Assembly: GCA_963664395.2 (NCBI GenBank)
Contig: OY761159.2
Span: 4,640,001 to 4,704,000 of the forward strand
Length of the DNA: 64,000 bases
Direction of reading: 5' to 3'
Origin: Candidatus Binatia bacterium
GTDB lineage: Bacteria; Desulfobacterota; Binatia; Bin18
The position numbers were made by a program, and so were the translations under genes. Positions 1 through 64,000 of the stretch are shown one piece after another; the first letter of the stretch is position 1, and every line of letters starts with the position of its first letter. A model generated the notes under the pieces. The model did no database searches, had not been told where the DNA came from, and saw only the letters and a list, made by a program, of their open reading frames with translations.

Positions 1-481
1 AGAGAGAATCGGGGTGGGCTTTTACCAAAATGCTGTAGAAATGGCGGGCAAGAATATCGCTGAGGAGTATCCCCCACAGCCATTCAACCCGATCTCGCGA
101 TTTGAACAATCGCGCCTGATAGCGGAACATATCTTTGAGCTGACGGACTTCAAGCGGGCGCTGATTCAGAGTGTTATAGAATCGAGTCAATATATCGAAA
201 TGCCGGGCTTCGTCCAAAAGAAAGGTCGAGAGATAGAGTTGGGCTTCTGTCTCATGGGCGGCAAAACACTGCGGGATGGTCGAGCTGGCACCGATCATAG
301 CCGTTTGCTCCCCCAGATAGATGGGGGTCAGCACCATAGCTAAAGCGCGCTGTTCGTGACGGTCGAGGGACAACGGCTGCGTCCAGTCAATTTCAGCCGC
401 TGACCACTGGCCCTCAACGCCCTTCCGAAACAGGTCCATGAGCTTGGCGTTCTCGATGCGGGGAAAAACCCGAATCACCAT
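1..481 (-). CDS. Ferritin-like (di-iron carboxylate) domain protein, runs off the window start; absent from the ORF track
   Basis: Manual translation from ATG at 481 (GGAGAG upstream): MVIRVFPRIENAKLMDLFRKGVEGQWSAAEIDWTQ...YLGEQTA...FLLDEARHF; the W..IDW and E..DExRH pattern is typical of ferritin-like di-iron proteins; no stop before base 1. Confidence 0.75.
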   Translation of the reverse strand, partial: MVIRVFPRIENAKLMDLFRKGVEGQWSAAEIDWTQPLSLDRHEQRALAMVLTPIYLGEQTAMIGASSTIPQCFAAHETEAQLYLSTFLLDEARHFDILTRFYNTLNQRPLEVRQLKDMFRYQARLFKSRDRVEWLWGILLSDILARHFYSILVKAHPDSL

Positions 482-653
482 CCCCAACCCCTCTCCATTG
501 CCTGACGTGAGGCAGCACCATAGCAACCCCTCCCCTAGTACTCAAGTAAACGCCTGAGCAGGAAGTTTGGTATTCGATATCGCCGCGTGCGTCCGACAGG
601 TATCGGAACGGCAGATATAAACGATTTCTCAATGTGGTTTTGGCAATACAGCC

Positions 654-2123
654 CTACAGCGGCTTCGCTACACACTCGGCAAACACCGCCTCAGCTGCGG
701 CTTCTCCACTCCGCACGCAGTCGGCAAGACCAACGCCGCGATAGGCGTTGCCGGCAAGCGCCAGACCTGGATGCTCGGCCACCCGTTTTTCAATCTCACC
801 AACGAGCTGAAGATGGCCGACGCGATACTGCGGCATGGAGCGCGGATAGCGGGCAATGCGGGTCAGGAGGGGTTCGGCTTCAATCCCAAGCAACTGTTGC
901 AGTTCACTGCGTACCAGAGCGCGGATTTCAGCATCATCGCGCTCAAACAGCTCCGCCTGAAGTGCGCCACCAACAAACGTTCGTAACAGGGCATGATCGC
1001 TCGGAGATCGTCCGGAATATTTCACGCTCGAAAAAGTCCCGGCAATAATCGAACGCCGCTCCACTCGTGGCACCACAAAACCAAAACCGTTCAGCGGATG
1101 GGGAATCTGGTCCCGACGATAGGCCATATTCACCGTTGCTGCGGAGCTGTAGGTGATGCAGGAGAGTTGCTGACTCAAGGACCGATCAAGCGCGCACACA
1201 AGATGCGCCGCAGCAAAGGCTGGCGTCGCCAGCACGAGGCCATCGGCCTGGAGGGTTGAGCCGTCGTCACATTCTACGTTCCAGCGTGAGCCGTTCGCGT
1301 TTTCAGGCTGATAGCGGACACTCGTCGCAGGACAACTCTGGCGAATGGTTCCTGATGAGAGCCGTTCGGTTAGGACAGAAACGAGGCGCTGCATTCCGGT
1401 TTGCAGGGTCACAAACAAACTCCAGCGCGCCCCACTCGTTCCCTTGGCCGTCTGAGGATTACGGCGAGCTGCCCGCCAGAGCGCATAAATCACGCTCCGA
1501 TAGTCACGCTCCATTTGAAGAAAACGAGGCATGGTCGCAGCAAGGCTGAGTTGGTCGGGGTCAGCCGTATATATGCCGCCGATTAGGGGTTGAGCAATGC
1601 GTTCGAGCGCTTCTCGGCCAAGGCGACGGCGTACAAACGAGCCAAGGCTCTCATCCGCTTGTTCCGACGCCCGGGGCAGGAGCAGGTCGAGCGCCATGCG
1701 AAATTTCCCCGACCAGGAAAAAATACGGGATTGGATCAAAGGACCAAGCTGGGTGGGCGCTAATAGCATGAACCCCTGCGGCAGTGGCTCAAGCCTCCCC
1801 TTGTGCACCACAAATGTGGCCCGATGCGCGTTGTTAGTGCCCATCAGTTCGGGCTCAAGACCAAGACGGCGACACAGGGCCAAGGCCCAAGGTTTTTCCG
1901 AAATAAATGAGTCCGGGCCGAGTTCAAGCAGAAAATCGTCTCGCTGCTCTGTTGCAATGACTCCGCCTAGCCGATCGCTGGATTCAAGCACTGTAAATCG
2001 AAGCGGCTGATCACGCTCCCGGCTTAATTCTTCGAGTTTGTACGCAGCGGCCAGACCGGTAATACCACCACCAACGATCACAATATGGAGAACCGGACTG
2101 CTGTCCGATGGAGAAAGAGACAT
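654..2123 (-). CDS. hemY: Coproporphyrinogen III / protoporphyrinogen oxidase (HemY type)
   Basis: GGGITGLAAA FAD-binding motif, ELGPDSF, GFGFVVP, MPQYRVGH; third gene of a hemE-hemH-hemY run. Confidence 0.93.
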   Translation of the reverse strand: MSLSPSDSSPVLHIVIVGGGITGLAAAYKLEELSRERDQPLRFTVLESSDRLGGVIATEQRDDFLLELGPDSFISEKPWALALCRRLGLEPELMGTNNAHRATFVVHKGRLEPLPQGFMLLAPTQLGPLIQSRIFSWSGKFRMALDLLLPRASEQADESLGSFVRRRLGREALERIAQPLIGGIYTADPDQLSLAATMPRFLQMERDYRSVIYALWRAARRNPQTAKGTSGARWSLFVTLQTGMQRLVSVLTERLSSGTIRQSCPATSVRYQPENANGSRWNVECDDGSTLQADGLVLATPAFAAAHLVCALDRSLSQQLSCITYSSAATVNMAYRRDQIPHPLNGFGFVVPRVERRSIIAGTFSSVKYSGRSPSDHALLRTFVGGALQAELFERDDAEIRALVRSELQQLLGIEAEPLLTRIARYPRSMPQYRVGHLQLVGEIEKRVAEHPGLALAGNAYRGVGLADCVRSGEAAAEAVFAECVAKPL

Positions 2124-2142
2124 GCGCGGAAGTTTCTACAGC

Positions 2143-3075
2143 CTATTGATTCAGGGTTGATTGGACCACCTCAGCTATCATCTGAATAAAAATTGGATGA
2201 TCGTTGACGGTCCGGGCACGGATCATATTGAGTCCGTTCCGTTCGGCAATCTCCTTCGCTTCCGTATCCAGATCATATAGAACTTCGATATGGTCACACA
2301 CGAATCCAATAGGCACGACGACCACATCTTGAGTTCCCTGCGCAGCCAGGCTCTTGAGCACATCGCCGATATCCGGCTCCAGCCACGGCGCTTGGGGTGG
2401 GCCGCTCCGACTTTGATAGGCAACACACCAGTTTTCGAGTCCAATGCGCTCGGCGACTAAGCGTGCGCCTTCTTCGACTTGTCGGACGTAGGCGGCGGAG
2501 GCTTGGGTACTGGGCATGGCCGTCGGTATACTGTGCGCGGTAAATACCAAAGGCGTTGCAGCACGGCGGTCTGCCGGGATATGCGAAAACGCCTGCTTTG
2601 TCAGATCGGCAACCGCGTGAATGAATAAGGGGTGATTATGCCAGCCAGGGGTGAAGGTAACGTGGGGAGCAAGAGACCCTACAGTTTCTCTCGCCTCTTC
2701 CACATTCGTCTTATACCGCTCCCAGCCGGCCTCGCTTTGCTGAGCGGAAAGAATGAAGCCAACGGCATTTTTCACTCCATCCTTCCCCATCTGTTCCAGA
2801 GTCTCGCCTATATAGGGATGCCAGTTTCGCATGCCAACATACACCGGCAGTTGGGGACCTTCTTGCGCCAAGAGGCGTCGGAGTGCCTGCGCTTGTCGAA
2901 AGGTGATCTCGTTCAAAGGCGAGCGTCCGTCAAAAAGCTCGTAGTGTCGGACGACTTCTTGCAGTCGGGCTGGCGGCACCGGACGACCGCGCAGGACATT
3001 TGCCAAAAAGGGCCGCACGTCATCCATTTTCTCCGGCCCGCCAAAGGCGATCAGCAAAACTGCATCGTATTGCAT
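2143..3075 (-). CDS. hemH: Ferrochelatase (copro- or protoporphyrin)
   Basis: FGGPE, VGMRNWHPY, VFTAHSIP, YQSRSGP..WLEP, GFVCDHIEVLYDLD; start moved to ATG 3075. Confidence 0.95.
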   Translation of the reverse strand: MQYDAVLLIAFGGPEKMDDVRPFLANVLRGRPVPPARLQEVVRHYELFDGRSPLNEITFRQAQALRRLLAQEGPQLPVYVGMRNWHPYIGETLEQMGKDGVKNAVGFILSAQQSEAGWERYKTNVEEARETVGSLAPHVTFTPGWHNHPLFIHAVADLTKQAFSHIPADRRAATPLVFTAHSIPTAMPSTQASAAYVRQVEEGARLVAERIGLENWCVAYQSRSGPPQAPWLEPDIGDVLKSLAAQGTQDVVVVPIGFVCDHIEVLYDLDTEAKEIAERNGLNMIRARTVNDHPIFIQMIAEVVQSTLNQ

Positions 3076-3103
3076 ATGAAGTAAAGCGTAAAATCTGACC
3101 CGT

Positions 3104-4138
3104 TCACGTTTCACGGCTAGAGAGCTCGTGCACCATGTCGACCAGCGCAATCACATTATCAACTGGAGTTTGCGGCAAAATTCCGTGACCCAGGTTGAAG
3201 ATGTGCCCTGCCCTGCCCTTGGCCTCGTCCAGGATACGTTGCACTTGCTTGCGTAGTTCATCCAGTGGAGCAAAAAGAGCCAATGGATCAAGATTCCCCT
3301 GCACTGCCCGATCTGCACCGATCCGCCGCCACGCGGCCTCAAGATCAACCCGCCAGTCTACACCAATCACATCCCCGCCCGCTTCGGCCAGAAGCTCCAG
3401 CAGGCCGGCTGTTCCCGTACCAAAATGGATGAGAGGGATGCCCGGCGTAATCCCTTGGACGAGCGTCTGCATATGGGGCAACAAATAGGTTCGATAGTCC
3501 TGGGGGGCCAGACAGCCTACCCATGAGTCAAAGAGCTGAATGGCCTGCGCACCTGCGGTAATCTGGCCATTCACATAGGCGGTGATCACACGAACCAGAT
3601 GCTCCATGAGCGCGTTCCAGGCAGCCGGCTCCTGGTACATGAGGCGCTTGGTTTCCAGATACTGACGTGACGCTCCGCCCTCAATCAAATACGACGCGAG
3701 GGTGAAAGGCGCGCCTGAGAAACCGATCAAGGGGATGTGACTCGGTAAGCCACGGCGAATCTGCCGGACTGCCTCAAACACAAAAGGGACCGACTCTCCC
3801 GGCGGAACCTCTCTAAGAGAGTCAATATCTTTTCCTGAACGAACAGGACGGTGGATGACCGGCCCATCACCTTGGGCAAACTCCAGCCCAACGCCCATTG
3901 GCTCAATAACGAGGAGGATATCGGAAAAAAGAATGGCCGCATCCACGCCGAGGCGTTCAACCGCTTCGATCGTCACTTGCGCGGCTAAATCGGGGGTCTT
4001 GCACAATGCGAGAAACGGGACGCGTTCGCGTAACGCCCGATATTCGGCCATATACCGCCCAGCCTGTCGCATGAGCCATACGGGGGTATGCGGGGTCGGC
4101 TCCCCCCGGCAGGCACGTAGAAAAACCGGCGTCTCCAT
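3104..4138 (-). CDS. hemE: Uroporphyrinogen decarboxylase
   Basis: PVWLMRQAGRYMAEYR, FSDIL, QGNLDP, HIFNLGHG. Confidence 0.97.
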   Translation of the reverse strand: METPVFLRACRGEPTPHTPVWLMRQAGRYMAEYRALRERVPFLALCKTPDLAAQVTIEAVERLGVDAAILFSDILLVIEPMGVGLEFAQGDGPVIHRPVRSGKDIDSLREVPPGESVPFVFEAVRQIRRGLPSHIPLIGFSGAPFTLASYLIEGGASRQYLETKRLMYQEPAAWNALMEHLVRVITAYVNGQITAGAQAIQLFDSWVGCLAPQDYRTYLLPHMQTLVQGITPGIPLIHFGTGTAGLLELLAEAGGDVIGVDWRVDLEAAWRRIGADRAVQGNLDPLALFAPLDELRKQVQRILDEAKGRAGHIFNLGHGILPQTPVDNVIALVDMVHELSSRET

Positions 4139-4241
4139 GACTGGCTAAACTACCACATGGTCGAAGGACAGCAGAAGCCCCGCTCCTCTTGCTGTCCGCT
4201 CCATGCTTCGGATACAAAACAAGAGAAAAAGGAGTGGAGCT

Positions 4242-5105
4242 ATGACGGACACAGGCACCCATCATGTGGCAACGGTGAATGGATTTCGGATGCACTACAT
4301 TATTGCCGGCTCAGGCTACCCCTTAGTTTTTGTCCACGGCTGGCCGCAGAGCTGTTATGAGTGGCACAAGATTATTGGTCCTCTGTCGGAGCAGTTCACG
4401 GTCATCACACCCGACTTGCGTGGCTTGGGAGATTCCGAGCGCCCCCTGAGCGGGTATGACAAACGCACCCTGGCTTCAGACGTGTATGAACTCGTCACCT
4501 CACTCGGCTTTGAGAAAATCGGACTGACCGGCCATGACTGGGGCGGCGCGGTCTCGTATTATTTTGCCTACGATCACCCGGAAATGGTCGAGCGGCTGAT
4601 GATACTGGATATGATTCCCGGCCTGGGCCGCACAGGCGAAAAGATGGATATCGCAGTTGCCCAGCGACTCTGGCACGTCTTCTTTCACGCCGGTATGCCC
4701 GACTTGGCCGAAAAGCTGGTGAGTAATAATGTCGAAACCTATTTGCGTCATTTCTATAATTCAACCGTCTACAACTATAGCCCGCAGGTGTTCACAGACG
4801 AGGATGTCGCCGAATACGTCCGGGTCTATTCCGCGCCAGGAGCGCTGCGCGCCGGGTTCCAGTATTACCGCACGGGCATTAACGAAGACTTGGAGAGCCT
4901 GAGCGCGTGTACTGAAAAACTCAAAATGCCGGTCCGAGCCTGGGGCGGCCAGACCTTTCTGGGTGACCTCGTCCCCATTTGGCAAGGAGTGGCAGAAAAC
5001 GTGACAGGCGGCCAGGTAGAAGAGTGCGGCCACTTTATTGCGGAAGAAAAGCCGGATTTTGTCATTGCCCAAGCCCAGGAGTTTTTTGGTCCTTTACAAG
5101 AATGA
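4242..5105 (+). CDS. Alpha/beta hydrolase, epoxide hydrolase / haloacetate dehalogenase-like
   Basis: HGWP, DLRGLGDS, GHDWGG nucleophile motif, C-terminal GHF; ATG 4242 preceded by GGAG. Confidence 0.88.
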   Translation: MTDTGTHHVATVNGFRMHYIIAGSGYPLVFVHGWPQSCYEWHKIIGPLSEQFTVITPDLRGLGDSERPLSGYDKRTLASDVYELVTSLGFEKIGLTGHDWGGAVSYYFAYDHPEMVERLMILDMIPGLGRTGEKMDIAVAQRLWHVFFHAGMPDLAEKLVSNNVETYLRHFYNSTVYNYSPQVFTDEDVAEYVRVYSAPGALRAGFQYYRTGINEDLESLSACTEKLKMPVRAWGGQTFLGDLVPIWQGVAENVTGGQVEECGHFIAEEKPDFVIAQAQEFFGPLQE

Positions 5106-5146
5106 ATGCAGGGTGAGCGGGATTTCCCGTCGGTCGTTGGAACCGT

Positions 5147-5174
5147 TTGAAGATGGTTCGACTTCGCCTATAAT
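5147..5174 (+). promoter_or_regulatory. Putative sigma70 promoter of the topoisomerase operon
   Basis: TTGAAG-N16-TATAAT, followed by GGAGG and ATG 5196. Confidence 0.5.
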
Positions 5175-5195
5175 CCGGTTGGTGGAGGTGGATGT

Positions 5196-7580
5196 ATGAA
5201 AGAAGCGGCGGTGGCGGAAAAAATTCTTACCACAGACCTCGGGGTTGAAGCGGAAGCCCGCTATCTCAATTACGCGCTCAGTGTTATTACCTCACGGGCC
5301 CTGCCCGATATTCGTGACGGTCTCAAGCCGGTACAGCGGCGGCTGCTGTACGCCATGCACCAGAACCTGCATCTTGGTGGCGATGCCCGGCCCCGTAAAT
5401 CGGCAGCTGTTGTGGGTGAAGTCCTGGGCAAATACCATCCGCATGGAGACCAGGCCGCCTACGATGCCATGGTTCGCTTGGCGCAGCCGTTCTCGCTCCG
5501 CTATCCGCTGGTTCAGGGGGAAGGAAATTTCGGCTCGCTCGATGGCGATAGTGCGGCGGCCATGCGCTACACCGAGGCCAAGCTCGCGCCCTTATCCGAA
5601 GAGCTGTTCCGTGACCTGCGCGGCGCGACCATTCCGTACCGTCCCAACTATGACGCCACTCTGAATGAGCCGGTCGTCCTCCCGTCCGGTATTCCCCAAC
5701 TCCTGCTCAACGGAGCGAGCGGCATTGCCGTTGGTATGGCTACCAGTATTCCGCCGCATAACTTTACAGAAGTAATCAAGGCCCTGCTGGCAATGATTGA
5801 TGACCCGACACTGACCAGCGCTGGATTGCTCAAACATATCAAAGGCCCGGACTTTCCAACCGGCGGTGAGATACTTACCAGTAAGCACGAGCTGCGAGAT
5901 ATCTACGAAAAGGGCCAAGGGACGATCAAACTGCGCGGAGAATGGAAGGTTGAGGACCTGCCCCGCGGGAAGCGTCAGGTCATCGTGACCTCCCTGCCGT
6001 ATACCGTCAACAAGGCCCAATTGGTGGAAAAGATCGCCGAATTCGTCAGCAGCCGAAAAATCCCGCAAGTCGTCGATGTCCGGGACGAATCGACAGACGA
6101 TATTCGTATTGTCCTTGAGCTCAAAGGCAACACCTCAGATGAGCTCGCCATGGCGTATTTGTGTCGCCATACGACGCTGCAAACGTCCTTTTCCGTCAAC
6201 CTGACCTGTCTGATTCCGACCGACAACCCGGAAGTCGGGCAACCCCGGCGCGCCACGTTGTCCGACCTGTGCCGACATTTCCTGGACTTCCGTTTTGAGG
6301 TGGTCACCAAACGCTTTGAACATGAGTTGAGCGAGTTGGAAGCCCGCCTGCATATCCTTGCCGGGCTGGCCCTGATTGCCGACCGGCTCGACACCGTCAT
6401 CCGCCTCATCCGGAACGCGACCTCGCGCAAAGACGCGCGTGAAAAACTTCGGCAGAGTTTTCAATTGGACGAGACGCAGGCCGACGCCATCCTCGATATT
6501 CGCCTCTACCAGCTCGCCCGCTTGGAAGTCGAAAAAATTCAGACCGAACGCCAGGAGAAAGAAACCCGCGCCCAGGAGTTGCGCCGGTTGTTGAGCAGTG
6601 AAAGCCAGCGCTGGACGATCATACGGGACGAACTGGAAGCGCTGGGCAAGCAGTATGGCGACCGACGCCGGACGGCCCTGCGCGCGGGCGAACAGCTCAA
6701 TTACGACCCCGACGCCTATATCGTCCATGAGGAAGCTACGGTCGTCCTCAGCCGCGACGGCTGGATTAAGCGGGTCAGAGAACTCAAGGACCCAACCAGT
6801 ACCCGGCTGCGTGAAGGTGACGACATCAAGGCCGTTCTTCAGGGCACAACCCGTGATCGCCTGGCCGTTTTCACCAACCGGGGTATGCTCTACGTCATAC
6901 GCATTAACACCGTGACGGCGACCACCGGCTATGGAGAACCCATCCAGACCCTGTTCAATTTTCAGGATGGCGAACAGATTGTGACAGTCCGCCTTATCCG
7001 CGACCGCCCGTCGGGAAGCCCGGCCCAAGAGAACGGGACGGGCGCGGCCAAGCCGGGCCAGACCGACCTATTTGCGCCCCCGGCTTCCCCCCAGGTGGCT
7101 GGCGAGCGGGAACCGGCCCTGCTCCTGGCGACGGCCAAGGGCCTGGGGTTTCGTTTTGAGCCCAGTGTCGAAGAAACCACCCGTAACGGGAGAAAAATTG
7201 CCCGTTTGGCCGCAGACGACGCCGTTATTACCGTCCAACCGGTGCGCGGCGGCCGGACGGTGTGTGCCACCGCGTCCGGGTATATCTTGGCCTTTCCAAC
7301 CCAAGATATTGCCGAATTATCCGGAGCCGGACGCGGAGTTATTCTCATGCGCCTGGAGCAAGACGACCGTTTGGTTGGGGCGGTCACAAACGAACCCGGC
7401 GCGGGTGTGACCGTTATCAATACAGACGGGAAAGAGCGGAAAATCCCACTGCGGGAGATTCCGTTAGGCAAACGGGCCGGAAAGGGCCGGCGAGTAGTCA
7501 AACGATCGGTGCTGGTGGGGATGCAGCAAAACGGCGCCCGGCGCGGCGCAAATGGTGGAGTGGAGGAGGCTGAGGCGTAA
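5196..7580 (+). CDS. parC: Type IIA topoisomerase subunit A (ParC-like rather than GyrA)
   Basis: [29 protein letters not shown] catalytic Tyr; degenerate C-terminal pinwheel without a clear GyrA-box. Confidence 0.8.
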
Positions 7581-7581
7581 T

Positions 7582-9498
7582 ATGGCAGTGCAAAAGCAAG
7601 CCTACACGGCAAAAGATATTACCGTTCTTGAGGGTCTCGACCCGGTTCGCAAACGACCCGGCATGTATATCGGCGGGGTTGATAGTACGGGGCTGCATCA
7701 CCTCGTCTGGGAACTCCTGGATAATGCGGTGGATGAAGCCATGAACGGCCATGCCAGTCGTATTGAAGTGAGCCTGCATACAGACGGCTCAAGCGTGACC
7801 GTGGCTGACAACGGGCGCGGGATTCCAGTAGACCTGCACCCGCAGTTCAAGAAGCCCGCGCTGGAGCTTATTCTGACTACCCTGCATGCAGGCGGGAAAT
7901 TTGGAGATCAGAATTACGCCCACTCTGGAGGTCTGCACGGAGTGGGGGCTTCCGTAGTCAACGCGCTGGCCGACCGCATGGTGGCCCGTATCCGCCGGGA
8001 TGGGGTGGAGTGGGAACAATGCTTTAGCCGCGGCAAAGCAACAACAAAGCTCAAACAAATTGGTGAGGCGCGTGGCCATGGCAGCACACTCACCTTTCAC
8101 CCCGACCCTGATATTTTTCCGTCTATTACGTTCACACCCGAGCGCATTGCCGAAAGATTGGAAGCCAAAGCCTATCTTCACAAAGGTCTGATACTGGTCT
8201 TTCGGAACGAGACAACCGGGCAAACGCAGCAGTTCCTGTATAAGGACGGCCTCAAAGCCTATCTCAATAAACTGCTCGCCGACGGTGAAAAAAAGGCCGT
8301 TATTCAGGATGTCTTCCATATCGAACGCGCCGCCTCGCCTCCCCTGGAGTGCGTGCTGACGTGGACGGAATCACCGGAAGAGCGCATCCACTCGTTTGTG
8401 AACGGCATCCCAACTCCTTTCGGCGGCACGCATGAAACCGGCTTAAAGACCGCCATTGTGAAGGCAGTTCGCAATTACATCAACGTCAACAACCTGACGC
8501 CCAAAGGGATGAACATTACCGCCGACGACACGCGCGAAGGGCTTGTTGCCATCCTCAGCCTGTATCTCAAACACCCTCAGTTTCAGGGCCAGACCAAAGA
8601 AAAACTCGGCAACCCGGAAACAACAGCGCAAATTGACAACCTGATCCGGACCTCCTTGGAAAATTTTCTGCTCAATAATCGCTCCCAGGCGGAGACGATT
8701 GCCCAGCGGGTGATACTGGCTGCGCGCGCGCGGTCTGCCTCACGCGCGGCTTTGGAAAGCGTGCGGAGTAAGGGGGCGGTCTCACATCGTCTGAACCTGC
8801 CCGGCAAGCTTGCCGACTGTTCCTCAACCAGCCCGGAGAAAAGCGAACTCTTCATCGTTGAGGGAGATTCTGCTGGTGGCTCAGCCAAGCAGGGCCGAGA
8901 TCGGGGCTTTCAAGCCATTCTGCCTCTGCGCGGCAAGGTTTTGAATACGGAACAGGCCTCGCTCAATAAAATCCTGACCAATAAAGAATTAAACGATCTT
9001 GTGTCGGCCTTGGGCTGCGGCGTGGGCAAGACGTTTGATCTGTCCAAGATCCGCTATCACAAAGTCTGTCTTTTGATGGACGCTGATTCGGACGGCAACC
9101 ATATTTGCACGCTCCTGCTGACTTTTTTCTACCTTTATCTGCCTGAACTGATTCAGGCCGGCTATGTCTATATTGCCAAGCCGCCGCTGTATAAAATCGA
9201 GATCGGCAAGGAAGTCTATTGGGCAGACGATGACGCAGACAAAGAACGCCTGCTGGCCCAGCAAAATGGACATGCCGGCAAGGCTCAAGTCCAGCGTTTT
9301 AAGGGCTTAGGTGAGATGAATCCGCGTACGCTCAAAGAAACAACACTCGACCCACGCACGCGCACCTTACTCCAGGTCTCTAATCACGATGACGAGCGAA
9401 CGAAAAAAGCCATCCAAACGCTGATGGGCAAAGATGTCCAGCCGCGCTTCAGCTTTATCATGGAGCGTGCCCCTAAGGTTGAAGAAGTAGACGTCTAG
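7582..9498 (+). CDS. parE: Type IIA topoisomerase subunit B (ParE-like)
   Basis: VRKRPGMYIG, DNGRGIP, GGLHGVG, EGDSAGG, PLRGK, DADSDG, RFKGLGEM; ATG 7582 follows the subunit A stop. Confidence 0.82.
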   Translation: MAVQKQAYTAKDITVLEGLDPVRKRPGMYIGGVDSTGLHHLVWELLDNAVDEAMNGHASRIEVSLHTDGSSVTVADNGRGIPVDLHPQFKKPALELILTTLHAGGKFGDQNYAHSGGLHGVGASVVNALADRMVARIRRDGVEWEQCFSRGKATTKLKQIGEARGHGSTLTFHPDPDIFPSITFTPERIAERLEAKAYLHKGLILVFRNETTGQTQQFLYKDGLKAYLNKLLADGEKKAVIQDVFHIERAASPPLECVLTWTESPEERIHSFVNGIPTPFGGTHETGLKTAIVKAVRNYINVNNLTPKGMNITADDTREGLVAILSLYLKHPQFQGQTKEKLGNPETTAQIDNLIRTSLENFLLNNRSQAETIAQRVILAARARSASRAALESVRSKGAVSHRLNLPGKLADCSSTSPEKSELFIVEGDSAGGSAKQGRDRGFQAILPLRGKVLNTEQASLNKILTNKELNDLVSALGCGVGKTFDLSKIRYHKVCLLMDADSDGNHICTLLLTFFYLYLPELIQAGYVYIAKPPLYKIEIGKEVYWADDDADKERLLAQQNGHAGKAQVQRFKGLGEMNPRTLKETTLDPRTRTLLQVSNHDDERTKKAIQTLMGKDVQPRFSFIMERAPKVEEVDV

Positions 9499-9503
9499 AT
9501 TTC

Positions 9504-9980
9504 ATGTCCAAGCGTCATCCCAGCCTGGTCTCCCTCTCGCGGGAGCATCATCACGGCCTCCTTCTCGCGTTCCGCATCAAACACGGGCTACCCAAAACGC
9601 GCCGGCCACACGACAGTCCGCAAGAGCAAGCGGCCGATACGGCGCACTTTTTCAAGAGCGGTTTGGCACCCCATTTTGCTGCAGAAGCCGATATCCTCTT
9701 TCCAGCGATTCGGGCCATGCAGCCTCAAGCGTCCGCCCTACTCGACCGGCTCATTCAAGAACATGCGGCCATGCGGGAGTTCGTGCACCAGATTGACCAG
9801 CAGTCTCCTGACGGGCCACAGTTGACGGAATTACTGATGTCATTTGGCACACTCTTAGAGCGGCATATTCGATGTGAAGAACGCGATCTTTTTCCGGTGT
9901 ACGAGGCGCACGTCTCTGAAGCCGAGGCGACCCGGATAGAACGAGCAATCTTCCGGGTGATCGGCGACGGTCTTGCTTGA
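9504..9980 (+). CDS. Hemerythrin-like (HHE cation-binding) domain protein
   Basis: MSKRHPSLVSLSREHHHGL, HF..E..ILFP, EH, HIRCEERDLFP. Confidence 0.8.
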   Translation: MSKRHPSLVSLSREHHHGLLLAFRIKHGLPKTRRPHDSPQEQAADTAHFFKSGLAPHFAAEADILFPAIRAMQPQASALLDRLIQEHAAMREFVHQIDQQSPDGPQLTELLMSFGTLLERHIRCEERDLFPVYEAHVSEAEATRIERAIFRVIGDGLA

Positions 9981-10055
9981 CAGTCGGAGTCACAACCGGA
10001 TAGGGGAAGCAGGAGCAGGTACGAGCGAATCTCAGGAATACGAGGAGGGCAAAGT

Positions 10056-10451
10056 ATGGAGTTCTTACACACCATGATCCGGGTCAACGATTTGGACGAG
10101 TCGCTTAAATTCTACTGCGAGGGGCTGGGCATGAAGCTGCTGCGCAAACAAGACTATCCAGGCGGTGAGTTTACTTTGGCTTTTGTTGGGTACGGTGACG
10201 AGAAGAATAATACCGTCGTCGAACTCACGCATAACTGGGGCACGTCAAGTTATGACCAAGGGAGCGCATTCGGGCATCTGGCTATCGGCGTAGATGATAT
10301 TTATGGGACCTGCGACGAGCTCAAAGGGAAGGGGATCAACGTGGTGCGCGAGCCCGGCCCCATGGCGCACGGCGGCGCGGTTATCGCCTTTATTGAAGAT
10401 CCGAATGGTTACAAGGTCGAACTGATCGATCTCAAAGGCACCCGCGGATAG
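10056..10451 (+). CDS. gloA: Lactoylglutathione lyase (glyoxalase I)
   Basis: LHTMIRV, ELTHNW, FGHLAIGVDD, FIEDPNGYKVELI. Confidence 0.95.
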   Translation: MEFLHTMIRVNDLDESLKFYCEGLGMKLLRKQDYPGGEFTLAFVGYGDEKNNTVVELTHNWGTSSYDQGSAFGHLAIGVDDIYGTCDELKGKGINVVREPGPMAHGGAVIAFIEDPNGYKVELIDLKGTRG

Positions 10452-10485
10452 GAAAAGTCTCTTTACCACGAATAAGGAGTTCCCA

Positions 10486-10878
10486 GTGCTACAAGCAGCA
10501 AAAGACTCAATTGACGTTGGTATTTTTGTCAAAGACATCAGCACCATGCTCGATTTTTACCAGGGCACGCTGGGTCTGGAAAAGACCGAGGAGGTGCCGA
10601 CCGCCTTTGGCACCATCCATCGCTTCCGGCATGGGACGAGTGACATCAAGCTCATGGACCCCAAAGAAGTACCACCGGCCGCGCCAAACGGTTTTGGCAA
10701 ACGCCTGGGCATAGGCTATCTCACCTTTGTGATCAAAGACCTGAGTGGGCTGTGTGCCGCACTCAAGGACAAAGGGGCTGAGTTCACCATTCCGGAAACC
10801 GAAATCCGCCCTGGCACCCGCATCGCCATGATCAAGGACCCCGAGGGCAATATTCTGGAGTTTGTCGAACGCGGCTAA
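10486..10878 (+). CDS. VOC / glyoxalase superfamily protein
   Basis: DFYQGTLGL and KDPEGNILEFVE; GGAG before the GTG start. Confidence 0.85.
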   Translation: MLQAAKDSIDVGIFVKDISTMLDFYQGTLGLEKTEEVPTAFGTIHRFRHGTSDIKLMDPKEVPPAAPNGFGKRLGIGYLTFVIKDLSGLCAALKDKGAEFTIPETEIRPGTRIAMIKDPEGNILEFVERG

Positions 10879-10977
10879 GACCGTGAGATAAGGGGATGCG
10901 GCTCCATCCCCCAGCCGGGTGGCCTCCCAGCCACCCGGCCAAAGATCAATACGGTCGCCACGGAAAAGGACCGAATC

Positions 10978-12249
10978 CTACGCACTTCGCCGCCGCCGGC
11001 CTCCCGGCCTGAAGTGTCGGATAGACCCACTGGCCAGACGCGCTCCACGCGAGGCATCCCGCTTCGCAAATCGGCGGATAGTGAAATGGGTTGGTTCAAA
11101 GCCTTTAATCATCTTGCGTGAGATCTCTGTGCCTAAAAGACTTTCGATTGCGCGGACTGCTTCGACCTCGTCGGACGAGGCAAACGTAAGCGCATCCCCT
11201 GTGGCCGTCGCTCGCGCGGTGCGGCCGATGCGGTGGACGTAATCTTCCGGGCGGTTGGGGACGTCAAAATTCACAACATGAGAAATTCCCTCAACGTCAA
11301 GGCCACGCGCGGCAACGTCGGTTGCGACTAAGACATCAACCTTTCCGCTCTTAAAGTTGTTGAGAACTTGTGTACGGACGTGCTGGCTCTTATCGCCGTG
11401 TAGAGCGGCCACACGCCGATTCGTCTGGGAAAGACGTTTGGATAATCGTTCCGCACGGACCTTTGTCCGCGTAAAGATAAGAACGTGCTTGAGATTCCCA
11501 TGCTGGAGGAGATAATGCAGGAGATCATTTTTCTGTTCGGCTTCAACCAAATAGAGTACGTGGCGTAGAGTCGCTACAGGCGTAGCGCGGCGCCCGACAT
11601 CAATCACCTCGGGTTCTCTCAAGGTATCTTGCGCAAGGCGCTCAATCTCTTGTGGCATGGTCGCTGAAAACAAGAGCGTTTGGCGCGATTCAGGTATCGC
11701 GGCAAGGATACGCCGGACATCGGGTAAAAAGCCCATATCGAGCATACGGTCAGCTTCGTCCAAGACGAGCACTTCGACATTGGCAAGCGAGACGTTGCCT
11801 CGGTTCAAGTGATCGAGGAGTCGTCCGGGTGTTGCGATTAACAGTTCCACCCCGCGACGGAGTTGATCAGCTTGGGGGCCGAGCCCGACACCGCCGTAGA
11901 CCACGGTTGACCGGACTGGCACGTATTTCCCGTAGGTTCGAGCACTTTCCCCTATTTGTACGGCGAGTTCGCGAGTCGGTGTCAGCACTAAAGCCCGTAC
12001 TTCCCCCCGCTCTTCTTGGGCGAAACGTTGAAGTATGGGAAGAAGAAATCCGGCAGTCTTTCCCGTTCCAGTCTGAGCACAAGCGAGCATATCTTTGCCA
12101 TCCAGGGCAACTGGAATTGCTTGTGTCTGAACAGGAGTCGGCGTTTCGTATTGCGCGTCTTCAAGAGCGCGTAAGAGCTCGGGCATCAGCCTGAGCCCAG
12201 AAAAACCAGAACAATCAGAAAGACCATTATTCGTACTATCTAGCGTCAA
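10978..12249 (-). CDS. rhlE: DEAD-box RNA helicase (RhlE-like)
   Basis: Q motif PTPVQ, AQTGTGKT, PTRELA, TPGRL, DEAD, SAT, ARGLD, HRIGRT; basic C-terminal tail. Confidence 0.9.
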   Translation of the reverse strand: MTLDSTNNGLSDCSGFSGLRLMPELLRALEDAQYETPTPVQTQAIPVALDGKDMLACAQTGTGKTAGFLLPILQRFAQEERGEVRALVLTPTRELAVQIGESARTYGKYVPVRSTVVYGGVGLGPQADQLRRGVELLIATPGRLLDHLNRGNVSLANVEVLVLDEADRMLDMGFLPDVRRILAAIPESRQTLLFSATMPQEIERLAQDTLREPEVIDVGRRATPVATLRHVLYLVEAEQKNDLLHYLLQHGNLKHVLIFTRTKVRAERLSKRLSQTNRRVAALHGDKSQHVRTQVLNNFKSGKVDVLVATDVAARGLDVEGISHVVNFDVPNRPEDYVHRIGRTARATATGDALTFASSDEVEAVRAIESLLGTEISRKMIKGFEPTHFTIRRFAKRDASRGARLASGSIRHFRPGGRRRRSA

Positions 12250-12504
12250 AGGACCATCTCTTTCTCCGTGCTGCCCAGGTGCGCGGACGGGTATGAGCGC
12301 TGACCATGCGTCAGCACATCGTGTTACTATGCAGAACCTGGGAAACGTGGAACTCGGGTCTGGGCAACCAGAGACCCGCTTCTGAGCGGGATTTCTTACA
12401 AGGGAAAAGAGACCTGCTCGCGGTTCGTTCTTCTATTATATAGACCCAGCATACCTGACAAACAGTGAAAATACTAGCCGGAGATTCTTTTTTTTAACTG
12501 GCCC

Positions 12505-12906
12505 CTAGGCGAGTTCAGTCTTGCGCTTCGTCAGGATGAGGGCCGATCCCAGCGAGACCCCAACCGCAACAATGGAGTAGAGGAGGTAGAAGAGACCCAA
12601 CTGATTGGCCTCTGGGGCAGCGCGGTACACAAAGAGCAAGAGGTTCACAATGACATACAGCGCATACGCATGCGCCATGCCCACAACGAAACGTTTCATA
12701 TTCCAGATGCCGTAGGCATAGACGAGCAAATAGAGGCCGGCCACGATGCCGGCTATCGTGTTTGGCATCCCGGACAACCGAGAACCAAAGAGCACAAAGC
12801 CGGTCTCCTCATTAATTTGGAGGGGTTTCAGCAAATTTGATATGGCTAAGATGGCAAACAGGACAGCAAAGACCGTGAGTACGCTACCACGTTCAGCTTG
12901 AGCCAT
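12505..12906 (-). CDS. Hypothetical four-TM membrane protein
   Basis: Four hydrophobic segments; AAGGAGG before the ATG. Confidence 0.75.
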   Translation of the reverse strand: MAQAERGSVLTVFAVLFAILAISNLLKPLQINEETGFVLFGSRLSGMPNTIAGIVAGLYLLVYAYGIWNMKRFVVGMAHAYALYVIVNLLLFVYRAAPEANQLGLFYLLYSIVAVGVSLGSALILTKRKTELA

Positions 12907-13047
12907 TGGGCCTCCTTGTGATCTGAGGCCTCAGGTTACAATACTTCCCACAGCCCAAGCAAGCGCGAGCGACAGGTAGCAATACCCGGAGAGTTCCGAT
13001 ACCAGAATCAGAGTCGAAAATACGCTGACACCTGAGAGGGGATAGTT

Positions 13048-13827
13048 ATGACAATACAACTACGTCAGATCTGTTTCGTTGCGGAGAAACTCGCGCCTGT
13101 GGTTGAAGACCTCAAATCCATATTCGGCCTGGAGGTATGTTTTGTTGATGCAGGTGTGGGCGTTTTCGGCTTAGAGAACGCCCTGTTTCCGGTGGGCTCA
13201 AACTTTTTTGAAGTCGTAGCACCGACCAAAGACAATACTGCCGCCAGCCGCTTTCTGCAACGTCGCAACGGCAATGGCGGCTATATGGTCATTTGCCAGT
13301 GCGATAGCCGCGAAACGCAACAGACCCGCAAGGCTCGGGCGGAAGAGCTGGGCGTGCGTATTGCCTGGGAGTGGGATATTCACGGCTTTCAGTGTATGCA
13401 GCTCCACCCTGGAGATACGGGCGGTGCCTTCTTTGAACTCGACTGGGACCCAAAAAATGAGCCCGAAGGGCATTGGGAACCGGCCGGTGGAGATGGTTGG
13501 GACACAGCCCGGCGGACGGATGTGGTCAGCAGCTACTCAGCCGTTGAGATGCAGTCCCAGGACCCCCGATCAATGGCCGAGAGATGGGCAGACATCGCGG
13601 GCATTCCGCTCAAGCAAGACGATCAAGGCCGCACGATCCTGGCGCTGGAGAATGCTGACGTGCGGTTTGTTGAGGCCACTGATGGACGTGGAGATGGTTT
13701 AGGGGGAATTGATATTGCTGTTGCTGATACACAGAGACTCCTGACTACGGCAGAGCAACGCGGGTGTCGCGTGTCGGACGAGCAGGTGGATGTGTGTGGC
13801 GTCCGTTTTTATCTCAAAGAGGCTTAG
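13048..13827 (+). CDS. Glyoxalase-like (VOC) domain protein
   Basis: LRQICFVA, FGLENA, FFEVVAP, RFLQRR.G.GGYMVI, QLHPGDTGG. Confidence 0.8.
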   Translation: MTIQLRQICFVAEKLAPVVEDLKSIFGLEVCFVDAGVGVFGLENALFPVGSNFFEVVAPTKDNTAASRFLQRRNGNGGYMVICQCDSRETQQTRKARAEELGVRIAWEWDIHGFQCMQLHPGDTGGAFFELDWDPKNEPEGHWEPAGGDGWDTARRTDVVSSYSAVEMQSQDPRSMAERWADIAGIPLKQDDQGRTILALENADVRFVEATDGRGDGLGGIDIAVADTQRLLTTAEQRGCRVSDEQVDVCGVRFYLKEA

Positions 13828-13917
13828 GCCAAGCACGCAGGTCGGGTGAACGAAGCGTAGCTCGGCATCACATGTCGGGCAGCGCACGCGGCAGGAACAG
13901 ATATCCTACGCCCTCCC

Positions 13918-14364
13918 CTAATTGCCGTACTTCTGATCAATAAAATCCCTGATGACTGCCGGTGGGGCTCCTGATTCAAATAACGCCTGCGCATCCTGCG
14001 CTTCGCTTAAACAGTGCATTCAGCCAGCGGCATGATCGTCCACAAAGCAATCAAGTAGGTTTCCGTGTCCCATGGACTGATCACAGCCACAGTAGCAGTG
14101 CAGGCCCGCCAACACGTCCGGGATGGTTTGGGCGATGATATAGCCCTCTTTGACTGCTCCGCCGAAGAGGGCTGGAGATAATGTGTCAGGCAGACTGGTA
14201 TGGGTTGGAAGTTTTATGACTGACTTTTTCTTTTCTTGCTCAGGCGGGGTTTCGGGAGCCGTGCTCGTCTCGGCCAAGACAAGAGCAGGAGAGAACTCTG
14301 GCACATTGAGCCCAGAACCAATCCCCAAGGCGAGCATAAGGGCGACTATCAGATGGATGACCAT
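13918..14364 (-). CDS. Secreted PCYCGC/CYCXC-motif protein, probable selenoprotein (UGA at 14020-14022 read as Sec)
   Basis: AAGGAG RBS and signal peptide; HCYCGCD..GH.NLLDCFVDDHAAG-UGA-MHCLSEA...IRDFIDQKYGN-TAG; the frame stays open for 33 codons after the UGA and ends like this family. Confidence 0.85.
13982..14008 (-). promoter_or_regulatory. Putative bacterial SECIS hairpin
   Basis: GCGCA-GGA-UGCGC stem-loop; the G-starting loop lies 23 nt after the in-frame UGA. Confidence 0.55.
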
Positions 14365-14487
14365 GCGTACGATCTCCTTTCGGTATGTGAACACACAGGG
14401 CCAGTGCTCAGGCTACCACACATCCCTACCCGGCCCAACACTGGAGTTCTGAGTGGCAACCACGCCGCCCTCTTCTCTCACATACGG

Positions 14488-15174
14488 CTACAGCACATCA
14501 AGGTGCAGGGGCTGGCGCTGGGAAAATGTATAGAGTTGGGCCGGTCGGTGAGCGCCCCGCCTTGTTTTAGAGAGCGGCTTGAGCAAACCGGAGCTGATAA
14601 TTTTTCGCCTGAAATTCCGTCGATCCAACTGACGATCGAGAATGATTTCGTAGACCTCCTGCAGTTCCGCAACCGTAAATTCCCGCGGCAGGAGACTGTA
14701 GACAATATTCGCGTAGCCCAGTTTGCTTTGGAGCCGTTGCAGCGCATATTCGGCTATCGCATTATGATCATAGGCAAGCGCGGGTAAGTCGTGCACCGGG
14801 AACCAATCAATGTCCGCATATTTTTCCCCGAGATGGGGAGTCTGCGCAAGCGGCGGGACGAGCGCAAAATAAGAGACCGACACGGTTCGCGCGGATGGGT
14901 CTCGGGTAGCACTTCCAAACGTATACAGTTGCTCCAGATAGAGGTCCCGTACTCCTGTTTTTTCATACAGCTCACGCTGGGCCGCATCGTCGAGCGATTC
15001 GTCCAACTGCACAAGGCCACCGGGGAAAGCCCAGCGACCCGCGAATCCACCTTTCTTAATCTTCACCAAAAGAGCGCGTAAGGCACCCTGAGTGATGGTA
15101 AAGAGCACCGAGTCAACGGCTACACGCGGATGAATTTGTTTTGCGGTACGCTGGCCTCCGTTTGATCTGCCCAC
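14488..15174 (-). CDS. nrtR: NrtR-family Nudix-related transcriptional regulator
   Basis: WAFPGG..ESLDDAAQREL.EKTG Nudix domain, YLEQLYTF, RDP, LAYDH; wHTH with LD.RNFRRK..G..RPA.LY; directly downstream of nadA. Confidence 0.9.
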   Translation of the reverse strand: MGRSNGGQRTAKQIHPRVAVDSVLFTITQGALRALLVKIKKGGFAGRWAFPGGLVQLDESLDDAAQRELYEKTGVRDLYLEQLYTFGSATRDPSARTVSVSYFALVPPLAQTPHLGEKYADIDWFPVHDLPALAYDHNAIAEYALQRLQSKLGYANIVYSLLPREFTVAELQEVYEIILDRQLDRRNFRRKIISSGLLKPLSKTRRGAHRPAQLYTFSQRQPLHLDVL

Positions 15175-15183
15175 AGGAGCACA

Positions 15184-16197
15184 CTATGCATTGAGTTCAA
15201 GCATGCGGTCAAGTGAACGCTGGGCACCGATACGCGTCTCTTCCGGCAGCGTAATCTCAAAACGTCCTTCACGCAGAGAGTCACGCACCCCTTCGAGCGT
15301 AATCATCTTCATGTAGGCACACAATTTACAGCTCTTGTAGAATTTCTTTTCTGGGACTTCCAACAGCAAGCGGTCCGACAGGCCGCACTCCGTGACGATC
15401 AGAAACTCTTGAGCCGGGCTTTCTTTGGCGTAGCGCATCATCGCACTCGTTGAGAGGACGGCATCGGCTAATGCGATCACATCTTCCCGGCACTCGGGAT
15501 GGACGAGCACTGACACCTGCGGGAGTTTGTCCCGTACCTCTTGAATCTGCTCCGGCGTGATCTGATGATGAACGTAGCAGTTGCCCTCCCACGCAATAAT
15601 GTTCTTGTGGGTTTCGTTTTGGACATAGCGGGCCAAGTTCTCATCTGGCACAAAGAGGATGTTCTCCGTGTCGAGCGCCTCTACTACTTGGACCGCATTC
15701 GACGAGGTGCAACACACATCAGACTCGGCTTTGACATCCGCAGTCGTGTTGACGTAGCAGACCACTTGGAGATCGGGATACACTTTGCGTAGCTCTTCTT
15801 TCCGATCAGCCAAGGCATCCCCCGTAATACTCTCAGCCAGGGAGCAACCAGCCCGCAGGTCAGGGAGTAGTACTGTTCGCTCAGGATTCACGATCTTGGC
15901 GGTTTCGGCCATAAAGTGGACACCACAAAAGACAACAACCTCAGACTCAACCTGTTTTGACTGGCGGGCTAATTCGAGTGAATCGCCGATCACGTCAGCC
16001 ACCTCAAAAATCTCCGGACGTTGGTAATTGTGGGCCAGGATGACGGCGTTATGCTGGTGCTTCAGCTTGTGAATCTCATGAATCCAGTCTGCGTATTGGG
16101 TGCAAGCGTCCAGCGTATAGCCGCTGTCGAGTTGAGCCAGGTGCTCGTAGAGTTGGTGCGGAGTCTTTTCTTGAGGGCTGGTCAATCCGTTGTGCAT
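15184..16197 (-). CDS. nadA: Quinolinate synthase A
   Basis: ILAHNYQRPEI, GDSLEL, FCGVHFMAETAK, AGCSLA, YVNT, CYVH, HPEC, C.YMK. Confidence 0.96.
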   Translation of the reverse strand: MHNGLTSPQEKTPHQLYEHLAQLDSGYTLDACTQYADWIHEIHKLKHQHNAVILAHNYQRPEIFEVADVIGDSLELARQSKQVESEVVVFCGVHFMAETAKIVNPERTVLLPDLRAGCSLAESITGDALADRKEELRKVYPDLQVVCYVNTTADVKAESDVCCTSSNAVQVVEALDTENILFVPDENLARYVQNETHKNIIAWEGNCYVHHQITPEQIQEVRDKLPQVSVLVHPECREDVIALADAVLSTSAMMRYAKESPAQEFLIVTECGLSDRLLLEVPEKKFYKSCKLCAYMKMITLEGVRDSLREGRFEITLPEETRIGAQRSLDRMLELNA

Positions 16198-16222
16198 AAT
16201 CGCTCTCCAGTTGATACGCTTC

Positions 16223-16270
16223 AGTTTGCGTAATATAGACGCATACTTTTACGTCATTCTGACGCAAACT
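16223..16270. promoter_or_regulatory. Two tandem palindromic NrtR operator sites upstream of nadA
   Basis: agtttgcGT-aatatag-ACgcatact (16223-16247) and ctttta-cGT-cattctg-ACgcaaact (16246-16270); both have the GT-N7-AC core of NrtR boxes. Confidence 0.75.
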
Positions 16271-16302
16271 AGAGATGGTTGTCAACCGGAGTGGGAGAAG
16301 GC

Positions 16303-17337
16303 TCAGGCGGGCACGGAGTCAACGGCCGGCGGGTGCTCTCGTGGGGAGAGCGGGTGCTGGCTGCGATATTCCAAAAACTGGCCGACCAGCTGGTAATAGT
16401 GCTGCCGGCTACTGAGTTCCTTCATGGCTAAACGCAGCGGCCGACAGGGCCCAAAAGACTTTGCATACCAGTCTATGGTCTTCCTGAATTGAGTACAAGC
16501 CAAGTGCTCTCCTCGCTGCTGCACCGCTCGTTCAAAATGACGTGTCATAAAGGCAACGCGGGCTACTAATGGTGGTGCAGGCGGAGCCGGCTGCCCCAGC
16601 AGGCCGGCCTGAATATCATGGAAGACCCAGGGGTTGGTCAGTGCCCCGCGGCCGATCACAAGACCCGCGCAGCCCGTTTCTTCCAGCATATGTTTCGCTG
16701 TTTCCGCGTCACACACATCGCCGTTTCCGAAAACGGGCATGGCCTGTACGGATTCCACAACCGAGCGAATACCGTCAAGATTGACCGACCCACGAAAGGC
16801 TCCTGCTCGCGTTCGTCCGTGAATTGTGAGGGCCGCAACACCCACGTCTTCAAGAATAGGCGCGAGCAGGGGCGCATCAAGTTGCGTATGGCCCCAGCCC
16901 AGGCGCGTCTTTACCGTCACCGGAATTTTGACCGCCCGCGTCACCGTTCGGACGAACGCTCCGGTTTTTTTCGGATCTTTTAACATGGCCGCGCCGGCGC
17001 CGATTTTGATGACCTTTTCAACCGGGCAACCCATGTTGATATCAATGACATCCGCTCCCTGCTCTTCAAGCCAGACTGCTGCATCCCGGACTTCTTCGGC
17101 CACCGGACCAAAGAGTTGGACGCTCAGCGGGCTATCTTCCGGACACGTTTCAATCAGTTCAAACGCGCGACGATTTTTTTCGAGTAAAGACCGGGCATGG
17201 ACTAGTTCGGTTGTCGCCAGACCGAAACCACCCACCTCGCGCATACACCACCGAAACGGCAGAGTCGTGTAGCCTGCGAGGGGGGCCAGGAGCAAATTGG
17301 CAGCAAGCGGGAGAGTACCTATCTGTATCGGTGTCAT
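16303..17337 (-). CDS. dusB: tRNA-dihydrouridine synthase B
   Basis: LAPLAG, VQLFG, DINMGCP, PVTVKTRLGW, HGRT, GNGDV, GRGALTNPW; start moved to ATG 17337. Confidence 0.9.
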   Translation of the reverse strand: MTPIQIGTLPLAANLLLAPLAGYTTLPFRWCMREVGGFGLATTELVHARSLLEKNRRAFELIETCPEDSPLSVQLFGPVAEEVRDAAVWLEEQGADVIDINMGCPVEKVIKIGAGAAMLKDPKKTGAFVRTVTRAVKIPVTVKTRLGWGHTQLDAPLLAPILEDVGVAALTIHGRTRAGAFRGSVNLDGIRSVVESVQAMPVFGNGDVCDAETAKHMLEETGCAGLVIGRGALTNPWVFHDIQAGLLGQPAPPAPPLVARVAFMTRHFERAVQQRGEHLACTQFRKTIDWYAKSFGPCRPLRLAMKELSSRQHYYQLVGQFLEYRSQHPLSPREHPPAVDSVPA

Positions 17338-17383
17338 GATTTCAAAGAGACCGTCAACAGTTGAAAAGGAGTAGCGTGCTTCA

Positions 17384-19309
17384 TTATCGCCGGTCAAACT
17401 GGCGTTCGAGCTGGCGCACCGAATAGCGGACCATGGTTGGCCGGCCATGCGGGCAGGTAAATGGTGAGGTACAATCCAGAAGCGTTTTCACCAGGGCGTG
17501 CATGGCCTCCGGGGTCAGCGTCTGGCCGGCTTTAATCGATTTCACCTTGCAGGCGATACGTGCCGCTAAGTCCTCCTGCTTGGCCTCAATGGAATTATCC
17601 GAGCGTCCTTCGGCCTGGGCTTCAGCAAGTTCACGGATCAGGTCCGGAGTATCTGCCGGCCGGAAATAGGCCGGCGCGGCCTGCACCTGAAAGGAGTTAC
17701 CCCCAAACGGCTGAATGTCAAAACCGATGAGCGCCAGATAGTCGTGGAGTTCCTCCAATATACCAGATGCGGCGGGAGACAAATCAAAGGTAATCGGTAT
17801 GAGCAAGGGCTGCACCGCGCTGTGCTTGTGTCGCAAGCCGTCAAGCACCTGCTCGTACGTAATACGCTCGTGCGCTGCGTGCTGATCCACAATCCAGAGT
17901 TCGCCTTCCACTTCAACCAAGACAAACAGTTCATGACTCTGCCCGACTACACGAAATTCGGTGCCATCAGGCCGTTGCCACAAGGCCGTTTGTAAGGAGG
18001 CCGGGGTTAGCGGGGCTGCCTCCGACTCGTGGACCAGCGGCTTGTCCAGCATGCGCAATTTTCGCAAGTCCGGCTCGGACTGAGGCGCATAGGAGCCGGG
18101 AGAAGGCACGGTCTTTTGGCCTCTTTGGGGTCTCGGATAATCAGCCGGGTCGGGTCTCGGGACCGAGCTGTCTAATGCCTGACTGTCCGTTCGCGCCTGA
18201 CTCTCAGCGCGGCGTGGAGACATATCTTTGGTTCGGCTGTCAGCATGTCGATTGCTGTGTGGCAGGTCAGAGCCGGGAATATCAATTTTTTTGAACAGGT
18301 TGGCTTGATTGAGGTTGTTCCGGACGGTCTGGACGACCAGCCGGAGGAGTTCGCGTTCCGCTTTGAATTTTACTTCGCGCTTGGTGGGATGGACGTTGAC
18401 GTCAACCTGGTCAGTCGGGACAGTCAGAAAGAGCACCCCCAGGGGGAAACGGCCCGCCGCTAAGAGTTCCCCGTAGCCGCGACTCAAGGCAGACGATAAG
18501 GGCTGGCTTTTCACCGGACGTTCATTCACGAAGAAGTATTGTCCGGTCCGGGTATTTCGGGTACGGCTGGGTGGACTGATGAGGCCAGTTACCCCAACGC
18601 CCTCTTCAGCCAAGGTTGCTTCCGCACTCGGGAGCGGGAGGAATTCCCGGGCCCAATCCTTCCCTAAAACCGCACGTGCACGCAGGGCGATCTCACCGTG
18701 AGGAGGCGCATGAAACACCTCGCGTCCGTCTGACTGAAAGCGGAAGTGTATGGACGGTTGTGACAGCGCCAGGGCAACCAACACCTCATGCACCTGATGA
18801 CTTTCGGCGGTCGGTGATTTGAGGAAGGCCCGCCGCGGTGGGGTGTTAAAAAACAAATGGCGCGCGGTCACCGTCGTTCCCCGCGAACAGCCAGCAGGGG
18901 TTGTCTCTATAGGCGCACCACCGGCCGCCCGAACGCGCACACCTTCAATGGCATCCGTTGTCCGCGAGAGCAATTCGACCTGCGTGACAGCCGCAATGCT
19001 CGCCAGCGCCTCACCCCGAAATCCTAAGCTTGTCAGGAGAAAGAGATCATTGCTGGATTGTATTTTACTGGTCGCGTGGCGCTGGAAGGCGAGCGGCGCA
19101 TCCTCCGGCGTCAGGCCGCTCCCGTCGTCTTGGACGACGATTTCATCGATCCCGCCTTTGGTAATCGACACGCTGATTGAGCGCGCGCCGGCGTCAATCG
19201 CATTTTCGACCAGTTCTTTGACAATCGAGGCCGGACGCTCAATGACTTCGCCAGCCCGGAGCTGCTCAATCGTGTGCGAATCCAGCAGATGAATACGGTC
19301 CATGCCCAT
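17384..19309 (-). CDS. mutL: DNA mismatch repair endonuclease MutL
   Basis: AGEVIERPAS, RHATSKI, GFRGEALASI, VDVNVHPTKREV, DQHAAHER, ACK, CPHGRP. Confidence 0.97.
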   Translation of the reverse strand: MGMDRIHLLDSHTIEQLRAGEVIERPASIVKELVENAIDAGARSISVSITKGGIDEIVVQDDGSGLTPEDAPLAFQRHATSKIQSSNDLFLLTSLGFRGEALASIAAVTQVELLSRTTDAIEGVRVRAAGGAPIETTPAGCSRGTTVTARHLFFNTPPRRAFLKSPTAESHQVHEVLVALALSQPSIHFRFQSDGREVFHAPPHGEIALRARAVLGKDWAREFLPLPSAEATLAEEGVGVTGLISPPSRTRNTRTGQYFFVNERPVKSQPLSSALSRGYGELLAAGRFPLGVLFLTVPTDQVDVNVHPTKREVKFKAERELLRLVVQTVRNNLNQANLFKKIDIPGSDLPHSNRHADSRTKDMSPRRAESQARTDSQALDSSVPRPDPADYPRPQRGQKTVPSPGSYAPQSEPDLRKLRMLDKPLVHESEAAPLTPASLQTALWQRPDGTEFRVVGQSHELFVLVEVEGELWIVDQHAAHERITYEQVLDGLRHKHSAVQPLLIPITFDLSPAASGILEELHDYLALIGFDIQPFGGNSFQVQAAPAYFRPADTPDLIRELAEAQAEGRSDNSIEAKQEDLAARIACKVKSIKAGQTLTPEAMHALVKTLLDCTSPFTCPHGRPTMVRYSVRQLERQFDRR

Positions 19310-19317
19310 GCCTCAGA

Positions 19318-21837
19318 CTATGACTCGCGCGCTTGCCCAAACAGGCCGAGCTGCGAAGACTTTTCTTTCACTATGGTCCGTGCTTTACCCGCACTTCTCC
19401 GAGAACGTTTTTTGGCTGGCCGGACCAGCTCTGCCGATCCTTCGAGATCCTTGAGGATTTCTTCTGCTCGCTCCGTCACCGCGCGTGGCAGCCCAGCCAG
19501 CTTGGCCACATGGATGCCATACGACTGATCTGAAGCTCCGTCGATGACCTTATACAGAAAAACGACCTCGTCCTGCCATTCACGCACGGCAAACGTGTAA
19601 TTCACAAGGCCGGGAAGGAGGCCTTGCAAATCCGTGAGTTCGTGAAAATGCGTGGCAAACAGGGTACGTGGCCGTGGCCCTTCTCCATCAACCAGGAACT
19701 CAATAATCGATCGGGCTATGGACAGGCCATCTGACGTCGATGTTCCACGCCCAATCTCATCCAGCAGCAGGAGACTTCGTTCCGTAGCCGCGTTCAGGAT
19801 CTGGGCGGTTTCAATCATTTCTACGGCAAACGTGCTCTCTCCCAGCGCCAGATTATCGGATGCCCCGATGCGGGTAAAAATACGATCCACAATGCCAATC
19901 CGGGCGTGCTTGGCCGGCACAAATGCGCCGATTTGAGCCAGCAGCACAATAAGCGCGGCTTGGCGCAAATACACGGATTTGCCGCTCATATTGGGGGCGG
20001 TCAACAGCAGAAACTGGTGATCCGGCCGATTGAGCTGAACATCATTCTCTACAAAAGCGCTCCGTCCCAGCAGCGACTCAACAACGGGATGCCGTCCACC
20101 AACGATCGACAGCTCAGCTGTATCTGACATTTCAGGTCGAACGTAGTGCTGATTGACCGCCACCCAAGCGAAGCTGGCTAAGACGTCAAGCTGGGCGCAC
20201 GCCTGCGCGATAGCTTGAATCTGCGCCACATAGCGGAGAACCAGCTCGCATAACTCGGTAAAGAGTTCCTGCTCCAGGGCAACCGAACGTTCCTGGGCGT
20301 TGAGAATTTGATCCTCGTATTCTTTTAATTCAGGCGTAACAAATCGCTCCGCGTTGGCGAGGGTTTGTTTTCGCATATACGAGTCAGGGACCTTATTGAG
20401 CTGGGTCTTGGAGACTTCCAGATAGTAACCAAAGACCCGGTTATAACCAATCCGGAGCGAGGGAATCCCCGTGCGCTCACTTTCTCGCGCTTGGAGCGCT
20501 GCCAGCCATTGCTTGGCATCCGAGGCAATCGATTGCAAGCGATCCAGTTCCGCATGATAGCCTGGAGCAAAGACACCCCCTTCTCGGAGGTGGACGGGCG
20601 GCGCCTCGACCAAGGCACGCGCCAGGGTGCCCGGTAAGGGGCCGAGATCGGCTTGCAGGCGTGCACGCTGTCTGCTCAGCAGAGGACTGCGGACTGTTTC
20701 AAGCGCTCGGCTTACACCAGGAATTTGAGCCAGTGAGTCTCGCAACGCGGCGCTGTCTTTGGGATTCGCCACTCGACAGCTAAAACGGGCGGCCAAGCGT
20801 TCCAGATCACGGATGGGACCTAGCGCGCTACGGGCGGCTTCCAGCACCGCAGGCGCATTGACGTACTCATCCACCCCAGCATGGCGGGCTTCAATAGCGG
20901 AGACGGACAAGAGAGGATTCCTCAACCAATACTGCAAAAGTCGCCGGCCCATTGGCGTGACCGTGTCATCCAGTACGTCGATCAGTGTCCGGCCACGGAT
21001 ATCAGGGTTCGCCGGCCGAAAGAGCTCAAGACTGCGCTCGACTATCGGGCCAAGCAGCATGGTTTCGCCGGTTTGGAGCCGTTTTGGCAGGCCAATATGC
21101 GGCAGGCTGACCCGCATATGCTGTTGGAGAAAACGGAGCACCAGGGCGATTGCGATGGTTGTTTCCGTGTCCAATTCCAACGCGCGTAGAGAATCCAGCC
21201 CAAAAAAGGTCTGAATACACTCTACGCTGTCATCCACGGCACCATGCCAGTCTTCCAGCGTTGTCAGGGTGCTCTGGGCTTGACCGCTCCGATACCCGGC
21301 AAGGGCGGGATGCTCGGCCATGCCCTTGGTTATGACCATCTCACGAGGCGCGAGATGGCCGAGCGTGTCGGCAATGGCAGACTCTGTCTCATTCCAGAAT
21401 TGGAACGCGCCGGTCGTTGGTTCGAGGAGCGCCAGCCCCCACTGTCCTCCGCGTGCAAACATCCCCAGCAAGGTCGGACTTGCTCCGTCAGCATCGTTTT
21501 CAACATAGGTTGAAGGCGTAATCACACGCGTGACTGCACGCTTGACCAAGCCCTTGGCTGTTTTAGGGTCTTCGACCTGTTCACACAGAGCGACTTTCTT
21601 CCCCGCCTTGACCAGACGCGCGATATACCCCTGTACGGCATGGTGGGGCACTCCGCACATAGGGACCTTACCGTCTCCGCCGTCGCGGGCGGTCAGCGTT
21701 AAATCGAGTAAATCCGCGGCAAGAGGCGCATCATCAAAGAATACCTCGTAGAAGTCTCCCAAGCGGAACAAAACAATCGCGTCCTGATGCTGCTGCTTCA
21801 CCGACGAGTATTGCTGCATCAGGGGGGTCAAGGCCAT
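19318..21837 (-). CDS. mutS: DNA mismatch repair protein MutS
   Basis: TPLMQQY, FRLGDFYE, PNMSGKS, STFAVEM, DEIGRGTST, FATHFHEL, SYGIHVA. Confidence 0.97.
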   Translation of the reverse strand: MALTPLMQQYSSVKQQHQDAIVLFRLGDFYEVFFDDAPLAADLLDLTLTARDGGDGKVPMCGVPHHAVQGYIARLVKAGKKVALCEQVEDPKTAKGLVKRAVTRVITPSTYVENDADGASPTLLGMFARGGQWGLALLEPTTGAFQFWNETESAIADTLGHLAPREMVITKGMAEHPALAGYRSGQAQSTLTTLEDWHGAVDDSVECIQTFFGLDSLRALELDTETTIAIALVLRFLQQHMRVSLPHIGLPKRLQTGETMLLGPIVERSLELFRPANPDIRGRTLIDVLDDTVTPMGRRLLQYWLRNPLLSVSAIEARHAGVDEYVNAPAVLEAARSALGPIRDLERLAARFSCRVANPKDSAALRDSLAQIPGVSRALETVRSPLLSRQRARLQADLGPLPGTLARALVEAPPVHLREGGVFAPGYHAELDRLQSIASDAKQWLAALQARESERTGIPSLRIGYNRVFGYYLEVSKTQLNKVPDSYMRKQTLANAERFVTPELKEYEDQILNAQERSVALEQELFTELCELVLRYVAQIQAIAQACAQLDVLASFAWVAVNQHYVRPEMSDTAELSIVGGRHPVVESLLGRSAFVENDVQLNRPDHQFLLLTAPNMSGKSVYLRQAALIVLLAQIGAFVPAKHARIGIVDRIFTRIGASDNLALGESTFAVEMIETAQILNAATERSLLLLDEIGRGTSTSDGLSIARSIIEFLVDGEGPRPRTLFATHFHELTDLQGLLPGLVNYTFAVREWQDEVVFLYKVIDGASDQSYGIHVAKLAGLPRAVTERAEEILKDLEGSAELVRPAKKRSRRSAGKARTIVKEKSSQLGLFGQARES

Positions 21838-21862
21838 GGTATTCTTCTCCGTTACCCGTGTG

Positions 21863-21890
21863 TCTGCTACTATTTGCTACTATCTGCTAT
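21863..21890. repeat. About three copies of a 10-bp direct repeat in the mutS / acyl-CoA dehydrogenase divergent spacer
   Basis: tctgctacta tttgctacta tctgctat. Confidence 0.6.
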
Positions 21891-22050
21891 TTGGGGCAGG
21901 GTGTTTTTTCTTCTTATATGCTTTCTCCTTGCCCAGCCAGTCCAACCTTGCCCGACTTGCCAGCCCTTGATCTCACGTCGTAAAGTTGGAGCATTGACGA
22001 GGGTCCATAACGGCCGTTGATTAACAGACAAAGCAGAAAGGATATCAGCC

Positions 22051-23205
22051 ATGACTGAGCTCGACACAGAACAACAACAAATCCTGTCCACGCTCAACCG
22101 TTTCGTTGAGCGCGAGGTCAAGCCAGTCGCCAGCGAAATGGAGCACCGCGACGAATACCCGCACGCCTTGGTCGAGCGGATGAAGGAGCTCGGTCTATTC
22201 GGTGCGATTATCCCAACCGAGTATGGTGGTATGGGACTGTCCTTTACGACGTATGCCATGATTATTGAAGAAATCTGCCGCGGCTGGATGAGCCTGACCG
22301 GCGTCCTGAACTCGCACCTGCTGTTCGCTCACATCTTGGCCCTGTTCGGAACAGAAGAGCAAAAACAGCGTCTCCTGCCGGCTATGGCCACCGGAGAAAA
22401 ACGCGGCGGCCTCGCCCTGACCGAGCCGCATGCCGGGAGCGATGTGCAACGCATCCGCACAACGGCAAAGAAGCAGGGAGACAACTATCTGATCAACGGC
22501 TCTAAAATGTTTATTACCAATGCGCGTCATGGCAATATTCTGGCTGTCGCCGCCAAGACGAACCCGGAAGCTGAGCCAGCCTATGCGGGCATCAGCCTGT
22601 TCGCTGCTGAGAAAGGCGCTCCGGGACTGACGGTGAGTCGGGATATCAAGAAACTGGGGTATAAGGGTCTGGATACGTGTGAACTCGCCTTTGAGGACTT
22701 TCCGACGCCAGCCAGCTCCCTTATCGGCGGGGAAGAGGGACTGGGATTCAAGCAGGTGATGCACGGCTTGGAAGTTGGTCGGATCAATGTTGCGGCGCGG
22801 GCGGTCGGCGTAGCCCAGGCCGCATTTGAGGAAGCGATTCGGTATTCCCAGCAGCGCGAAACGTTCGGCAAGCCGATTTGTGAACATCAGGCCATTCAGC
22901 TCAAGCTGGCCGATATGGCAACCAAGATCGAAGCCTCCCGCTTACTGGTCCGGCAGGCCGCCGATAAGAAAGACAGAGGCGAGCGGTGCGACCTGGAAGC
23001 CGGTATGGCGAAACTGTTTGCATCTGAGGCGTGTGAAGAAGTCGCCCTGGAAGCCATGCGCGTGCTGGGCGGGTATGGCTACACTCAGGAGTTTCCGGTC
23101 GAGCGTTTTTATCGGGACGCGCCCCTCATGCTTATTGGGGAAGGCACGAACGAAATTCAGAAAATTGTGATCGCCCGCAATCTCCTGAAAAAATATCGAA
23201 TATAG
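22051..23205 (+). CDS. Acyl-CoA dehydrogenase
   Basis: ALTEPHAGSD, NGSKMFITN, GRINVAA, QRETFGKPI, LGGYGY..E..VER.YRDA, IGEGTNEIQ. Confidence 0.94.
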   Translation: MTELDTEQQQILSTLNRFVEREVKPVASEMEHRDEYPHALVERMKELGLFGAIIPTEYGGMGLSFTTYAMIIEEICRGWMSLTGVLNSHLLFAHILALFGTEEQKQRLLPAMATGEKRGGLALTEPHAGSDVQRIRTTAKKQGDNYLINGSKMFITNARHGNILAVAAKTNPEAEPAYAGISLFAAEKGAPGLTVSRDIKKLGYKGLDTCELAFEDFPTPASSLIGGEEGLGFKQVMHGLEVGRINVAARAVGVAQAAFEEAIRYSQQRETFGKPICEHQAIQLKLADMATKIEASRLLVRQAADKKDRGERCDLEAGMAKLFASEACEEVALEAMRVLGGYGYTQEFPVERFYRDAPLMLIGEGTNEIQKIVIARNLLKKYRI

Positions 23206-23460
23206 AGGGGCCGCGGGGACGATCTTTGTTTTTTCACGATTCTGTCACCTAGGTGCCACTCGCTGCATAGCTTCTGGCTTGGAATGCCTGATTCTTTTGT
23301 GTATTGTGATTAAAAGAATCGACTGTTTTAACTGTTCGCTATGGTTTTCTACCAACACAGGTCGTACTCACAAGTCGGCCCTTCCCTCTAACTGAACGTT
23401 ACATTTTTGCGTCGAATGGAGCATACTTCTCGGAGCAGTGCACCGAGTCGGGAGAAGAAT

Positions 23461-25533
23461 ATGTCTACCACGTTGGAAAAAACTCGAAACATCGGCATCG
23501 TTGCTCACGTTGATAGCGGCAAAACGACAGTGAGCGAACGTGTCCTGTATTATACGGGCCTCTCGCACAAGATTGGTGAGGTGCACGAAGGGACTGCCGT
23601 CACCGACTGGATGCCCCAGGAACGTGAGCGGGGCATCACCATTACGGCGGCGGCAATTACTTGTGAATGGGACAACCATCAGATCAATATTATCGATACG
23701 CCAGGCCATGTAGATTTTACCACCGAGGTTGAGCGGAGCTTGCGCGTCTTGGATGGCGCCATTGTCGTCTTCTGTGGAGTTGGCGGCGTCGAACCACAGT
23801 CGGAGACCGTGTGGCGCCAAGCGGACAAATACGGCGTGCCACGCATTGTCTTTATCAATAAGCTGGATCGCATAGGGGCAGACTTTCACGCTGTGGTCGA
23901 TCAAATTAAGAATCGATTGGGCGCGAATCCTTTGATTCTACAACTTCCGATCGGCACGGAAGATGAGATGACGGGTGTGATCGATCTGATTCGTCAGAAG
24001 GCCCTCGTATGGGAAGAAGACACGCTTGGAGCGCAGTTTCACGAAGAGGAGATTCCGACAAAGCTCCAAGCAGATGCGGCGAGATTCCATGAGCTGCTGG
24101 TTGAAAGCGTGGCTGATGCCGATGATGCGTTATTAGAGAAATATCTGGGCGGTGCATCCCTGACGGAGAAGGAAATTACGACCGCGGTGCGCTTAAAGAC
24201 GCAGTCGCTGGCAGTCTTCCCCGTCCTGTGCGGAACCGCTCTCCGCAACAAGGGGATTCAGCCGCTACTCGATGCCGTTGTCGACTATCTCCCCCCTCCG
24301 GTACGACCAGTGACGGGGCAAACGCTCGCAGGAAAAGAACATACCTGGCAGGTCGATGATGACATCCTGGCCGGCTTGGCTTTTAAGACCATGCACGACC
24401 CCTACTCTGGCCAACTGACTTTTGTACGTTTGTACAGCGGGGAGTTGAAAACCGGCACTGCAATTTTTAACCCACGGACCGAACGAGGTGAACGCATTGG
24501 CCGCCTTGTCCGTATGCACGCCGATAAAAAGGAAGACTTGGAAAGTGCCGCGGCGGGAGACATCATCGCTATCGTAGGCTTAAAGAATTTTACCACCGGT
24601 GACACCATCTCGACCAAGCAGCATCCCGTTTTGCTTGAATCGATTTCATTCAAGGAACCGGTTATCTCGGTCGCGATTGAGCCCAAAACCAAGATCGATT
24701 CTGAAAAGCTGGGGCTCGCACTCCAACGCTTATCCTCCGAAGACCCAACCCTTGTGATTCAAACGAATAGAGAGACCGGTCAAACTATTCTGTCTGGCAT
24801 GGGAGAGCTGCACCTCGAAGTGATTCTGGATCGGCTCGCGCGGGAATTCAAAGTCGAAGTGAACACGGGCACGCCGCAGGTCTCCTATCGCGAAACCATT
24901 ACACGCGGAGCAGAAGCCGAAGGGCGCTATGTTCGACAAACGGGTGGTCGAGGTCAGTTTGGCCATGTCTTCCTCAAGATCGAACCCAATGACAACGAAG
25001 GCTTGGTCTTTGTCAACGGTATTAAAAGCGGAGCAATTCCCCGAGAGTATATCTCCTCGGTCGAAAAGGGCATTCGTGGAGCCGCAGAGAACGGGGTGAC
25101 CTACGGCTATCCCCTCCTCAACACGACCGTCACCTTATATGATGGCAACTACCACGAAGTTGACTCGTCAGAGATGGCTTTCCACATGGCGGGCTCCATA
25201 GGGTTCAAAGCAGCCGTGCATAAAGCCAAACCCATTTTGTTGGAACCCATGATGGAAGTCGAAGTGGTCATGCCTGAGGGCTATATGGGAACGGCCATGG
25301 GTGACTTGCAGGCCCGCCGCGGCAAAGTAACAGAACTCGGCGAGCGGGGCGGGGGCCAGCGCACCGTGACCGCGCACGTCCCGCTGGCGACGATGTTCGG
25401 TTATGCCACAGCCATTCGGTCACTCACCCAAGGGCGAGCGACCTACACCATGGAGTTCGACCACTATGGTAAAGTTCCTGCCAGCGTCATAGACGAGGCG
25501 CTCGGCCGAAAAAAGGAACTTGAAGTCGGGTAA
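23461..25533 (+). CDS. fusA: Elongation factor G (stand-alone copy)
   Basis: [60 protein letters not shown]; ATG 23461. Confidence 0.93.
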
Positions 25534-25581
25534 GAGGCTCCCCTCGCCGCCCCGTGGCACCCCTCCGAGCAGGGGAGTATG

Positions 25582-25610
25582 TTGCGAGATAGTAACCCTT
25601 CGCCTACAAT
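25582..25610 (+). promoter_or_regulatory. Putative sigma70 promoter of tRNA-Leu
   Basis: TTGCGA-N17-TACAAT, 10 nt before the tRNA. Confidence 0.6.
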
Positions 25611-25620
25611 CTGCCCGCAT

Positions 25621-25705
25621 GCCGGAGTGGTGGAACTGGTAGACACATGGGACTTAAAATCCCATGGGGCATTGCCCCGTGCGGGTTCAAGCCCCGCCTC
25701 CGGCA
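25621..25705 (+). tRNA. tRNA-Leu(TAA)
   Basis: GCCGGAG/CTCCGGC acceptor stem, TGGGA-CT-TAA-AA-TCCCA anticodon arm, long variable arm GGGGC-ATT-GCCCC, GGTTCAAG T-loop; CCA not encoded. Confidence 0.96.
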
Positions 25706-25724
25706 GTGCAAAAACAGATATTTC

Positions 25725-25768
25725 GGCGCTTCTGGCGACTTTCTTAGCCGGAGCGCCTTTCTTCTTTG
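25725..25768 (+). terminator. Intrinsic terminator after tRNA-Leu
   Basis: GGCGCTTCTGGC...GCCGGAGCGCC followed by TTTCTTT. Confidence 0.55.
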
Positions 25769-25903
25769 TAGGAACGTCATGGAAAGATTTCCGCTCCTCG
25801 GCTTCCCCTGTCATTCACAACGTCCGCACCACCTACTTCACCTCGCCGATAATCTCCGTATCTGCTCTCCAGCCACCGATACGCTAGAGCCTCTTCAGCC
25901 AGC

Positions 25904-26983
25904 CTAGTATTTCGCGATTACCTGTTCGGCAAAGTCTTTGTAGACCTCACGACTTGTTTTCAGCGGCGGCAGAAGAGAAATTTCTCCAAGTCCGCCCTGC
26001 TCCGCCCGGCGGATATCAGCGATCAGTTCATCCGGTTCGCCGACCATGCACGATCCCTTGATCGTTTTCGGTGTAATGAATTTTCGTTCCTCAGGGACAT
26101 GATAGGTGCAGTGCCCATCATGGATCTGCAGATAGCGTTTCGCCTGAGGCGTTGCCATATTCTCTACCTGGTCACGATACTCTTCCCAGACATCCTGGAA
26201 CGCTTCGGGCACGCCGCTCTCATCCCCCGTTTGTTCATAAATTTCATACACAAAATGCAGGGCACAGGTGACCCAGGAGCCGCAGGCTTCAATCACACGA
26301 TCGGAGGTTAAATCTTCTCCTGGTTTCAACACAACCGCATTTGTCAGGGCAGTCGTATGAAAATTCTCAGGCAATGTCCGCCCGGCTCGCTTGGCCCCGG
26401 CTTGCACCCGGCTTACATTCGCCTGTAATACCTCAGCCTGTTCGTTGAACAGCGAAACCAGTCCATCGCCAAACTCTCCCGCGGTTCGGAGAGCCAGCGG
26501 TCCATTGGCCGCAACGTAGATGGGAATCGGCTGTTCCAGGTCGATGAATTTAAGCTCTTGGTGCAAGAACTTGATCGTCCGTGTCGTTCCATTCAGTGTG
26601 TACTCAACCTCTTCACCACGCAGCAGCGTGCGGACCACCCGCAGGTATTCTCGAAAATCCCTGACCTTCATAGGCTGCATGCCCATGACCCGCATGGCGG
26701 TATGACCAGTCCCAATGCCAAGGAAGACCCGCCCAGGAGCGATACGGTTAATCGAGGCAATGGAATGCGCGGTCACCGGGGCAATGCGTGTCCCAGGAAT
26801 GGCGACCCCGGTGCCAAGACGAATGCGCGAGGTGTTCTGAGCGGCCAGCGCCAAGGTCGCATAACAGTCCGACCAGATCATCTGAGAGTCAGGCACCCAA
26901 GCTGCGTCAAAGCCTAAATCCTCAACATATTTGAAGACTTCCCAGTTATCGATTTTGGTATGGGCGGTGATACTGAATTGCAT
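25904..26983 (-). CDS. LLM-class (luciferase-like) flavin/F420-dependent oxidoreductase
   Basis: E.LGFD..W.PDS, TSRIRLGTGV, GRVFLGIGTG, IPIYVAANGP..L..AGEFGDG. Confidence 0.9.
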   Translation of the reverse strand: MQFSITAHTKIDNWEVFKYVEDLGFDAAWVPDSQMIWSDCYATLALAAQNTSRIRLGTGVAIPGTRIAPVTAHSIASINRIAPGRVFLGIGTGHTAMRVMGMQPMKVRDFREYLRVVRTLLRGEEVEYTLNGTTRTIKFLHQELKFIDLEQPIPIYVAANGPLALRTAGEFGDGLVSLFNEQAEVLQANVSRVQAGAKRAGRTLPENFHTTALTNAVVLKPGEDLTSDRVIEACGSWVTCALHFVYEIYEQTGDESGVPEAFQDVWEEYRDQVENMATPQAKRYLQIHDGHCTYHVPEERKFITPKTIKGSCMVGEPDELIADIRRAEQGGLGEISLLPPLKTSREVYKDFAEQVIAKY

Positions 26984-27185
26984 ACGACTCCTCCTCGTGA
27001 TGGTTATTGGAGTGTCTCTATATCATCCATCGCTCACAATTTTCAGCCCACCTTTGACTCGCCTATTCTCTCACTTTAAGGTGGGGGAGACGCTATACTC
27101 CAGACTGTCCCATCTTCTGCGGCAGCGTTTTTGAGAGGCTTGGTTTGGCATTCATCCGTGCTCCTCAGCACGGCACTCCTATCTC

Positions 27186-28454
27186 ATGTTGTACCTATCG
27201 CATTGCTGTTCGATTTTCTTTCTGTATGCGGCCACTATCGGTATCTTCAGCGCTTGCAGCACCAGGCAAAGGGACACCCGCCTCGGCACGGAGCCCTTTC
27301 CGGTTGTAGCCCAGCCGGGCGCTCCATCTTCACCGCCGGCGCAACCGGAAATGAGCCTGACATCCGACCCGGAGGCAGAACTGGCCTGGGAATTTTTGGC
27401 GGGCGTCGATGAGACAGGCATCATCCCTCATCCTCCAGTGGCCCCGCCCGTTCAGCCTGAGCCCACCGCCTCTCAGCCGGATGAAGAACTCAATGAAGAA
27501 CTCAATGAGGAACTCAATGAGGAACTCCCCCCCCTCCTAGCGCTCGGTCCCCCTCAAGAAGAAAAAGCCTCGGGCTGGCTGGCTTGGGTGCCGGACTTGT
27601 CTCCGGACGAGTCCGGCACAAATGGAAATGCGCAGTACCGGACCGAGCAAGACCTCCTCAAGGTTGTCGCCGAGTTTCAGCGCGTGGCGGCAAAAGATAC
27701 CTACCGCTTTCCTTTACCCAAAGATGTGACCGGAGCCAATGTGCATAAGGCGACACTCACCCGCATCCATGATTATGAAACCAAACATCCGGGTGCCTAT
27801 TCCGAGATTATCGCCTTCACCCGAGGGCGGGCCTATGAAGGGCTGCACGCCTATGAACGAGCCCTGGCCGAGTACCAACGGGTAGCCCAAGGCAAAAGCC
27901 GACTCAAACACGAGGCCCGCCAAGCAGTCGAAGCGCTCACCGCCTTTCAGGCCCTCGCGCAACAGGTACCGACAGCCACAACCGTGGGTGAGTATGTTCA
28001 GGCGCTTGACGAACACGGGCAGCGCTGGAGGGGCTTAGCCCAGCAGTATCAGAACACGCCCTATAGCGCCCTGGCGCGCGAAGAAGAGGAACGTCTTGAC
28101 CAGGCGAAAATCGCCTTCTTTGCAATCAACCGCTACCGGATTGAGGATGGTAACGAGAGCGTTCTCTTGGCCTACCAACAGTTACTTGATAAACATCGGG
28201 AGAGCAAAAACCGCTATCGGTATCGGATGGAGCTAGGGGATTTCTATGTTACGCTCGCCCATGAGTATATTGCCCAGAACGATCCTGAAAGCTTACGTTT
28301 CGATTCCGACATCTTTGAAGCATTGGGACAAGCGGCGCTCCACCATTACGCGAGGGTTGCCCAAGAGGACGGCATCATGGAAAAACTTGAAGCCAAGGGC
28401 AAACTCGAAGCGCTTGAAGCCTATATGGCCAAAGTCGGACGTTTAGGACGTTAA
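27186..28454 (+). CDS. Hypothetical lipoprotein with a TPR-like helical C-terminal region
   Basis: Lipobox-like IFSAC, Pro/Glu-rich linker, then helical segments such as FTRGRAYEGLHAYERALAEYQRV. Confidence 0.65.
   Translation: MLYLSHCCSIFFLYAATIGIFSACSTRQRDTRLGTEPFPVVAQPGAPSSPPAQPEMSLTSDPEAELAWEFLAGVDETGIIPHPPVAPPVQPEPTASQPDEELNEELNEELNEELPPLLALGPPQEEKASGWLAWVPDLSPDESGTNGNAQYRTEQDLLKVVAEFQRVAAKDTYRFPLPKDVTGANVHKATLTRIHDYETKHPGAYSEIIAFTRGRAYEGLHAYERALAEYQRVAQGKSRLKHEARQAVEALTAFQALAQQVPTATTVGEYVQALDEHGQRWRGLAQQYQNTPYSALAREEEERLDQAKIAFFAINRYRIEDGNESVLLAYQQLLDKHRESKNRYRYRMELGDFYVTLAHEYIAQNDPESLRFDSDIFEALGQAALHHYARVAQEDGIMEKLEAKGKLEALEAYMAKVGRLGR
27481..27527 (+). repeat. Four copies of a 12-bp in-frame tandem repeat (EELN)
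   Basis: atgaagaactca x2, atgaggaactca, atgaggaactc. Confidence 0.9.
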
Positions 28455-28457
28455 GCC

Positions 28458-30515
28458 GTGCAGAAAGAAAACGGCATGTGGTATCGTTTCATCCCGCTGC
28501 TCCTGTGTTTCCAGCTCCTGCCTGCATCCCCACTGCACGCTCGGGATTTCGCAGATCCGCTAGCCCGGCGCGTGACTGAGTTTTTGCCGGCCTATACCCC
28601 CTTTGTGCCACCGCTGCCTCCGGAGCGATATTTTCCGGATGAGGTCGGAGAGTACGTTGCCGACGCGATTATTGATGGCTACCTCCAAGACCCGTCAGCA
28701 TTACGAGGCAGGATAGCGCAACTGGAGCGGCAGGATGCGCAACTCTCAGCGCAAGGAGATGAAGCAACCGATGTCATTCCCCTGGTGTATGCCCTGCTGT
28801 ATCGGTCAATAGAGCACAATGGGCAGGAGTATCTCCCACTTGTTGAACTGAACGCGACGCCGGATGAAATTCTCTCTCAGGCGGACCAACTCTACGCCTC
28901 GGAAAAGCGCTACCGTATGGCCCGGCTGTTCAATTGGGTACTCTCGACCTTTGACGTGGCACGGCTGTTTCTCGGCGCGCCGGCCAGTCCCAGTCCATAC
29001 GCGGCTCAAGGCGTAGTCTCTTCAGTCGGCCAACAGTCCGGGCCAAGTCCACGAGAGCGAAAGGCATTGGCCCTGTATCGTCTTTTCCTCGAACAAGCCC
29101 CGAATGATCCGCGTGTCCCGGAAGTCGAAACAAAAATGGAGGCCCTCGACACGAAACGAAAAAAGGCTGCCGTCCAGGCTGAATTGGCCCGGGCTGAGCA
29201 AGCATTCTCTGAAGAAGACTATTGGAAGGCCAATTTTTATTATCAACTCACCCTTCTTGTTGATGAAAACGCCGAGGAAGCCAAAGCCGGCATCCAACAA
29301 GTCGAAGCCCGCCTGCAACACTATGCCGCTCTCAACGCGCACGACCTACCCCAAGACCCACTGGCTGGTGTGAAACAGGCGGAGTGGGAGCACAGTAAGG
29401 AAACCTTGACCTATATGCTGCCAGGGAGCGGGTTTGTCAAAGACAATATTGTTGTGGCCGGCCTCCAGATCGGTACGGAGGGGCTTGTCGGCGCGGCCAC
29501 CTTTGGGGGGCTGACCATGATCCAGACCTTGGGGAAACTGTGGCACGTCATGACCGGACGGGCCGTCTCCCGGCAAGGGATTATTACTGAGGGCGAAAAA
29601 TACTTGCAGCAGACCCCCTCAGAGGAGCGCGCTCCGGAGATCTACCCCATCCTGGCCAAAGCCTATGCGAAGGAAGGCAAGGTTGAGAAAGCCGTTCGGT
29701 ATTATGCCTTAGCCGGCATGGAAGAAGAGATTCCCACGCTCCAGGAAAACGCGGCAGAAGCGCTGCTCGACCAAGCCAACGCAAGTACGCATCAAACGGA
29801 GAAACAAGCCTACCTGCGTCGCCTGCTGGAGAGCTATCCCAAGACTGATGCAGCAAAGAAAGCGGCTGAAGAATTTCAGAAGGGCAGGCGGCCTGAAAAC
29901 CAGGGGCTACAGCTCAGTAAGATGTTCTTGCGCGACAATCCGGACCTGTTTGGCACTCAGGGCCTTGGACTCAAAAGGGAACTGTATGATGGCAACTGGC
30001 GTAATATCGAGCTCACGGACGACGGGATCATCCTCTCCCCCCATGGCGACGTGACACTGCTGTTAGAAAGCGACGATGGTCCTCGAACCAAGGTATACAG
30101 TGTGCCAACGGCGGCGTGGCAACAGTTCTGGCGCACGTTCCGAGAAAAGGGCTATGAAGACGCTCTCTATCGCGGAGACCGAAAAATTGCCAAGCTCGTC
30201 CAGGGGGCGGAGCCAGCAGACATCAAACTCAAGAGCGAGTTTGAAAAAAATGATGAAGACGGCTGGCGCGTCCTGCCTCATCTGACCGGGAGTATGGGAG
30301 AAGGGTTTGACGTACGAGGGACTCTACCCAAAGACATCCTCGGTACCCGCCTTGCGTTTGGGAGAGACCGGCTCAGTAGCTATATTGGCATTGAAGTTCC
30401 CATGCCGCTCGTACCGGTTGATTTTCTCCTCCTCGGTCGCGACGGCCTGCCCTCGCTCTACCCACGCATTCGTCTTCCGGATCAGCATATCAAGGACGAG
30501 GAGTTGTACCGGTAG
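28458..30515 (+). CDS. Hypothetical secreted TPR-containing protein with a beta-rich C-terminus
   Basis: Signal peptide (LLLCFQLLPASPLHA); TPR-like segments (ALALYRLFLEQAPNDP, LAKAYAKEGKVEKAVRYY, RLLESYPKTDAA); starts 3 nt after the upstream gene. Confidence 0.7.
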   Translation: MQKENGMWYRFIPLLLCFQLLPASPLHARDFADPLARRVTEFLPAYTPFVPPLPPERYFPDEVGEYVADAIIDGYLQDPSALRGRIAQLERQDAQLSAQGDEATDVIPLVYALLYRSIEHNGQEYLPLVELNATPDEILSQADQLYASEKRYRMARLFNWVLSTFDVARLFLGAPASPSPYAAQGVVSSVGQQSGPSPRERKALALYRLFLEQAPNDPRVPEVETKMEALDTKRKKAAVQAELARAEQAFSEEDYWKANFYYQLTLLVDENAEEAKAGIQQVEARLQHYAALNAHDLPQDPLAGVKQAEWEHSKETLTYMLPGSGFVKDNIVVAGLQIGTEGLVGAATFGGLTMIQTLGKLWHVMTGRAVSRQGIITEGEKYLQQTPSEERAPEIYPILAKAYAKEGKVEKAVRYYALAGMEEEIPTLQENAAEALLDQANASTHQTEKQAYLRRLLESYPKTDAAKKAAEEFQKGRRPENQGLQLSKMFLRDNPDLFGTQGLGLKRELYDGNWRNIELTDDGIILSPHGDVTLLLESDDGPRTKVYSVPTAAWQQFWRTFREKGYEDALYRGDRKIAKLVQGAEPADIKLKSEFEKNDEDGWRVLPHLTGSMGEGFDVRGTLPKDILGTRLAFGRDRLSSYIGIEVPMPLVPVDFLLLGRDGLPSLYPRIRLPDQHIKDEELYR

Positions 30516-30553
30516 TGCTCAGGCGTCGAAGCATACTTCTCATTCCGATTCTC

Positions 30554-32110
30554 TTATGCATTCGCGGCGTAGAAGATAAATTCCACGTCCCCGATACGGA
30601 CGTTCATGCCATCTCTGAGAAGATTTTCGGAAACCTTTTTCCCATTAATATGGATTCCGTTTTTGCTTTGCAAATCGAGCAGCACATAGCCCTGTTTGAC
30701 TTTTTTTATTCGAGCATGTTCACGCGATATGGATGAGTGCAGAATAATTGCCTCACATTCTTCTCCACGCCCAAATGTCATCCCATCACGGGAAAACGCA
30801 ATTTCGCGGGGCACTTCTTCAAATGGACTTTGGCGAACAAGGCGGGCGTACGGAGCGGATGTCCCGGGCACGACAGCAGCTGAGCTTTGATTCATGGAAC
30901 TGGGGCCACCGGTTGCCGTCTTCAGCATACTCAGCACTTCGGCCGGAAGCTCAGGAATCTGATTGAGGCGAACACGCGCCAGTAAAATCAGTCCGCCAGC
31001 GGCTAGGAGTAGAATCACCCCATTCCACACCCCATAGACAACGACGGCTTGCGGGGTGGTTGCGCCAGGTCCTGAGCTGGTCGTAACGACTCGTGCGCCA
31101 CCAATACCACGCACCTGGTAGGAAATACGCGCCTCCCCTTCCCCGTTCGGATGCTGAATGGTAAGCGCGACCTCACGTTCTGCCCCATCCTCGACCGGGC
31201 GTGGGCTGGTATACGTCAGGAAGTATTGCGACGCGAGCGAGCGGCCGATCTCACTAATCAGCTCAGGAAATCGTTCACCCTCACTGACAATATTATAGTG
31301 TCGCCCAGCGCTCTCCTTTGCGATCATATGCAGGTCGGGAGCCATAAAGGGCGGCGGAGAGATAGCAAAGACATTCAGATTCGCCTTTTTAATCTCTGCC
31401 AATACCTCCGCGCCCGACACTTGCGTGACTTCCCGACCGTAGAGATTATTTTTTTCCGAGCCATCCCCGCGCGTATGATTCGGTGCGTCGGTAATCAGGA
31501 TGAGGACAGCCTGGGCGTCAGGCCGAAACGGAAAGCTGCAGGCCAGTAACATCGCATCGAGTGAGTTCTCCGGAATATCGCCTCCGCCTGCCGGACGCAG
31601 AGCGCCAACCCAGCTTTTGAACTCCCGGGCGCTCCGGGTAAACGCCCGCTCGTCCCGAATAACATAATCTTCAAAGGTCACTAAACCTAAACGATAATCC
31701 CGGTTGGCCTTGGACAGGCGGTCGGCAAAATCGATGGTGGCTTCTTTCATGCCGTCAATGAACGGCCCCATGCTTTCCGTTACATCGAAGACTACTACGA
31801 TATCGACAGGCCGGCCCTGCTGTTCCCCTCGGAAATCAATGATCTTGGCGTCCGTACCGTCCTCTTGCACTGTCACGTGCTCTGGCGTGAGTTGTCCGAC
31901 CGGCTGCCCACGTAAATCAGTCGCATTGAAATACAGACCAACGGCACCGCCGTTAGTAAAATTCTCCAATTGGGGATTGGTGACAGATACGACCACTGAA
32001 TCTGACGCAGAGACACTCTTCGTAAAAAACGAGAAGAAGGCCAGGCAATATATGAGCACCAGCACAGCGCTGGGATAGCTCTGCTGAGCGAGACGGTCAT
32101 CCAGTCTCAC
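30554..32110 (-). CDS. Exported vWA domain + TM helix + cytoplasmic FHA domain protein
   Basis: Probable GTG start at 32110; signal peptide, MIDAS-like DVTESM and ILITDA, TM (GVILLLAAGGLILLA), FHA (FGRGEEC..SISREHA..SKNG). Confidence 0.85.
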   Translation of the reverse strand: MRLDDRLAQQSYPSAVLVLIYCLAFFSFFTKSVSASDSVVVSVTNPQLENFTNGGAVGLYFNATDLRGQPVGQLTPEHVTVQEDGTDAKIIDFRGEQQGRPVDIVVVFDVTESMGPFIDGMKEATIDFADRLSKANRDYRLGLVTFEDYVIRDERAFTRSAREFKSWVGALRPAGGGDIPENSLDAMLLACSFPFRPDAQAVLILITDAPNHTRGDGSEKNNLYGREVTQVSGAEVLAEIKKANLNVFAISPPPFMAPDLHMIAKESAGRHYNIVSEGERFPELISEIGRSLASQYFLTYTSPRPVEDGAEREVALTIQHPNGEGEARISYQVRGIGGARVVTTSSGPGATTPQAVVVYGVWNGVILLLAAGGLILLARVRLNQIPELPAEVLSMLKTATGGPSSMNQSSAAVVPGTSAPYARLVRQSPFEEVPREIAFSRDGMTFGRGEECEAIILHSSISREHARIKKVKQGYVLLDLQSKNGIHINGKKVSENLLRDGMNVRIGDVEFIFYAANA

Positions 32111-32120
32111 GGCAATCCCC

Positions 32121-32978
32121 CTATTCCTTCCCTGCCCGCTCTCGAAAGAGGAGTAGAGTTCCACCGACTTCAATCCGATCGCCATTTTTAAGCTGGACTG
32201 ATTGGGCAATCGGGGTCCGGTTGACGCTGACCTGCCCTTCGTTTTTGGCAAGCACAAATGTATGCTTGTGTTTCTCGACCACGGCATGAAGATTGGCAAT
32301 GGAACGGTCGCCAAACAGACCGACATCGCTTTCTTCGGCTCGGCCTATTGTGGTTTTGGGCTTAGTCAGATGATATTCACGGCCTTCACGGACATTGCGG
32401 CTCTGCGAGCGAATCACCATAAACCAGCCGCGCTTAAACATCTCACTGACCAAGCCTATCCAGAGACCGATCATCGCTCCCAACAGGGCAAATGCAACCC
32501 CACGGCCGGCGGTCTGCGATAGCAGGGTGGTGACAATCTGAAAGAGCGCTCCGCCGATCGCCCCGCCGATGCATCCGCCAATCGCCCCATTGCGTAAACG
32601 GACCAGCGACTGGCCGACCCAGCCCGCTCCGAGCCCAACTGCGAGTCCAAAGAGTCCCCAGCCTATAGTGCGTCCGCCAAGACCACCAAACAGGCCAAAC
32701 ACCAGCTCTCCCATCAGAAGACCAACAGCACCACCCGCCAGACCGGCCAGCCCACCCAGCTTCACGCCTTGCCACGTCTTGTTCTTATGACCCGCACTGA
32801 GTCCTTCAATGGCACCGATGAAAGCGCCCACACAAATTCCAGTCACGGCGCCCAAGGCAATGGCCCGGAGATGGATATTTCCAACCGCGGCCAAAGGGTC
32901 AGCCGCGGCCCATCCAGCGATGCCACCCAGGAGCCCGGCCCCGCTATAGAGGACAAGTCGTTCGCGTGAAAGTTCCAT
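32121..32978 (-). CDS. Gly-rich multi-pass membrane protein with a C-terminal FHA domain
   Basis: About six Gly/Ala-rich TM segments, then TTIGRAEESDV..IANLHA..VSVN..LKNGDRIEVG; ATG 32978 with GGAG. Confidence 0.83.
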   Translation of the reverse strand: MELSRERLVLYSGAGLLGGIAGWAAADPLAAVGNIHLRAIALGAVTGICVGAFIGAIEGLSAGHKNKTWQGVKLGGLAGLAGGAVGLLMGELVFGLFGGLGGRTIGWGLFGLAVGLGAGWVGQSLVRLRNGAIGGCIGGAIGGALFQIVTTLLSQTAGRGVAFALLGAMIGLWIGLVSEMFKRGWFMVIRSQSRNVREGREYHLTKPKTTIGRAEESDVGLFGDRSIANLHAVVEKHKHTFVLAKNEGQVSVNRTPIAQSVQLKNGDRIEVGGTLLLFRERAGKE

Positions 32979-33034
32979 ACTACTCCGCTGCTCAATGCAC
33001 CACGTGTATGTACAGACAGCCGTCATGATACGGC

Positions 33035-35404
33035 CTAGAGTTGCAGTGACCAATGTCCGCTCACGCTCTCGGACGACCCGACACTATACGTTCCGCTGAG
33101 TCGGTTTTCTTCACGCCAGCCGCGGAAATGATAGTCGCGATTGCCAATCCGACTTTGAAAGTCAATGTTATTATCCTGTAGGCTTCCTTCCAGAGAGGCG
33201 GCGCCGAAACCGGTCGCGTGGATCACCAAGTTACCACGTAACACCCCGTTACTGTGCGGTTGAAAATGCACCTCAAGAGGAACCTCACGCTCAGGACCCA
33301 GCCCGAGGATGCTCCCTTGGTGCGAGTTGAGGATATGGGCCAAGTCCCGATCATCGGTTACGGTAAATTTCTCGGGCGAGAGCGGGTAGCCGTTGACATA
33401 AAAGTCAACCTTGTAATCGCCGGGGGAAAAGGCGCTCCCACTGGCATTGCCGATTCTGGCAGTAAACGTCACCTTCTCTGTTGTATCCGAGACTTCTTTT
33501 CCCTCTTCGACCGTCCCGAGAATCTGGCCGTTGGGGGCATAATAGGTTGCGGTGACCCGGTGGTAAGAAGGCAACAGGTCATGGAGCTGGTTCTGAAAAT
33601 CCGCCTCCCAGGCCACGAACCGGAGTTTGGATGCGCCAAACGAAGATGCGGATTGAGAGAGGCGGCTGCCATCTTTCGCGGTATTGAAAAAGCGGACGGA
33701 GACCAGAGAAAGCGGCTCCTTGCTCCGTTCCTGGATGAGGGCCAGCCGTTTTTCCTCTGCCGCACGCCCGGCGCGCTCTTCCTCCGGTGTCGGTCCAATG
33801 ACTGCCGGGACATCAGCCCTACCAGCTACACCACCTTCTTCAGCATCGGCCTTTGCGACCTTGACCGGATCGGCTTCAATCCGGACTGTTTGACTGGCCA
33901 GCTTGGCATCCCCGAAATAGAGCTCAAGCTGGTAATCGCCTGTGGCCCGCTCTTTGAGCCCCTCAAGCAGCGTCACGCCCCGGAGTTCAAGCTGTTCTTC
34001 TTCGGGCCGCACAAACCGGCCGGCTTCGCTTTTCCCAGCCAGCCCCCCCTCAGGATCGAAAAAGCGGCCCTCTATCCGATAGTTCCCGCCTTCGACCCCG
34101 GACAACCTATTCTTCAGCACGGCTTCCCAGGTCAGGTATTGCACCTCACCAACTGTATAGCTTGCCTTGGCTTCCGACCGTGGCGTGCCGTCGCGCGAGG
34201 TATTCACTAGGCTGAGAGAAACGAGTTCGAGCGGATCGGCCCGTAGCGTGCGCAGGCGTTTCTCCCGCTCCCACGGCAAATCCGCAACAAAAGCCCGGAA
34301 CCCTGCACGCCGGGATTCCGGCAGCCAGGTTTCGAGCTGCTGCCAGGGAATCTTTTCTCCCAACTGCGCGATCGGATTACCTTGCAGCAGTTCAGGGGAA
34401 GTCAACAGTCCATACGCTCCGCCAGTCATCAGCAGCAAAAAAACAAGGGCCGCAACCATACGCCCCCAGCGCCGTTTCTTTTGCGGCGGTGCGACGGTGA
34501 GGGGTTCCTCAACCGGCTCCGGCAAAGGCTCGAGAATCTGGGTCGCGGCTTGGGACGAGCTGGGAGATGGGGCCGCGCTCAGTCCGCGCCCATACAGAAA
34601 CATGTCCTTAAACGCTTCCGCGCTCTTTGGCCGCTCTTCCGCTTTATACGCCAGGGTCTGGTCAATGGCTTGAGCCAGGAAGGGAGACGCGTCGGGCTTC
34701 TCCGAAAGCACCGGCGGACACGAGAACGGCGGATGTTTCTCGGGGTCACGGCCGGTCAGGATATAGTGCAGGGTTGCGGCCAGGCCATAAAGATCGGACC
34801 GTTCATCAACCTGTCCCGAGTATTGCTCGGGCGGGGCAAATCCGGGCGTGCCAATCAGGGTGGCTTTGCCTTGGGGAGAGAAAATTCTGGCAATGCCAAA
34901 GTCAATCAGCGTGATGCGCCCGTCCGGCCCGAGGATCACATTGCCCGGTTTCATGTCCCGATAGATGATGGGCGGAGAAAAGCCATGCAGATACGTCAGG
35001 ACATCGCACAGTTCCCGGCCAATCTCGATGACCCGGCTCTCGGGGAGCCGACCGCCCAGTCCGGCGATTTCCTGCTCCAGATTGACCCCTTCGACAAAAT
35101 CCATCACCAAATAATGGCAATTGCCTTCACCAAAGCGGTCAAAAATGGCGGGAATGGCCGGATGGGTGAGCTGGGCCAGCGTGTCAGCCTCGCGATGAAA
35201 ATACTCGATTGCTTGGGCGCGCTCCTCGGGATTGGTGAACCGGTCAAAGATTTCTTTGATGGCGACACGCCGCTCGGCAAGACGCTGATCCTGGGCAATA
35301 TAGACGACGCCCATACCACCGCCGGCCAGAAAGCGCTCGATCTGATAGCGCCCCGCCAGGGTCGTTCCAGGTTCAAGTTGACCGCTTTCGTTCCGCGACA
35401 TCAA
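33035..35404 (-). CDS. Receptor-type (Hanks) Ser/Thr protein kinase
   Basis: GGGMGVVY, VAIK, YRDMKPGN, DFGIAR, GTPGFAPPEQ, DLYGLA; TM helix; extracytoplasmic region with two homologous beta-rich repeats. Confidence 0.93.
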   Translation of the reverse strand: MMSRNESGQLEPGTTLAGRYQIERFLAGGGMGVVYIAQDQRLAERRVAIKEIFDRFTNPEERAQAIEYFHREADTLAQLTHPAIPAIFDRFGEGNCHYLVMDFVEGVNLEQEIAGLGGRLPESRVIEIGRELCDVLTYLHGFSPPIIYRDMKPGNVILGPDGRITLIDFGIARIFSPQGKATLIGTPGFAPPEQYSGQVDERSDLYGLAATLHYILTGRDPEKHPPFSCPPVLSEKPDASPFLAQAIDQTLAYKAEERPKSAEAFKDMFLYGRGLSAAPSPSSSQAATQILEPLPEPVEEPLTVAPPQKKRRWGRMVAALVFLLLMTGGAYGLLTSPELLQGNPIAQLGEKIPWQQLETWLPESRRAGFRAFVADLPWEREKRLRTLRADPLELVSLSLVNTSRDGTPRSEAKASYTVGEVQYLTWEAVLKNRLSGVEGGNYRIEGRFFDPEGGLAGKSEAGRFVRPEEEQLELRGVTLLEGLKERATGDYQLELYFGDAKLASQTVRIEADPVKVAKADAEEGGVAGRADVPAVIGPTPEEERAGRAAEEKRLALIQERSKEPLSLVSVRFFNTAKDGSRLSQSASSFGASKLRFVAWEADFQNQLHDLLPSYHRVTATYYAPNGQILGTVEEGKEVSDTTEKVTFTARIGNASGSAFSPGDYKVDFYVNGYPLSPEKFTVTDDRDLAHILNSHQGSILGLGPEREVPLEVHFQPHSNGVLRGNLVIHATGFGAASLEGSLQDNNIDFQSRIGNRDYHFRGWREENRLSGTYSVGSSESVSGHWSLQL

Positions 35405-35415
35405 CTAGCGCCTCA

Positions 35416-37161
35416 CTACTCGTGAAAGACAACGATCACTGAGGTATTATCGCTGCCGCCACCCGTATTTGCCGCAACGGTCAACTCCAAGGCCGCCTCG
35501 GACGGAGTACGGTGGCGACTCAAGATATCAGCAATCGCCGGATCAAGGACATGGCTGGTCAACCCATCGCTGCACAGGAGGAGTCGGACCCCTCGCTTGA
35601 GTGGCCGCGAGAGCGTATCAACCACAACATTTTCCTTGCTCCCCAAAGACCGAATCAGGACGTTACGGTGCTCGTGGGTCAACGCCTCTTCTTCCGTCAA
35701 TTGGCCGATCTCGACCAGACGGGCGACCAAGGAATGATCGTGCGAGAGCTGCCGCAGTTCCCCATTTTCCAGCAGGTAGACCCGGCTGTCCCCGACCCAC
35801 GCCACCGTCAGTTGTCCGGCCCGGACCAGCGCAGCAACAATCGTTGCTCCCAGGCCGGCAGATTCTGGATGATCTTTCCCGTATTGGACAATTTTTGTAT
35901 TGGCCGCCTCGACCGACTCACGTAAATGGGTCTCCCAGGCTGCCGCATCAAATCCCTCAACCCCCTTTTGCTGTCCAGTGGAGGCCCCCTCTCTCCTCAG
36001 CCCTCTCCCGCCAGAGGGGAGGGAAACGGTGGCTTCTTCAACATGCTGGGCCACAGTCCGAATGGCAATCTGGCTGGCGACCTCACCGGCTTCGGCTCCG
36101 CCCATACCGTCTGAAACGATATAGAGTCCATTAAAATCATCGCCCTCTATGCTGCCTTGACCCACCTCTTTGACAAGAACGGCATCTTCATTATGGTCGC
36201 GTACCTGTCCGACATCGGTCCGCCAGGCCGAGCGAATATGCACCGACTGACTCAGAGCGAGCAAGTCTTGTTTCAGGGCTGGCAGGTTCGGATAGCGCTC
36301 CCCGACCTCAAAGGCTAACGCTCTTCTTAAAACGCGCTCAAAATCGGGCGTCAGGACCTTCTCAGGATAGAATACTGGTGGCTCAGGCTGAACCGCCCAG
36401 CCTTCAATGGGTAAACGGCGCCCCACGAGAACGGCATACAGGCATGCGCCCAGAGCAAACACATCAGCAGCTTCGTGTAACACTTGGGACTTATATGCCT
36501 CAGGCGCAGCATACCCATCCGTCAAAAAGGGACTCTCCTCAAGCGCGTCTTTCAGGCGTATGGCGTCAAAGTGGGTGAGGTGCAGACGGCCGGTCTTGTC
36601 GAGTATGATATTTTCCGGAGAAAGTTCAACACACAAGAACCCATGCCGGTGCAAAGCACTCACGGCCTGGCACAGCTGCACGCCCCAGCCGGACGCCTCC
36701 CGCTCCGACGTCCGGCCCATGCGGCTACTCAGAGGGATACCGGACTGAGTCGGCGTAATGAGGTAGACCCGGCCATCACGTTCCAGACTTTCCTGCGGGA
36801 GGATGAGAGCCGGGTGGTGAATCGCGGCAAGCTGCTCGGATAGCTCAAACGCACCACCCGCGTCGGTCTGGTCACTTAATCGTTCAGCTATAAGATAGGT
36901 CTGTCCGGCGTCAGTCTGACGAACCGCCTGGTAGCGATTTTCCTGTCCGGTCGAGAGGATGGATGTGAGGCGATAGGTATCAGCGAGGATTGTGCCTGGC
37001 GTCAGTGGTTCAAAGAGGGAGACCGAAACGCCCCCTTCTTCAAGCGATACGCCACAGGCAGTACAAAAAATTTCTCCAAGCACATTGGCTTGTCCGCACT
37101 CAGCACAAACAAGGCTCTCCTCAATGTCTATAGGCTCGGTCATCAGAGGCGCAGAACCCAT
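35416..37161 (-). CDS. Zn-ribbon + degenerate kinase-like domain + PP2C (Stp1-type) phosphatase
   Basis: CAECG..FCTACG; kinase fold with HRD replaced by CVE and DFG by HFD; PP2C motifs RDHNED, SDGMGG, VGDSRVY, LCSDGL, GGSDN. Confidence 0.9.
   Translation of the reverse strand: MGSAPLMTEPIDIEESLVCAECGQANVLGEIFCTACGVSLEEGGVSVSLFEPLTPGTILADTYRLTSILSTGQENRYQAVRQTDAGQTYLIAERLSDQTDAGGAFELSEQLAAIHHPALILPQESLERDGRVYLITPTQSGIPLSSRMGRTSEREASGWGVQLCQAVSALHRHGFLCVELSPENIILDKTGRLHLTHFDAIRLKDALEESPFLTDGYAAPEAYKSQVLHEAADVFALGACLYAVLVGRRLPIEGWAVQPEPPVFYPEKVLTPDFERVLRRALAFEVGERYPNLPALKQDLLALSQSVHIRSAWRTDVGQVRDHNEDAVLVKEVGQGSIEGDDFNGLYIVSDGMGGAEAGEVASQIAIRTVAQHVEEATVSLPSGGRGLRREGASTGQQKGVEGFDAAAWETHLRESVEAANTKIVQYGKDHPESAGLGATIVAALVRAGQLTVAWVGDSRVYLLENGELRQLSHDHSLVARLVEIGQLTEEEALTHEHRNVLIRSLGSKENVVVDTLSRPLKRGVRLLLCSDGLTSHVLDPAIADILSRHRTPSEAALELTVAANTGGGSDNTSVIVVFHE
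35985..36023. repeat. REP-like palindromic element inserted in frame in the PP2C domain
   Basis: CCCCCTCTCTCCTCAGCCCTCTCCCGCCAGAGGGGAGGG resembles the widespread CCCTCTCCC..GGGAGAGGG repeat; reads SLPSGGRGLRREG in the protein. Confidence 0.55.
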
Positions 37162-37220
37162 GCATCACCAGTCCAGTCAATTCCAGCAGTTTAGGCAGTT
37201 CCAGAACGGCCAGCGCAGCC

Positions 37221-37886
37221 TCATGGCACGCGCGAGACCTTGAAAAAGGTTTTGCCGACGATGATCTCATCCCCGTCTTTGAGGGTAGCCGGTGAGCCTG
37301 GCTCAAGACGTTGGCCCCTGTTGACAAACGTCCCGTTCAGGCTCCCAATATCCTCAATCGTCAACTCATCGCCGAATTTTATCAGCGCGTGTTTTCGGGA
37401 GATACGCGCTTCCGCATCATCATTTTCCATATCAACTTCAGGGAAAGAACCGGAATCCGGGTCCCACCGACCAACCAGATTATCTCCTGCTTGGAGCTCA
37501 AAAACCTTACCCACCGTTCCGCCACGGGTGATGGTGAGAGAAGCGCTCCCGGCTGCACCTTCTGTTCCTTCTGTTCCTTCTGAGCCTGGACCCTCGCTTG
37601 GTGCGACGTCTCCGGGTGCTTCTTCAGGGGCCGGTGTAGGAATATCTCCAACCGCCTCAGCCGCAGGTTCTTCTGCAACGGCCTCCGGACTTGTCTCACT
37701 TGCCCCACTTGCCGCACTTGCTGCACTTGCCTCAACTCCGGCAGGAGCTTCCTCCACGGCTTCGCTGTCAGGTGCGGCGGGGGCTTCGGCACTCTCCGTC
37801 GCTATGACTTCAAGTTTCGCTCCGCAGCTATCACAGTACTCCAGACCATCCATGTTTTCTTCATTACATTCCGCACAGCGAATCAT
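37221..37886 (-). CDS. Zn-ribbon + acidic linker + FHA domain protein
   Basis: CAECN..YCDSCG; FHA VGRWD..ISRKHA..DIGSLNGTFVN..LKDGDEIIVG. Confidence 0.9.
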   Translation of the reverse strand: MIRCAECNEENMDGLEYCDSCGAKLEVIATESAEAPAAPDSEAVEEAPAGVEASAASAASGASETSPEAVAEEPAAEAVGDIPTPAPEEAPGDVAPSEGPGSEGTEGTEGAAGSASLTITRGGTVGKVFELQAGDNLVGRWDPDSGSFPEVDMENDDAEARISRKHALIKFGDELTIEDIGSLNGTFVNRGQRLEPGSPATLKDGDEIIVGKTFFKVSRVP

Positions 37887-37941
37887 GCTCGTATCTCCTT
37901 CATTGACCTCATTGCTGAACCGTTACCCTTCACGGGCGAGC

Positions 37942-39252
37942 TTAGTCTTGCAGGGCATCTTTGACGCTCTCGGGATCAAGAAGTTGCGTTTTTCGTAAGG
38001 TTGCCTGAGCGTTGAGCAACTGGGTTTTGGCCGCCCCGGTCGCGAGACTCTGTGTTTTCTTCAATTCACTCTGGAGCCCTTCGAGCGCTTGGGTTGCCTT
38101 CGTGTTCCCAAGTCGTTGGGTTCCGGCTATGGCATTGCCCAACAATCGCGTGGCTTTGTCGGTATTGCCGGCAGCCATAGCAGCCTCAGCCTGCATTTGG
38201 ATCTTGGCGACGCTGACTTGATCAACGAGATTCATCACATAGCCGTTCGCCTTGCCAATGGAAGCTCGCTCAAGCGTATAGTTCACCACAACGTCCACGT
38301 TTTCGTGTTGGTTCTTGGCCTCAGGCGTATCGTAATGCAGCCCGGCCTGAGCGAGCCGGACCCGACCGGGGCGGCGGGGCGGTAAGACTAACACTGCCAA
38401 TGCCGAACTTGGCGTACCCGCTTCAATATCTCCCAACGGGAGAGAAATAATCCGATTGGCATCGGGCGTAATATCTTTAATCGGGTAAATCTGAGGACTG
38501 GCGCGAAAGGCTTCTTTCACCTGCACCCCAGCGCTCAGTTGCACCTCAATACGCGCATTGGTCAGTGCGACATTCCGAAGTCCCTGGAGTTCGCTGGAAA
38601 AAATATCCGGAATTGAGGCCGGGGTATCAATAAAGTGATAATTGGACCCGCTCGCCTCCGCCATTTCCATCAGCAGTTTTTCATTAAACTCGCCGCCCAC
38701 GCCGAGTGTGCTACACGAAATACGGTCACGATGCTGACGGGCGAGATCGAGACATTTGCGCTCCTCATACGTCTGACCATCGGTCAGGAGCAACAGCCGG
38801 TTCAGGCGGTTGGGCGAATAATACTTCTCGACCTCGGCAAGCGCCGCTTCCATCCCCAGCGCCATTTGTGTTCCGCCCCCGATCTCCAACAGATCCAGAT
38901 CGTCAATGGCTCGTTTCACACCGGATGCATCCGCAGCCACCCGGTCTGCCGTTGCCGCAACGTCTGCCTTGTCTGCAAACGCGACCACCGCCGCCTTGTC
39001 ATCCGGACCAAGATTATCAATCAGATATTTGACGGCATCAATGACATAATCAAGCCGCTGTTCATCATACATGGAACCGCTCCGGTCAAGCACAATGCCG
39101 AGATTGAGAGGCAGGCGCACGCCCCCGCCTTGCGGCTTTGTCTCCATGAGCAGGTACAGGATAAAATTTTCTGCGCTGCTCAGCACGGCATTACGGCTTG
39201 TCAACGCTTGGAAACCAACAGCAGCAGACACGAGAGGCTCCTTTTTTGCCAA
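37942..39252 (-). CDS. Cytoplasmic vWA domain protein
   Basis: LDRSGSM MIDAS, GGT, LLLTDGQ; beta domain followed by a helical C-terminus. Confidence 0.9.
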   Translation of the reverse strand: MAKKEPLVSAAVGFQALTSRNAVLSSAENFILYLLMETKPQGGGVRLPLNLGIVLDRSGSMYDEQRLDYVIDAVKYLIDNLGPDDKAAVVAFADKADVAATADRVAADASGVKRAIDDLDLLEIGGGTQMALGMEAALAEVEKYYSPNRLNRLLLLTDGQTYEERKCLDLARQHRDRISCSTLGVGGEFNEKLLMEMAEASGSNYHFIDTPASIPDIFSSELQGLRNVALTNARIEVQLSAGVQVKEAFRASPQIYPIKDITPDANRIISLPLGDIEAGTPSSALAVLVLPPRRPGRVRLAQAGLHYDTPEAKNQHENVDVVVNYTLERASIGKANGYVMNLVDQVSVAKIQMQAEAAMAAGNTDKATRLLGNAIAGTQRLGNTKATQALEGLQSELKKTQSLATGAAKTQLLNAQATLRKTQLLDPESVKDALQD

Positions 39253-39339
39253 GAGAATTGTTCAGAAGAATTGTTGAATTTTTATCTCACGTTTTTTCCC
39301 CAGGAGCAATATAACTACCCGCGAATTCTTGCGGCCTTA

Positions 39340-39828
39340 TTACTCCGGCTTCCGAAACTGGTCGTGACAGCCCTTACACGTTCCGAACATCTTTTGCATA
39401 TGTTCCTTGACTGCAGCGGCATTGTTTTCTCCTGCGGCCACGGCAAGCGCGTCAGCTTCTGTACTCAGTTCTGTGGCTGAGGCGAGAAAAGCGTCCCAGT
39501 TCTGCCAAATTTCTTCTTTCGCCCGAGAGGAGTCTGACGTGCTGCCCTCCGGAAAGAGCCCTGCGATCCGGGTGGAATGAAGGGCTATGGCGGCGGCATT
39601 CATTTTTGCCTCTTTGAGTGTACCGGCATCGATCTTGCCTTTCATCTCCTTGGCATTGGCCCCAATATTCTCCATCAGATACTCGCGAAACGGCACCGCC
39701 TGCTGAGGGTCCGGCATATGGGTGGGATGATTTTCATGCCCAAAACTCGACCCACTATGCAGACAACTTGCCACCACAACTGCGCTGACCAAAGCCATAC
39801 GGACCACACGTTTGACCCGACCTTTCAT
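39340..39828 (-). CDS. Cytochrome c' / c556 (class II four-helix cytochrome c)
   Basis: Signal peptide, LFPEGS, A..EIW.NWD.F, C-terminal CKGCH. Confidence 0.9.
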   Translation of the reverse strand: MKGRVKRVVRMALVSAVVVASCLHSGSSFGHENHPTHMPDPQQAVPFREYLMENIGANAKEMKGKIDAGTLKEAKMNAAAIALHSTRIAGLFPEGSTSDSSRAKEEIWQNWDAFLASATELSTEADALAVAAGENNAAAVKEHMQKMFGTCKGCHDQFRKPE

Positions 39829-39886
39829 TGCAGCACCTCCTTACTTACGAAAAACACGCCCGCCCGCGTTGCGTCTCAGGGCTCCG

Positions 39887-40834
39887 TTACTGTTCTGACT
39901 CCCAGGTAGAAAATTTGGGAGCAACCGATTTGAGATATTGGGCAACCGCCTGCGCATCTTCATCTGTCATGTCTTTGTACCCGCCTCCGGGTACCCCATC
40001 AATCACCAAGGCCATCAGCCCTTGGACGTTATCAAAATTCGGGAGAAAACCGGTGCGCAGCAGCGAGACGATTTCCCCTTCGCTCCACTGCCCGATACCC
40101 GTTTCGTCATCAGGGGTAATATTGGGAGCGACCTCGCCGTCAATACCCGCCGGATTGCCAGCTAAATTTTGCGCACGGTCGAGGGTGCCAAACACCGTGC
40201 GCGGCGTATGGCACTCCTGGCAATGGGCGAGATGTTCACTGATGTAGCGACCTCGGGCAACCGGGTCTGCCCTTGCAAGCACGCGGGTTTCGGCTGGTTC
40301 AAAAAACAGCCAGCGCCAGACGCGCATGGCAAGCCCGGAAAACGGAACGGTGATAGCGTGGGAGAGGTTTTTTTGCGCAATCGGCTCAAGGCTGCGCAGG
40401 AAAGCGACCAGAGCAGTCACATCTTCATCCGTCATTCCGCTCAAGGCCGGATACGGCATGACTGGACTCATGACCGTGCCATCAGGTTTCACCCCCCGCC
40501 GGATCGCGTCGATGATTTCCCGGTCCGTCCAGTTGCCGATACCGTGGACCGGGTCGGGTGTGATATTGGTCCCGTAAAACCTCCCGTACGGAGTCTCAAG
40601 CGGTCGTCCACCCGCATTGACCGGCCCATTATCGGCCGTATGGCAGCCACATCCGCCGGCCAAGGAAAATATATACCGCCCGTGGGCGACGAGGTCCGAG
40701 GTATCAGCCCAGACGTTCTGGAGGCGACCGAATGAAAAGGTAAAAAGAAGGCACAGGCAAAGAAGCGGTCTTTGTCTATGCCGCTTTCTTGCAGCAGGCA
40801 GTGACGACTCGGCTGGAGTCAATTGATCTGCCAT
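39887..40834 (-). CDS. Di-haem cytochrome c (dehydrogenase cytochrome subunit-like)
   Basis: G.Y...GGCGCHT, NITPDP.HGIG.W, PVMPY, RG.Y...HCQECHTPR, APNITPD.ETGIG.WS. Confidence 0.88.
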   Translation of the reverse strand: MADQLTPAESSLPAARKRHRQRPLLCLCLLFTFSFGRLQNVWADTSDLVAHGRYIFSLAGGCGCHTADNGPVNAGGRPLETPYGRFYGTNITPDPVHGIGNWTDREIIDAIRRGVKPDGTVMSPVMPYPALSGMTDEDVTALVAFLRSLEPIAQKNLSHAITVPFSGLAMRVWRWLFFEPAETRVLARADPVARGRYISEHLAHCQECHTPRTVFGTLDRAQNLAGNPAGIDGEVAPNITPDDETGIGQWSEGEIVSLLRTGFLPNFDNVQGLMALVIDGVPGGGYKDMTDEDAQAVAQYLKSVAPKFSTWESEQ

Positions 40835-40879
40835 GGGGGATATTGGGGGATCAATAGTGACCTGCTACTATACCCGGCC

Positions 40880-41401
40880 ATGCAACGGCTCGGTCTCAGC
40901 GTTGGCGGTTTCTTGCTTCTTGGAACCGCAAGCCTGCTCTATCTGTTCTCTTCACTTGGAGAAACATCGCTCTATAACGCGTGGGGGTATACCATATATG
41001 CTGACTTTGAAAGTGCCACCGGCCTTGCATCCGGCGCGCCGGTCGAGATTGTCGGTGTCCGCGTAGGCCGGGTTGATACCGTCCAGCTTACGGGTATGCG
41101 TGCGAAAGTAAGATTCACCATACAGAACAACATCGAGATTCAAGAAGATGCGATCGCGTCTATCCAAACCAAGGGTTTACTTGGCGGCTCCTATCTCCTG
41201 ATCTCACTTGGCGGGTCGGATAAAATCATCCCGCCCGGCGGAGTGATCAGAGAGACAGAGTCGCCCATTGACCTGCCAGGACTCATGGCAGCCTATATTG
41301 CCAGCCGCAAGGACACAGCCAAGGAAACAGCCCTAGAGAGTCCCCTAGAGAGTCCCCTAGAGAGTCCCCTAGAGAGTCCCCTAGAGAGTCCTTCCCCCTA
41401 A
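40880..41401 (+). CDS. mlaD: MlaD / MCE-domain protein
   Basis: N-terminal TM, A.FESATGL..GAPV.I.GVRVGRV, IQTKGLLG..Y..ISLGG. Confidence 0.85.
   Translation: MQRLGLSVGGFLLLGTASLLYLFSSLGETSLYNAWGYTIYADFESATGLASGAPVEIVGVRVGRVDTVQLTGMRAKVRFTIQNNIEIQEDAIASIQTKGLLGGSYLLISLGGSDKIIPPGGVIRETESPIDLPGLMAAYIASRKDTAKETALESPLESPLESPLESPLESPSP
41331..41390 (+). repeat. Five perfect copies of a 12-bp tandem repeat (LESP) at the mlaD 3' end
   Basis: ccctagagagtc x5. Confidence 0.95.
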
Positions 41402-41739
41402 AGCAGGATGTGGGCAAAATGCCCGCGCTCCAAACTCTATTCAGCTCGATCACTCCGTTTACGCCGACGGTATGACGCCGGTTTCATGCGGACTTTGCCA
41501 CACTGAGGACAGCGCCACTTTTCTTGTTTGTGAGGCCGATGCGCCTCTACTCTCATTTTTGCTCGGCAGCGTGGACAGATCATTGTTCAATCCAGATATC
41601 ATACCCAATGAGCCGCTCCCGCACGGATTATCCGGTGTGTCCCAAATCGGGGCTTGCCTGTTCTCGCCAAGGGAGCTATGGGGGAAAGCTCATACCGATG
41701 CTGAAAAATCACCGTAATTGCTAGTGTGGGAGTCGCCGA

Positions 41740-42981
41740 ATGCTCAGCCCCTATCGAGCCCTTGACCTGACAACCGAACGCGGATTGCTGTGTGGCCAGA
41801 TCCTGGCCGATCTTGGCGCCGACGTGATTAAAATCGAACCCCCCGGCGGCTCCTCGGCTCGCAAGCTCGGCCCCTTCTATCAGGACCAGGAAGACGCGGA
41901 AAACTCTCTCTACTGGTGGGCCTATAACCGCAACAAACGGGGAGTGACGCTCGATATCACGCGGTCGGAAGGACAGCAGCTTCTGCGGCGCATGGCAAAG
42001 GGCGCAAAATTTCTGATTGAATCGGACAATCCCGGCCGCCTCGCCCAATACGGCCTGAGCTATGCTGAGTTAGCGGCGGACAATCCGGGGCTGATTTATG
42101 TCTCGATTACGCCATTCGGACAAGACGGGCCGAAGGCCAGCTATGCGGACAGCGACCTGATTATTCTGGCCAGCAGCGGACCGCTCGTCATTACCGGCGA
42201 CGAAGACCGCCCGCCGGTCCGCCTGAGCCTGCCCCAGGGCTATCTGCACGCCAGCGCCGCTGCGGCGCCGGCAGCGCTGATTGCCCTGTACGAATCACAT
42301 CGATCGAACCGCGGTCAGCACATTGATATTTCCGCCCAGCAGGCTGCGGCCCAGGCAACACAATCGACCATTCTCTCGGCTCCGCTCAATGATGCGGAAA
42401 CACGGCGTATGGCCGGCGGGGCAAAAATGGGATCGTTGGCAATCCGCCTGCTCTGGCCGGCTAAGAATGGCCATGTTTCGATTGCCTATCTGTTTGGCTC
42501 GGCGTTTGCTCATTTCACCAAGCGCCTGATGGATTGGATATATGAAGAAGGTTTTTGTGACAAAGCAGTCCAACAAATGGACTGGGTTGGGATGGGCGGT
42601 CCCCTCTTTGGTGGCGACCCGAAAACGATTGAAGACTATGAACGCCTCAAACTGATCGTTGAAGACTTCACCAAGACCAAAACCAAAGAAGAGCTGTTCC
42701 GGAACGCACTGGAGCGTGGCCTGCTTATCGCCCCGGTCACCACGCTTGACGAGGTCGTCCACAGTAAGCAGCTCGATTCCCGTCAATACTGGACTACGGT
42801 TGACCATGATGAGATTGGGAAAGCGTTCGCCTATCCCGGTCCGTTTGCCAAGTTCAGCGAGCAGCCGATTGCCTATAAGCGCCGACCGCCGAAGATTGGT
42901 GAGCACAATGCTGAGGTCTATGGCGAACTCGGCCTTGGTGCACAAGCGTTAGCAGAGCTACAGAACAAGGGAATAATCTGA
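41740..42981 (+). CDS. Family III (CaiB/BaiF) CoA-transferase, BbsE-like subunit
   Basis: LADLGADVIKIEPPGG, NRNKRGVTLD, SITPFGQDGP, GQHIDIS, PP.IGEHN. Confidence 0.9.
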   Translation: MLSPYRALDLTTERGLLCGQILADLGADVIKIEPPGGSSARKLGPFYQDQEDAENSLYWWAYNRNKRGVTLDITRSEGQQLLRRMAKGAKFLIESDNPGRLAQYGLSYAELAADNPGLIYVSITPFGQDGPKASYADSDLIILASSGPLVITGDEDRPPVRLSLPQGYLHASAAAAPAALIALYESHRSNRGQHIDISAQQAAAQATQSTILSAPLNDAETRRMAGGAKMGSLAIRLLWPAKNGHVSIAYLFGSAFAHFTKRLMDWIYEEGFCDKAVQQMDWVGMGGPLFGGDPKTIEDYERLKLIVEDFTKTKTKEELFRNALERGLLIAPVTTLDEVVHSKQLDSRQYWTTVDHDEIGKAFAYPGPFAKFSEQPIAYKRRPPKIGEHNAEVYGELGLGAQALAELQNKGII

Positions 42982-43007
42982 CCGAGACTCACTCAGGAGG
43001 GGTAACC

Positions 43008-44249
43008 ATGGCAGAGGGACAACACACCGGCAGTGAAAACAATCAAGCCCTGGCTGGGGTCAAAGTGCTCGATTTCATGTGGGCGATGGCCGGCCCCGGC
43101 TCGACGCGTATTTTGGCCGACTACGGGGCGACCGTTGTTCGGGTTGAATCCACCACACGATTTGACGCAGTACGCATGGTCGGTCCCTTTCAAAACAAGC
43201 AACCCGGCCCGAACAATTCTGGTTTGTTCAACAATATGAACACGGGCAAACTGCCGATGACCTTGAATCTGTCCAAACCGGAGTCGCGCGATATCATTTT
43301 TGACTTGGTGCGCTGGGCAGACGTGGTGACTGAGTCCTTTTCTCCCAAAGCCATGCGGGAGTGGGGCTTTGACTACGAGTCGCTCAAGAAAATCAAGCCC
43401 GATATCATCATGCTCAGCACCTGCTTGATGGGCCAAACCGGACCGCATTCTCACTTTGCCGGGTTTGGCAATCTAGCCGCGGCCCTATCAGGATTTTTCG
43501 ATCCGACCGGTTGGCCCGACCGCGCGCCGGCCGGACCATTCGGTGCCTACACTGATTATATTGCCCCATGGTATAACGCCGCGGCCGTGCTGGCTGCCTT
43601 GGAACACAAGCACCAGACTGGTACAGGCCAACATATTGACCTGGCGCAAGCCGAAGCCTCTCTCCATTTTCTGGCACCATTTCTTTTAGATCAAACCGTC
43701 AATGGACGGACCCAGACCCGTATGGGCAACCGGGACATGAACTTCGCTCCTCACGGTGTGTATCAAGCGGCAGGAGATGACCGCTGGGTGGCGATTGGCG
43801 TGGAAACTGACGACCAGTGGCGTTCACTGTGTGAGACCATGAACCGCTCGGACCTCGGCAGTGACGAACGTCTTGCCACGGTAAAAGGCCGGCTGGCCAA
43901 TCAGGACGAAATTGATGCAGCCATAAATGAATGGAGCAGCCAAGTCGGTCCCTACGATGCCGAAGAAAAACTTCAGGCGAAAAAGGTTCCGGCCAGCGCA
44001 GTCGAAACCATAAACGAGTTGTACGAAGACAAGCAGCTTCAGCACCGTGAGCACTTTGTAGACCTGGATCATCCCGACTTCGGCAAGACCACGGTCGAAG
44101 GCAGCCGTTTCAAATTCTCCCGGACCCCGGCCCAGATTAACCGTTCTGCTCCGACGCTGGGGCGTGAGAATCAGAACGTGTTGAAGAATATTCTGGGCTA
44201 TAATGAAGAGAAGATCACCGAGTTGGTGATTGCCGAGGTGTTGGAGTAG
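43008..44249 (+). CDS. Family III (CaiB/BaiF) CoA-transferase, BbsF-like subunit
   Basis: LAGVKVLDF..AMAGP, LADYGATVVRVE, GAYTDY, GQHIDLAQ, APHGVY, APTLG. Confidence 0.9.
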   Translation: MAEGQHTGSENNQALAGVKVLDFMWAMAGPGSTRILADYGATVVRVESTTRFDAVRMVGPFQNKQPGPNNSGLFNNMNTGKLPMTLNLSKPESRDIIFDLVRWADVVTESFSPKAMREWGFDYESLKKIKPDIIMLSTCLMGQTGPHSHFAGFGNLAAALSGFFDPTGWPDRAPAGPFGAYTDYIAPWYNAAAVLAALEHKHQTGTGQHIDLAQAEASLHFLAPFLLDQTVNGRTQTRMGNRDMNFAPHGVYQAAGDDRWVAIGVETDDQWRSLCETMNRSDLGSDERLATVKGRLANQDEIDAAINEWSSQVGPYDAEEKLQAKKVPASAVETINELYEDKQLQHREHFVDLDHPDFGKTTVEGSRFKFSRTPAQINRSAPTLGRENQNVLKNILGYNEEKITELVIAEVLE

Positions 44250-44271
44250 AAGACACCCGCATTCATATCCG

Positions 44272-44309
44272 AGCCAAAAAGGGCGCGCGGCGGTGCGCCC
44301 TTTTTGGCT
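44272..44309. terminator. Bidirectional intrinsic terminator
   Basis: AGCCAAAAAGGGCGC-gcggcggt-GCGCCCTTTTTGGCT. Confidence 0.85.
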
Positions 44310-44780
44310 GATTCGGAAGAACAGCGGCTTGACTCAGATACCCCTTCAAAGTTCCGTTTAGAATCTCCATCACTTAGAGGATAGGTAACCCTGATCGTGC
44401 GAGCAGTTCGTCGATCTGCTGGCGGTCCGCACGCTCCTCACTAGGTGTGTAGCCAGGCCATAGCTGACCGTAAAACGACCGTAAAACGACACAATGTAAT
44501 CCTCGATCGTCGGGGCCAGCTTTCGCTTGCTGGCCACCAAGAGGAGCAGCTTCAATACCAAGATTTTGTAGACACGGTCATGCTCCTTCAGCGGGAACGC
44601 GCTGATCGCCAGCGCAGTCTGCTTGGCCTCATCTATCGCACCTAGCAAGAGCCATAGCTGGCCCCAAAACCGTAACGTTTCAAGGTCGAATCACCCTCCC
44701 CCACCGAAACGATCTGAGGCAACGCGAACGAGTTCGGTAGCGAGCATTTCATCGTAGTGTACATCCGTCCCGCCTTGACT

Positions 44781-44808
44781 GTAGGGGCGACGCATGCGTC
44801 GCCCCTAC
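44781..44808. repeat. GTAG-family REP palindrome
   Basis: Perfect 28-bp palindrome GTAGGGGCGACGCATGCGTCGCCCCTAC. Confidence 0.8.
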
Positions 44809-44840
44809 TCGAACCTCCACTCGTCGGCCACAAACAGCTC

Positions 44841-45224
44841 TCACACAGACAACTCGTTGACGACCGGCGAATGGTTTTCAAGAACAAGCTGATCGATGGT
44901 ACAGAAAGGAGTCCGACGAGCTGCGCTATGAGCGGACAGGAGTCGGTCAAACGGGTCGCGTGTCCATGCTATCGGCGTAGCATGGCGAATGAGGGAGAGG
45001 AGCGGAATCTCATCCACCAGGAAGCGCGGGTCGTTCAGCAGGGTTTCTGTGAATTCTGGATTTTCGATCTCTATTCGGCCTACCTCAGCCAGGTATTGCG
45101 CCTCAAGCAGCGATATCGGAGAAACGCCCCACGGACGATATTTATCCAGCCAGGTAAACTCCTTGAGTCGATTTGACCCAAGGACAAGCCAAATCAGGAA
45201 ATGGGTATCGAGCAGAATAGTCAC
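44841..45224 (-). CDS. vapC: PIN-domain (VapC-like) toxin
   Basis: ILLDTHFLIW, VSPISLLE, RDPFDRLL; the GTG start overlaps the antitoxin stop (GTGA). Confidence 0.88.
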   Translation of the reverse strand: MTILLDTHFLIWLVLGSNRLKEFTWLDKYRPWGVSPISLLEAQYLAEVGRIEIENPEFTETLLNDPRFLVDEIPLLSLIRHATPIAWTRDPFDRLLSAHSAARRTPFCTIDQLVLENHSPVVNELSV

Positions 45225-45487
45225 TGTTTTTTTCGGGAGATCGACGCGAGGCCCTGGCTTTCTCCTTGCCAATCCCAACTCCACTGATCAACTTGGTCAG
45301 CATCAGGAACACGCAGGAGACGTGTATAGTCAGGAAACTGTTGTTTCGATTTCGTGACTTTTTTGTCTTCCCGGCGTAAGACGAGTCTCTGTCCCTTCCG
45401 CTCCAGGACAATGATTTCCCCGGCGACGACTTCGTCAAGTACCCGGAACCAATTTTTCCTCGCCTCAGAGGCGGTCAACCTTTTCAT
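45221..45487 (-). CDS. Phd/YefM-family antitoxin
   Basis: MKRLTASEARKNWFRVLDEV..GE.IVLERKG; TGTAC-AAC-GTACA palindrome at 45489-45501 just before the start. Confidence 0.85.
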   Translation of the reverse strand: MKRLTASEARKNWFRVLDEVVAGEIIVLERKGQRLVLRREDKKVTKSKQQFPDYTRLLRVPDADQVDQWSWDWQGESQGLASISRKKQ

Positions 45488-45523
45488 GTGTACAACGTAC
45501 AAGTTGATGGTAACGATTGCCAG
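45273..45523. repeat. Direct repeat copy 1 (251 bp; copy 2 at 55714-55964)
   Basis: Ungapped manual alignment with about 34 mismatches (about 86% identity). Confidence 0.92.
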
Positions 45524-45577
45524 ACGCTTCTTAATTTTTACCCTGGCAGAGAAGAGCTGACGTTCTCCTCTCCGCCG

Positions 45578-46210
45578 CTACCAACTCCTTACCTCACGAG
45601 CCAGGGCACCGAATCCGGTAGGAAAGCATTGTTCGAGAAGCTGTAAATCCTGAGTGAGTCTTTGCGCTTCTTTGGTTGCGCGACGGGTCTCCAATTCCAG
45701 CGAAGGACGTGATGTTTCGTAAACATCTTCTTTCAGGCTCCTCGTGGTATAGGGGAAAGGACCCGACGGCAGACTTGCTATCCAAGCAGCCTCAGTGACG
45801 TGTGGGTCGAGACCACATCGATACCATGCCTCTATTGCTGGAACGGCTATACCGACTGCAATCTTAATCTGAGGGCGTCCCTGAACAGGTCGAAGTTGGT
45901 CAAGAACAGGATCAATAGTCTGGCGCATTTTGCAAAGCCGGCATCTCTCATCCGCGCCGCCCGCTTGCTCATGCTCTGGCCCGTGCAGCGGTGTCCGGTC
46001 AGAATCCACCACAATGACGAGAGCATCTGCGTCCGTTCGGTAGTGTAAGTGCTTGAGTACAGTCGGAAGAATTGTGAAGACACCGGAGACGCCGCGTGTT
46101 CCGATTGGAGGCATATCAACTGCTTGAGTTTGCCTACCAACAATGCCTTCAATGAGAATACGAATCGCCGCCTCATCTGCCGGCGATTCGCTGAGGACCG
46201 CTACCTTCAT
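45578..46210 (-). CDS. TOPRIM-like (DUF4276/DUF4435-like) protein coupled to the upstream ATPase
   Basis: VAVLSESPAD, VIVVDSD, AIEAW; ATGA overlap with the ATPase stop. Confidence 0.65.
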   Translation of the reverse strand: MKVAVLSESPADEAAIRILIEGIVGRQTQAVDMPPIGTRGVSGVFTILPTVLKHLHYRTDADALVIVVDSDRTPLHGPEHEQAGGADERCRLCKMRQTIDPVLDQLRPVQGRPQIKIAVGIAVPAIEAWYRCGLDPHVTEAAWIASLPSGPFPYTTRSLKEDVYETSRPSLELETRRATKEAQRLTQDLQLLEQCFPTGFGALAREVRSW

Positions 46211-47177
46211 TGCTCGGCCGGCACACCACCGAGAACGCCGCTATACCAGACCTCGCCCAAGGGAGCATCGTCCAGCACTTCCATAATGTCAGGTTGGTCA
46301 GACAACCGCTCAAATTGGGCTCCATCCGCAGTCTTCTGAGCAATGACAATTTCTTCCGGATGATCTTTATAGAGGTCCAGAAAATACGGAGAATGCGTCG
46401 TTGCAATCACTTGAACTGGCTGACGATCTTCGCCGAACTGTTTTGGGTAGCTTAACCGATAGAGCGCCGTCTGGATGTTACGTAAAAGGCGAGGATGAAC
46501 CCCCCGTTCCGGTTCCTCTATGCCGATTAGTGAGGGTGGATCAGGGAAGATACGCCAGGGTGAGAATGGCCAAGGCCAACACCGTCCCTTGGGACAGGTC
46601 TCTAGCCGGCAGCGCATGATGGCCTTTTCGTGTTCGTAATGAAAAGGCCCGATGTCCGGTCTTTGGCGTTTCAAAAAGGATACGATCGAATTCCGGCAGC
46701 CACCGCCCGAACTCATCATTCAACGCCTCAAACCGCTCGGGTTCCTTATCTCTGAGACTATCCATAACACCCGCAAGATTATGTCCGTTCGAGGAAAGTT
46801 CAGCGGCAGGTTCAAGCTGACGGGCTGAATTATGGCCGAAGCGTCTAACGAATAAACTCGTGTTCTGAGTGATAGCGGGAAAAGAATCGGAGTAATCCCA
46901 GTAATTACCGCTCCAAACGCGCAGTCGTTACCACTTTGTCATAGAACTCGCTCCATTGGAGTGTAATCTCTACGGCCCTATTATCTGTTGCTTTTCAGAC
47001 CAACAGTAACAAACTTTTTAGATTCTTGCTGACCCGTGTGCGACTGACAGATTGGAGGGCTTGCAAAGCCGTACTCTTGCCACTCCCGTTCGGTCCGACA
47101 ATTAAAGTAAAAGGCGCAAGCGGAAGTGTCGCGTTTCGTAATATCTTGAAATTCTGGAATTGGATTGAGTCAAGCAT
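46207..47177 (-). pseudogene. ABC/AAA (AAA_15/AAA_21-like) ATPase with several frameshifts (real decay or sequence error)
   Basis: Fragments: IQFQNFK..GPNGSGKS (Walker A), LSQGT (signature), IGIEEPERGVHP (Walker B), VIATTHSP; one extra C near 46545; garbled 46800-47000. Confidence 0.8.
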
Positions 47178-47500
47178 ACGAACCGCCTTCGGGCTCTTGT
47201 GGTCAGTACAGCTATCGCTATTCAGACCGTAGTATGGACTGAGATGAAGAAGAAGAGCAATAGGGAATGAGGCGGAGTGATTGCCATTGACTAGCCTTTG
47301 TGCGAGAGCGCGGCTTCGATTTATTCGGGCGTCTCCTCCGTGTAGGAGAAGGGATGAACGCCTGCCCCGCGATCCGTAAGGCTCTCCTCTGTTCCGTAGG
47401 CCCCGGCCTCGCCTCTGCTTCTTTTCGGTACACGCCCGGAGTGTTGTGTCCTGCGTTCCGTGTGATATCCGCTACAGGCCGCTAAGGGATAAGCAGAAAG

Positions 47501-49486
47501 ATGAGCACCACCGACCTGAACTGGATTGCCAACTACATCTGGGGTATTGCCGACGACGTGCTGCGCGACCTGTACGTGCGCGGCAAGTACCGTGACGTGA
47601 TCCTGCCCATGACCGTACTGCGCCGGCTGGATGCGGTCCTGGAAGACAGCAAACGGGCTGTCCTTGACATGCAGGCCAGCCTCGACACGGCAGGCGTGGT
47701 CGAACAGGACCCGGCCCTGCGACAGGCCGCGGGACAGGCATTCTACAACACCTCGAAATTCACCCTGCGCGACCTTAGAGCCCGCGCCAGTCGCCAGCAG
47801 CTTACTGCCGACTTTGAAGCCTACCTGGACGGGTTTTCGCCCAACGTGCAGGACATCCTCGACAACTTCGAGTTCCGTAACCAGATTCCGCGCCTGTCCA
47901 AAGCCGACGCCCTGGGCACACTGGTCGAGAAGCTCACCTCGCCCGACATCAACCTGAGCCCGGCCCCGGTCCTGAACACCGACGGCTCGGTCAGACACCC
48001 CGGCCTCGACAACCACGGCATGGGCTCGATCTTCGAAGAGCTGGTACGGCGCTTCAACGAGGAGAACAACGAGGAGGCCGGCGAACACTGGACCCCACGC
48101 GACGCCGTAACCCTCATGGCCAGGCTCGTCTTCTTGCCCGTCGCCGACGAGATCAAATCCGGCACCTATCTGCTCTACGACGGCGCCTGCGGTACCGGCG
48201 GCATGCTGACCGTAGCCGAGGACACTTTGCAGCAGCTCGCCGCCGAGTACGACAAGGACGTGTCCACCCATCTCTATGGCCAGGAGATCAATGCCGAGAC
48301 CTACGCCATCTGTAAGGCCGACCTGCTGCTCAAGGGTGAGGGGGAAGCCGCCGACAATATTGTGGGCGGCCCGGAGTACTCGACCCTGGCCAACGACGCT
48401 TTCCCGGCCCGCGAGTTCGATTTCATGCTGTCCAATCCACCCTACGGCAAGAGCTGGAAGACCGACCTGGAGCGCATGGGCGGCAAGAACGACATGCGCG
48501 ACCCACGCTTCGTGATCGAACATGCGGGCGATCCCGAGTATTCGCTGGTCACCCGTTCGAGCGACGGCCAGATGCTTTTTCTGGCCAATAAGCTCTCCAA
48601 GATGAAGCAGGATACGCCGCTCGGCAGCCGCATCGCCGAGGTCCACAACGGCAGCTCCCTGTTCACCGGCGACGCCGGGCAGGGCGAGAGCAATATCCGC
48701 CGCTGGATCATCGAGAACGACTGGCTGGAGGCCATCGTCGCCCTGCCCCTCAATATGTTCTACAACACCGGCATCGCCACTTACGTCTGGGTGCTGACCA
48801 ACCGCAAGCCCGCACACCGCCGGGGCAAGGTGCAGTTGATCGACGCCACCACCTGGTACCGGCCGCTGCGCAAGAACCTGGGCAAGAAGAACTGCGAGCT
48901 GGGCGAGGAGGATATCGCCCGCATCTGTGACACTTTTCTCGACTTCAAGCAGACCGAGCAGAGCAAAATCTTCGACAACGCCGCCTTCGGCTATTGGAAA
49001 GTCACGGTCGAGCGGCCGCTACGCATCCAAGGCGCCGACCCCAACCATGCCTACAAGGCTACTGAAATCAAAAAGCTGAAAGAAAACGGCGAGCGCAGCG
49101 AGAACGCGCCGCCGGTCATCAAGAAAATTCACAAGCGAGGTACGGAGGCCGACCCGCTGCACGGCCTGTTCGCGGCCACCATCAACGGTCGGCCCACCGT
49201 GGTGGAGTATGAGCCGGACACCGACCTGCGCGATACCGAGCAAATCCCATTGCAAGAATCGGGCGGCATCGAAGCCTTCCTGCGGCGCGAGGTCCTGCCC
49301 CACGCCGCCGACGCCTGGTATCAGCCCGACAGCGTGAAGGTCGGCTACGAGATCAGCTTCACCCGCTATTTCTACAAGCCGCAGCCCATGCGCACGCTGG
49401 TGGAAATCCGGGCGGACATCCTGGCGCTGGAACAGGAGACCGAGGGGCTGCTCGGCGAGATCATCGGAGAGAGTAGAGGTTCATGA
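47501..49486 (+). CDS. hsdM: Type I R-M methyltransferase subunit (m6A)
   Basis: IWGIADDVLR, GEHWTPR, YDGACGTGG, YGQE, NPPY, FYNTGIATY. Confidence 0.95.
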   Translation: MSTTDLNWIANYIWGIADDVLRDLYVRGKYRDVILPMTVLRRLDAVLEDSKRAVLDMQASLDTAGVVEQDPALRQAAGQAFYNTSKFTLRDLRARASRQQLTADFEAYLDGFSPNVQDILDNFEFRNQIPRLSKADALGTLVEKLTSPDINLSPAPVLNTDGSVRHPGLDNHGMGSIFEELVRRFNEENNEEAGEHWTPRDAVTLMARLVFLPVADEIKSGTYLLYDGACGTGGMLTVAEDTLQQLAAEYDKDVSTHLYGQEINAETYAICKADLLLKGEGEAADNIVGGPEYSTLANDAFPAREFDFMLSNPPYGKSWKTDLERMGGKNDMRDPRFVIEHAGDPEYSLVTRSSDGQMLFLANKLSKMKQDTPLGSRIAEVHNGSSLFTGDAGQGESNIRRWIIENDWLEAIVALPLNMFYNTGIATYVWVLTNRKPAHRRGKVQLIDATTWYRPLRKNLGKKNCELGEEDIARICDTFLDFKQTEQSKIFDNAAFGYWKVTVERPLRIQGADPNHAYKATEIKKLKENGERSENAPPVIKKIHKRGTEADPLHGLFAATINGRPTVVEYEPDTDLRDTEQIPLQESGGIEAFLRREVLPHAADAWYQPDSVKVGYEISFTRYFYKPQPMRTLVEIRADILALEQETEGLLGEIIGESRGS

Positions 49487-50929
49487 TTCACAACCTCAAA
49501 CCCTATCCTGCCTATAAGGATTCCGGCGTCGAGTGGCTGGGGGAGGTGCCGGAGCATTGGGAAGCTTACGTCATTGAAGTGGGTTTCCGACCGATCCCAG
49601 AACGGATCAAACCACCTACATCGGAGATGCTCTATTATGATGATGGAACAGTTCCGTGGTATGGACCATCGAGTTGTGGAACCACCGAGGAGCTTCGGGC
49701 AACCGATAAGGCACGATGAGCCAGTTTGCCTTTACGAAGGGCGGCAAGCGAGACTCGTTCGAGGACCAGCCCTCCTCCAGAGTCATCGGTTCTGTTGGAC
49801 GTATGGCACTCATGCCACATGACTTGATCTACGAACCAGCAGATCACAGCCTTTGAGTTTTCCGCTAATCGAGTCAATCCTTCCTTTATGCTCCGGCAGC
49901 TACGAAACGCTGAGCCTCGGCTTAGGGCGACGGCGTCAGCCACGACCATCCCAATCTTGGACTCTGATGTACTCGCTCGACTATCGTGCGCGACGCCGCC
50001 CCTCCCCGAACAAACCGCCATCGCCCGCTTCCTCGACCACGCCGACCGGCGCATCCGGCGCTACATCCGCGCCAAGCAGAAGCTGAGTGCGCTGCTGGAG
50101 GAGCAGAAGCAGGCCATCATCCACCAAGCCGTCACCGGCCAGATCGACGTCCGCACCGGCCAGCCCTACCCGGCCTACAAGCCCTCCGGCGTCGAGTGGC
50201 TGGGGGACGTGCCGGCGCATTGGGAGGTTCGGCCGCTCAAAGCGCACATTCACAGACGGCGTACGTGAACTGGCTAGGCCCAACGGAGGAGGTTCAGCTT
50301 TCAGCCACCCAAGCTTACGGTGGAGCGAAAGCGACGATTACGAAAAGAAGATTGGGAGGAAATCGTCAAGAATTGCGACATGGAGAAACGCGTCAGTATC
50401 AAGGTGGACGACTTTGTCACGCAGTTTGCGGAGTTTCCTGGGCGTGCTGGAAAGAGCGTATGGGACGAAGTGGATGCATGGTCGATCGAAGCTCAGCCTA
50501 TCGTTCTTCACCCTGCTACGAATTTGGTTCCATCCGTACGATTTAACGCCTTATCTCTTTAAGTACCTTGCTTAATTCTGAAGGCTGCGACACCTCAACT
50601 GCCTAGCTTTATTCGAGAACAGCACAACCATTCGTTATTACAGGAACTCGTGTGAGGAACGATGCGCACCCTTCCCCCTTTACCCGAACAAACCTCCATT
50701 ATCGCAGTATCTCGACAAGGCACCGCCGATATCGACACCGCCACTGCCAAGCGCAAACCGCCGCCAGATCGACCTCCTCAACGAATACCGCACCCGCCTG
50801 ATCGCCGATGTCGTCACCGGCAAGCTCGATGTACGCGAGGCGGCGGCACGGTTGCCGGATGGGGAAGCCGAACCAAAGCAGTTTGATAAGGCTAAAGCTC
50901 TGATTGACGCAGCAGATGCTGAGCGATAG
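49483..50929 (+). pseudogene. hsdS: Type I R-M specificity subunit, frameshifted in both TRDs
   Basis: YPAYKDSGVEWLGEVPEHWE; PPLPEQTAIARFLD..EQKQAIIHQAVTG..YKPSGVEWLGDVPAHWE; C-terminal LLNEYRTRLIADVVTGKLDVR; TRD regions broken across frames. Confidence 0.88.
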
Positions 50930-50977
50930 ACGATTTTGAAGATTGACCGTAGCCGGTAAGGGTGCTGTGTTATCAAT

Positions 50978-52120
50978 ATGAACAAGGTCGCGGTGAAACC
51001 GGCAGTGGTTCGCTGGGCGCGCGAGCGCTCGGGAAAGGACATGTCTGACTTGGCGAAGCGCTTCCCGAAGCTGCCGCAGTGGGAAGGCGGTGAGGCGCAG
51101 CCGACGTTTAAGCAATTGGAGCGGTTTGCAAAGGCGACGCTCACACCCTTCGGAGCCTTGTTTTTAGAGGAGCCGCCGGATGATAAATTACCGGTTGCTG
51201 ATTTTCGCACACTAAAAGGCCAGCAGCCGGCGCGGCCGAGCGCGGCGCTGATGACCACTGTGCAGCAAATGCAGCGGCGGCAAGAATGGATGCGCGAATA
51301 TCTTATCGAGGCAGGCGAAGAACCTCTTGCCTTCGTCAGGACTGTCACGTTGGCTTCGAGTCGCGTGGACGCGGCCAACAATATCCGAAGGACACTAGGT
51401 GTTGATGATGGCTGGGCGAGCACGCACTCTACATGGTCCGCCGCGCTCGTTGGGCTTCGGCGGGCGGTGGAAGAGATAGGTGTTTTGGTCGTCGTCAACG
51501 GCGTCGTGGAGAACAATACGCGACAGAAACTGGACCCGGAGGAATTTCGGGGATTTGTGCTCTGCGACGATTACGCGCCTTTAATCTTCATCAACGGAGC
51601 GGACTTCACGTCTGCTCAGATGTTTACCCTGGCGCACGAACTGGCCCACCTGTGGTTGGGGACAGGCGGTGTGTTCAACTTGGTGGACCTCCAGCCGTAC
51701 GACGACGATGTTGAAAGATTTTGTAACGAGGTTGCGGCGGAAGTGCTGATTCCGGGAGACGAGCTTGATGGCTGCTGGCCGAGCGTGGCCAAGTCGGCCG
51801 AACCGTTTCAAGCGCTGGCGAGGCGCTTCAAGGTCAGTCCCCTCGTGGCGGCCCGGCGAGTGTCGGATCGAAAGTTGATGGCGAGAGACGATTTCTACGA
51901 ATTCCTGGGTCGATACACGGCTGACGAACGGCGAAGATCTGCGCAGCAATCGAGTGGGGGGAATTTCTACAACGCGCAACGGGGACGTGTCGGCCGTCGC
52001 TTCGGTAGCGCGGTCATTCGTGCAGCGCGGGAGGGCCGGCTACTGTACCGTGACGCGTATCGCCTCACGGGTCTGCATGGCCGGAGTTTCGACCAATTTG
52101 CGCAGACACTCGGATTTTAG
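50978..52120 (+). CDS. XRE-type HTH + ImmA/IrrE-family metallopeptidase
   Basis: WARERSG..WEGGEAQPTFKQL HTH; EFRGF, IFIN, FTLAHELAHLW (HExxH), ERFCNEVAAEVL. Confidence 0.9.
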   Translation: MNKVAVKPAVVRWARERSGKDMSDLAKRFPKLPQWEGGEAQPTFKQLERFAKATLTPFGALFLEEPPDDKLPVADFRTLKGQQPARPSAALMTTVQQMQRRQEWMREYLIEAGEEPLAFVRTVTLASSRVDAANNIRRTLGVDDGWASTHSTWSAALVGLRRAVEEIGVLVVVNGVVENNTRQKLDPEEFRGFVLCDDYAPLIFINGADFTSAQMFTLAHELAHLWLGTGGVFNLVDLQPYDDDVERFCNEVAAEVLIPGDELDGCWPSVAKSAEPFQALARRFKVSPLVAARRVSDRKLMARDDFYEFLGRYTADERRRSAQQSSGGNFYNAQRGRVGRRFGSAVIRAAREGRLLYRDAYRLTGLHGRSFDQFAQTLGF

Positions 52121-52125
52121 CCGTA

Positions 52126-52647
52126 ATGAGCGAGGCAGACGAGAAATATGTGCTGGATGCCAACGTCTTTATTCAAGCGAAGCGGCGATTCTATGACTTC
52201 GATTTCTGTCCAGGCTATTGGGGTGTGCTTATATACTACAACCGGGAAGGAAGGCTCTACAGTATCGACAAAGTTCAGGAAGAACTGAAACGCGGAGGAG
52301 ATGACCTTTGGGACTGGGCAGAACAGCGATTCGGTGCCAACGCGTTTGGAGATACTTCGACGGCGGCTATTACGTCGGAGTACCGGCAAATGTTGGCATG
52401 GGTGATGGCTCAGTCCCAGTTCCAGCACACCGCTAAGGCAGAATTTCAAGCCGTCGCTGACGGCTGGCTTGCGGCCTACGCCAAGAAGACAGGGTGTGTC
52501 GTGGTCACCCTGGAGCAATTCGACCCGAACGTGCGCAAACGAGTCCCACTACCCAACGTTTGCCGCGCCTTTGATGTGGAATGTATCAGTCCTTTTGAAA
52601 TGCTACGCCGGCTTGGCGTCCAGTTGAATTGGAGCCCGCCGAGATGA
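52126..52647 (+). CDS. DUF4411-like PIN-fold protein
   Basis: YVLDANVFIQAK..Y.FDFCPGYW, V.EEL, ADGWLAAYA, VVT.E, PNVC. Confidence 0.82.
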   Translation: MSEADEKYVLDANVFIQAKRRFYDFDFCPGYWGVLIYYNREGRLYSIDKVQEELKRGGDDLWDWAEQRFGANAFGDTSTAAITSEYRQMLAWVMAQSQFQHTAKAEFQAVADGWLAAYAKKTGCVVVTLEQFDPNVRKRVPLPNVCRAFDVECISPFEMLRRLGVQLNWSPPR

Positions 52648-52699
52648 CACGTAAGAGTGAAATACTCTACCCCTTCGTAGTCACATCAGAACAACAGAT

Positions 52700-55600
52700 A
52701 TGACCACCGATACCTCCGAACGCGGCCTCGAACGCCTCATCTGCACCGCGCTGGCCGGCCATCCCTGCGAGCCGCCCGCAGCGGGTACGGTGGCCGAACC
52801 GCCCGCCGGCTACGGCGGCGTGGGCTGGAGCGGCGGCAACTTTCACGACTACGACCGCGAATACTGCGTCGATCTGGTCCAACTCTCGGCATTTCTGCGT
52901 GCGACCCAACCCAAAGCCGCGGAATCGCTGGGACTATCCTCGGACGGCCCGACGCGGCGCAAATTCCTGGCCCGGCTTCAGGGCGGGATATCCAAGCGCG
53001 GCAGCATCGACGTGCTGCGCCACGGCATCGACCACGGGCCACACCACCTGGACCTGTTCTACGGCACGCCTTCAGCCGGAAACCAGAAGGCCCAGGAGCG
53101 CTTCGAGCAGAACCGCTTCACCGTTACCCGGCAGTTGCGCTACAGCCGCGACGAAACCCAGCGGGCGCTGGACATCGGGCTGTTCATCAACGGCCTGCCG
53201 GTCTTCACCTTTGAACTCAAGAACAGCCTGACCAAGCAGACGGTGGACGATGCGGTCTGGCAGTACAAGAAGGACCGTAACCCGCGCGAGAGGCTGTTTG
53301 AGCTCGGTCGCTGCGTGGCCCACTTTGCCGTGGACGAGAGCGAGGTGCGCTTCTGCACCCATCTCACGGGCAAGTCCTCGTGGTTCCTGCCCTTCAACCG
53401 AGGCTGGAACGACGGTGCGGGCAATCCGCCCAACCCGAACGGGCTCAAGATCGACTATCTGTGGCGCGAGGTGCTGACCCGCCAGAGCCTGACCAACATC
53501 CTGGAAAACTACGCCCAGGTGGTGGGATCGAAAGACGAGAAAACGGGCCGAAAGAAAAAGACCCAGGTCTGGCCGCGTTACCACCAACTCGACGTGGTGC
53601 GCCGGCTGCTAGCCGACGCCGGGACACGCGGAGTGGGCCAGCGTTATTTAATCCAGCACTCGGCGGGCAGCGGCAAGAGCAACTCCATTGCCTGGCTGGC
53701 CCACCAACTGATCGGGCTGACAAGGGACGACGCCTCGATCTTCGATTCCATCATCGTGGTCACCGACCGGCGGATTCTCGACAAGCAGATTCGCGATACC
53801 ATCAAACAGTACGCCCAGGTCGGCGCGACACTCGGGCATGCCGAGCATTCGGGCGACCTGCGCCGGTTCATCGAGTCCGGCAAGAAAATCATCATCTCGA
53901 CCGTGCAGAAGTTTCCCTTCATCCTCGACGAGATCGGCAACGAGCAGCGCGGTCGATACTTCGCGATTATCATTGACGAGGCTCACTCCAGCCAGGGCGG
54001 CCGCACCAGCGCGGCCATGGCCCAGGCGCTCTCCCAGGCCGGTGAGGAGGGCGAGGAGGAGACCTATGAGGATCAGATCAACCGTTTGATGGAATCCCGC
54101 AAACTGCTCCCCAACGCCAGCTATTTCGCCTTTACGGCCACGCCCAAGAACAAGACGCTGGAAATCTTCGGCAACCCGGACCCGCAGGCCGACGGCACGG
54201 TCAAGCATCATGCCTTTCACACCTACACCATGAAGCAGGCCATCCAGGAGGGCTTTATCCTGGACGTGCTGGCGCACTACACGCCGGTGAACAGCTATTA
54301 CAAGCTGGCCAAGACGGTGGCGGACGACCCGCAGTTCGATACGAAGAAAGCCCAGAAAAAGCTGCGACTTTTTGTCGAGGGCCACGACCACGCCATCAGC
54401 CTCAAGGCCGAGATCATGGTCGATCACTTCCACGAGCAGGTGCTGGCCCAGAACAAGATCGGCGGCGCAGCGCGAGCCATGGTCGTCACCAACGGCATTA
54501 AGCGTGCAATCCAGTACTTTCACGCCATCCGCGACTACCTGAAGGAACGAAAGAGCCGCTACCAGGCCATTGTAGCGTTCTCCGGCGAGCCTGAGTTCAA
54601 CGGAGCAAAGGTCAGCGAGGCGTCGCTGAACGGCTTTCCGTCCGGCAAGATCGCCGAGAAGATACAGGAGGACCCCTACCGTTTCCTGGTCTGCGCGGAC
54701 AAGTTCCAGACCGGCTATGACGAGCCCCTGCTGCACACGATGTATGTGGACAAGACGCTCGCGAGCATCAAGGCCGTGCAGACCCTGTCGCGCCTCAATC
54801 GGGCGCATCCCAAGAAGCATGATGTCTTCGTGCTTGATTTTCTGAACAAGATCGAGATCATCCGCGAGTCCTTTGCCGACTTCTATCGCGCGACGATTCT
54901 GGCCGATGAGACCGATCCCAACAAGCTGCACGACCTACAGGCCGATCTCGACGGCGCTCAGGTCTATTCTCCCGAGCAGATCGGCGAGTTTGTGTCGCGC
55001 TATCTCAGCGGAGCCGAACGCGACCAGCTCGACCCTATACTCGACGCCTGCGTGGCCATCTATCTGCGCGATTTGGACGAGGACGGCCAGGTGGACTTCA
55101 AGGGTAAGGCCAAGGGTTTTGTACGGACCTATGGTTTCCTGTCGTCCGTCCTGCCCTATACCAACGCCGCCTGGGAGAAGCGCTCGATATTCCTGAATTT
55201 CCTGGTCTCCAAGCTGCCATCCCCCCAAGAGGAAGACCTGTCCAAGGGTATTCTCGATGCCATCGACATGGACAGCTACCGGGCCGAGAAGCAGGCAATA
55301 CAGAAAATCATGCTGCCCGATGAGGACGCCGAGGTCGAGCCGGTGCCAGCCATAGGCGGCGGTCACTTGCCCGAGCCGGAGTTGGACCGGCTGTCGAATA
55401 TCCTGAGGGCCTTCAACGATCTCTTCGGCGACATCTACTGGGACGACGCCGACCGTGTGCGGCAGCTCATTACCCAGACCATTCCTGCCAGGGTGGCTGA
55501 GGACACCGCCTTCAAGAACGCCCAGCAGAACTCGGACAAGGAGAACGCCCGCATCGAGCACGATAAGGCGCTGCTCCGGGTGATGACCTCGGTCATGAAG

Positions 55601-55705
55601 GACGACACCGAGCTGTTCAAACAGTTCATGGACAACCAGAGCTTCAAGCGCTGGCTGACCGATACGGTGTTCGGGCTTGCGTACGAGCAGGCGAGCACGG
55701 GGTGA
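52700..55705 (+). CDS. hsdR: Type I R-M restriction (endonuclease/motor) subunit
   Basis: DIGLFINGLP...ELKN, QY, QHSAGSGKS, DEAH, FTATP, TGYD.P, QTLSRLNR. Confidence 0.95.
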   Translation: MTTDTSERGLERLICTALAGHPCEPPAAGTVAEPPAGYGGVGWSGGNFHDYDREYCVDLVQLSAFLRATQPKAAESLGLSSDGPTRRKFLARLQGGISKRGSIDVLRHGIDHGPHHLDLFYGTPSAGNQKAQERFEQNRFTVTRQLRYSRDETQRALDIGLFINGLPVFTFELKNSLTKQTVDDAVWQYKKDRNPRERLFELGRCVAHFAVDESEVRFCTHLTGKSSWFLPFNRGWNDGAGNPPNPNGLKIDYLWREVLTRQSLTNILENYAQVVGSKDEKTGRKKKTQVWPRYHQLDVVRRLLADAGTRGVGQRYLIQHSAGSGKSNSIAWLAHQLIGLTRDDASIFDSIIVVTDRRILDKQIRDTIKQYAQVGATLGHAEHSGDLRRFIESGKKIIISTVQKFPFILDEIGNEQRGRYFAIIIDEAHSSQGGRTSAAMAQALSQAGEEGEEETYEDQINRLMESRKLLPNASYFAFTATPKNKTLEIFGNPDPQADGTVKHHAFHTYTMKQAIQEGFILDVLAHYTPVNSYYKLAKTVADDPQFDTKKAQKKLRLFVEGHDHAISLKAEIMVDHFHEQVLAQNKIGGAARAMVVTNGIKRAIQYFHAIRDYLKERKSRYQAIVAFSGEPEFNGAKVSEASLNGFPSGKIAEKIQEDPYRFLVCADKFQTGYDEPLLHTMYVDKTLASIKAVQTLSRLNRAHPKKHDVFVLDFLNKIEIIRESFADFYRATILADETDPNKLHDLQADLDGAQVYSPEQIGEFVSRYLSGAERDQLDPILDACVAIYLRDLDEDGQVDFKGKAKGFVRTYGFLSSVLPYTNAAWEKRSIFLNFLVSKLPSPQEEDLSKGILDAIDMDSYRAEKQAIQKIMLPDEDAEVEPVPAIGGGHLPEPELDRLSNILRAFNDLFGDIYWDDADRVRQLITQTIPARVAEDTAFKNAQQNSDKENARIEHDKALLRVMTSVMKDDTELFKQFMDNQSFKRWLTDTVFGLAYEQASTG

Positions 55706-55713
55706 GGCGCATT

Positions 55714-55964
55714 TCCCAACTCCACCGATCAGCCTGATCAGCATCAGGAACACGCAGGAAACGTGTGTAGTCAGGAAACTGTTGTTTCGATTTCGTGACT
55801 TTTTTGTCTTCCCTGCGTAAGACGAGCCACTGTCCCTTTCGCTCCAGGACCACGCCTTCCCCAGCAGCAACTTCGTCAAGCACCCGAAACCAATTTTTCC
55901 TTACTTCGGAGGCGGTCAGCCTTTTCATATGTGCAACGTACAACCCGGTGACAACGATTCCCAG
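55714..55964 (-). pseudogene. Second Phd/YefM antitoxin copy (ATG 55928), 3'-truncated next to the hsdR stop; direct repeat copy 2
   Basis: MKRLTASEVRKNWFRVLDEVAAGE...ADRWSWE, then similarity stops; no PIN toxin follows. Confidence 0.8.
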
Positions 55965-56134
55965 TAGATTGACTATCCTTCGCAGATCAACTCCAAATCG
56001 CGTAGCGCTTGTCGCACTACTGTGGATAGTCGCGCCCCCGTACGCTTCCTGCCCGGCACTGCCAGCCAGCCCTGAAGGACCGGAGCCCACTCCTCAACGG
56101 CTATGCGATGCGGGTTGGAAAGGCGCAAAATCGA

Positions 56135-56163
56135 TTGCGGTTTGTATCGTTGCGCGATACAGT
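56135..56163 (+). promoter_or_regulatory. higBA promoter with a palindromic operator
   Basis: TTGCGG-N17-TACAGT overlapped by TGTATCG-N5-CGATACA (56143-56161); the GTG start follows 7 nt later. Confidence 0.65.
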
Positions 56164-56170
56164 GGCGCGG

Positions 56171-56443
56171 GTGAAGATCAAGCACCGGGGACTACAGGTG
56201 TTGCACGAACGCGGCGACGGTTCGCGGCTTGCCGCAGACCTGATCCCCCGGCTACGGCGGGTGCTGTTGCGGCTTGAGGGCGCGACCCGGCCCGGCAATA
56301 TGGACGTACCCGGCTACTACCTGCACCCCCTGAAGGGCGACCGGCGCGGCCTGTGGAGCGTTCGGGTGTCCGGCAACTGGCGCGTGGTGTTCCGCTTCGA
56401 GGGTACGGAAGCCGTGGACGTAGACTTGATTGACTACCACTAA
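56171..56443 (+). CDS. higB: HigB (RelE/ParE superfamily) toxin
   Basis: KHRGL, PGYYLHPLKGDRRGLWSVRVSGNWRVVFRF, VDLIDYH. Confidence 0.92.
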   Translation: MKIKHRGLQVLHERGDGSRLAADLIPRLRRVLLRLEGATRPGNMDVPGYYLHPLKGDRRGLWSVRVSGNWRVVFRFEGTEAVDVDLIDYH

Positions 56444-56461
56444 GCCGAGAGAGGAGGCAGC

Positions 56462-56731
56462 ATGGCGACGATGTACGATCCTCCGCACTTGGGTGAATTG
56501 ATCCGGGAGAACGTAGAAGCGGCGGGCTGGACCGTGACCGAAACAGCAGAGCGGCTGCGCGTCAGCCGCGTGGCACTGTCGCGGGTACTGAACGGCAAGG
56601 CCGGCGTTTCGGCGGCACTGGCACTCGCGCTGGAACGGATCGGCTGGAGCGACGCAGAACACTGGATGCGGATGCAGTCCATATACGCCGTGGCGCAGGA
56701 GCGGCGAAAGCAAGAGCACGCGGCGGCCTGA
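56462..56731 (+). CDS. higA: HigA-family HTH antitoxin
   Basis: MYDPPHLGE, TVTE.A..L.VSR.ALSRVLNGKAGVS, AEHWMRMQ. Confidence 0.92.
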   Translation: MATMYDPPHLGELIRENVEAAGWTVTETAERLRVSRVALSRVLNGKAGVSAALALALERIGWSDAEHWMRMQSIYAVAQERRKQEHAAA

Positions 56732-56828
56732 CGGCCGGATGAACGCCTGCTGCGCCACGGCGGGACTCTTCAATCATCCTAGCCATTTGCCGATTTTCTG
56801 ACATGGCTGTTCGTCAATGTGGGAGGAA

Positions 56829-56851
56829 GGATGGAGGCGGCGGGAATCGAA
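56829..56851 (-). mobile_element. att site: duplicate of the tmRNA 3' end
   Basis: GGATGGAGGCGGCGGGAATCGAA, identical to 58380-58402. Confidence 0.9.
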
Positions 56852-57069
56852 TACCCGCCCTAACATAATGTTTTTAAATGACTTTTACGAAGCCTCTTCT
56901 AGTTTCCCCACTCTGATTACGGGCCTATATAGGTCTATTCACCTGCTAGACGGACGCCCGACTTTGCAGGTCAAGTGCATAGAAACCATCGAATGATAGA
57001 ATAATGTCTGTTTCCAGCTTGATGTGCAACTCTTATACCTAGCCACATTTGCCTGTAGGCGTCAAATGT

Positions 57070-57186
57070 GGCTATCCGCTCGCGTCATTAGCGCAAGCGC
57101 GGGAAAAAGCACTGGCGAACAAGCGGCTGGCACGCGACGGCGGCGATCCCCTGGCCGATAAACGCAAAGCACGGGTGCCCACCTTT
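57070..57186 (+). pseudogene. P4-like tyrosine integrase fragment (second half of the arm-binding domain)
   Basis: Manual translation GYPLASLAQAREKALANKRLARDGGDPLADKRKARVPTF. Confidence 0.75.
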
Positions 57187-57216
57187 ACTATAAAGACTTA
57201 GTGGGGAAGTAGAAAT

Positions 57217-57245
57217 GAAAAAGCCCAGCCAAGCAGCTGGGCTTT
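57217..57245 (-). terminator. Intrinsic terminator downstream of the ParE-like toxin
   Basis: On the minus strand: AAAGCCCAGC-tgcttg-GCTGGGCTTTTT. Confidence 0.7.
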
Positions 57246-57265
57246 GGTCTGGCAAAAAAGACGAA

Positions 57266-57538
57266 CTATCTGTCGTTTAATTGCCGGTTATATCGTGAGT
57301 GAGACCCGATCCAAAACCATCGTATCTCATCGCCAGAAGTCACTCCAAGGGCTCTGTAGTCCTCGGTGATACGAACAGAATAGGTTGAATCGGTATTGTG
57401 CATCCTTTTAAAGCGCAAACTTGGGTGTGCTGGATTAGTTATGAATAGTTTGTATGCCTCTTTTGCTCTTTGCCGAACATCGGCAGGTAGTTGCTCAAGC
57501 AATTTACGAAATTCTGGCGTTATTTTTGACTTCACCAC
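57266..57538 (-). CDS. RelE/ParE-like toxin
   Basis: F...LP.DV...A..AY.LF..NP.HPSLRFK, YSVRITEDYRALG, WFWIGSH..Y. Confidence 0.85.
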   Translation of the reverse strand: MVKSKITPEFRKLLEQLPADVRQRAKEAYKLFITNPAHPSLRFKRMHNTDSTYSVRITEDYRALGVTSGDEIRWFWIGSHSRYNRQLNDR

Positions 57539-57750
57539 TTCTCCGGGTCAAGGTCTTCGGTCAACCCGGCACGATCCTGAGCAAGTGCCTCGGTAGCCAA
57601 TGCATCAAAGTGGTCCTTATTGGCCGCAAAAAAGGCATCCCAATGTTCTTCCTCTTCAATCTCAGCAGGCACCGATTTTTTGATTGTATCCTGTCTTTTT
57701 GAAAAATAGCTGGTAGCCACATGGCCACTATTCTGTTCCTTTGTACTCAT
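57532..57750 (-). CDS. Putative antitoxin of the ParE-like toxin
   Basis: Small acidic ORF overlapping the toxin start; WDAFFA....FDALATEAL...RAG.TEDLDP. Confidence 0.7.
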   Translation of the reverse strand: MSTKEQNSGHVATSYFSKRQDTIKKSVPAEIEEEEHWDAFFAANKDHFDALATEALAQDRAGLTEDLDPEKW

Positions 57751-58120
57751 TTTAATCTCCCTTCTAGCGGCTCGTCCATCGTGCTTGCATCTCTAACGCA
57801 CCAACGGCCTTATGACAACTATACACAACACATATAAAGATACATAAAACATATATAAAACATGACAAGACATTACATAATAATATGCTGAGTCTTCTCC
57901 CTTAAGAGGGCTTGGATAAGATTGCATGTAATTCCCTCCGCAGATGGGGCACTTTTCTTCAGTCTCTGCCATTTTTTCTCCTCAAAGTTTTTGGAATCCG
58001 TAATCACAAAAAATAATGTTTTTCTGGCAGCACAGCGCGATATACGGATATGCCTATTTTTGGGCACGGACCCCCCGGTCAGGCGCCCCTACCTAAAAAT
58101 TAGGCGCCCGAACATCTCCC

Positions 58121-58222
58121 TCATATCCCCCCCGGCGCGACACTCAAATACAACGTGTCGCCGTCACCGTGCAGGCCCGTTCTGGTGATCGCCCTCACTT
58201 TAGCGGCGGTGAGCTTTCCCAT
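58121..58222 (-). pseudogene. P4-like tyrosine integrase N-terminal fragment
   Basis: GGAAAGGA RBS, then MGKLTAAKVRAITRTGLHGDGDTLYLSVAPGG and a stop; just downstream of the tmRNA 3' end. Confidence 0.75.
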
Positions 58223-58382
58223 GTCGTCTTTCCTTTCCCCATATTTTTCCCCAAGTTCCATTAGGGATTTTATAGGAATCGAACGGAAGACACACGCCCG
58301 TCAGAAAATAAAAAGCCCTGTAATCACAAGGATTTCAGGGCTTCTCAGGGAACGGACGGGAATAGAAGAAATCAAGAAGGGA

Positions 58383-58734
58383 TGGAGGCGGCGGGAATCG
58401 AACCCGCGTCCGAGAGTAGTCCACTCAAGGCATCTACAATGCGTAGCTCGTACTTTGATCTTATCCTCGGGCCTCCTACGAGCGGGATGCCCTCAGACCA
58501 GCCAAAGTAAATTTTCGGGCTCGCACCCCTCGGCAATATGCGAGCCCTATCCCGATTTGTGTCGCCTTATTCAACCCTACGGGCACGGATCGGTAAGACG
58601 CAAGCTGCTCTAGGCAGCGAGAGCGTAATCAAAATCGTCTGCAGTTAAATTGCAGCCTGTCCGTTTTACGGGCGGGACAGAACCCCGGCATGCAGCCCTG
58701 GCTTTCTAACCCACGTCGAAACCAGATCGCCCCC
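58383..58734 (-). ncRNA. ssrA: tmRNA; tag peptide (A)ADDFDYALAA
   Basis: 5' GGGGGCGATCTGGTTTCGAC, 3' GCGGGTTCGATTCCCGCCGCCTCCA; tag ORF 58642-58610 ending ALAA-TAG; adjacent to smpB. Confidence 0.96.
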
Positions 58735-58788
58735 TTATCAGAATTATTTCTCTCCCGCAGAGAGGAAGATCAAAAAGAGTATACTCCC

Positions 58789-59259
58789 CTAGCCTGTCCG
58801 TCTATGCATGGCCCGTTCGACATCGCGCTTCATCTCGCGTTCGCGAATGGCAGCGCGCTTGTCATACATCCGTTTACCTTTGGCCAAAGCCAGTTCGACC
58901 TTGACCCGACCTTGCTTAAAGTACAGGCGCAGAGGCACCAGGGTCAATCCCTGCTCCTTTGTTTTTCCCATAAGACGCATGATCTCCTTTTTGTGCAGAA
59001 GGAGCTTGCGCCTGCGTGTCGGATCACCGTTAAAGTAGTAGGCCGGTTCATAGTCGCTAATATGCGCGTTCAATAAAAACGCCTCTCCCCTGTCGATCCG
59101 GCCATAGCTGTCTTTGAGATTGGCCCGGCCATCACGGAGCGATTTGACTTCTCTACCGTTCAGCACAAGCCCGGCTTCAAAGGTTTCGTTAATGATATAG
59201 TCGTGCCGCGCTTTGCGATTGACGCAGATCGCTCTTTCGGCGGGTTTCTCTTTGGCCAT
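58789..59259 (-). CDS. smpB: SsrA-binding protein
   Basis: NRKARHDY, EAGLVL.G.EVKSLR, RKLLLHKKEI, LAKGK..YDKR. Confidence 0.97.
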   Translation of the reverse strand: MAKEKPAERAICVNRKARHDYIINETFEAGLVLNGREVKSLRDGRANLKDSYGRIDRGEAFLLNAHISDYEPAYYFNGDPTRRRKLLLHKKEIMRLMGKTKEQGLTLVPLRLYFKQGRVKVELALAKGKRMYDKRAAIREREMKRDVERAMHRRTG

Positions 59260-59274
59260 GTTCACACTCTGCGA

Positions 59275-60117
59275 CTAGTGTAGCACACGGTTATCAATAA
59301 GCCGGACATCTCCGACCCAGACCGCGATGGCCAACAGGGTAGGACCGGATACCTGCGCCACTTCTTCGAGCGTTTCAGGATGGCACAGGGAGGCGTACTC
59401 GACCCGCACCGCGGCGTTTTGGGTCAACACCTGCCGGACAGCTTGAAGAATAACGGCTGAGGACAAGAGCCCGCCCGAGACGGTCTCTTGGGCAGTCTTG
59501 AGCGCGCGCGCAACACATAGACTCGTCTCTCTTTCAACAGCACTCAGCCGTGCATTACGGGAACTCAGGGCCAAGCCGTCTTCCTCGCGTACCGTCGGCA
59601 TAGTGACGATATCGATGTCAAAGTTCAGGTCCTGGACCATACGTTTGATAACGACGCACTGCTGGAAATCTTTCTCGCCAAACAGCGCGCAATGCGGCTT
59701 GACCATATTGAACAGCTTGGCCACAACCGTTGTCACACCCCGAAAATGACCGGGACGAAAGGCGCCGCACAGGGGTTGGCTGACTTTCTCGACCTCAACC
59801 CCGGTCTGATAGTCATCGGGGTAGATTTCAGCGGGCGGCGGCATGAACAATACGTCGGTGCCCAGTTCTTTCAGGAGGCTTTCATCCTGCGCCCCGTTCC
59901 GCGGATATTTGTCGAAATCGGATGCTTGGTTGAACTGCATGGGATTGACGAAAATCGAAACAACAACAACATCACTTCGATTTTTCGCCTCACGCACAAG
60001 ACTCAGATGACCCTCGTGCAGAAACCCCATCGTGGGGACAAAGGCCACAGTCTTACCCTCCAGGCGTTGGCCTTCCGACCAACGCTGCATCTCCCGAACG
60101 GTCTGAATAATGTTCAC
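59275..60117 (-). CDS. panC: Pantoate--beta-alanine ligase
   Basis: FVPTMGFLHEGHLSL, SIFVNP.QF, RPGHFRGV, FGEKDFQQ, GLALSSRN, RLIDN. Confidence 0.97.
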   Translation of the reverse strand: MNIIQTVREMQRWSEGQRLEGKTVAFVPTMGFLHEGHLSLVREAKNRSDVVVVSIFVNPMQFNQASDFDKYPRNGAQDESLLKELGTDVLFMPPPAEIYPDDYQTGVEVEKVSQPLCGAFRPGHFRGVTTVVAKLFNMVKPHCALFGEKDFQQCVVIKRMVQDLNFDIDIVTMPTVREEDGLALSSRNARLSAVERETSLCVARALKTAQETVSGGLLSSAVILQAVRQVLTQNAAVRVEYASLCHPETLEEVAQVSGPTLLAIAVWVGDVRLIDNRVLH

Positions 60118-60148
60118 GGCTGTGGTTTCCGAGTACGAGAGGCACTAT

Positions 60149-60967
60149 CTAATGGAATGAGTGCTCATCTTGAGGGAACGCCTGCTCCCGCACGTCACTG
60201 ATATAGGCATGCACCGCGTCTGCAACGACGCGCTCCAGATTGGCGTAACGTTTGACAAATTTAGGCGTAAAATCGCCTGACATGCCCAGCAGGTCATGCA
60301 TCACCAGAATCTGGCCATCACAGTGCGGGCCGGCGCCAATGCCAATGGTTGGAATAGGCAGCATGTCCGTTATCTCGGCAGCCAGGTCCATCGGGACCCC
60401 TTCCAAGACCACCGCAAAAGCGCCAGCATTGGTGACGGCTTCTGCGTCTTCAATCAAACGTTCCCGAGCGCCGGGTTGGCGGCCCGATTTCTTGCCCTGG
60501 ACCTTATAGCCGCCCATGCGATGCACCGACTGCGGCGTCAGACCAATATGGCCCATAACGGGAATATCCACATTCACGATAGCCTTGACGACCCGCGCGA
60601 TGTTGACCCCGCCTTCCAGTTTGACGGCCTCGGCCCCGCCTTCCTTGAGTAATCGCCCGGCATTGGCAATCGCGTCACAGATGCCGGCCTGGTAGGATAA
60701 AAAAGGCATATCACCCACAACGAGCGCGCGCGGGCGGGCCCGATTGACCAGCCTGAGGTGGTAGACCATATCGTCCATCGTAACCGGCAGGGTCGTATCC
60801 GCCCCCTGCACTGTCGTGCCTAAAGAATCGCCGACAAGCAGAAAGTCGATGCCACATTCGTCCAGGATGCGGGCGAACGGGTAGTCGTAGGCGGTCAGGG
60901 CGGTGATCTTTTGCCCCGACGCTTTCAGCCGTTGCAGTTCAGGAACCGAAATCTTTGCGTGTTGCAT
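60149..60967 (-). CDS. panB: 3-methyl-2-oxobutanoate hydroxymethyltransferase
   Basis: [46 protein letters not shown]; ATG 60967 with AAGGAGG. Confidence 0.97.
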
Positions 60968-61109
60968 ATCGTCCCTCCTTACAGTCTGCATCTTCTCCAC
61001 GAACCACAGCCGGAGGGCGTCGGGACAGGGAAGGTGGGTTGAGAGCCATGCCGGCTTTTGCCAAAGCCGCACGCTGTCGCTCTTCCCTGTCGTATAGCTT
61101 TTCTGCCAT

Positions 61110-61144
61110 CCGTCTCGGTCCGTACAACAATTGGATCCAAGCGG
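61110..61144 (-). ncRNA. pan RNA motif-like hairpin in the panB leader
   Basis: CCGCUUGG(A)UCC..loop..GGACCGAG(A)CGG: a stem with one bulged A on each strand, upstream of panBC. Confidence 0.7.
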
Positions 61145-61340
61145 TCTACCACAACTATCCTTTTGCCCCTCCAGAGCCTATTTGGGTCGACCCGTTTGTC
61201 GCCCGGCGGCTCTTTCCCCAGCCTTCTGTCCAGGGCAAAACAATAGTATGGGCGTGCTGATAGCATACTTGTCTGAGGATTGTCTAGGGTCTTTTGTTCT
61301 TTTTCTTTTCTCATTTCACCCTTCTTGCTAGGGTATTGGC

Positions 61341-62435
61341 ATGAACAAGCCAAACGCTCAAGACGCTCAAGATACTCAAGATACTATTGGCCAATGCCTC
61401 ATGGTTGGCATCCCACATGCAACCCTCGATTCCGAAACGCGGGATATACTCTCTGACTTGCAGCCTGGTGGCGTCATCCTCTTTCGTCGGAATTATACGG
61501 ACCCGGACACGCTCCAAGCCCTGTGTGCGGATTTACATACCCTGACTCCCGAGCATCCACCCTTGATTGCTCTTGACCATGAAGGCGGACGGGTCCATCG
61601 TCTCTCACCACCCTTCACCCATTTTCCACCCGCCTTTCAGATCGGTCAGACCGGCTCTCCACAACTCGCCTATGAGGTCGGTGTCGCACTTGGGCGGGAG
61701 TTGCGCAGTGTGGGCATAGATATCGACTTTGCGCCCGTGCTGGACGTGTATAGCAATCCTGACAACACGGTTATTGGCGACCGCGCGTTTGGCTCCGATC
61801 CACAACGTGTGGCGGAGTTCGGCTGCGCCCTTGCCGCCGGACTGCGCGCTGCGGGTGTGCTCCCATGCGGCAAACACTTTCCTGGACACGGGGCGACCGT
61901 CATCGATTCGCACGACGACCTGCCCTACGATGAACGGGACAGCACCACCCTGGAAGAGGTTGACCTCATCCCGTTTCAAGCCGCTATTGCCCAGCAGATC
62001 GAGCTCCTGATGACCGCCCACGTGGCGTATCCGGCCCTTGACCCGCATCAACCCGCCTCGCTCTCCTCCGTCATCATGAACGATCTGCTGCGGAAACGAT
62101 TGGGATTCCAGGGCGTCATTGTCTCGGACGATCTGGAGATGGGCGCTATTGTTTGCACTTCGTCGGTTGAAGCCGCAGCGGTCCGGGCGCTGAGATCAGG
62201 AGCCGACCTCTTATTGGTCTGTCAGAGTCTGGAGCGCGCCCGCAGCGCTCGGGATGCGTGCCGGCAGGCGCTGCAACGAGGCGTTTTGACCGAGAGCCGT
62301 CTGAACGAAGCACAGCGTCGTGTTGAGCGGCTGAAGCAGCGCATTGCAGACCGGGCACCTCTCTCGCTGCCAGCAATCGGAGCGCCGGAACACCACGTCC
62401 TGGTAGACACGATTATCCAAAAAACAGCGGGATAA
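61341..62435 (+). CDS. nagZ: Beta-N-acetylhexosaminidase (GH3)
   Basis: GGVILFRRN, DHEGGRV, FAPVLD, IGDRAF, KHFPGHG...DSH, SDDLEMGA. Confidence 0.93.
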   Translation: MNKPNAQDAQDTQDTIGQCLMVGIPHATLDSETRDILSDLQPGGVILFRRNYTDPDTLQALCADLHTLTPEHPPLIALDHEGGRVHRLSPPFTHFPPAFQIGQTGSPQLAYEVGVALGRELRSVGIDIDFAPVLDVYSNPDNTVIGDRAFGSDPQRVAEFGCALAAGLRAAGVLPCGKHFPGHGATVIDSHDDLPYDERDSTTLEEVDLIPFQAAIAQQIELLMTAHVAYPALDPHQPASLSSVIMNDLLRKRLGFQGVIVSDDLEMGAIVCTSSVEAAAVRALRSGADLLLVCQSLERARSARDACRQALQRGVLTESRLNEAQRRVERLKQRIADRAPLSLPAIGAPEHHVLVDTIIQKTAG

Positions 62436-62441
62436 GTGCGG

Positions 62442-63482
62442 CTATCTTTTGACAAATTTCGGCAACGACTGCGCATACGGACTACGGGCAACGCCTTTTT
62501 CAGTGATGATCGCACTGACGAGAGAATGAGGTGTCACATCAAAGGCCGGATGAGCAACCGCGATCCCACTAGGAGCAATCTGTTGGCGCAACACATGAGT
62601 GACTTCCCGGGCGGACCGTTCTTCAATCGGAATCTTCTTGCCGGAGGGACAGTCCAGGTCAATCGACGTGGTTGGGGCGGCCACATAGAACGGCAGCTTG
62701 TGTCGTCCGGCCAGCACGGCAGAGGTATACGTGCCGATCTTGTTGGCGACATCCCCATTGGCCGCCGTGCGGTCGGTACCCACAACGACACAATCAATCG
62801 CGCCCTGCTGCATGAAATGACCGATCATATTGTCGGTAATCAGGGTGGCGGGAATCCCCTCGCGGACGAGTTCCCAGGCGGTTAAACGCGCGCCCTGTAA
62901 ATACGGCCGGGTTTCCGGCACAAAGACGGAGATATTCTTGCCCTGCTCCCAGGCAGCCCGGATCACCCCCAGGGCGGTTCCATACCCAGCCGTTGCCAGC
63001 GCCCCGGCATTACAATGCGTCAAAACAGTCGCCCCTTGAGGAATCAATTTCGCGCCGTGGCGGCCTATGCGCCGATTGGCGGCTATGTCTTCCCGATAGA
63101 TTTTCAGGGCCTCCTGCTCCAGGGCGGCAATCAGAGCGTCACGGCCTTTGGCCCGCACTTTCTCATACCGACGTTGCATCCGTTTAATGGCCCAAAAAAG
63201 GTTGACTGCGGTTGGCCGCGTCGCGGCAAACACCTGACACAAGCGCTCAAACGCCTCGGGCTGCGCACTCCGTTTGAGCTGTCGCGCTCCAAGCGCAATC
63301 CCCATGGCAGCGGCAACGCCAATCGCAGGCGCGCCGCGAATCACCATATCGGTGATGGCTCGCGCAACGCCCCGGTAATCTTTATAGGTGCGGTAGACTT
63401 CCCGAGTGGGCAATGCGCGTTGGTCAATCATAACCACCGCACCATCCCGCCACGCTATAGTGAAGAACGAAGCTGGCTTCAT
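62442..63482 (-). CDS. mtnA: Methylthioribose-1-phosphate isomerase
   Basis: [68 protein letters not shown]. Confidence 0.96.
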
Positions 63483-63524
63483 GCCTTCCTTTCTCTTCGC
63501 AGACCCGTTTTGCGATTCAGGACC

Positions 63525-64000
63525 TCACTCGACGAGTTGGACACCCTCGTGAGGAGTCCAGACAGCCACTGTCTTGTCATCCTCCGCTCTTTTGAGCGTC
63601 ACGGTTTCCAGCCCTGGCTCAGGCACAGATAAATCCTGGCTATTCTTTTGCCACGTCGTCGCAACCAGTTCGACCACTGTGGAGCGTTGGTCCGGAGTCA
63701 GGTCGGCCCATTTTTGAGAGACGGATACGGACACGGAGCGCCCATAGTCGCTGGCTTCCATTCCGTAGTAAATATCGGCCCATAGACTTTCAGAGAGCTG
63801 CGTGTCCGTTCGGTAGACACAGGTCCAAAGGGCGGGACTGATATCAGCAGGCAGATCAGCCGGTGGCTGCGGCTCTTCCTGCACCATTGGCTCTTCGGGC
63901 TGTTGCTGCGGTGCCTCGTCCGGCGAACGAAAATAAATAAAAAGTCCGATCAACACCAGGACAAAGGTGGTCGGTATTTTCCGCAGCCCAGCGCCGATAG
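63525..64000 (-). CDS. Hypothetical membrane-anchored protein, 5' end outside the window
   Basis: Frame open to base 64000; TM segment (FVLVLIGLFIYF), Pro/Gln linker, small globular domain. Confidence 0.65.
   Translation of the reverse strand, partial: IGAGLRKIPTTFVLVLIGLFIYFRSPDEAPQQQPEEPMVQEEPQPPADLPADISPALWTCVYRTDTQLSESLWADIYYGMEASDYGRSVSVSVSQKWADLTPDQRSTVVELVATTWQKNSQDLSVPEPGLETVTLKRAEDDKTVAVWTPHEGVQLVE

Follow-up and report, generated by a model that had tools for sequence, protein, structure and literature searches.

A predicted threonine-phosphorylation signaling gene set of an uncultured Binatia bacterium, with an ArnAB-like core beside a membrane pair

What is the role of six closely packed genes that bring together a receptor kinase, a phosphatase, FHA domains and vWA domains in an uncultured bacterium? 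The genes fill positions 30554-39252 of the window, by which we mean the whole 64-kb stretch analyzed, positions 4,640,001-4,704,000 of the forward strand of contig OY761159.2 (Candidatus Binatia bacterium, GCA_963664395.2). An initial annotation of this DNA had proposed an undescribed surveillance switch. Our results suggest that the cluster is a threonine-phosphorylation signaling gene set. Its core (g1-g4) resembles a known archaeal switch, and its new part is g5 and g6, a membrane pair that nobody has studied.

Results

According to the ORF listing, the region is occupied by six co-directional genes, g1 to g6; all features below lie on the minus strand and all coordinates are those of the window. 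The longest ORFs are 37942-39252 (436 aa), 37221-37886 (221 aa), 35416-37161 (581 aa), 33035-35404 (789 aa), 32121-33053 (310 aa) and 30554-32326 (590 aa). Because longest ORFs overlap the preceding gene, inner starts were adopted for three genes, namely ATG 35401 for g4, ATG 32978 for g5 and GTG 32110 for g6, with which the intergenic gaps from g1 to g6 are 55, 59, 14, 56 and 10 bp. The tight spacing of 10-59 bp given in the initial annotation is reproduced by these starts, and every domain that it had named in the six proteins was confirmed by Pfam. A type I restriction island is located about 6 kb from the cluster.

It is evident that the arrangement is not due to chance, because the order and orientation of the genes recur in related genomes. 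Synteny elsewhere had been set beforehand as a test, and all 16 close relatives, as well as 39 of the 47 Binataceae loci with enough flank, were found to have g1-g4 upstream of g5. The g5 gene immediately follows g4 on the same strand in 16/16 close relatives and 41/47 Binataceae loci, and g5 is only about 50% identical between the lineages that keep this adjacency. Likewise, g6 follows g5 in 18/18 close relatives, and it stands beside g5 in none of 57 Binataceae loci, where an extra kinase-FHA gene is found instead. In five of the 47 Binataceae loci (L031, L034, L047, L057 and L064), none of g1-g4 lies within 8.5 kb of g5. The six-gene unit first proposed thus stands in the window's own lineage, to which this form is confined, and fails in Binataceae; the two parts, g1-g4 and g5(+g6), are separable. 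In 16/16 close relatives the cluster shares one housekeeping context; Binataceae have another, also conserved, in which the few neighboring ORFs scanned encode G6PD, glucokinase and an aldolase. No plasmid match was obtained for g5. The cluster is chromosomal, flanked by housekeeping genes, and has been passed on vertically within Binatia. Clusters of similar appearance carry the labels Planctomycetota, Spirochaetota, Cyanobacteriota and Bacteroidota.

The first gene, g1 (37942..39252; 436 aa from TTG at 39252), encodes a cytoplasmic ArnB-like vWA protein, whose translation may in fact begin a few codons downstream; Binataceae orthologs begin near residue 8 of the window protein. The VWA domain is recognized by Pfam (8.3e-17), the MIDAS motif DxSxS...T...D is invariant in 55/55 orthologs, and no TM segment is predicted in g1. 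The g1 family profile matches 4fx5_A (E=4.8e-11, profile 56-389), which we take to be the Catenulispora vWA structure (4FX5) of the ArnAB study. It also matches ArnB (8s05_A; E=1e-08, profile 58-402 with chain 43-376) in an alignment that spans the vWA domain and reaches the Thr-rich helices at the C-terminus, and the single g1 sequence matches ArnB at 2.4e-06. The ArnB_C model is not among the Pfam matches for g1, even at E up to 1, and these scores point to a weak likeness between g1 and ArnB. The C-terminal tail of g1 (residues 365-425, 37978..38160), which corresponds in the profile alignment to the Thr-rich helices at the ArnB C-terminus, contains six Thr-x-x-Leu sites, five of which are TQxL. 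T368, T387, T400, T410 and T422 are kept in 55/55 orthologs and T378 in 53/55, and the +3 residue is hydrophobic at all six sites in all 55. None of 20000 shuffled g1 sequences contained five TQ.L motifs, and a search for TQx[LIVM] in g2, g3, g5 and g6 found none.

The product of g2 (37221..37886; 221 aa) consists of a Zn-ribbon, an acidic/Pro/Ala linker and a canonical FHA domain. Pfam recognizes the FHA domain (7.5e-14) and, weakly, the Zn-ribbon (DZR, 6e-04), whose four Cys are conserved in 39/41 orthologs; the FHA motifs GR, SRxH and NG are conserved in 41/41. Among PDB entries, g2 matches GarA/OdhI at about 1e-10 to 1e-11 and ArnA (5a8i, 8s05_C) at about 1e-06, and by these scores its FHA domain appears closer to GarA/OdhI than to ArnA.

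A Zn-ribbon, a pseudokinase and a PP2C domain are combined in g3 (35416..37161; 581 aa). The kinase domain (residues 53-301, 36259-37005) gives a partial Pkinase match (Pfam 1.7e-16) and aligns with that of g4 at 27% identity over 273 aa. Relative to g4, g3 has no Gly-rich loop, and Ala92, Glu179 and His197 occupy the positions of the beta3 Lys, the catalytic-loop Asp and the DFG Asp, respectively; the alignment confirms the pseudokinase assignment made at the outset. In Binataceae, g3 has an Asp at the catalytic-loop position (45/63), and "pseudokinase" there therefore rests on the other lost motifs. The PP2C domain (residues 315-578, 35428-36219; Pfam PP2C_2 1.3e-13) reaches 224.1 bits with the NCBIfam Stp1/IreP model, for which the cut-off is 230, and is predicted to be active, its metal-binding motifs being conserved in 60-63 of 63 orthologs. 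The Zn-ribbon match of g3 is weak, and its Cys are found only in the window's lineage (17-18/63).

The next gene, g4 (33035..35401; 788 aa), encodes a PknB-type Hanks receptor kinase with the kinase domain at residues 1-270 (Pkinase, Pfam 3.1e-29). It is predicted to be active, since the catalytic motifs are conserved in 62-66 of 66 orthologs, and the activation-loop residues T181 and T185 are conserved in 65/66. The disordered juxtamembrane segment (residues 277-312, 34466-34573) carries the invariant T287, with a hydrophobic +3 residue in 66/66 orthologs. A single TM segment (residues 315-333, within a span of 311-334) is followed by the ectodomain (residues 340-788, 33038-34384), which in the AF2 model (mean pLDDT 78.8) is made of a helical stalk, two beta-sandwiches and a third beta domain. 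Fold matches of g4 are PknB/Stk1/PknA. Relatives of the ectodomain are kinase-fused or kinase-less fragments, the few named ones coming from Binatia-type MAGs. Weak matches to PapC_N (15/15) and DUF6941 (14/15) were obtained, and a recognizable ligand-binding family was sought for the ectodomain and not found.

In g5 (32121..32978) a membrane domain (residues 1-182, 32433-32978) precedes an atypical cytoplasmic FHA domain (residues 184-280, 32139-32429; Pfam 1.4e-08). The AF2 model (mean pLDDT 92.3, pTM 0.86) shows six long Gly-rich helices (2-31, 35-62, 65-97, 99-121, 125-152 and 155-180) joined by loops of 1-3 residues. Glycine makes up 24% of g5, and among 40 diverse members of the family, 24 of the 32 positions that are at least 80% conserved are Gly; conserved polar residues are few (E91, R103 and S124). 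The membrane part is covered by no Pfam model, and a Foldseek search against the PDB matched the FHA part only. In the FHA domain, Gly-Arg, His and Asn are invariant in 81/81 sequences, and at the position three residues upstream of the His, Ala, Leu or Gln takes the place of the canonical Ser throughout the family. The g5 FHA domain may therefore not read pThr, for which that Ser is the canonical binding residue. With 1838 representative clusters at E up to 0.001, the g5 family has a far wider distribution than either the ectodomain of g4 or the fusion seen in g3.

The last gene, g6 (30554..32110; 518 aa from GTG 32110), encodes a signal-like hydrophobic segment or anchor (residues 15-33), an exported vWA domain, a TM segment (residues 356-386, 30953-31045, with its hydrophobic stretch at 360-378) and a cytoplasmic canonical FHA domain. 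Pfam matches are VWA 4.7e-10, Integrin_beta VWA 8.7e-09 and FHA 8.5e-15, and the DxTxS motif and the FHA motifs GR/SRxH/NG are conserved in 19-20 of 20 orthologs. In 11 of the 150 best representative clusters of the g5 family, a vWA domain is joined to the g5 module in one polypeptide, and 8 of these 11 are complete g5+g6-type fusions (TM-FHA-vWA-FHA). The nearest relative, P0121, is such a g5+g6 fusion, in which the FHA domain is followed directly by a TM helix and then by the vWA domain. Judged from the well-supported branches of the tree, the fused state requires at least 2 changes; the FastTree topology as drawn requires 9. The g5-g6 complex model reached a median ipSAE of 0.61 in three runs (0.69, 0.56 and 0.61), and the best of 3 controls reached 0.00. 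At least 57% of contacts agree between runs, partner pLDDT is at least 80, and the predicted interface places g6 356-386 against helices 1 and 2 of g5. When the tool was calibrated, this ipSAE mark was reached by 116/157 solved complexes and 2/215 mismatched pairs, counts that apply only roughly here because our own alignments were used. Our sequence and fold searches yielded no solved structure resembling the membrane domain of g5, and the score is therefore unlikely to reflect a memorized structure. These results support binding between g5 and g6, with the score expressing model confidence.

Discussion

We favor, with moderate confidence, the explanation that the cluster is a vertically inherited Hanks-type Ser/Thr phospho-signaling module, in which ArnAB-like g1-g4 are coupled to a membrane complex of g5 and g6. 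We infer the pairs of kinase and substrate and of FHA domain and site, the cue and the output as follows. The first part, g1-g4, would be a bacterial equivalent of archaeal ArnA/ArnB that brings its own kinase and phosphatase. The g4 receptor kinase would sense an extracytoplasmic cue via its lineage-specific beta-sandwich ectodomain, be activated by phosphorylation of its own activation loop (T181/T185), and then phosphorylate its own juxtamembrane T287 and the six Thr-x-x-Leu sites of the g1 tail. Binding of these pThr sites by the g2 FHA domain would tighten an otherwise loose association of g1 and g2, in the way described for ArnAB. The g3 PP2C would remove the phospho-marks, and the g3 pseudokinase probably docks it on the g4 kinase domain. 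The second part would be the g5-g6 complex, a contact predicted by the complex model, in which the g6 TM helix packs on helices 1 and 2 of the g5 Gly-zipper domain and which would present one MIDAS-type vWA on the cell exterior and two FHA domains on the cytoplasmic face. The pThr sites of g4 or g1 could also serve as docking points for these FHA domains, so that an active kinase would draw in or reshape the complex; a ligand bound to the outer vWA could in turn feed back on it. Since the genes provide no output in the form of an enzyme, a nuclease or a DNA-binding protein, the module would act through regulated protein assembly at the membrane, with a target encoded elsewhere. The initial annotation had likewise expected assembly of the membrane FHA proteins, which appears to hold, given the g5-g6 fusions in other lineages and the complex model. 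Its MIDAS-type vWA domains on both sides of the membrane are borne out by cytoplasmic g1 and exported g6. Its writer and eraser stand, as do two canonical FHA readers; the third, g5, is atypical.

It is possible, though unlikely, that the cluster is a Thr-phosphorylation switch whose target is envelope machinery from another part of the genome, for example a secretion system, a pilus, or an apparatus for gliding or adhesion, and acts like PpkA/PppA/Fha1 in type VI secretion or ArnAB at the archaellum. Kinase, PP2C and FHA together with a periplasmic vWA are the component set of the type VI pathway, Pfam matches show no output domain in the cluster proteins, and ArnAB controls a motility organelle from a distant locus. 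The FHA domains also match the YscD cytoplasmic-domain model and, below the cut-offs, TagH/GltG-type models; the TagH model TIGR03354 gives 25-32 bits against 120.25. As initially stated, the cluster has no secretion genes as neighbors: the ORFs of at least 150 aa scanned in the 64-kb window included none for secretion, pili or motility, and neither did the few scanned beside the Binataceae cluster. Moreover, PpkA carries its vWA on the kinase (PMC1262709), whereas here the FHA protein g6 carries it. This explanation also concerns what lies downstream of the switch and does not propose another mechanism.

Two independent neighboring modules, a cytoplasm-facing kinase circuit of g1-g4 and a g5 (+g6) served by other kinases, seem improbable to us. 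Such independence is suggested by the five Binataceae loci with g5 alone, the lack of g6 beside g5 in that family and the far wider spread of g5. It is opposed by the g4-g5 adjacency kept despite the divergence of g5, by the gap of only 56 bp in the window, and by the need of FHA domains for a Thr kinase, the nearest of which is g4.

A surveillance reading, as an anti-phage or stress system of the TerY-P kind in which infection or envelope damage triggers the kinase and g5 is a pore-forming abortive-infection effector, is very improbable. The initial annotation had seen g5 as a possible channel or effector; the complex model instead sets the g6 TM helix against g5 helices 1 and 2. Some pore-forming peptides are Gly-rich, as g5 strongly is, but its model is a tight six-helix bundle that binds the g6 TM segment and has few conserved polar residues, not an obvious pore. 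One study links vWA, PP2C and kinase triads (TerY-P) to defense (PMC11090510), and a restriction island is nearby; however, TerY-P kinases have a C-terminal Zn-ribbon or OB fold, for which g4 has a TM segment and ectodomain instead. PADLOC matches are confined to generic catalytic domains, namely the g4 and g3 kinase domains (PD-T4-6 1.3e-55, mad6 and MkoA) and the g3 PP2C (PDC-M21C, 8e-10), with none for g1, g2, g5 or g6 at E up to 0.01 or for 11 g1 orthologs at E up to 1. Weak vWA-TerF-like matches occur in 11/11 g1 orthologs (best 2.2e-07), but g1 of the window, at 18.7 bits, falls short of the cut-off of 29.4. A constant housekeeping context and retention across lineages are the opposite of what patchy, island-borne defense genes show, and g5 gave no plasmid match.

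The signaling module that we favor can be compared with two known systems, and the suggestion of an undescribed system survives for g5 and g6 and not for the core. In a Deinococcus operon that has been studied biochemically, four genes encode a vWA protein, a TM kinase, an FHA protein and a PP2C, the same four components as g1-g4; the FHA protein enhances phosphorylation by the kinase, and the PP2C reverses it. In the ArnAB paper, ArnA is a ZnF-linker-FHA protein that binds the multi-phosphorylated C-terminal helices of ArnB, and a Catenulispora vWA structure, given there with no PDB code, has the ArnB architecture. ArnA and g2 share the ZnF-linker-FHA architecture, and the weak sequence likeness of g1 to ArnB covers the vWA domain and the Thr-rich C-terminal part.

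Gene organization of the cluster

The six minus-strand genes at 30554-39252, numbered g1 to g6 in order of transcription, encode a cytoplasmic vWA protein (g1, 37942-39252, 436 aa), a Zn-ribbon with a linker and an FHA domain (g2, 37221-37886, 221 aa), a Zn-ribbon, kinase-like domain and PP2C phosphatase in one chain (g3, 35416-37161, 581 aa), a kinase with a transmembrane (TM) helix and an ectodomain (g4, 33035-35401, 788 aa), a Gly-rich membrane domain with an FHA domain (g5, 32121-32978, 285 aa), and a protein with a signal segment, vWA, TM helix and FHA (g6, 30554-32110, 518 aa). Each named domain was found by Pfam, with E-values from 1e-08 to 3e-29. The longest ORFs of three genes overlap the preceding gene, and start codons inside them were chosen (ATG at 35401 for g4, ATG at 32978 for g5 and GTG at 32110 for g6), with which the gaps from g1 to g6 are 55, 59, 14, 56 and 10 bp. 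A promoter and terminator scan of 30000-40000 detected no minus-strand site in any intergenic gap, and the evidence for an operon therefore consists of spacing and synteny.

Conservation of the arrangement and its surroundings

We have scanned one genome per species with a narrow g5 alignment and identified 182 stretches that encode a g5 relative. The best 80 of the 182 were retrieved with 10 kb on each side, and the linkage counts cover these Binatia-type loci. All 80 are metagenome-assembled genome (MAG) records, most of which are titled Binatia, Binataceae, Binatus or "delta proteobacterium", and a few bear broader or odd titles. The g5 relatives with a source name are mostly from Candidatus Binatia or Binataceae, Binatia being a class within the candidate phylum Binatota. 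Nineteen loci with a g5 at least 70% identical to that of the window are referred to as close relatives, and 61 loci with a g5 about 50% identical as the Binataceae type. Stop-to-stop ORFs were compared with the window proteins, and a neighbor was counted if it lies on the same strand and matches at BLASTP E ≤1e-5 and coverage ≥0.3; g1-g4 were counted only in loci with 8.5 kb upstream, and g6 in loci with 2 kb downstream.

It is evident that the arrangement is conserved in both lineages. All of g1-g4 accompany g5 in 16/16 close relatives and in 39/47 Binataceae loci, and g3 and g4 together are found in 16/16 and 41/47, respectively. None of g1-g4 is present in five of the 47 Binataceae loci (L031, L034, L047, L057 and L064), and a partial or fragmented set is found in three (L023, L028 and L066); neither state occurs among the 16 close relatives. 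The gene order described in the initial annotation recurs outside the window. Its description as a six-gene cluster is appropriate for the close relatives, where g6 is present in 18/18 loci, but not for the Binataceae type, where g6 is found in 0/57. Given these counts, the conserved core is g1-g5, and the six-gene form is limited to the window's lineage. A second kinase-type ORF was found in 42/47 Binataceae loci (L020, L036, L044 and 39 others) and in 0/16 close relatives; in the one locus scanned, L036, it is a kinase-FHA fusion of about 590 aa (Pkinase 1e-39, FHA 2e-13) between g2 and g3. Besides lacking g6, the Binataceae clusters have a g3 without the Zn-ribbon and with the catalytic-loop Asp kept. 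In L066, g3 and g4 are broken into several short ORFs (5973-9948 of the retrieved locus), reflecting either a decaying copy or assembly errors.

Downstream (3′) of the Binataceae g5 is a conserved lipoprotein gene of about 255 aa without family match, followed by genes for G6PD and glucokinase. The lipoprotein gene stays there even where g1-g4 are missing (L027, L031, L034, L047 and others). It was considered as a seventh component and dropped, having no relative in the window and being followed by G6PD and glucokinase.

Around the cluster, the window consists of housekeeping genes. On one side lie genes for haem synthesis, topoisomerase, DEAD helicase, NadA, MutL, MutS, acyl-CoA dehydrogenase and EF-G, and on the other side those for cytochrome c′, cytochrome c, MlaD and two CoA-transferases. 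The immediate flanks (cytochromes c, MlaD, CoA-transferases, luciferase-like oxidoreductase and EF-G) are the identical set in 16/16 close relatives. A search of plasmids with g5 gave no match. As judged from gene content and order, the pattern is one of vertical descent in fixed chromosomal contexts.

Several features of the surroundings were also observed. The cytochrome c′ gene (39340-39828) and the cytochrome c gene (39887-40834), both on the minus strand, immediately precede g1. The gaps are 58 and 87 bp, no minus-strand terminator-like site separates the two genes from g1, and they might share the cluster's transcript; both are kept there in the close relatives and not in Binataceae. On the other side of the cluster, two convergent plus-strand genes (27186-30515) encode products of 422 and 685 aa without family match, the sole likeness being a weak YbgF/TPR-like stretch in the larger one. 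Each product has an export signal (in one a lipobox-like FSAC, in the other a signal peptide), and both genes, like g6, adjoin the cluster only in the window's lineage, which could mean an extracytoplasmic link, or nothing. Farther upstream (41740-44249, plus strand) is a pair of neighboring family III CoA-transferase paralogues, each of 413 aa, which resemble succinyl-CoA:mesaconate and formyl-CoA transferases below the score threshold. Their pairing had suggested an origin of the Chlorobium or Chloroflexus type, which was discarded when the homologues pointed to Binatia. A type I restriction-modification island occupies 45578-55705, with two short ORFs containing AAA_21 fragments (45578-46719), HsdM (47501-49486), an M78 (IrrE-like) peptidase gene and a DUF4411 gene (50978-52647), and HsdR (52700-55705). 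The tmRNA gene (58380-58734) and smpB are located just past it, a region that is a common insertion point for islands. A tRNA-Gly called by ARAGORN within the gene for topoisomerase subunit A (6299-6371, minus strand) lacks Rfam confirmation and is probably a false call.

Similarity of g1 and g2 to ArnB and ArnA

In the ArnAB study (PMC12852372), ArnB consists of a vWA domain, a split β-sandwich and a C-terminal helical bundle and is phosphorylated on multiple Thr by the kinase ArnC, and ArnA is a protein with a Zn-finger, a linker and an FHA domain. The unphosphorylated pair is described there as loosely bound via the Zn-finger and the phosphorylated pair as tightly bound via the FHA, and a Catenulispora vWA structure is named as having the ArnB architecture, without a PDB code in that text (PMC12852372). 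Searched against the PDB as a single sequence, g1 matches 4fx5_A (2.5e-08), ArnE (5a8j, 2e-06) and ArnB (8s05_A, 2.4e-06), and a profile of 11 g1 orthologues gives E = 4.8e-11 for 4fx5_A and E = 1e-08 for ArnB 8s05_A. We take 4FX5 to be the Catenulispora vWA structure of ArnB build. Positions 58-402 of the profile align with positions 43-376 of the ArnB chain (8s05_A), an alignment that starts in the vWA domain and extends into the Thr-rich helices, and g1 is accordingly predicted to have the three-part ArnB build of vWA, β-sandwich and C-terminal helical bundle. The g2 protein matches ArnA at about 1e-06, its FHA domain being nearer to GarA/OdhI, and its gene adjoins g1 in 16/16 close-relative and at least 39/47 Binataceae loci; with its Zn-ribbon, linker and FHA, g2 is thus an adjacent partner of the ArnA-type build. 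The ArnB_C signature (IPR040929) is absent from the Pfam matches of the 11 g1 orthologues at E ≤1, in a Pfam copy that may not include this model. At the level of sequence, g1 and g2 thus resemble ArnB and ArnA, with modest E-values and no ArnB_C match.

The tail of g1 (residues 365-425) carries Thr-x-x-Leu at T368, T378, T387, T400, T410 and T422, of which five are TQxL. These Thr residues are kept in 53-55 of 55 orthologues, with a hydrophobic residue at position +3 in 55/55, and align with the Thr-rich helices of ArnB. Five TQ.L were reached in 0 of 20000 shuffles of g1. A single site of this kind is found in the juxtamembrane region of g4 (T287, TQIL), invariant in 66/66 orthologues, and a search for TQx[LIVM] in g2, g3, g5, g6 and the neighbors yielded a single match, which lies in an unrelated protein from the flank. 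pT-x-x-(I/L/V) is the preferred motif of many bacterial FHA domains, and PknB-type kinases favor Gln after Thr. We regard the Thr-x-x-Leu sites as a candidate phospho-site code with six positions in g1 and a seventh in the g4 kinase, and the question of who reads what could be tested with peptides.

Kinase, phosphatase and conserved residues

By a motif test, g4 is a Hanks-type kinase with intact Gly-rich loop, β3 Lys, catalytic-loop Asp/Lys/Asn, DFG and APE; the catalytic motifs are kept in 62-66 of 66 orthologues, and the kinase domain is closest in fold to PknB/Stk1/PknA (E ~1e-15). The kinase-like domain of g3 is 27% identical to it over 273 residues and, in the alignment to g4, fails the same test at four motifs, namely the Gly-rich loop, the β3 Lys (Ala92), the catalytic Asp (Glu179) and the DFG Asp (His197), which bears out its earlier designation as a pseudokinase. 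The metal-binding motifs of the g3 PP2C domain are kept in 60-63 of 63 orthologues, and g3 scores 224.1 bits against the NCBIfam Stp1/IreP PP2C model (NF033484; cut-off 230). These results suggest that g3 is an active-looking PP2C, just below the equivalog cut-off, fused to a pseudokinase; its Zn-ribbon is limited to the window's lineage (17-18 of 63).

Past the kinase, g4 has a TM helix and a β-sandwich ectodomain of about 450 aa; its model comprises the kinase, a disordered juxtamembrane region, the TM helix, a helical stalk, two similar β-sandwiches and a third β domain. The 140 proteins related to the ectodomain at E ≤0.001 are either fused to a kinase or fragments that lack one, and the few with names come from Binatia-type MAGs. 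In a whole-protein fold search for the ligand of the ectodomain, the matches were swamped by kinases, and the ectodomain profile against PDB sequences gave only WD40 and designed-repeat matches, without an accepted stretch. In Pfam, it shows weak likeness to PapC_N and DUF6941, below the cut-offs for the window protein.

The MIDAS motif, the metal site of vWA domains, is complete in g1 (55/55), and DxTxS is kept in g6 (20/20). Canonical FHA motifs are found in g2 and g6, in g2 in 41/41 orthologues, together with four Cys in 39/41. The FHA domain of g5 (32139-32429) has Gly-Arg, His and Asn in 81/81, and the phosphate-contacting Ser is absent, here and across the wider family, so that this domain may recognize something other than a standard pThr peptide.

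The g5-g6 membrane pair

The AlphaFold2 model of g5, built with 40 diverse sequences (mean pLDDT 92.3, pTM 0.86), has six helices of 23-33 residues connected by loops of 1-3 residues and followed by the FHA domain. The modeled helices resemble three Gly-zipper hairpins, and because basic residues begin helices 1, 3 and 5, both ends of the protein and the FHA domain are predicted to lie in the cytoplasm. Among the 32 positions of g5 conserved at 80% or more, 24 are Gly, and the rest are W23, L87, E91, R103, W107, S124, L166 and L176. The membrane domain was recognized neither by Foldseek against the PDB, which returned FHA matches only, nor by any family library, its only Pfam/NCBIfam match being a sub-threshold one to the YiaD glycine zipper. 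Foldseek matches to EmbR were discounted at an rmsd of about 17 Å, and a search of the Atlas with residues 1-182 gave no usable match. Literature searches for a Gly-zipper FHA membrane protein, or for FHA with vWA and a glycine zipper, found none, subscription journals being mostly outside their range, and no function or structure for the six-helix Gly-rich FHA family was found in them.

The g5 family comprises 1838 representative clusters at E ≤0.001, a number that falls to 65 when the limit is E ≤1e-30. The taxon labels of distant relatives (Planctomycetota and others) come from the Atlas and are leads only; among 10 clusters checked, four include any named member, and one of these is labeled as a Deinococcus sp. 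MAG. Architectures were counted in the best 150 of the 1838 representatives, with a Pfam check on 20 of them. TM-FHA was found in 76/150 and TM-FHA-FHA in 53/150, and complete g5+g6 fusions, in the form TM-FHA-vWA-FHA with or without further FHA, in 8/150; the remainder are one truncated g5+g6 fusion, two proteins with the vWA in another position and 10 fragments. The closest relative of the window's g5 (P0121, a family representative) is itself such a fusion, in which the FHA leads directly into a TM helix and then into an exported vWA. On a FastTree tree of 136 rows the fused state changes 9 times, and the well-supported branches alone force at least two changes. The cluster points to a large uncharacterized family of six-helix Gly-rich FHA membrane proteins, some of which are fused to an exported vWA.

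The model of the g6-g5 complex reaches an ipSAE of 0.61 (median of 0.69, 0.56 and 0.61), and the best of three controls 0.00. In calibration, which is rough since custom alignments were used, the mark was reached by 116/157 solved complexes and 2/215 mismatched pairs. At least 57% of contacts are shared between runs, partner pLDDT is at least 80, and the predicted interface, which includes g6 366-377 and g5 13-24 and 53, sets the g6 TM helix (356-386) against g5 helices 1 and 2. It is unlikely that the score reflects a structure the predictor had already learned, because no similar solved structure was found. The modeling supports a membrane complex of g5 and g6, the score being a measure of predictor confidence and not of binding.

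Proposed mechanism and alternatives

The scheme that we favor, with somewhat more belief than doubt, combines a kinase, the ArnB-like g1, FHA readers, a PP2C eraser, a g5-g6 membrane complex and an output by assembly. The g4 kinase would phosphorylate both its juxtamembrane Thr and the six sites in the g1 tail. These marks would be read by g2 as well as by the membrane FHA proteins, and the PP2C of g3, docked through its own pseudokinase, would erase them. The g5-g6 complex would couple the outer MIDAS domain to the inner FHA domains, and the output would be assembly, not catalysis, with a target encoded outside the cluster.

The same switch could instead serve a distant envelope machine. We consider this unlikely; as the initial annotation had noted for the adjacent genes, no secretion gene was found, nor any pilus or motility gene, among the scanned ORFs of at least 150 aa in the window. 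That the cluster consists of two separable modules is rather improbable in our estimate; beside it may be set both the five Binataceae loci that have g5 and none of g1-g4 and the 39 that have all of them. The vWA of g6 scores on the integrin-beta VWA model (8.7e-09), and we give only slight credence to the reading that g5 and g6 form an integrin-like receptor class, in which an outer MIDAS vWA, a Gly-zipper bundle and two inner FHA domains would let ligand binding on the outside and Thr phosphorylation on the inside regulate one another (outside-in and inside-out control) and g1 would be a multi-site phospho-scaffold that clusters the receptors. The g5 family is large, lacks a solved or named relative, and repeatedly occurs as one fused chain. 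In a bolder variant, the six-helix bundle would open as a phosphorylation-gated conduit.

A role in anti-phage defence, the surveillance function first suggested for the cluster, is very improbable, because the PADLOC matches (to kinase models with g4 and g3, and with g3 also to a single PP2C candidate model) are generic, the hallmark of the TerY-P kinase (a C-terminal Zn-ribbon or OB fold) is absent, and the cluster is inherited vertically. PADLOC, which should contain TerY-P models, gave no match for g1, g2, g5 or g6, nor for 11 g1 orthologues at E ≤1. For defence-system discovery, this is a negative result, and the cluster is a poor candidate. The favored scheme, a phosphorylation switch built around an ArnB-like protein, is compared with known systems below.

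Comparison with known systems

As a variant of ArnAB, of the Deinococcus DRA0331-0334 operon and of TerY-P-like triads, the four-gene core does not bear out the claim of an undescribed system, and what is left of that claim concerns the membrane module. New in detail is chiefly the g5+g6 module, along with the fusion of pseudokinase and PP2C and the regularity of the Thr-x-x-Leu array. The cluster joins three lines that have been studied separately: the ArnA/ArnB switch, whose downstream mechanism is open, the bacterial vWA-kinase-PP2C triads, and membrane FHA proteins. Bacterial FHA clusters were reportedly surveyed by Pallen in 2002.

Like the mycobacterial PknB/PstP/FhaA-FhaB (FipA) system, the cluster has a PknB-like kinase fold and FHA readers, one of them membrane-anchored, and its conserved juxtamembrane Thr could be a docking site; the NCBIfam FhaB/FipA models match below cut-off. 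Unlike in that system, PASTA domains and rodA/pbpA neighbors are absent, and neither the vWA proteins nor the six-helix FHA protein has a mycobacterial counterpart. The threonine-phosphorylation pathway of type VI secretion (PpkA/PppA/Fha1) combines a Hanks kinase in the membrane with a PP2C, a reader of the FHA type and a vWA domain in the periplasm, all of which have likenesses here, but in the cluster the vWA is on an FHA protein and not on the kinase. The TagH-type FHA model (TIGR03354) reaches 25-32 bits, far below its cut-off of 120.25, and no type VI genes were found among the ORFs scanned in the window.

As outlined in PMC11090510, the TerY-P triad comprises a TerY-like vWA, a PP2C and a Ser/Thr kinase with a C-terminal Zn-ribbon or OB fold, for which a phosphorylation switch around the MIDAS domain was proposed. 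Here too, vWA, PP2C and kinase are encoded together. The kinase differs in that it continues into a TM helix and an ectodomain and has neither a Zn-ribbon nor an OB fold at its C-terminus. In addition, the PP2C shares its chain with a pseudokinase, the cluster includes three FHA proteins, and the immediate flanks contain no defence, restriction or tellurite-resistance gene. In a test for a TerY-like vWA domain, g1 scores 18.7 bits against the vWA-TerF-like family PF10138 (cut-off 29.4), which matches 11/11 g1 orthologues weakly at E ≤1 (best 2.2e-07). A literature search on TerY returned CoCoNuT papers only.

The Deinococcus operon DRA0331-DRA0334 resembles the cluster in composition as far as the architecture described in the preprint excerpts goes (bioRxiv 10.64898/2026.01.23.701218): it encodes a vWA, a transmembrane Ser/Thr kinase, a stand-alone FHA (FraH orthologue) and a PP2C preceded by a non-catalytic docking domain, described as KI-FHA, and its FHA protein and PP2C are reported to act antagonistically on kinase phosphorylation. 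The cluster matches this description in having a vWA, a TM Ser/Thr kinase, a lone FHA and a PP2C with an N-terminal docking domain. The gene order differs, and the PP2C partner is a pseudokinase here and a KI-FHA there. In the same excerpts, the Deinococcus kinase is described as carrying three TM helices at its C-terminus and, unlike g4, as lacking a large ectodomain, and no g5- or g6-type gene is described for that operon. A literature search on FraH gave nothing useful.

In common with ArnA/ArnB of Sulfolobus acidocaldarius, the cluster has a cytoplasmic MIDAS vWA protein whose C-terminal helical region carries several Thr, a vWA gene that adjoins a Zn-finger-linker-FHA gene and, as predicted from its genes, phosphorylation by a Hanks kinase with reversal by a Ser/Thr phosphatase (in the archaeon, the kinases are ArnC/ArnD and the phosphatase is PP2A). 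Unlike ArnA/ArnB, the cluster is bacterial and encodes its kinase and a PP2C, not PP2A, together with the pair; its kinase is a membrane receptor, its sites are arrayed as regularly repeated Thr-x-x-Leu, it has two membrane FHA proteins in addition, and there is no archaellum to regulate. If the ArnAB-like pair is a general switch of bacteria and archaea, it would represent an ancient phospho-signaling unit common to both domains.
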